The translations under genes and the position numbers were made by a program. A stretch of 19,876 nt of DNA, taken from the NCBI GenBank assembly GCA_040754655.1, contig JBFMCE010000073.1:1-19876 (forward strand). The letters are read 5' to 3'. Origin of the DNA: Bdellovibrionota bacterium (lineage in GTDB: Bacteria > Bdellovibrionota > UBA1018 > UBA923). The notes below the pieces were generated by a model. That model saw nothing but the letters and a program-made list of their open reading frames with translations, had not been told where the DNA came from and made no database searches. Below are positions 1 to 19,876 of this stretch, in pieces (the stretch's first letter is position 1; the number at the start of each line of letters is the position of its first letter).

Positions 1-214
1 GATCTGGATGTTCTCATGCTTTGTTTCCCATCGAGTATGAATTCTTCGATAGCTTTGTAGCTAAGAAAAAGGTGCTCCACTTTCCGAGATGCCACCTACT
101 AATATACTTTTACCAATGAACTGAAGAAAAATCGATCTGAAGAAATTACTTTCACTAACTAATCCATGATTTTGTACTAAAATAGAACTTGGGCAACTAC
201 ATCAATCTAATAAA

Positions 215-1072
215 ATGATACACCTCTGCCAGATTTTACAAGTCATTTATGGCCTTTCATATGGGATAATTGTCGCTGGAATCTATTTTTGGATACGACA
301 ATCACTGGGGCATACATTTGTCTTTTATTTCGGAGTATCAAGTTCTTTGATTTTCACCGCTCATTTAATGTTTTTCCCGCGGACCGTTCTTAGCAGCCTG
401 AAAAATATTGCGATAGTTACACGAGCTAGCCTTTTTGGAATAGCACAGATCCTTTTATTGATGGCTCAAGTGCAAACGCAAACTAGCTATATGTTTCTAT
501 CTGCCATTTTTGGGAATCTTATTGCCGCTACTATTGGTAGTATCATGTTAAATGAAAGACTCTCACTTACGACCCTGTTAGGTATCTTTATTGCTGCCTG
601 TGGCATGATATTGAATATGTCCCTTCTTAGCTTAACCTATCTTGCGATCTTAGGTGGTATTGTCCAAGGACTAACCATTATTATCTCCGCAAAAATAGCT
701 AGTGATAAGAAGGCCAAAACTGCTGGTTCCGTCGCTATTGGTTTCTTGTTTTCTGCTGTTATTTCTTTTATTTGGATATCTTTAGAAAGCAGCAGTAATG
801 AATCGTTTCAGAGTCTTAATTGGCAAAAAATCTATTTATTGTCATCTATGCTCATTTTAGCGCAGTATGCCTTCTTTTTTTTATACCGAATCCATTCTAT
901 TCAAAGAGGGTCACTACTATCCTTATCCCGAATTCCTGCCTCAATGACCCTTGAAACAAAGCTCGGAAGTACTTTGCTTGAAAGCACGGAAATACTTGCT
1001 GCAACACTCCTTTTTATTGCAAGTAGTCTCGGTTCATTTAAGACCAAACCCCCAAAAAGTTTAATAGATTGA
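215..1072 (+). CDS. Polytopic membrane protein, probable DMT/EamA-family transporter
   Basis: 285 aa, hydrophobic throughout (about 9-10 TM segments). The segment 'IGSIMLNERLSLTTLLGIFIAACGMIL' resembles the end of an EamA repeat (LxE+l...G...G). The start codon is uncertain because there is no clear RBS. Confidence 0.6.
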   Translation: MIHLCQILQVIYGLSYGIIVAGIYFWIRQSLGHTFVFYFGVSSSLIFTAHLMFFPRTVLSSLKNIAIVTRASLFGIAQILLLMAQVQTQTSYMFLSAIFGNLIAATIGSIMLNERLSLTTLLGIFIAACGMILNMSLLSLTYLAILGGIVQGLTIIISAKIASDKKAKTAGSVAIGFLFSAVISFIWISLESSSNESFQSLNWQKIYLLSSMLILAQYAFFFLYRIHSIQRGSLLSLSRIPASMTLETKLGSTLLESTEILAATLLFIASSLGSFKTKPPKSLID

Positions 1073-1102
1073 AATCCATTTAAATAAACTCATAATATTA
1101 AG

Positions 1103-2524
1103 ATGGCCCGTAAGGAGAACCGAAGTTTAGGCGAACATCTCTATATACTATTTGATCCTCTCCAGCTCGTTCCACCGCGGGTTTGGAAGCGTATCCGACA
1201 AGCGGAGCACCCGGTTCTACTTAAGTTTGCAACAACACACTTCTGCCTTTGGCCGACATTATTTATAATTTTCTATTTTACAAACGACCAACATAAACTG
1301 CCCTTAGAGACTTGGCGTAACTATCGATTTGGTCTAGCGATTGTTCTGCTTTTTTTGGGAGGTCTCACCTACTATTTCAGACATAGGTACCAACTTGTAA
1401 AGGCCTCACTATTTCTAGCCGGATTTATCATATCTGTCGCCGTTAATTGGTCAATGACACTAGGATATCCTATTCAAACTAAATGGCCGATATGGTTGCC
1501 TACATTAATTTGGGCTACGACCGGACGGTCACTAGTTGCTCCAGTATTTTGTCTAGGACTTACATCTTTGCTTTACTTTCCCTTATGGGAAAGCAAAGCA
1601 CCTTCTGCATGGATCAAAAGCGATATTGCAGTTGCAGTTGCTGTGATGATTATTGCTCATATGGTAAGACGCATTTGGCTTGAAGCCAAAGCAAATCAAT
1701 TCATTCTCGACGATACACGAGAAGAAGCTGAGCAGAATCGTATAATTTTTGATAAACTTATCAAAAGTTTTGTAGCACCAGTACTTATTCAGAAGATAGA
1801 AAAAATATGTCAAGAAACTGGAAGTATTGCCGAGGCTTTAGATTCTGTTCTCAAGAGAACAAGAACCAAAGCATCAGTTTTATATTCCGATGTAAGGAAT
1901 TTCAGCTCACGCTCTAACAATTTAGATTTCATAGAGAAAGAGCTTATTCCTTCTGCTGTGTCTATCCTTGATCCAGCAGAGGAAAACCTTGGGGTAGCTA
2001 GGCAAGTAGCAGATGCAGTATTAATTTACTATTCGCTTCCAGACCCAGAAGAGAGCATTCTAAGAGCGTTAAAGGATGCCATTCGATGTTCGCTTTATGA
2101 ACACAAGCGAATATCTGCCCTGGGTCGGACTCAGCCAGAACGCTATTTTACAATAACATTTGGAGATGCCTTAGTGGGTAACATTGCATCAGTGAAACAC
2201 CGAGAACCCACAATCATTGGAAATGTAGCAAATTTGGCTACACGTATCGATGGTTTAACGCGTGAGCTAGCTTTTACGTCGCTCTTTCCCAAGGAGCCGG
2301 TGGTGCTCTTGAGTTCTGAGGCATTCCGAATAGTTGAAACATTCAGTCCGACGTGGGAGTCTTTAGTTATATCTCTTGATGTCTTAAATATTACCTTAAA
2401 ATCGTATCCAAATGAACGTAGCGTCATAATTTTGCCAGCAATTCAAAAAAATATTAGTACTCTAAATGCCCTTTTGCGCTTGAATGATATTAGTGAATTG
2501 AAAGTAGGAAATAGTTCATGGTAA
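1103..2524 (+). CDS. Membrane-anchored class III adenylate/guanylate cyclase domain protein
   Basis: About 5-6 N-terminal TM helices and a short helical linker, then cyclase motifs: SVLYSDVRNFS (first metal Asp), RQVADAV (second Asp), GDALVGNI and TIIGNVANLATRID (catalytic N-x3-R). Confidence 0.88.
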   Translation: MARKENRSLGEHLYILFDPLQLVPPRVWKRIRQAEHPVLLKFATTHFCLWPTLFIIFYFTNDQHKLPLETWRNYRFGLAIVLLFLGGLTYYFRHRYQLVKASLFLAGFIISVAVNWSMTLGYPIQTKWPIWLPTLIWATTGRSLVAPVFCLGLTSLLYFPLWESKAPSAWIKSDIAVAVAVMIIAHMVRRIWLEAKANQFILDDTREEAEQNRIIFDKLIKSFVAPVLIQKIEKICQETGSIAEALDSVLKRTRTKASVLYSDVRNFSSRSNNLDFIEKELIPSAVSILDPAEENLGVARQVADAVLIYYSLPDPEESILRALKDAIRCSLYEHKRISALGRTQPERYFTITFGDALVGNIASVKHREPTIIGNVANLATRIDGLTRELAFTSLFPKEPVVLLSSEAFRIVETFSPTWESLVISLDVLNITLKSYPNERSVIILPAIQKNISTLNALLRLNDISELKVGNSSW

Positions 2525-3942
2525 AAAAACTTGACGGTATTCTACGGCAGGAACAGGAGCTTATTCATGGCCCTTTCATGGCTGAACCTGTTCGGGATGG
2601 TGATGCAGTTTCCGGTAGCATTGATACTGGTACTGGATGGAAGCCAGTAAGGATTTGGCGATATTCCCCTTTTGGGGTCGACATTCTAAACCCTGACACC
2701 GTCAATCTTGCTCAAGGCCAGAAGTTATCTATCATGGTTCGGTTAGCTGATTACGAAGAAATATATGATGGTTTAACCGTAAGTAGACTTTTTGAAGACG
2801 GAAATAGAAAACTCGCTGGTGTAAGAACATTTTTACCAAAAAACAGCCCACAAACTGCAGAAGACCGACGCGCTCATAAGCGTTGGACATGTCCAGAAAG
2901 CTACCTACCTACCGGAACTGCACCAAATCCAGTTCGCTACAACGACCACATAATTTTCCGTGTGGAAAATATATCTGCCGGTGGTTTGTTATTACTTACG
3001 AGTCTCAGAAATAAATTGGTGGGACGAGGGCAAAGATTAGTGGCAACACTAACTTTACCACTTGTTGGTATAGTTCGAACGACTCTGCAAATAAAGCATA
3101 TCGATACAAAGGCGATAGGGGACAAAGAGTATTTAGTACTAGGAACACAATTTATTCACCCTGACGAGCTTTTACGTGCCTGCCTTGCAGAATATTTATT
3201 GAATTTTGCTGAAGGAATTACGGTTCGTTCCCTTCGCGACGACAGTTTTCCAGTAAAGAGGTTCGCTCGCTGGTTAGATTTTACATATGTCAAAACCGAA
3301 AGTGAATATAACGAGGTGCTTCATTTACGATACAATGCTTATAAAAATGCAAATAAATTAGCACCTAATAAACAAGTGATAGATATGGCAGATGAGTTTG
3401 ATTCTAGAGCTCGTATTTTAGTAGTCAAACACCAAGGTCGTGTAGTTGGTTCGGTTCGTACCATGTTTCATGCTGAGACCGATCAAACTGACCACGGCAG
3501 ATATATAGCTTACCCTAGTAATTTTCCAAAACTAACTGAAACAATTGAAGCATCTAGGATGTGCACAGATCCTGAGTTTCAGAAAACAGGAATAGTATTC
3601 GAGCTCCTGGCACACATGGTTCTCACTACGATCAAAAGTGGTCGTAGGTATCTTTACTCCGGAGCTTCGGGTAGTCTTCTTGAATTTTACAAAAAATGTG
3701 GGTGGCGCTTAACAGGCTTAACTTATAACAATGACGCGCTTGGTGGCATCCAACATGAATTAATGCTTATGGACACATACGAAGTTGCATTGGGAAAAGG
3801 AATTGGATTTCGATTCTGGAATCGCCTTTATGCTAATTTAATTGACCATATGATCGAACAGGAATTAATTTTACCTACACCATATGAACGACTCAGGTTG
3901 AATCTATTTAAAACTTTGGGTTCGGCTTGGAGAGATGAATAG
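2518..3942 (+). CDS. PilZ-domain + FeeM-type N-acyl amino acid synthase (LuxI/GNAT-like fold) fusion
   Basis: PilZ motifs RRAHKR (RxxxR) and NISAGG (D/NxSxxG), preceded by a degenerate PilZ-like barrel (RYSPFG). The C-terminal motifs LRYNAY, DEFD, VVGSVR, EASRMC and FYKKCGW are typical of FeeM/LuxI-like acyltransferases. Overlaps the cyclase gene by 7 nt. Confidence 0.85.
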   Translation: MVKKLDGILRQEQELIHGPFMAEPVRDGDAVSGSIDTGTGWKPVRIWRYSPFGVDILNPDTVNLAQGQKLSIMVRLADYEEIYDGLTVSRLFEDGNRKLAGVRTFLPKNSPQTAEDRRAHKRWTCPESYLPTGTAPNPVRYNDHIIFRVENISAGGLLLLTSLRNKLVGRGQRLVATLTLPLVGIVRTTLQIKHIDTKAIGDKEYLVLGTQFIHPDELLRACLAEYLLNFAEGITVRSLRDDSFPVKRFARWLDFTYVKTESEYNEVLHLRYNAYKNANKLAPNKQVIDMADEFDSRARILVVKHQGRVVGSVRTMFHAETDQTDHGRYIAYPSNFPKLTETIEASRMCTDPEFQKTGIVFELLAHMVLTTIKSGRRYLYSGASGSLLEFYKKCGWRLTGLTYNNDALGGIQHELMLMDTYEVALGKGIGFRFWNRLYANLIDHMIEQELILPTPYERLRLNLFKTLGSAWRDE

Positions 3943-3962
3943 AAAAGAGCATAGTTTAAAGA

Positions 3963-4670
3963 TCAGCTCTCTATACATAGCGAGTATTTTGGCAAATTCT
4001 TAGCAATAATTGATAGAGGATCTATCATCTCAATAAAGTCTTGTTTTCCTAGGTCCTGAGATCTTAACGTTGAAATCAAGTGCATTTCCGTACAACCTAA
4101 AAGCCAAGTATCAGTTTTATAGTTTTTACACATGGCTTTTAATTCGTCATAAGCTTCAACGGGACTACGGCCACCCTTCAACTCATAAATAATTTCATGG
4201 ATACGGCTCTGATCTTGTTCTGTGGGAAAGGTAACCAACTTTTCTACATCTTTCCAGCATAGTTCGTTATTAAAGATATTCATTTCTCTACTTCCACTGG
4301 TACAGAGTAGTAACGAGGTTTTTCCAAGGTGCTTTAGCGCCTTAAGCCCTACTTCTGGTAAAGAAATGAGGCTACCTCTAAGATCGGAGTCTAGGCGATC
4401 GAACACTGCATGAAGCGTAAAGCAACATACTATAAACTTTGTTGCTCCTAGTTTCTTTAGGTTCTCTAAGCTCGATACAGTTCTTTTGAGTAATTCCTCA
4501 TATTGTCCATTTCTCAACAACTGCGTGCGATCTGGGAAACTTGAGTCGGAAATTAATACAACACTTGGAAAGTCCTGATCGAGCCTGCCTTTGGATTCTT
4601 TATAAATAGTATTTAGAAATCGTGTCGATGATAAGGGTCCTAGTCCCCCTAGTATGCCCAAAATTCCCAT
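3963..4670 (-). CDS. Aspartate/glutamate racemase family protein (RacX/YgeA-like, PLP-independent)
   Basis: N-terminal GILGGLGP, PDRT, and both catalytic Cys motifs (CCFTLH, LGCTEMH). Start moved to the ATG at 4670, which has a GAGGA RBS upstream and matches the family N-terminus. Confidence 0.9.
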   Translation of the reverse strand: MGILGILGGLGPLSSTRFLNTIYKESKGRLDQDFPSVVLISDSSFPDRTQLLRNGQYEELLKRTVSSLENLKKLGATKFIVCCFTLHAVFDRLDSDLRGSLISLPEVGLKALKHLGKTSLLLCTSGSREMNIFNNELCWKDVEKLVTFPTEQDQSRIHEIIYELKGGRSPVEAYDELKAMCKNYKTDTWLLGCTEMHLISTLRSQDLGKQDFIEMIDPLSIIAKNLPKYSLCIES

Positions 4671-4842
4671 ATTATGATCCTCATCTCTTGCATAAAAGAA
4701 TTCTATCACAATGATCGTTTGGTATAGTAAATTAATCAGTACCTAGGACATATGAGGTTACAGTCAAGAACCTCAACTCACGATCAAGTGGTAACTCTCT
4801 CTGCTGGTTGGCACCATCAACGCAAGTCCAACCCACTTCAAA

Positions 4843-5688
4843 TTAATAGACCACAGATATCAAAATACGAACGCACATTCCGCCACTCGGAATGGGCTCA
4901 AACCACAAATCTCCACCATGATCTTGTACAATCCTCCACACCTCGCCTAAGCCTATCCCATGCCCAGAAATCTTCGTTGCTTTGCCAAAATCTTTATCGT
5001 TTAAACGGCGAAGCAGGAGTTCGTCGATACCTTTTCCATTGTCTCTGACCTCTATAGATACTTTATTCCCACTTTGCAGTATTGAAACCTCTATGATTGG
5101 GTCAGGACTTTCGTGAACTGCATTATTGGCATTATTGAGAATATTGTCTAACGCCCTTGAGAATTCGGTAATATTCAAGCGGCAAGCAATTCCTTCGTCG
5201 TCTAAGTTCCTATTTTCGAGAGCAATATTGGGCTTGCCCCCATTCGTTAAAACATAGTTTTTACTGGTGATAATATTTTTAATTACGGAAACTAATGGGA
5301 CGAGCTCGAGTTGTTGAATGCTTGACTGGGGATTAGGCGCTGCTGTCGATTGTACTTGATCAGATCGATATGTTTGTAAGAGCTTTGATGCGATTGCGTC
5401 AATACCGCTATTGCACCAGATAGGAGCTGGCGTTCGTCTTGTTCTAAGTTTTTTGTAAGTTTAGAAAGAGTTTTTAGCATAGCAAGCGGTGAACGAAGAT
5501 CATGGGCAATTCCTTGAGCGACAGCGCCAACACGTAAAGTTGCTTCGATCGTTCGCGCTCAATCCATCTTTAATTTCTAGGTCACCAAAAGCAAACCAAT
5601 GTATCGCCGTAGTTATAAAGATAATTGCACCAGCAATAAGAACAATTGGTCCGAACTTTTTTATGTGATCTAGCCTTGCATTCTTCAA
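4843..5688 (-). pseudogene. Frameshifted single-TM sensor histidine kinase (about 280 aa if repaired)
   Basis: TTG start 1 nt after the upstream kinase stop and a TM segment (IVLIAGAIIFITTAIHWFAFG). The H-box VAQGIAHDLRSPLAML lies in a second frame at ~5475-5525. A further frame switch near 5405 leads into an uninterrupted frame containing the HATPase N/G1/G2 boxes (NILNNA, DNGKGI, GHGIGLG). Indels could be sequencing errors. Confidence 0.8.
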
Positions 5689-5689
5689 A

Positions 5690-7426
5690 CTATTCCGCTC
5701 CTCCGACTGAGCAAGGTTTACCCACAATCGGCACCGCATGTACGAGTGCTTTAGGAATCATTCGAATTCCTAAAGTAACACACTCCTGCTGAACTTGGTC
5801 ATCGTCATAACGATTGGTCACTAAAACTGCCCGGTCCGATAGGTTGTATTTCTTAATGAGATCGAGACCAGTAACGTCATCAAAAGAGAACTCAAGATCA
5901 ACTAAGTGAAGTGTATTTTTCAATGAATACAAACGGTTTGAATGCTCTAAATCAAACTCCTGGGGTGACCGTAACGAAATCAAATTGATGTTTGAGAATT
6001 CTTTAAGTCTTATCCTCCATGCAGCGTGAACCGAAGAATCATCGTCTACTGTTATGATGTGCAAGGGATCATTAGAATCTGTCTCATTAGAAGAAATATT
6101 CAATTCAGATAAAAACCAATCTGGTTTTTCAGCCTGAGGGAGAACGATTTCAACTGTGGTGCCCATGCCTTCAGTAGATTTTATTTTCAGAGTGCCGCCA
6201 CAGTCTTCGATATATTTGCGGGCATGGTAAAGTCCTAGCCCAGTACCGCTGGGTTTTCCGAAGCTTGCGCCTCGATGGCCGATCTTATCGAGCAAGACTT
6301 TGGGAATTCCAATGCCCGTGTCGACTACGGCGAGTTTCACACTCTGTTGCAGGTTGCTTGAAACTTGAATTTCGATCGTACCCTTTTCCTCGGGCAGCGC
6401 TTCAACACCATTATTGATAAGGTTTGAAATCATTCTAAGAAATTCGGTCTTGTTTCCTTGAATGAAAAGTTCATAAGGAGACTTGCCAATTTCGCTGACG
6501 ACGGAAAGTTCTACTGACTTTGAATATTGAGTTCTCTTTTCAGAAAGAATCGATTCAAGGGTGGTAAGCACAGAAAAACTCTGCTTCGTTGCTATTAAAG
6601 GTTTCTGGTCTAAGCGATCTATTTCCGGCAATGCTTTAGCGGGTTTTGCCTGGATCTGATTCTTAGCTTCGGCACTTTTTTTGATTAGGTCGTCTGCAAT
6701 TGTCCGAATGCGATCAATGGCTGTGCGAATCAAGAGTCGTGGTTCTTCTGAGAGCGTCGCGATGTTTTTTGTAACGATTTCTAAGGCAGCAAGTGGTGAG
6801 CGAATGTCATGTGCTACCTGAGCTGCCATCTGGCCGATGGCGGCGTCCCTGCTTTTTATTTCGACTTCAGTCAGAAGTGGAATAACAATTTTGCGCTCGA
6901 TGAGCTGTCCTAACCACTGAATGAAGAGAAAGGTGACCGTCACCGAAATTATGAGTGATAGGAATAAAGACTCTGAGAAGAGACTTCGCCAAGCAGACTG
7001 TATTCTAATCGAGTAAGACAATGAACCTATTTTCTTTTTTCCCAAAAGAAGCTCAGTAGCTCCGGTGCGTTGTGCCTGAAGATCAGATTGCGAACAGGTA
7101 GAAACAGTCTTAGAAGTTTCTGAGGCAGCCACATGCAAGCAAATCGATGAGTGAGGAAACAAATTTTCAATACGATTTTTAATCTGTACGAGTCTGAGCT
7201 GAACGGCATCCCATTGCTCTAGAAAGACTTCATTGGCAAATAGTCCGTATTCGCTTTGGATTTTTGCAGAAAGGTCGGGCTCAATTTGTTTTAAGTGTCG
7301 GTCTGTTCGCGAATACAAACTATAAGAGTAGACTAAAAATAAACTCAATACGAAGACCCCAATAGGAAACCAAATCAAACGTTTAATTCTATTTAAAGAG
7401 TATTCTCTCAAGTTGGTCTTATTCAC
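5690..7426 (-). CDS. Hybrid sensor histidine kinase (2 TM, periplasmic domain, HisKA, HATPase, C-terminal receiver)
   Basis: H-box AHDIRSPL, N-box NLINNGVEA, G1 DTGIGI and G2 GTGLGL. Receiver motifs: VDDD, LVD (phospho-Asp), VT and IPK. GTG start overlaps the ATP-grasp gene by 8 nt. Confidence 0.95.
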   Translation of the reverse strand: MNKTNLREYSLNRIKRLIWFPIGVFVLSLFLVYSYSLYSRTDRHLKQIEPDLSAKIQSEYGLFANEVFLEQWDAVQLRLVQIKNRIENLFPHSSICLHVAASETSKTVSTCSQSDLQAQRTGATELLLGKKKIGSLSYSIRIQSAWRSLFSESLFLSLIISVTVTFLFIQWLGQLIERKIVIPLLTEVEIKSRDAAIGQMAAQVAHDIRSPLAALEIVTKNIATLSEEPRLLIRTAIDRIRTIADDLIKKSAEAKNQIQAKPAKALPEIDRLDQKPLIATKQSFSVLTTLESILSEKRTQYSKSVELSVVSEIGKSPYELFIQGNKTEFLRMISNLINNGVEALPEEKGTIEIQVSSNLQQSVKLAVVDTGIGIPKVLLDKIGHRGASFGKPSGTGLGLYHARKYIEDCGGTLKIKSTEGMGTTVEIVLPQAEKPDWFLSELNISSNETDSNDPLHIITVDDDSSVHAAWRIRLKEFSNINLISLRSPQEFDLEHSNRLYSLKNTLHLVDLEFSFDDVTGLDLIKKYNLSDRAVLVTNRYDDDQVQQECVTLGIRMIPKALVHAVPIVGKPCSVGGAE

Positions 7427-8690
7427 TTTGAAAGCCCTCTGGTTTGCAGAGTTCTACGCCCAACAACTCTTCGAGTTTTAAGATGACCTTGTCTCGCGTA
7501 TGGAAAAGCTCTTCGACATTTTCTGAAAAGAGCAGGATTCGGCCGATGTATCCATGGTTAGATGCAACTGCTTTGACTTGAGATCCAGGTTCCACAAATA
7601 AAGTGAAATCTAAAGAACAATCTTTGAATTCTTTATCCAACTCAAAAGAAAGGTCTTTTTTCAATGTAGAGTCACCTGCAGCCCCTAAGAAAAACGACAT
7701 TCCAAATATAGCGTGTTTAGCGAGACGAGGCATATTACGTTCGCAATAAATGTCGAAAACAAGGTCATACACATTTGTCTCGTGAGTTTTAGAGTAAAGA
7801 GTTGGTAGGCTTCCTCCCATGAGCCTAGGATTGATCTCAATCAATCTGAAACCATTTTGCGTAAGAATGACTTCGATATGATAGATCCCAAGATCAATTT
7901 GCAGTGTCTTAAGCAAATCTAGAACAAAGAATTCACAGTCATCGCGTATGTTTTTTTCAAGCAAAAACGGCATCAACGTACCAAGCTCGATGACTTCTGA
8001 GTTTTGAGCTCGAAACCTGCGACCGACGGCTAGTATCGCTACCGCGTTTTTCAACTGAGCAACTTCAATCGAGAACATAGGCCCTTGATGATACTCTTCA
8101 ACCACGAAATCAGAAGACACGACCCCGCACAACTCACTCGCAATATTGGTTTTCTGGATCTTGCTTAGATATGCATTGAGATCTTCTTCTGATCTGAGGA
8201 TAGCGGCATTCAAGCTAGCTGCACCTCGATTGGGTTTTACAACGCAAGGAAAGCCGAATTTTAAGACCGTATTCTTTAGAGACGAAACATCTTGAGCCCT
8301 GGCATTGCGGATTCTGTTTTTTGCCTTGAAAAGCTCTTTAGACTGAAATTTGTTTCTTGCCATTGATACTGCACTGGCTCGGGTGAATGGAATATTCAAG
8401 ATCTCAGCAGTTTGGCTTGCGAATTCAACACTATACTCGCTTAAAGCAATAATTGCATTGATCTGTTTCTTTGAATGGATATCAATAACTGCTCTCTCGA
8501 ACTCTGAGTATTGAGCTATGTCGGCGACCACAATATTGTCTGAATACTTTGCTAACTCGGGATCAAGCTTTGAGTTTTGGAATAGTGTATCTGGAAGCCC
8601 TCGTAGGATCGAAACTTCATAGTTTCGTGCTCTAGCATCTTTCAATAGCTGAAGTGGAGTACTGAAACTCTCTATAACAAGCACGTGCAT
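7419..8690 (-). CDS. ATP-grasp ligase, L-amino acid ligase-like (peptide-bond forming)
   Basis: ARNK, FPCVVKPNRGAAS, FVVEEYHQGPMFSIE and YHIEVILTQNGFRLIEINPRLMGG (E-x-N-x-R). The 423-aa length with a C-terminal extension is as in BacD/RizA-like ligases. Confidence 0.9.
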   Translation of the reverse strand: MHVLVIESFSTPLQLLKDARARNYEVSILRGLPDTLFQNSKLDPELAKYSDNIVVADIAQYSEFERAVIDIHSKKQINAIIALSEYSVEFASQTAEILNIPFTRASAVSMARNKFQSKELFKAKNRIRNARAQDVSSLKNTVLKFGFPCVVKPNRGAASLNAAILRSEEDLNAYLSKIQKTNIASELCGVVSSDFVVEEYHQGPMFSIEVAQLKNAVAILAVGRRFRAQNSEVIELGTLMPFLLEKNIRDDCEFFVLDLLKTLQIDLGIYHIEVILTQNGFRLIEINPRLMGGSLPTLYSKTHETNVYDLVFDIYCERNMPRLAKHAIFGMSFFLGAAGDSTLKKDLSFELDKEFKDCSLDFTLFVEPGSQVKAVASNHGYIGRILLFSENVEELFHTRDKVILKLEELLGVELCKPEGFQSE

Positions 8691-9898
8691 TAGATCGCCT
8701 CGCCATTCTTAAACGAGACTCTCCTCATTTCAGAGAAACGGAGCAAAACCCAAATGAATAAAAAGAAAGCCAACGCCAGATAGATGAATCTGGTGATTCC
8801 TGTTTTATCAATGATAACGCTGATGATAAAAATGCCCAAGGCCAAGCTCGAGACTAATAACGAATTCATGATTGAGAAAATATCTGCTGCAGAGTTCTTA
8901 GGAGCCCTTGTGACGATTTGATTCTGGATATAGGTGAAGGCCACTTCGAAGGAAAAAATAAACGCAAAGTACAACGGAAATGCCACGATTGGATTCTTGA
9001 CAAGAATCAGAATCATCATCAAAAAAGACGTGAGTAAAAGGAGGTTGGCGTTTTTACCTGGATTAGCGTTTCTGGCGCTAACGTATTTGGCGACGAAACT
9101 GGCCCCTGAAATGATGGCGATTGTTGAAATAAATTGCAACAAAGATACAGAAAAACTAGGCATTCCTAAGAATTCCAAGGCATATGCTGTTCGAGCTACA
9201 TTATGAAATCCTTGGAAGAACATCACGGTCAATATCAAGCAGATTAGAGGTGAAAGAATATTATTTTGGCGAACAATCGTAAAAATTTGTCGAAAAGATT
9301 TCGATGCAGCAGGGCTCAAACTCTGAGATTTAATGGTCGTCAGTCTAAGTGCAAGTAACGCTGTCACGAAAAAGAGCGATGATGACACAAGTGAAGTTCC
9401 TTGAGCCCCGATAGTGGTCGAAAGAACGCCCCCGAGTATTGCTCCACAACCGATGCCAACGAAATGAGCCGTGTTCAGCAAGGCATTTGCCTTTTCTAGC
9501 AGGTCTGATGGCATGTTGTGTTTGAGTGTTGTGATCCTGCATGTTTTTTCAATGGCTTCTAAATAACCTCTCAACATGAAAATAACGTAAAACAGAGAGG
9601 GTAGCTGAGTTACGAATGGAAGAAGCAATACGAGTGACATCTGGGTGAGTGCTGTTACCAATAGGATCGATCGAGCCGAAATTCCTGAGACTATTTTTGC
9701 AGTAAGTTTTACGAGAAGGACGGGAAGAATCCAGCTCATACCAAAAATTGATGCTGCAGAAAGGTTTGAACCAGTTCGTGAGAAAACCTCAGCAGAGTAT
9801 GAAAGCATGACAAAATACCCTGACGCTGTTGAAAGCATAAGGTTTGCCCAAAGAACCAAATATTGGTGGTCTTCAAAGAGCAGTCGTCCTTTTTTCAT
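8690..9898 (-). CDS. MFS transporter (probable exporter)
   Basis: 402 aa with about 12 hydrophobic segments. 'LEKANALLNTAHFVGIGCGAILGGVL' resembles the TM5 region of DHA-type exporters. TAATG stop/start overlap with the ATP-grasp gene. Confidence 0.88.
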   Translation of the reverse strand: MKKGRLLFEDHQYLVLWANLMLSTASGYFVMLSYSAEVFSRTGSNLSAASIFGMSWILPVLLVKLTAKIVSGISARSILLVTALTQMSLVLLLPFVTQLPSLFYVIFMLRGYLEAIEKTCRITTLKHNMPSDLLEKANALLNTAHFVGIGCGAILGGVLSTTIGAQGTSLVSSSLFFVTALLALRLTTIKSQSLSPAASKSFRQIFTIVRQNNILSPLICLILTVMFFQGFHNVARTAYALEFLGMPSFSVSLLQFISTIAIISGASFVAKYVSARNANPGKNANLLLLTSFLMMILILVKNPIVAFPLYFAFIFSFEVAFTYIQNQIVTRAPKNSAADIFSIMNSLLVSSLALGIFIISVIIDKTGITRFIYLALAFFLFIWVLLRFSEMRRVSFKNGEAI

Positions 9899-9904
9899 CG
9901 TATC

Positions 9905-11029
9905 TCATTGCACCGTATAAAATGGAGTTTGGCCCTTTTTTGTAAATTTATAGATAGGAAGCGGACGATAGGGTTCACCAAACTCTTCACTTTTCCATTC
10001 ACCAAGGATTCCATGAAATTTGATTTTTCTCGCGGCAGCAACAAGGTTCGCCCCAGATTTCGCTGAAATCTTCGTCATTTCAGCAGCCAGAAGAAAGGCA
10101 TCGTAAGCCGCAGCAGTTCGAATATTCTCAGGCATCCCTTTACAATCAGTCTTAAGCAATCTTTTGAAGCGATGATCATGATGTCCTACAGATTTTACGT
10201 CCCAAAGACCGTTGAAAAACAATTCAATTCCTGGTTTGTAATGTTCATTGAGCAGCTCGGTCGCATTGAACATGCCGGCATGAGTTACGATCTTGACCGA
10301 GATTTTTCTTTCTGAGAGATTTGCGTACAGATTCGTCAGGTCAACGCTGTAAACGGGGGCATAGATCACTTCTGGATTTTCTTTAAGAATCTTATCAACG
10401 ACTGTTTTATAATCTGTGGTGCCATCGATGAGATCGATATAGGCGAGCGTCGCCTTAGATTTTAATCTTTCAAGGTTTGGCAGAATCGCTGATCGGTAGT
10501 TGGTGGAGTAAGGCGAGGAAAGGTTTGAAACTACCACGATTTTTTTAGGTTCTAACACTTGATGGATGAACTTCGCGATCTTTTTTGAGTACGACTCAGA
10601 ACTTCCGATAATTCGAAATGTATTGCGGTACTTCCTTGTGATTTCTTCATGCGATGCGACTGGAACGATTTGTGGAAGGTTTGCTTTTTCAAAGACAGGC
10701 GCGGTAGTCAACGCTTCTTGCGAAGTGCGCGGTCCGATGACGATGTCATATCCTTGGCTTACAATTTGTTCAGAGGCGCTGAGAAGATCAGGGATGCTGT
10801 TATTGTATTCAAAAGAGGTGAGTGTGACTTTATGGCCTTGTTTTATCGATTGTTTCGTCATTGCCTCGAGAACGCAAAGGTATTCTGAGGCTGTGTTTTT
10901 GCTCCACAGAGCCGCAATTCTTATAGGCCGATTTGTACTGGCTTTGGCGTTCATGGCCGCGAATGAAACCACAGCTAACAACAAGGCTATTGAATTGAAG
11001 AGAAGTCTCATCGCCATTTTAAGAACCAT
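9905..11029 (-). CDS. LIVBP/LivJ-type (type 1) periplasmic amino acid/amide-binding protein
   Basis: Signal peptide followed by PIRIAAL, VIGPRTSQ, PQIVPVAS, TFRI, AAAYDA and FHGILG, all characteristic of branched-chain amino acid ABC substrate-binding proteins. Confidence 0.9.
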   Translation of the reverse strand: MVLKMAMRLLFNSIALLLAVVSFAAMNAKASTNRPIRIAALWSKNTASEYLCVLEAMTKQSIKQGHKVTLTSFEYNNSIPDLLSASEQIVSQGYDIVIGPRTSQEALTTAPVFEKANLPQIVPVASHEEITRKYRNTFRIIGSSESYSKKIAKFIHQVLEPKKIVVVSNLSSPYSTNYRSAILPNLERLKSKATLAYIDLIDGTTDYKTVVDKILKENPEVIYAPVYSVDLTNLYANLSERKISVKIVTHAGMFNATELLNEHYKPGIELFFNGLWDVKSVGHHDHRFKRLLKTDCKGMPENIRTAAAYDAFLLAAEMTKISAKSGANLVAAARKIKFHGILGEWKSEEFGEPYRPLPIYKFTKKGQTPFYTVQ

Positions 11030-12047
11030 TGAGGTGAGAGTCTAATTCGTCCCGGGTTAAAGGCCTAATGTAGCGCAAGACATCCATGTTGGGACGACCC
11101 AAGGCTCCCTGGTCTTTATACACAGGAAACAGGACTTTCCCATCAAATGGGGCACGATAGGAACTGCCGTCAATTTCTCCAAGAACCGTGTCTTTCTTAA
11201 TGGATTTCATATTCGAAAGACCCGGAACAAGATTAAATTCCCCGGTTTGGGTTCGCTGGGTTTCATGGAAAGTATAGACCTGCTCGGCATATTGCGGCGG
11301 CAGGGACGGCCATACCTTCCCTCGCGCAAGGTTCTCAAGAGCTGCGATTGCCTTTATGATGGCAGATAATCCTAGTTCGATTTGTCCGGCTTGGATTCCT
11401 TTTTCGCCGAGCTCTAGCCCAAATCCAATTCCGCCGTGCAAAAGATGGTAATTCACCGTTGTCATTTGACCTTGGGCAAAGCTCTTCTCAAAGTAGGTCA
11501 CAACCGCTGTTCTTGGCAGGCAGGTTCTCATGAGCCTAAAAGATCTAGGGTCGAACTTCGAAATAAAAAAGGGTTCTGCTGAAGGACCTTGGGTTTGATG
11601 AAGGTCGATCAATGCGAACGTCTGTCGGTAAATTTCCTCAAGACCCAATGCCAGTTTCTCTTCAGGATTCGTGTGACGCTCAAGTCCAAAGGATCGGTTT
11701 AAGTCTGATTCAAGAAACCGCTTACCAGCTCGTAGGGCTTCAAGGTTTCCGAGAGTAAGGCAGATGTTGATCTTTGGTTCTAAAAGGCGTTGTTCGAGCA
11801 AGCGAATTAGTTCTGAAACAACGAAAACTCCACCGACTTCATTTCCATGAGTGAGGCATTGTATAGTGAGGTCAATCTTACGCCTGTGATCGGTCGGGCG
11901 GCGTTCTTGAGGATTTAGTAGAAAGGCTCGATCCGTTATAGATTCAAGTGAGAGACTTCCAATATTGTTTTTGGCAAGTCTTAGCAGTAAACCATCAACC
12001 TCAGCTATGGATTCTTCAATATAGCTTGGGTTTGGCATAAATATCAC
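11019..12047 (-). CDS. Succinylglutamate desuccinylase/aspartoacylase-family (M14-like Zn) amidohydrolase
   Basis: THGNE (Zn H/E), RFLESDLNRSF, IDLHQT, GLELG (catalytic E) and a C-terminal barrel segment (APFDGKVLFP). GTGA overlap with the methyltransferase; alternative ATG at 12038. Confidence 0.92.
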   Translation of the reverse strand: MIFMPNPSYIEESIAEVDGLLLRLAKNNIGSLSLESITDRAFLLNPQERRPTDHRRKIDLTIQCLTHGNEVGGVFVVSELIRLLEQRLLEPKINICLTLGNLEALRAGKRFLESDLNRSFGLERHTNPEEKLALGLEEIYRQTFALIDLHQTQGPSAEPFFISKFDPRSFRLMRTCLPRTAVVTYFEKSFAQGQMTTVNYHLLHGGIGFGLELGEKGIQAGQIELGLSAIIKAIAALENLARGKVWPSLPPQYAEQVYTFHETQRTQTGEFNLVPGLSNMKSIKKDTVLGEIDGSSYRAPFDGKVLFPVYKDQGALGRPNMDVLRYIRPLTRDELDSHLNGS

Positions 12048-12781
12048 TTCTTTCGCAGCAAAAGCATTCCATCAGAGAGAGTGAGTATCATCGCTTCAAC
12101 TCTGGGGTCACGAGTAACAAAGTCATTCAGCTCCCTGAGAGCCCAGACTCGATCACTGGTGTCTTCTTTGTCGAGGATGTGCCCACGCCAGAGGACATTG
12201 TCGATCAGAAGGATTCCACCGGTTTCTAGGAGATCAACCGTGGCTTTATAATAGTTAAAGGCGTTCTTTTTATCTGCGTCGATAAAGATGAGATTAAACT
12301 TAGGGGCGCCATGCAAGATTTCTTCGGAAAGGGGCTTCAGCAGATCAAGTGCCTCTCCGATTCGAAGATCGATCTTTTCGTGAAGACCAACCTGCTCAAA
12401 ATATGTTTTGGCTTTCTGCGACCATTCAGGATTGTGGTCGAGACTAATGATCGTTCCATCGTTGGGCAGCGCTGTGGCAATAGCGAGTGTGCTGTAGCCA
12501 AGGTAGCAGCCAATTTCTAAAGCTTTCTTGGTTCCTGATATTTTGACCAAAAGATTCAGCAGCGCCGCCTGATCTCGCTCGGTCATCATGTAGTTCATTT
12601 CTACATTTACGGATTCATCGCGAATTCGTTTGAGTACGGGGTGAGGGCTGAAGCACCTCTCATGCACGTATTGCTCTAGCTCGGGCGTGAAGATGGGGAT
12701 CTTGGTCACCCTTCCGTCGCGTAAGTTCAGTCTTTGTTCGTGTTCCGGGATGGCTGGCAAACTGCTGTCTGTGGATTGCAT
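12044..12781 (-). CDS. Class I SAM-dependent, cation-dependent O-methyltransferase (caffeoyl-CoA OMT-like)
   Basis: ALEIGCYLGYS (SAM motif I), FIDADK, IDNVLWRG and SDGM. AGGTG RBS upstream. Confidence 0.93.
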   Translation of the reverse strand: MQSTDSSLPAIPEHEQRLNLRDGRVTKIPIFTPELEQYVHERCFSPHPVLKRIRDESVNVEMNYMMTERDQAALLNLLVKISGTKKALEIGCYLGYSTLAIATALPNDGTIISLDHNPEWSQKAKTYFEQVGLHEKIDLRIGEALDLLKPLSEEILHGAPKFNLIFIDADKKNAFNYYKATVDLLETGGILLIDNVLWRGHILDKEDTSDRVWALRELNDFVTRDPRVEAMILTLSDGMLLLRKK

Positions 12782-12804
12782 TGTTTTTCACCTAAAAATT
12801 GTGT

Positions 12805-12837
12805 CATTCCCGTATCAAATAATAGTTATTTAGTCAA
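12805..12837 (-). promoter_or_regulatory. Possible promoter/operator for the methyltransferase operon
   Basis: Minus-strand TTGACT (12837-12832) is immediately followed by the palindrome AAATAA-CTA-TTATTT (12831-12817). There is no convincing -10 hexamer. Confidence 0.35.
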
Positions 12838-12882
12838 CATTTGGGGGGACGGGTCCGAGGTTCTTACAATAAGGCTTTGCTT

Positions 12883-13218
12883 CTACCCCTCCCACGGGGG
12901 TTCTTTGCCAACGACCTTCTTGATCCATGGCAATTCAGGCAGTTCTTCAAGAGACCGTCCGGTGGCGAGATAGAGGTTCTGATAGCCGTCCTTGAATAGC
13001 TGTTGAGCGATGTCTTCTCCACGCACGCCATTCCCGAGGCCAGAGTCTATATAGACCGGCGTAGATTTTGGGATGTGTGCGAGATTCTCACGAAGTTTTT
13101 CCACAGACTCAAAAACCGTCAGATTTTTACCAAGTCTTTTGGCGACCATCTTCCAAGTCATATGAACAAGAAAGTCATCATCCAAAAGTACGGCATCGAT
13201 CTTGTTGCTTTCAGTCAT
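12883..13218 (-). CDS. Stand-alone receiver (REC) domain protein
   Basis: AVLLDDD, VYIDS (phospho-Asp), LATG (conserved T) and GKEPPW (K-x-P). 111 aa with no output domain. Confidence 0.85.
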   Translation of the reverse strand: MTESNKIDAVLLDDDFLVHMTWKMVAKRLGKNLTVFESVEKLRENLAHIPKSTPVYIDSGLGNGVRGEDIAQQLFKDGYQNLYLATGRSLEELPELPWIKKVVGKEPPWEG

Positions 13219-13401
13219 GGTCCAAGCTTTCTCGACAGTGAGTATGCTATTTTATTATTAATAAGTTGATCTTTATAATCGGAAAAAATGCCGCCAGCAA
13301 GAGTTTTTTGCTCTAGAAGTGAGGCATTCTGGAAATCCGAATTTACGACCACACATCTCTCTGTTTTCCAGACATTACGAAGGGATCTTATTTGATTTTG
13401 C

Positions 13402-13974
13402 ATGGCACACGTTGTGTTTTCGGGGCTATTGGTACTCTGTCCCCTAGAAGCATGTCAGCGTAAGAAAGGTTGGCAAAGTAAGGGTGCAAGTCTGGCGCTA
13501 CGTTGCATGGAGTTGATTACTGTTTTGGCATACGTACAAGCAGGTTTTTCAAAGTTGATTGTTTCAGGTTTGGACTGGGCGTCAAATGGAACGACACTAC
13601 AGATTGCGCTTATCCGACAAGGGTTAGAAACCGGGTTGTTTTTTTCGAAGTTTACTAACCTTTTGATCACTCTGTCTTGGGCTTCTCTATTGCTTGAACT
13701 TTCAAAGGGAGCGGTATGCATTGATACAGAGGGAAAAATATTTCACGGAGCGACCGCTATTGCTAGGGCTCTTGAAGAGCTTTCAATGCCCTGGTGGCCT
13801 ATTGGTAGGCTGATGCAACTTCCGATATTGCGTTCGTTTTTTCGAAGGCTCTATAATTGTTTTTCAAGAGTTCGTCATTTTGTTTTAAGGGAACCTATAC
13901 GAGCATGGTGTCCGCTAAACTTTGAACCCTTTTCTGATCAGTTCATCTTTCCCAAAGAGGAGACCAGTACTTGA
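13402..13974 (+). pseudogene. Probable chimeric remnant: HTTM-like membrane fragment fused to a DCC1/DUF393-like C-terminal fragment
   Basis: YVQAGFSKLIVSGLDW...LLLEL resembles HTTM-like membrane proteins. IDTEGKIFHGATAI...WW...LYNCFSRVRH resembles the second half of DCC1-like thiol-disulfide oxidoreductases, but their N-terminal DxxCxxC is absent. Confidence 0.55.
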
Positions 13975-14474
13975 AAATATTGATGACCCAACTCACGCTG
14001 CGTCCCTTGCGGTCTTCTGATCTCAAGACATTCCTCACTTGGGCTTCGGACCCAGAAGTCACGCGCTCATTGATGTGGGATCATTACACATCAGAAGACG
14101 AGGCTTCTCGGTTTCTAAAGAACGTCGCAGAGAAGCATCCCTGGTTCATGGCGATATGTCTCGATGGAACACCGGTCGGCGCGATCACCCTCGATCAAAA
14201 GACGGGTTCGGGCATCTGCAGAGCAGAGCTGGGCTACGTGGTTGCGAAAAAATTTTGGGGAAAGGGTCTTGCCACGGCGGCATCTAAGATTGCACTCGAT
14301 CGTGGATTCGCTGATCTTGGCGTCGAACGCATCGAAGCCCTGGTCGATCCTGATAACGAAGCATCAATCAAAGTATTAGAAAACTCAGGAATGGTGAGAG
14401 AGGGTGTATTGCGCAACTATCTGGTTCATCGGAGTAAAGTCAGAGACCGCTACATTTATGCGAAGGTGCGTTGA
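13971..14474 (+). CDS. GNAT N-acetyltransferase, RimJ/RimL family
   Basis: LRPL, AELGY, FWGKGLAT, RIEALVDPDNEASIKVLENSGMVREG. A GAGGAG RBS precedes the TTG start. Confidence 0.93.
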   Translation: MKILMTQLTLRPLRSSDLKTFLTWASDPEVTRSLMWDHYTSEDEASRFLKNVAEKHPWFMAICLDGTPVGAITLDQKTGSGICRAELGYVVAKKFWGKGLATAASKIALDRGFADLGVERIEALVDPDNEASIKVLENSGMVREGVLRNYLVHRSKVRDRYIYAKVR

Positions 14475-14501
14475 CGGCGATGATGGTGCGAGTTTGGTTT
14501 G

Positions 14502-14960
14502 TTACTTCTTCCCCCGCCTGCTCTTAAAAAACTTGCTCAGCACCTGGCCGCATTCGGGCATTTCTAAACAGGTCATCCCATAGCGATGATTGAGCTTAGA
14601 GTTCTCATGCACGTTAAACCCAAGCGACAACGCGCCACCCTTGGGATCAGGCACTCCATAATAAACATGCCGAACGCGGGCCTGCTGCAAGGCCCCGGCG
14701 CACATCACACAAGGCTCAAGGGTTACGTAAACGTCGCAGTCGACCAAGCGCCATGAGCCTAGCTTTCGAGAGGCCTTTGAAAGTGCCGAAAGCTCAGCAT
14801 GTCCGAGCACCGATTGCTTTGATTCGCGCAAATTGTGACCGCGGGATATGACTTTACCTTTGTAAACCACCACGGCCCCGACCGGAACCTCAGCTTTTTC
14901 TTCGGCCTTCTTTGCCTCGGCCAGTGCGGCTTTCATGAATTTCTTTTGATCTGGCTTCAT
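14502..14960 (-). CDS. tadA: tRNA adenosine(34) deaminase
   Basis: EVPVGAVVV, HAE, YVTLEPCVMCAGA, DPKGGA, LNH and C-terminal LSKFFKSRR, the full TadA signature. Confidence 0.92.
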   Translation of the reverse strand: MKPDQKKFMKAALAEAKKAEEKAEVPVGAVVVYKGKVISRGHNLRESKQSVLGHAELSALSKASRKLGSWRLVDCDVYVTLEPCVMCAGALQQARVRHVYYGVPDPKGGALSLGFNVHENSKLNHRYGMTCLEMPECGQVLSKFFKSRRGKK

Positions 14961-14984
14961 ATGAAGATTTATGGGCGCGATGTG

Positions 14985-15830
14985 CTACTTGTTCTTCTCT
15001 TTATTGTTCTTGGCCGATTCTATGGAAATGATGGGTGCCCTGCGCCCTTGGTAGCGCTGCTCGCGTTGAAGGTATTCTTGCCAGTTTCGCTCGCGAGTCA
15101 TTTGGCTGTAAGCTTTGGCGAGTTCTTTCATTTTCTTGGTGGCTTGTTTTAAACAAAAAACATTTTCTTTGCTTAAGGTGTCAAACTTCACCCCGATCCC
15201 TTTGGGATGGGTGACCATGCTTTCCGTTCTCCAAACCACGCGGCCTCGACATTCTATGTTTTTTTCGAACAGGGTGAAATGCAGGGTGATTGGCTCATCC
15301 AGCATGAAGAATCCGTGGGTTTTAATGAAACATCCACCAACTGAGAGATCCATGATCTCTCCCTCAAGCTCATCTTTCTTTTCTTCCCGATTCAGGCGAG
15401 TCTGCACGCTCAATTTATACCTAGGATCGCTTTCCCACCATCGAATGCGTGGAAAGAAGTAAGGCACCCTGATCTCGCGTCCTACTATATAAATGAAGAA
15501 GAGTTGACCTGCGCCCGTAGCAAGAAAGACAGGTAGCCTGAATTCTTGGTCGGAGTAGTAAACCAACGCCACGGCAGTTTGGTAAACCATTAGAAAGTTT
15601 GAGAAAAGGTAACTGTACCAACCATACCAGTGCAGCTTTAAGAGACCACGAGCGGATAAGATCGCGATAATACTAATAAACCAGAAACCGGGGCTTAGAA
15701 CGAGTTTTGCTATGCCGGAACCCGAAAGGCTAAATGCGAAAAATGCATATAAAGCATAACTAACTGGAAACATTAACCAAAGCAATGCAATGAATCGCAA
15801 TTTTCGTGAGATGTATCGGGTTTGTTTCAT
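14985..15830 (-). CDS. Membrane protein (about 4 TM) with C-terminal PilZ domain
   Basis: Hydrophobic N-terminal half, then DLSVGG (DxSxxG), GRVVW and GIGVKF PilZ-barrel motifs. Confidence 0.85.
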   Translation of the reverse strand: MKQTRYISRKLRFIALLWLMFPVSYALYAFFAFSLSGSGIAKLVLSPGFWFISIIAILSARGLLKLHWYGWYSYLFSNFLMVYQTAVALVYYSDQEFRLPVFLATGAGQLFFIYIVGREIRVPYFFPRIRWWESDPRYKLSVQTRLNREEKKDELEGEIMDLSVGGCFIKTHGFFMLDEPITLHFTLFEKNIECRGRVVWRTESMVTHPKGIGVKFDTLSKENVFCLKQATKKMKELAKAYSQMTRERNWQEYLQREQRYQGRRAPIISIESAKNNKEKNK

Positions 15831-15926
15831 ACTCTATTATCGCCCTGGTTTTGGCCTCTTTGTTAAGATAACGGGTTAAATCACGAAATTCCTTAATAAA
15901 ATCAAGATCTAAAATGGAGTACTTTT

Positions 15927-15956
15927 TTGCCTATCCTAATGCGGTGCGTGTAAAAT
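15927..15956 (+). promoter_or_regulatory. Putative sigma70 promoter
   Basis: TTGCCT-N18-TAAAAT upstream of a hairpin leader and a small ORF with a strong RBS. Confidence 0.45.
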
Positions 15957-16038
15957 TAGAGGGGAAACAGCCTTTTGAGCTTAAGTTTGAAGTCTAGACG
16001 AGCTCTTACACCAAGGCTGGTCCGACAAGGAGGTGCTT

Positions 16039-16206
16039 ATGGCCCGATCGGTATTTTATGCATTTAGGATTCACAAATACGCCGTTGATGCGTGGGCACT
16101 GTTCCAGAAGGAAAAAAAGGTATCCTCTTCCAAAGAAGTTTGGGGCCACCAATTCGATGAAATTGCAGGGGCCCATGAAAGGTCTCCCCCTATCCCAATA
16201 AAATGA
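16039..16206 (+). CDS. Small hypothetical protein (55 aa; below the ORF-track cutoff)
   Basis: Perfect AAGGAGGT (16027-16034) just before the ATG. Translates to MARSVFYAFRIHKYAVDAWALFQKEKKVSSSKEVWGHQFDEIAGAHERSPPIPIK and is followed by the hairpin GACCC-ATTC-GGGTC. No family recognised. Confidence 0.5.
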   Translation: MARSVFYAFRIHKYAVDAWALFQKEKKVSSSKEVWGHQFDEIAGAHERSPPIPIK

Positions 16207-16350
16207 CCCATTCGGGTCTGGCTTATTAGTTCAGCAAAAAAATTGAGTTCTTATTTTAAAGCGCTTGGATGTTAAACCAGGCGATTCATTTTCTTGAAAA
16301 AGAATCACCCTGCTCTTGAGAAGATTTTCGTGGGAAAGTCTGGCAGCGGT

Positions 16351-16409
16351 AAAAAATAAAGAAGCCCGGCGCCTTGGGTGAACGAAACCAGGCCTCCGGG
16401 CTTCTTTTT
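16351..16409. terminator. Bidirectional rho-independent terminator
   Basis: 12-bp inverted repeat AAAGAAGCCCGG (16358-16369) / CCGGGCTTCTTT (16396-16407) with further internal pairing. It has an A-tract on the left and a T-tract on the right, and lies directly after the stop of 16410-16691. Confidence 0.85.
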
Positions 16410-16691
16410 CTAGTAGTTCATTACTTTGGGTTCGCTGCGATTCAGACCTTGATCGGTGATATCGCTGTCTTTCATATCACGCATTTCGTCTTTAGCTTGG
16501 TTGATGCCGTGCTCAACTTTTCCGCTGATTTTTGAGACAGCGGATCTTGCTTTTTCGGCGAGATCACCGCTGAATAGCGGAGTCTTCACGCCAAAAGATT
16601 CAAGTTGTTGTTGAATGGCGAAACGATTGCGCCAAATGAAATATCCCCCAAGAACGGCAAGAGCATAGAATGCTCCTCTCGTGCTACGCAT
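16410..16691 (-). CDS. Small membrane-anchored hypothetical protein (93 aa)
   Basis: Strong RBS (AGGGGAGG), N-terminal hydrophobic segment (GAFYALAVLGGYFIW), charged helical tail and a downstream terminator. Confidence 0.8.
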   Translation of the reverse strand: MRSTRGAFYALAVLGGYFIWRNRFAIQQQLESFGVKTPLFSGDLAEKARSAVSKISGKVEHGINQAKDEMRDMKDSDITDQGLNRSEPKVMNY

Positions 16692-16725
16692 AAAGATCCT
16701 CCCCTTGTCTAGAGTACTATTGTTG

Positions 16726-16755
16726 AGTTCTGCAGACTTGCAGAACTGATGCCGG
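16726..16755 (-). promoter_or_regulatory. Putative sigma54 (-24/-12) promoter overlapped by a 22-bp palindrome
   Basis: Minus strand CGGCATCAGTTCTGCA gives GG-N10-GC (consensus TGGCAC-N5-TTGCW). Palindrome AGTTCTGCA-GACT-TGCAGAACT at 16726-16747. Confidence 0.5.
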
Positions 16756-16874
16756 TCTTAAATTGATCAAGAAAGCCCACAATCATTTCGTAGATTAAAA
16801 GCAAGCGCAGGGCTTTCGGTTGAAAAGCCGTACGTTTGCTGGCAGAAGTTCAGAAACAGAGGAGAGCGAGCCAA

Positions 16875-17933
16875 ATGGAAAAAATCGTGATTCACGGGCC
16901 TGGTGGTTATGAGCGTCTTAAACTTGAAGAACATCCGACGCCGAATCCCAAACCTGGAGAGGTCTTGATACGCACCGAGGCAAGCGGGGTGAACTATGCC
17001 GATGTGGCTGTGAGATGGGGTTTGTATGAATCAGCGAAGAAGTACGTGGGATGGCCCATTACACCTGGATTTGAATATGCGGGCACAGTTGAGCGCATAG
17101 GGGATGGGGTGATCCATCTGAAAACAGGCGATCGCGTGTTTGGCATCACTCGGTTCGGTGCTTATTCGACTCATGTGGTTGTTCCCGGTCACCAGGTTTT
17201 TCCGTTACCCACGAAATTATCTTATGAAGAAGGCGCAGGATTTCCGGCGGTTTACATGACCGCTTATCATGCGCTGTTTCAAAACGTGATCGTTCGAAAA
17301 GGGATGACGCTGCTTGTTCATTCAGCGGCCGGAGGAGTTGGTACGGCTCTCTTGCAATTGGGGAAGATCGCAGGATGCAAGGTGGTGGGAGTGGTTGGGT
17401 CTTCGCATAAAGTCGAGACGGCTTCCAAATTTGGCGCTGATCATGTGATTGATAAATCAAAGGAAGATCTTTGGAAACGCGCTGAGCAAATTGCTCCGCA
17501 GGGTTATGACGTGATTCTGGATGCAAACGGGGTCTCTACTTTGAAGCAGAGTTACAAACATCTCGCTCCCACCGGAAAACTCATTTCCTATGGCTTTCAC
17601 TCAATGTTGCCCAAGAGTGGCGGCAGAGTGAACTATCTTGCTTTAGCCTGGAACTACTTGAGAACCCCAAGATTCAATCCGATCCAGATGACCAATGAGA
17701 ATCGAAGCTTGATCACATTTAACGTCTCTTTTCTATTCGATCGCACTGATTTACTGGAAGAAGGGATGCGGGACCTGATGCGTTGGACCGCCGAAGGAAA
17801 GCTGCAAGCGCCGAAAGTCACTTGTTATGCGCTAGATGATGTTGCAAAGGCCCATCAAGACATTGAATCAGGATCAACCACGGGCAAGTTGATTTTAAGC
17901 ACTCAAAAGAGAGCTAGGGCGCTTGTTCACTAG
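16875..17933 (+). CDS. Medium-chain dehydrogenase/reductase, VAT-1-like NADPH:quinone oxidoreductase
   Basis: GVNYAD, PITPGFEYAG, LVHSAAGGVG (NADPH binding), DVILDANG and STTGKLIL; no catalytic Zn cysteines. ATG at 16875 follows a GAGGAG RBS. Confidence 0.92.
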   Translation: MEKIVIHGPGGYERLKLEEHPTPNPKPGEVLIRTEASGVNYADVAVRWGLYESAKKYVGWPITPGFEYAGTVERIGDGVIHLKTGDRVFGITRFGAYSTHVVVPGHQVFPLPTKLSYEEGAGFPAVYMTAYHALFQNVIVRKGMTLLVHSAAGGVGTALLQLGKIAGCKVVGVVGSSHKVETASKFGADHVIDKSKEDLWKRAEQIAPQGYDVILDANGVSTLKQSYKHLAPTGKLISYGFHSMLPKSGGRVNYLALAWNYLRTPRFNPIQMTNENRSLITFNVSFLFDRTDLLEEGMRDLMRWTAEGKLQAPKVTCYALDDVAKAHQDIESGSTTGKLILSTQKRARALVH

Positions 17934-19407
17934 AGAGCGCGTTTGAGACGCCCGCCTCAAGCTCGCGTTCGGAGAGACCGTCTCGAAAAATACGATAATC
18001 CACGACTCGGTCAGTGAGGGCGGATCTCAAGAGAGTGATGTCCCTCGCAGCTGCCGACGCCCCGATGTGATTGCGCAGGTCCATGAAAGAAATTCTTTCT
18101 AAGGCTTGATGCGTGGCTTCTTCGTTGTTTTCAAGACCTGTGAAAGAGTTGAATTCTTTTTCTATCACTCGATTGATGAGTTCAGCGTTTCTCTCTTCGA
18201 ATTCGCGTTGCTCCAATGCCCACTCGCGTTGTTTCTTTGGCCATTTCGCCAGCTGCTCGCGGCGCGCGACTCCATTGTTGAGGGCTCTTTCATGGGCTGC
18301 CAAAGCTTCCGCAGAAAGGTCTTCAGTAGGCAGGATTTCAGCCTTAGACGGCGCTTCGAATATATCTCGCAAGGTGCTGAGGGGCAAGGTGCGCAAGTAA
18401 CGGCGCATTTTGATCTCGATCATCACGTGGGCCGCTATCGCTTCGATCAGATTAAAGGGGTTTTTGAAAGTGGCTGCACCGCCTGTGCGTGCCTTTTGTC
18501 CTTCTTTAAATTCGATCCACGTCTTCTCAAAAATGCGCCAGTTGCGAGAATTTGGAACATGCCCGTTAAGATAAACGTCAGCGGCGCTCACTACGGTGAG
18601 GTGTTTCATCTCATCACGAATCACATTCATGGCGAATTCATGAGATGGCCCTTCAGTATGGGTTGCGATGATATAATAAGCAGAAGATGCGCCCCACTCA
18701 GTACCTGCGCGATGATTGAGGTGGCGTTGGGCACCATCTAAGGTGGTCACGGTGATCGTAGGGACCGCAGCATTCGAGCGATCAGGTTTTTTCCCAGTGT
18801 ATTTCTCGATCATGCGAGCCCATGCCATGGCGTGGCGGTGTTCTTCAGAGCACCATGCGGAACCACAAGAATCTTGTTTTTCAAGCTTTTCAGCGTATTT
18901 CGTTTGAGGAACGTTGCGTCCCATGAAACGTGCGAGATTAGGAAGAAAAGAGGTAGGACCGTCAGGGCCTTCGACAATGTCAAACGCTTTACCGCTTTGT
19001 TCCTGATAACGATAAATAGGATCTTCAATCTCCATCGCCGTTTGCAGAATTTTTACCATGTCTTCTACCGACATACCGACGACTTGATCAGGATGAATGT
19101 CGCGAATGGGGACCTTATTCCAAGGGCGCATCTGATAGTCGGTCACGTCGGGGCGTTGATGGAATCCCCAAAACGCCCTCAGGTTCCGATTGAGATTGGT
19201 ATGTTGAAACTCTTCTTCGATGAGTCGATGAATTCGAGCCAACCGAAAGGGCAGATCGACGATGCGCTTTGCGTTATAAGTAAGAAGTGCCGCGCATGCT
19301 TTTGCTTTCGAAGCGAATGATTGAGAGGGGGTTGCGTACGTCAAAGTTGAGGAAAATAAAATTAGAAAAAAAATCCCTAAACCCAGGCACCCATTAAGCC
19401 GTTTCAT
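17914..19407 (-). CDS. Predicted exported ferritin-like diiron-carboxylate protein (acyl-ACP desaturase-like)
   Basis: N-terminal signal peptide (MKRLNG...LTYA). The ligand pattern EIEDP, WCSEEHRH, TEWGA and DEMKH matches E...ExxH...E...ExxH. Start is either ATG 19407 or GTG 19419. Confidence 0.7.
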   Translation of the reverse strand: MKRLNGCLGLGIFFLILFSSTLTYATPSQSFASKAKACAALLTYNAKRIVDLPFRLARIHRLIEEEFQHTNLNRNLRAFWGFHQRPDVTDYQMRPWNKVPIRDIHPDQVVGMSVEDMVKILQTAMEIEDPIYRYQEQSGKAFDIVEGPDGPTSFLPNLARFMGRNVPQTKYAEKLEKQDSCGSAWCSEEHRHAMAWARMIEKYTGKKPDRSNAAVPTITVTTLDGAQRHLNHRAGTEWGASSAYYIIATHTEGPSHEFAMNVIRDEMKHLTVVSAADVYLNGHVPNSRNWRIFEKTWIEFKEGQKARTGGAATFKNPFNLIEAIAAHVMIEIKMRRYLRTLPLSTLRDIFEAPSKAEILPTEDLSAEALAAHERALNNGVARREQLAKWPKKQREWALEQREFEERNAELINRVIEKEFNSFTGLENNEEATHQALERISFMDLRNHIGASAAARDITLLRSALTDRVVDYRIFRDGLSERELEAGVSNALSSEQAP

Positions 19408-19571
19408 GATGCGATGCACTATTATGGAAGTATGAAGATGTCAAACAGGAGACAGGGAAACTGCGGGTTCCAGCGGTTCATTAAATTAGATAAATTGAGC
19501 TTCTAGCAAAATGACACCCGGAAAAGTGGACTTTTTTGATTTGGTAATCTATTTCGAACCCCGCGGAGCTT

Positions 19572-19874
19572 CTAGACAACCTTTCTTATAGAAAGTGAGC
19601 CGCCTTCTGAGGAGGAAGTTAGATTTTCTTCTTCACGTGCGTGCGAATCAACGGCCATTCCTTCCTTTTGCTCATGGAGAGTTCGGTCTCCGGGAAGCCC
19701 AGTGGAAATATGAGACTGCTGTTCGATTTCTCGTTCGCCTCCTTCTAATCCTGCCGAATGTTCATCACCACTCATCTCGGCGCCTTCGCGATTTTCCTCC
19801 GAGAGATCAACATGCCAGTTTTGCTCGGCCATGCGGTCAAGCTCAACTGGGTTGCCCGAAGGTTTTTGTGGGGC
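19572..19874 (-). CDS. C-terminal part of a hypothetical protein (acidic, low-complexity); runs off the window
   Basis: The frame of ORF 19572-19832 stays open to the window edge (APQKPSGNPVELDR-MAEQ...). The sequence is Glu/Ser/Gly-rich. Confidence 0.6.
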   Translation of the reverse strand, partial: APQKPSGNPVELDRMAEQNWHVDLSEENREGAEMSGDEHSAGLEGGEREIEQQSHISTGLPGDRTLHEQKEGMAVDSHAREEENLTSSSEGGSLSIRKVV

Positions 19875-19876
19875 AG

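Follow-up and report, generated by a model that had tools for sequence, protein, structure and literature searches.

A candidate make-export-sense cassette pairing an amide ligase with a binding protein and hybrid kinase in a Bdellovibrionota bacterium

Gene content and borders of the locus

The window analysed here is the whole 19,876-nt stretch of contig JBFMCE010000073.1 (assembly GCA_040754655.1) from a Bdellovibrionota bacterium, probably one of predatory type. Genes for a lone receiver, an O-methyltransferase (OMT), an AstE-like hydrolase, a LIVBP-type binding protein (SBP), an MFS exporter, an ATP-grasp ligase and a hybrid kinase (HK1) were all found on the minus strand (Table 1). A sequence-only reading of this DNA had described such a co-directional run at these positions, and its junctions of -4, -11, +6, -1, -8 and +1 nt were reproduced. 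The -4 and -11 nt overlaps depend on the start codon chosen, and with the database versions of the AstE-like protein (339 aa) and the SBP (370 aa) they become gaps of a few nucleotides. The receiver gene lies 101 nt upstream of the OMT gene, and its product resembles the C-terminal receivers of related kinases (e.g. that of locus L063, E 6e-31). Catalytic residues and tight junctions are kept in all seven core genes.

Table 1. Features of the gene run and of the adjoining block.
Feature	Position	Strand	Evidence
Stand-alone receiver, 111 aa, no output domain	12883..13218	-	D12-D14, D58, T86, K105 present; no Pfam match
Cation-dependent (CCoAOMT-class) O-methyltransferase, cytoplasmic	12044..12781	-	PF01596 E 1e-60
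AstE/aspartoacylase-like zinc amidohydrolase without signal peptide	11019..12047	-	PF24827 E 8e-19
Periplasmic LIVBP-type SBP without ABC transporter	9905..11029	-	PF13458 E 5e-19; N-terminal hydrophobic segment
MFS exporter of a subfamily tied to the ligase family	8690..9898	-	PF07690
L-amino-acid-ligase-type ATP-grasp amide ligase	7419..8690	-	PF13535, PF18130
Hybrid sensor kinase HK1	5690..7426	-	Two TM, PDC/Cache-like domain, HisKA, HATPase, C-terminal receiver
Kinase 2, broken in the assembly	4843..5688	-	One TM, HisKA, HATPase; two opposite frameshifts around the H-box
McyF-like Asp/Glu racemase	3963..4709	-	Both catalytic cysteines; nearest solved McyF 5WXX, E 4e-34
PilZ + FeeM-like GNAT N-acyltransferase, neighbouring block outside the operon	2518..3942	+	PF21926, PF07238; convergent on the racemase

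The window is a low-GC island (0.430 versus 0.442, the 1st percentile of the genome's 5-kb windows); the core genes range from 0.41 to 0.46, and GC declines from 0.48 to 0.39 along the run. A truncated DCC1-like remnant was seen at the right border. No DNA-binding regulator is encoded within the window, and scans of it for promoters (15 versus 16.6) and terminators (8 versus 8.9) returned matches at chance level, as did a scan with a sigma-54 consensus (1 match versus 1.04 expected). The genome holds several sigma-54 activator paralogues (33-40% identity) and no obvious cognate one.

Two parts of the earlier description had to be corrected. Kinase 2, which had been taken as an intact gene, is not an intact open reading frame in this assembly: one frameshift leads out of frame and a second leads back, so that the H-box (AHDLRSP) is read in the shifted frame while frame 1 has two stops at this point. 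Kinase 2 does have a ribosome site (GGAGGAG) and starts with TTG. The racemase, 133 nt beyond kinase 2, is on the same strand as the run, as is the receiver at the other flank, but its assignment to the circuit did not hold. It scored 107.5 bits against the TIGR00035 cut-off of 93.1 and has the two cysteines of McyF-like enzymes; its GC of 0.387 equals that of the left-hand block, versus the range of the core. A search of 300 other genomes gave a single close homologue, whose gene overlaps one for a FeeM-like GNAT with 38% identity to the window's own, and no racemase homologue occurred at the 80 loci of related kinases examined below. Of 201 genomes, 12 had a gene of the PilZ plus FeeM-like type, which in most cases follows a cyclase-like gene. 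These results suggest that the racemase probably partners the FeeM-like gene and not the ligase operon. Because it tracks a different neighbour, the D-amino-acid product that had been proposed was rejected as unsupported.

Enzymes, exporter and sensor pair

The ligase combines an ATPgrasp_N with an ATP-grasp_4 domain, as in L-amino-acid ligases (LALs), and its residues for binding ATP and metal are intact; PF13535 was above its cut-off, PF18130 gave 25 bits versus a cut-off of 27, and K114, K152, E198, E273, E285, N287 and R289 are invariant across five homologues. Its nearest solved structures are 4DIM, 3VOT (a LAL), BacD and 4WD3, and it remained far under the NCBIfam equivalog cut-offs for BacD (23 of 850 bits) and DdaF (44.2 of 840 bits). 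In the phylum, no close orthologues were found among 400 other genomes searched (best other match E 1e-37 versus 9e-197 for the window's own protein), and a metagenome scan recovered at least three full-length-type relatives (L066-L068), with no SBP or kinase match at any of the three loci. The best match of the MFS protein was an MFS-ATP-grasp fusion (P0066), and its second-best match and a ligase (P0003) both list a 76,135-nt contig. Twelve of 13 ligase-subfamily loci had no SBP-kinase pair of the window's kind; the ligase/MFS subfamily also occurs in sensor-free clusters of Proteobacteria and Actinobacteria with SHMT-like, AurF, 2OG-Fe, PALP and methyltransferase genes. In one locus (L013) the ligase and MFS genes are flanked by luxI and luxR genes, which suggests that the product is regulated there.

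The AstE-like protein carries HGNE, DLNR, DLH and the GLELG glutamate, that is, the H-x-x-E and H zinc ligands, the N-R carboxylate site and the catalytic Glu of the AstE/AspA (M14-like) family. It scored under the astE and aspartoacylase equivalog cut-offs, its nearest solved structure is the succinylglutamate desuccinylase 1YW6, and its relatives at 28-37% identity stand alone in 10 of 10 loci. For the OMT, the nearest solved structures are 3R3H, 3TR6 and 3CBG. The related locus L012 (see below) has a PF08241-family methyltransferase where the window has the PF01596 OMT, and the two are not orthologous (E 0.009); judged by this comparison, the OMT is a variable tailoring gene.

The SBP showed the fold of LIVBP (Peripla_BP_6) proteins (model pLDDT 88.8; best fold match LivK, 3TD9), an export signal and the carboxylate-binding Ser and Thr/Ser, with S103, S126 and Y174 kept. 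In its GxD/E motif, A251 replaces the acidic residue, which is D in 30 of 36 aligned SBPs; in such proteins this residue binds the free alpha-amino group. The acid is absent from all three SBPs of AstE-plus-ligase loci, which span two separate SBP lineages, and kept in 30 of the 33 others. No ABC permease or ATPase genes accompany the SBP in the window. Elsewhere in the genome (C95) a transporter LivK is accompanied by its permeases.

HK1 has the domain make-up of a LuxPQ-type membrane kinase. Its periplasmic domain is single, PDC/Cache-like and carries a conserved C96-C111 pair; besides two TM helices, the protein has HisKA (H206 in its H-box), HATPase and a C-terminal receiver with D460-D462, D510, T537 and K559. 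The sensor-domain model (pLDDT 83) best matched 4ONX (Z 9.8, rmsd 2.4, 90 aligned), followed by 4U64 (Z 9.4) and CitA 2J80 (Z 8.6), and Foldseek returned no match to this domain at E 0.001. A match to the sensor region was seen in all 17 kinases encoded after SBPs of the same clade as the window's, and in none of 80 kinases chosen by catalytic domain; on this evidence the SBP and the kinase sensor domain are co-inherited. The two genes are adjacent in all 17 relatives, and in the window MFS and ligase genes separate them. The predicted complex of SBP and HK1 sensor scored 0.57 versus 0.00 for the best control ('weak support'), within a range where, unless there is prior support, scores mislead more often than not; of 157 solved complexes 18 fall in this range, as do the two false passes. 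Its runs gave 0.67, 0.57 and 0.00, with contact agreement of at least 0% and partner pLDDT of at least 73.

Recurrence in other genomes and comparison with known systems

Among the findings that would count against it, the sequence-only reading had named ligase and MFS homologues that do not occur with an SBP and kinase in other genomes. This comparison was run, and several loci speak against such an outcome. A Deltaproteobacteria MAG (L012) carries AstE, methyltransferase, MFS, ligase, SBP and kinase genes in a single run, sharing six gene types with the window at 23-35% identity and in a different order. Two further genomes (L238 and L239) have an MFS-ligase-SDR-SBP-kinase arrangement, each adjoining a sigma-54 activator. 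In addition, the best homologues of the ligase (41%), SBP (49%) and AstE-like protein (47%) agree in listing, from the same sources, a contig of 40,409 nt; an MFS protein of this contig was not among the best 10 of 333 matches, in a search where the window's own protein masks relatives above 50% identity. Linkage of synthase, exporter and receptor genes is thus seen in more than one genome (L012, L238 and L239).

Across the 80 related kinases, 42 have a coupled SBP gene, and 26 of these 42 loci also carry a Pfam-identified enzyme, some of which may be chance neighbours, leaving 16 without one. No ABC permease or ATPase occurred among the 195 coupled genes of the family. RiPP-type (peptide-modifying) enzymes were found at 8 of 19 loci with peptide-binding SBPs (SBP_bac_5) versus 0 of 19 with amino-acid SBPs (LIVBP) and were scattered across the kinase tree, which was built with FastTree. 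In many members one simple enzyme (GNAT, esterase, nucleoside phosphorylase or methyltransferase) stands beside the SBP and kinase. Among the 17 closest SBP-kinase pairs, 15 have a sigma-54 regulator and no synthase, and synthase-free copies are located on conjugative elements. Taken together, these gene neighbourhoods place the window operon in a modular family that is widespread, a point which the sequence-only reading had overlooked.

In Vibrio, LuxQ signals on through a LuxU/LuxO relay. The window resembles the LuxS/LuxP-LuxQ system in pairing a binding protein of the periplasm with a hybrid kinase whose sensor is of PDC type and which ends in a receiver; LuxQ was among the fold matches of the HK1 sensor (2HJ9_C, Z 7.4, rmsd 2.9, 91 aligned), and sigma-54 activators at loci related to the window add to the likeness. 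Unlike LuxPQ, however, the window has a LIVBP-type SBP, a single PDC domain in place of a tandem one, amide-ligase chemistry, and synthase, exporter and hydrolase genes in the same operon. No window protein had a Pfam or NCBIfam match to LuxS, the LuxP family or HPt. In Ralstonia, the signal-making enzyme PhcB is encoded together with its sensor kinase PhcS. The window likewise couples genes for candidate signal-making enzymes with a sensor kinase, and methyltransferase-kinase pairs occur in the kinase family (L170, L172 and L191); the Phc system, in contrast, has no SBP, ligase or MFS, and the window OMT is of the CCoAOMT class (PF01596). BacD (bacilysin), LAL BL00235 and DdaF (dapdiamide) act in dipeptide pathways, and their clusters share a LAL-type ATP-grasp enzyme and an MFS exporter with the window. 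These clusters are not known to include an SBP and hybrid kinase. LuxQ is described as recognising AI-2 through periplasmic LuxP (PMC8534201) and PhcS as sensing a fatty-acid methyl ester (PMC10576176, PMC7694676). Up to 2022, about 10 sensor kinases stimulated by an SBP, BctC/BctE among them, were known from characterisation (PMC9602780). In BctC/BctE an SBP adjoins a membrane kinase, as in the window, and sensing is indirect, as proposed for the window, but the pair senses a nutrient and belongs to a transporter (PMC9602780), whereas the window lacks an ABC permease and has biosynthetic genes in the operon.

Proposed circuit and its significance

We put at about even the chance that the run came in by horizontal transfer and works as a make-export-sense cassette, in which a LuxPQ-like circuit detects a self-made N-acyl amino acid or dipeptide. 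The ATP-grasp enzyme, whose family is clear, would form an amide between a carboxylic acid and the amino group of an amino acid, the OMT, which is not conserved between loci, might methylate a hydroxyl of the product, and the MFS protein linked to the ligase would export it. The periplasmic SBP, given its fold and pocket residues, could bind the product through its free carboxylate, and the loaded SBP may dock on the PDC domain of HK1, with which it is co-inherited, and shift the balance between kinase and phosphatase. Phosphate would then travel by way of one of two receivers, that of HK1 or the stand-alone one, and reach an output that lies beyond the window; going by related loci, a sigma-54 activator is the likeliest candidate. 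The cytoplasmic AstE-like enzyme would cleave the amide, either as a signal reset or to trim a precursor; kinase 2 would be a decayed accessory, and the racemase would lie outside the circuit.

The same genes could form a small natural-product cluster, for an antimetabolite dipeptide or similar, whose SBP and kinase monitor product or precursor only to tune the product's own synthesis and export; the molecule would act on other organisms without being a cell-density signal, and AstE would free or detoxify the active part. The bioactive dipeptides made by the nearest characterised ligases (BacD and LALs), the sensor-free clusters of the ligase/MFS subfamily, including the one between luxI and luxR, and the low-GC island all speak for this. 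However, the single simple enzyme beside SBP and kinase in many members fits signal synthases better than antibiotic pathways, and the synthase-free copies on conjugative elements also argue against it; we consider it unlikely, though worth keeping in view. A rather unlikely explanation is that the SBP-kinase pair senses an outside cue, such as a prey- or environment-derived amino acid derivative, with the enzymes being a regulated response (modification, detoxification or efflux) or cargo inserted in a sensor operon. The absence of a synthase from most of the closest pairs and the MFS and ligase genes splitting SBP from kinase in the window are consistent with it, and SBP-stimulated kinases are usually nutrient sensors (PMC9602780). 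Against it, the SBP class tracks enzyme chemistry across the family, the binding-pocket acid was lost at every AstE-plus-ligase locus in two lineages, and the ligase spends ATP, which suits synthesis over catabolism. The broken kinase 2, the truncated remnant at the right border, the GC drift and a racemase that belongs elsewhere could also mean that the island is decaying and that its genes came together by chance and share no pathway, but the combination recurs in L012 and, per the contig listings, on the 40,409-nt contig, and the core genes have kept their catalytic residues and tight junctions; we regard this as very improbable.

Extending the self-signal reading to the family, we consider it plausible, at somewhat less than an even chance, that Bdellovibrionota hold a large undescribed library of self-signalling cassettes on one hybrid-kinase scaffold. 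In each, the synthase would be exchangeable (amide ligase, YcaO, radical SAM, HExxH, GNAT, diiron oxidase, phosphorylase or methyltransferase) and the binding-protein receptor would suit its chemistry; copies that lack a synthase, on conjugative elements, would eavesdrop, and the window would represent the variant for an N-acyl amino acid or dipeptide. The literature searched, which excludes most subscription papers, yielded no account of such self-made signals in Bdellovibrionota. Under the rival readings too, the family would be a new genome-mining handle for small molecules. If the self-signal reading is true, it would supply synthase-receptor pairs by the dozen, each with a binding protein that could serve directly as bait for its ligand, and the few autoinducer chemistries known from Gram-negative bacteria would be joined by amino-acid amides and RiPP-like peptides that SBP-kinase pairs detect. 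Signalling between predators, and the control of conjugative transfer by signals, would then become testable.

Gene content and composition of the operon

The sequence-only reading had claimed a co-directional run from a lone receiver to a hybrid sensor kinase (HK1), and this run was confirmed: its seven ORFs are open and match their families, and the junctions, measured from the receiver through a second kinase (kinase 2), are +101, -4, -11, +6, -1, -8 and +1 nt. Catalytic residues were present in the ligase, the AstE-like hydrolase, HK1 and both receivers. With a GC of 0.430, the stretch falls below both the genome average (0.502) and the first percentile of 5-kb windows (0.442) and forms a low-GC island. 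It makes up contig C73 of the host assembly (3.78 Mb, 90% complete), whose phylum is probably Bdellovibrionota by the labels of homologues (Silvanigrellales, Bacteriovoracaceae).

Features of the operon and its second kinase
Feature	Position	Strand	Observation
Receiver, stand-alone	12883-13218	-	ORF open, family match
O-methyltransferase (OMT)	12044-12781	-	ORF open, family match
AstE-like hydrolase (AstE)	11019-12047	-	ORF open, family match
LIVBP-type binding protein (SBP)	9905-11029	-	ORF open, family match
MFS	8690-9898	-	ORF open, family match
ATP-grasp ligase	7419-8690	-	ORF open, family match
Hybrid kinase HK1	5690-7426	-	ORF open, family match
Kinase 2	4843-5688	-	good ribosome site and start; frameshifted twice

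Kinase 2 had been counted as a member of the operon; with one frame shift before its H-box, one after, and two stops in frame 1 there, it is broken in this assembly. A D-amino-acid product had also been proposed through the neighbouring racemase, which is McyF-like by comparison with the nearest solved structure. Among 300 other genomes the racemase has a single close homologue, whose gene overlaps one for a FeeM-like GNAT; over 195 aa this GNAT is 38% identical to the product of the PilZ-FeeM-like gene at 2518-3942. The racemase also agrees in GC with the left-hand block. On this one homologue, it probably belongs with the FeeM-like gene, and a D-amino-acid product loses its support. This block (215-3942, +; GC 0.39) consists of overlapping genes for a DMT-like transporter, a membrane class III cyclase-like protein and the PilZ-FeeM-like GNAT. 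The cyclase-like and PilZ-GNAT pair recurs in the phylum, with the GNAT present in 12 of 201 genomes, and at one locus (L237) it lies ~2 kb from another SBP-kinase cassette. At the right border of the island, an ORF at 13402-13974 (+) has as its one Pfam match the latter half of a DCC1-like domain and resembles what a deletion would leave behind. A 501-aa exported-looking protein (17914-19419, -) had no Pfam or NCBIfam match, and its two E-x-x-H motifs are suggestive of a diiron ferritin-like fold.

Recurrence of the core and the proposed SBP-HK1 partnership

The core gene set recurs in other genomes, rarely. Co-occurrence of the ligase and MFS with an SBP and a kinase, on which the proposed circuit turned, was found at three loci (L012, L238 and L239), and such an SBP-kinase pair was absent at 12 of the 13 ligase-subfamily loci. 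The full set was present only at L012 of these 13, a Deltaproteobacteria MAG with the order AstE, methyltransferase, MFS, ligase, SBP and kinase (cut by the contig end). Its proteins are 23-35% identical to those of the window over the aligned parts, the gene order differs and the methyltransferase belongs to a different family. L238 and L239 carry an MFS, a more distant ligase, an SDR, an SBP and a kinase, each with an adjoining sigma-54 activator; conjugation genes adjoin the L238 cassette. L239 (2370-9199) has an additional heme-oxygenase-like oxidase gene, and there and at L063 (7592-13391) such an oxidase (28% identical to each other) and an SDR precede the SBP and kinase. Ligase, SBP and AstE have their best database homologues at 41%, 49% and 47% identity, respectively; each of these is listed with a 40,409-nt longest contig and the same sources, and we take them to sit on that one contig. 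Likewise, a second ligase homologue and an MFS homologue are both listed with a 76,135-nt longest contig. The best MFS match, P0066, is a natural 819-aa fusion of MFS and ATP-grasp ligase. In 400 further genomes of the phylum, no close orthologue of the ligase turned up, and more distant AstE relatives were stand-alone genes at 10 of 10 loci.

A search of 401 genomes with the SBP returned a distinct group of 17 strong matches, all directly before a kinase. The HK1 sensor region (residues 1-195), modelled as a single PDC/Cache-like fold, matched all 17 of these kinases and none of 80 kinases picked by catalytic domain; thus, sensor domain and SBP go together, also where the catalytic part differs. 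The predicted SBP-HK1 complex scored 0.57 against 0.00 for the best control (runs 0.67, 0.57 and 0.00; contact agreement at least 0%; partner pLDDT at least 73), a weak band that holds 18 of 157 solved complexes and both false passes among 215 mismatches.

A proposed self-made signal and competing explanations

The SBP retains the Ser, Ser/Thr and Tyr lining the LivJ amino-acid site. Its residue 251 is Ala, where 30 of 36 aligned SBPs have Asp, the acid that binds the free alpha-amino group. This acid was missing in 3 of 3 SBPs linked to AstE and this ligase, on two separate branches of the SBP tree, compared with 3 of 33 others, and Asp was retained at the two ligase-SDR loci. The loss (n = 3) may point to a ligand that carries an amide on its amino group; an amide of this kind is the expected product of the ligase and substrate of AstE.

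Protein families, catalytic residues, linkage and co-inheritance are observed; all substrates, the binding, the output and density dependence, if there is any, are inferred. The most likely reading, to which we give about an even chance, is a self-made amino-acid amide signal. The ligase would make an N-acyl amino acid or dipeptide, which OMT may methylate and the MFS would export; the SBP would bind the product and dock on HK1, and phosphate would run via the receivers to an unlinked regulator, probably of sigma-54 type (several candidates, 33-40% identity), with AstE resetting the signal. The proposed working resembles LuxPQ (PMC8534201), and the synthase-beside-kinase layout resembles PhcB/PhcS; both are likenesses only.

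Against a self-made ligand stands the finding that 15 of the 17 closest SBP-kinase pairs lack a synthase and have a sigma-54 regulator instead, 12 of them confirmed by Pfam and 3 by near-identical sequence. Such pairs may only listen, or this clade may respond to a compound from outside. On a rival reading, which we consider rather improbable, the cassette senses an outside cue and its enzymes are regulated or inserted. Six of the 17 were confirmed beside conjugation genes; many of the synthase-free trios of sigma-54 activator, SBP and kinase (L049-L065) adjoin conjugative-element tra/trb genes, and signal control of DNA transfer is possible there. A bioactive-product cluster with feedback sensing of its product is an unlikely but tangible alternative, favoured by one of the 12 sensor-free ligase-subfamily loci, in Cognatiyoonia sp. 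(L013:7609-13401), where luxI and luxR enclose the ligase and MFS (order: luxI, SHMT-like, small ORF, ATP-grasp, MFS, luxR); Phyllobacterium (L016) has this SHMT-ligase-MFS block but no lux genes with it. A chance mosaic seems highly improbable.

A wider family of kinase cassettes

Of 401 genomes, 111 encode HK1-type kinases (197 matches, 150 of them listed). We fetched 80 loci, 65 in order of score, passing over matches where the upstream DNA was short, and 15 selected for HK1-like length, which may inflate the SBP share. A coupled SBP gene was present in 42 of the 80 (37 by Pfam, 5 by our own profile), a count that leaves out four SBP-like genes seen by eye, with some of the remaining 38 loci stopping at contig edges. 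These comprised 19 LIVBP, 19 SBP_bac_5, 2 NMT1 and 2 others. No ABC permease or ATPase was found among 154 upstream and 41 downstream coupled genes. In a partial own-genome control (three SBP families searched), 4 of 62 HATPase matches had an SBP on the same strand in the 6 kb upstream: two in the window, one in a paralogous cassette on contig C16, and a fourth with an SBP that comes with permeases of its own. The C16 cassette (7890-13558, -; low GC) encodes an FAD monooxygenase, LysE, GNAT, LIVBP SBP and hybrid kinase (33% to HK1). It is convergent on an ATP-grasp and EamA pair, which in turn diverges from a cluster of methylaspartate-mutase, desaturase, Asd and aspartokinase genes.

An enzyme was coupled at 26 of the 42 SBP loci by Pfam and at 30 including motifs read by eye, a few perhaps chance neighbours, and enzyme chemistry sorts with receptor class. 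YcaO, radical SAM and DUF4135 enzymes, which we took together as RiPP-type, were present at 8 of 19 loci with the peptide-binding SBP_bac_5 versus 0 of 19 LIVBP loci (Fisher p 0.003), or 11 of 19 (p 0.0001) with HExxH and weak YcaO calls added; related loci are not independent in these tests, but the RiPP loci are spread over 10 places of a kinase tree that has many weak nodes and omits two kinases without a recognised H-box. At LIVBP loci the enzymes were of amino-acid or small-molecule type, and exporters (LysE, MFS or amino-acid permease) often accompanied them; both NMT1 loci carried a methyltransferase-like gene and a DMT-type exporter. At L179, L184, L195, L198, L204, L217, L227, L232, L233, L234 and L236, RiPP-like mini-clusters (YcaO, radical SAM, HExxH-motif, DUF4135) were coupled to an HK1-family kinase and an SBP of oligopeptide type, and some include a possible precursor ORF of 90-130 aa. 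HK1-family kinases without an SBP (L166, L170, L172, L173, L191, L216, L220 and L231) were partnered by a methyltransferase, a thioesterase, FabH and PPTase, or a hydrolase and hexapeptide acyltransferase, and these pairs resemble synthase-kinase pairs of Phc or DSF type.

SBP-stimulated kinases are already known, with about 10 characterised cases (PMC9602780). A phylogenomic paper on the phylum records RiPP and other clusters; its main text contains neither 'quorum' nor 'histidine kinase', and its Table S4 may list some (PMC8067016). The sequence-only reading had not recognised the combination as a described system, and no published description of this operon or of the kinase-cassette family was found in the literature searched, mainly outside subscription papers. 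The phylum as a whole may hold a library of matched synthase-receptor cassettes, a proposal we rate somewhat below an even chance.
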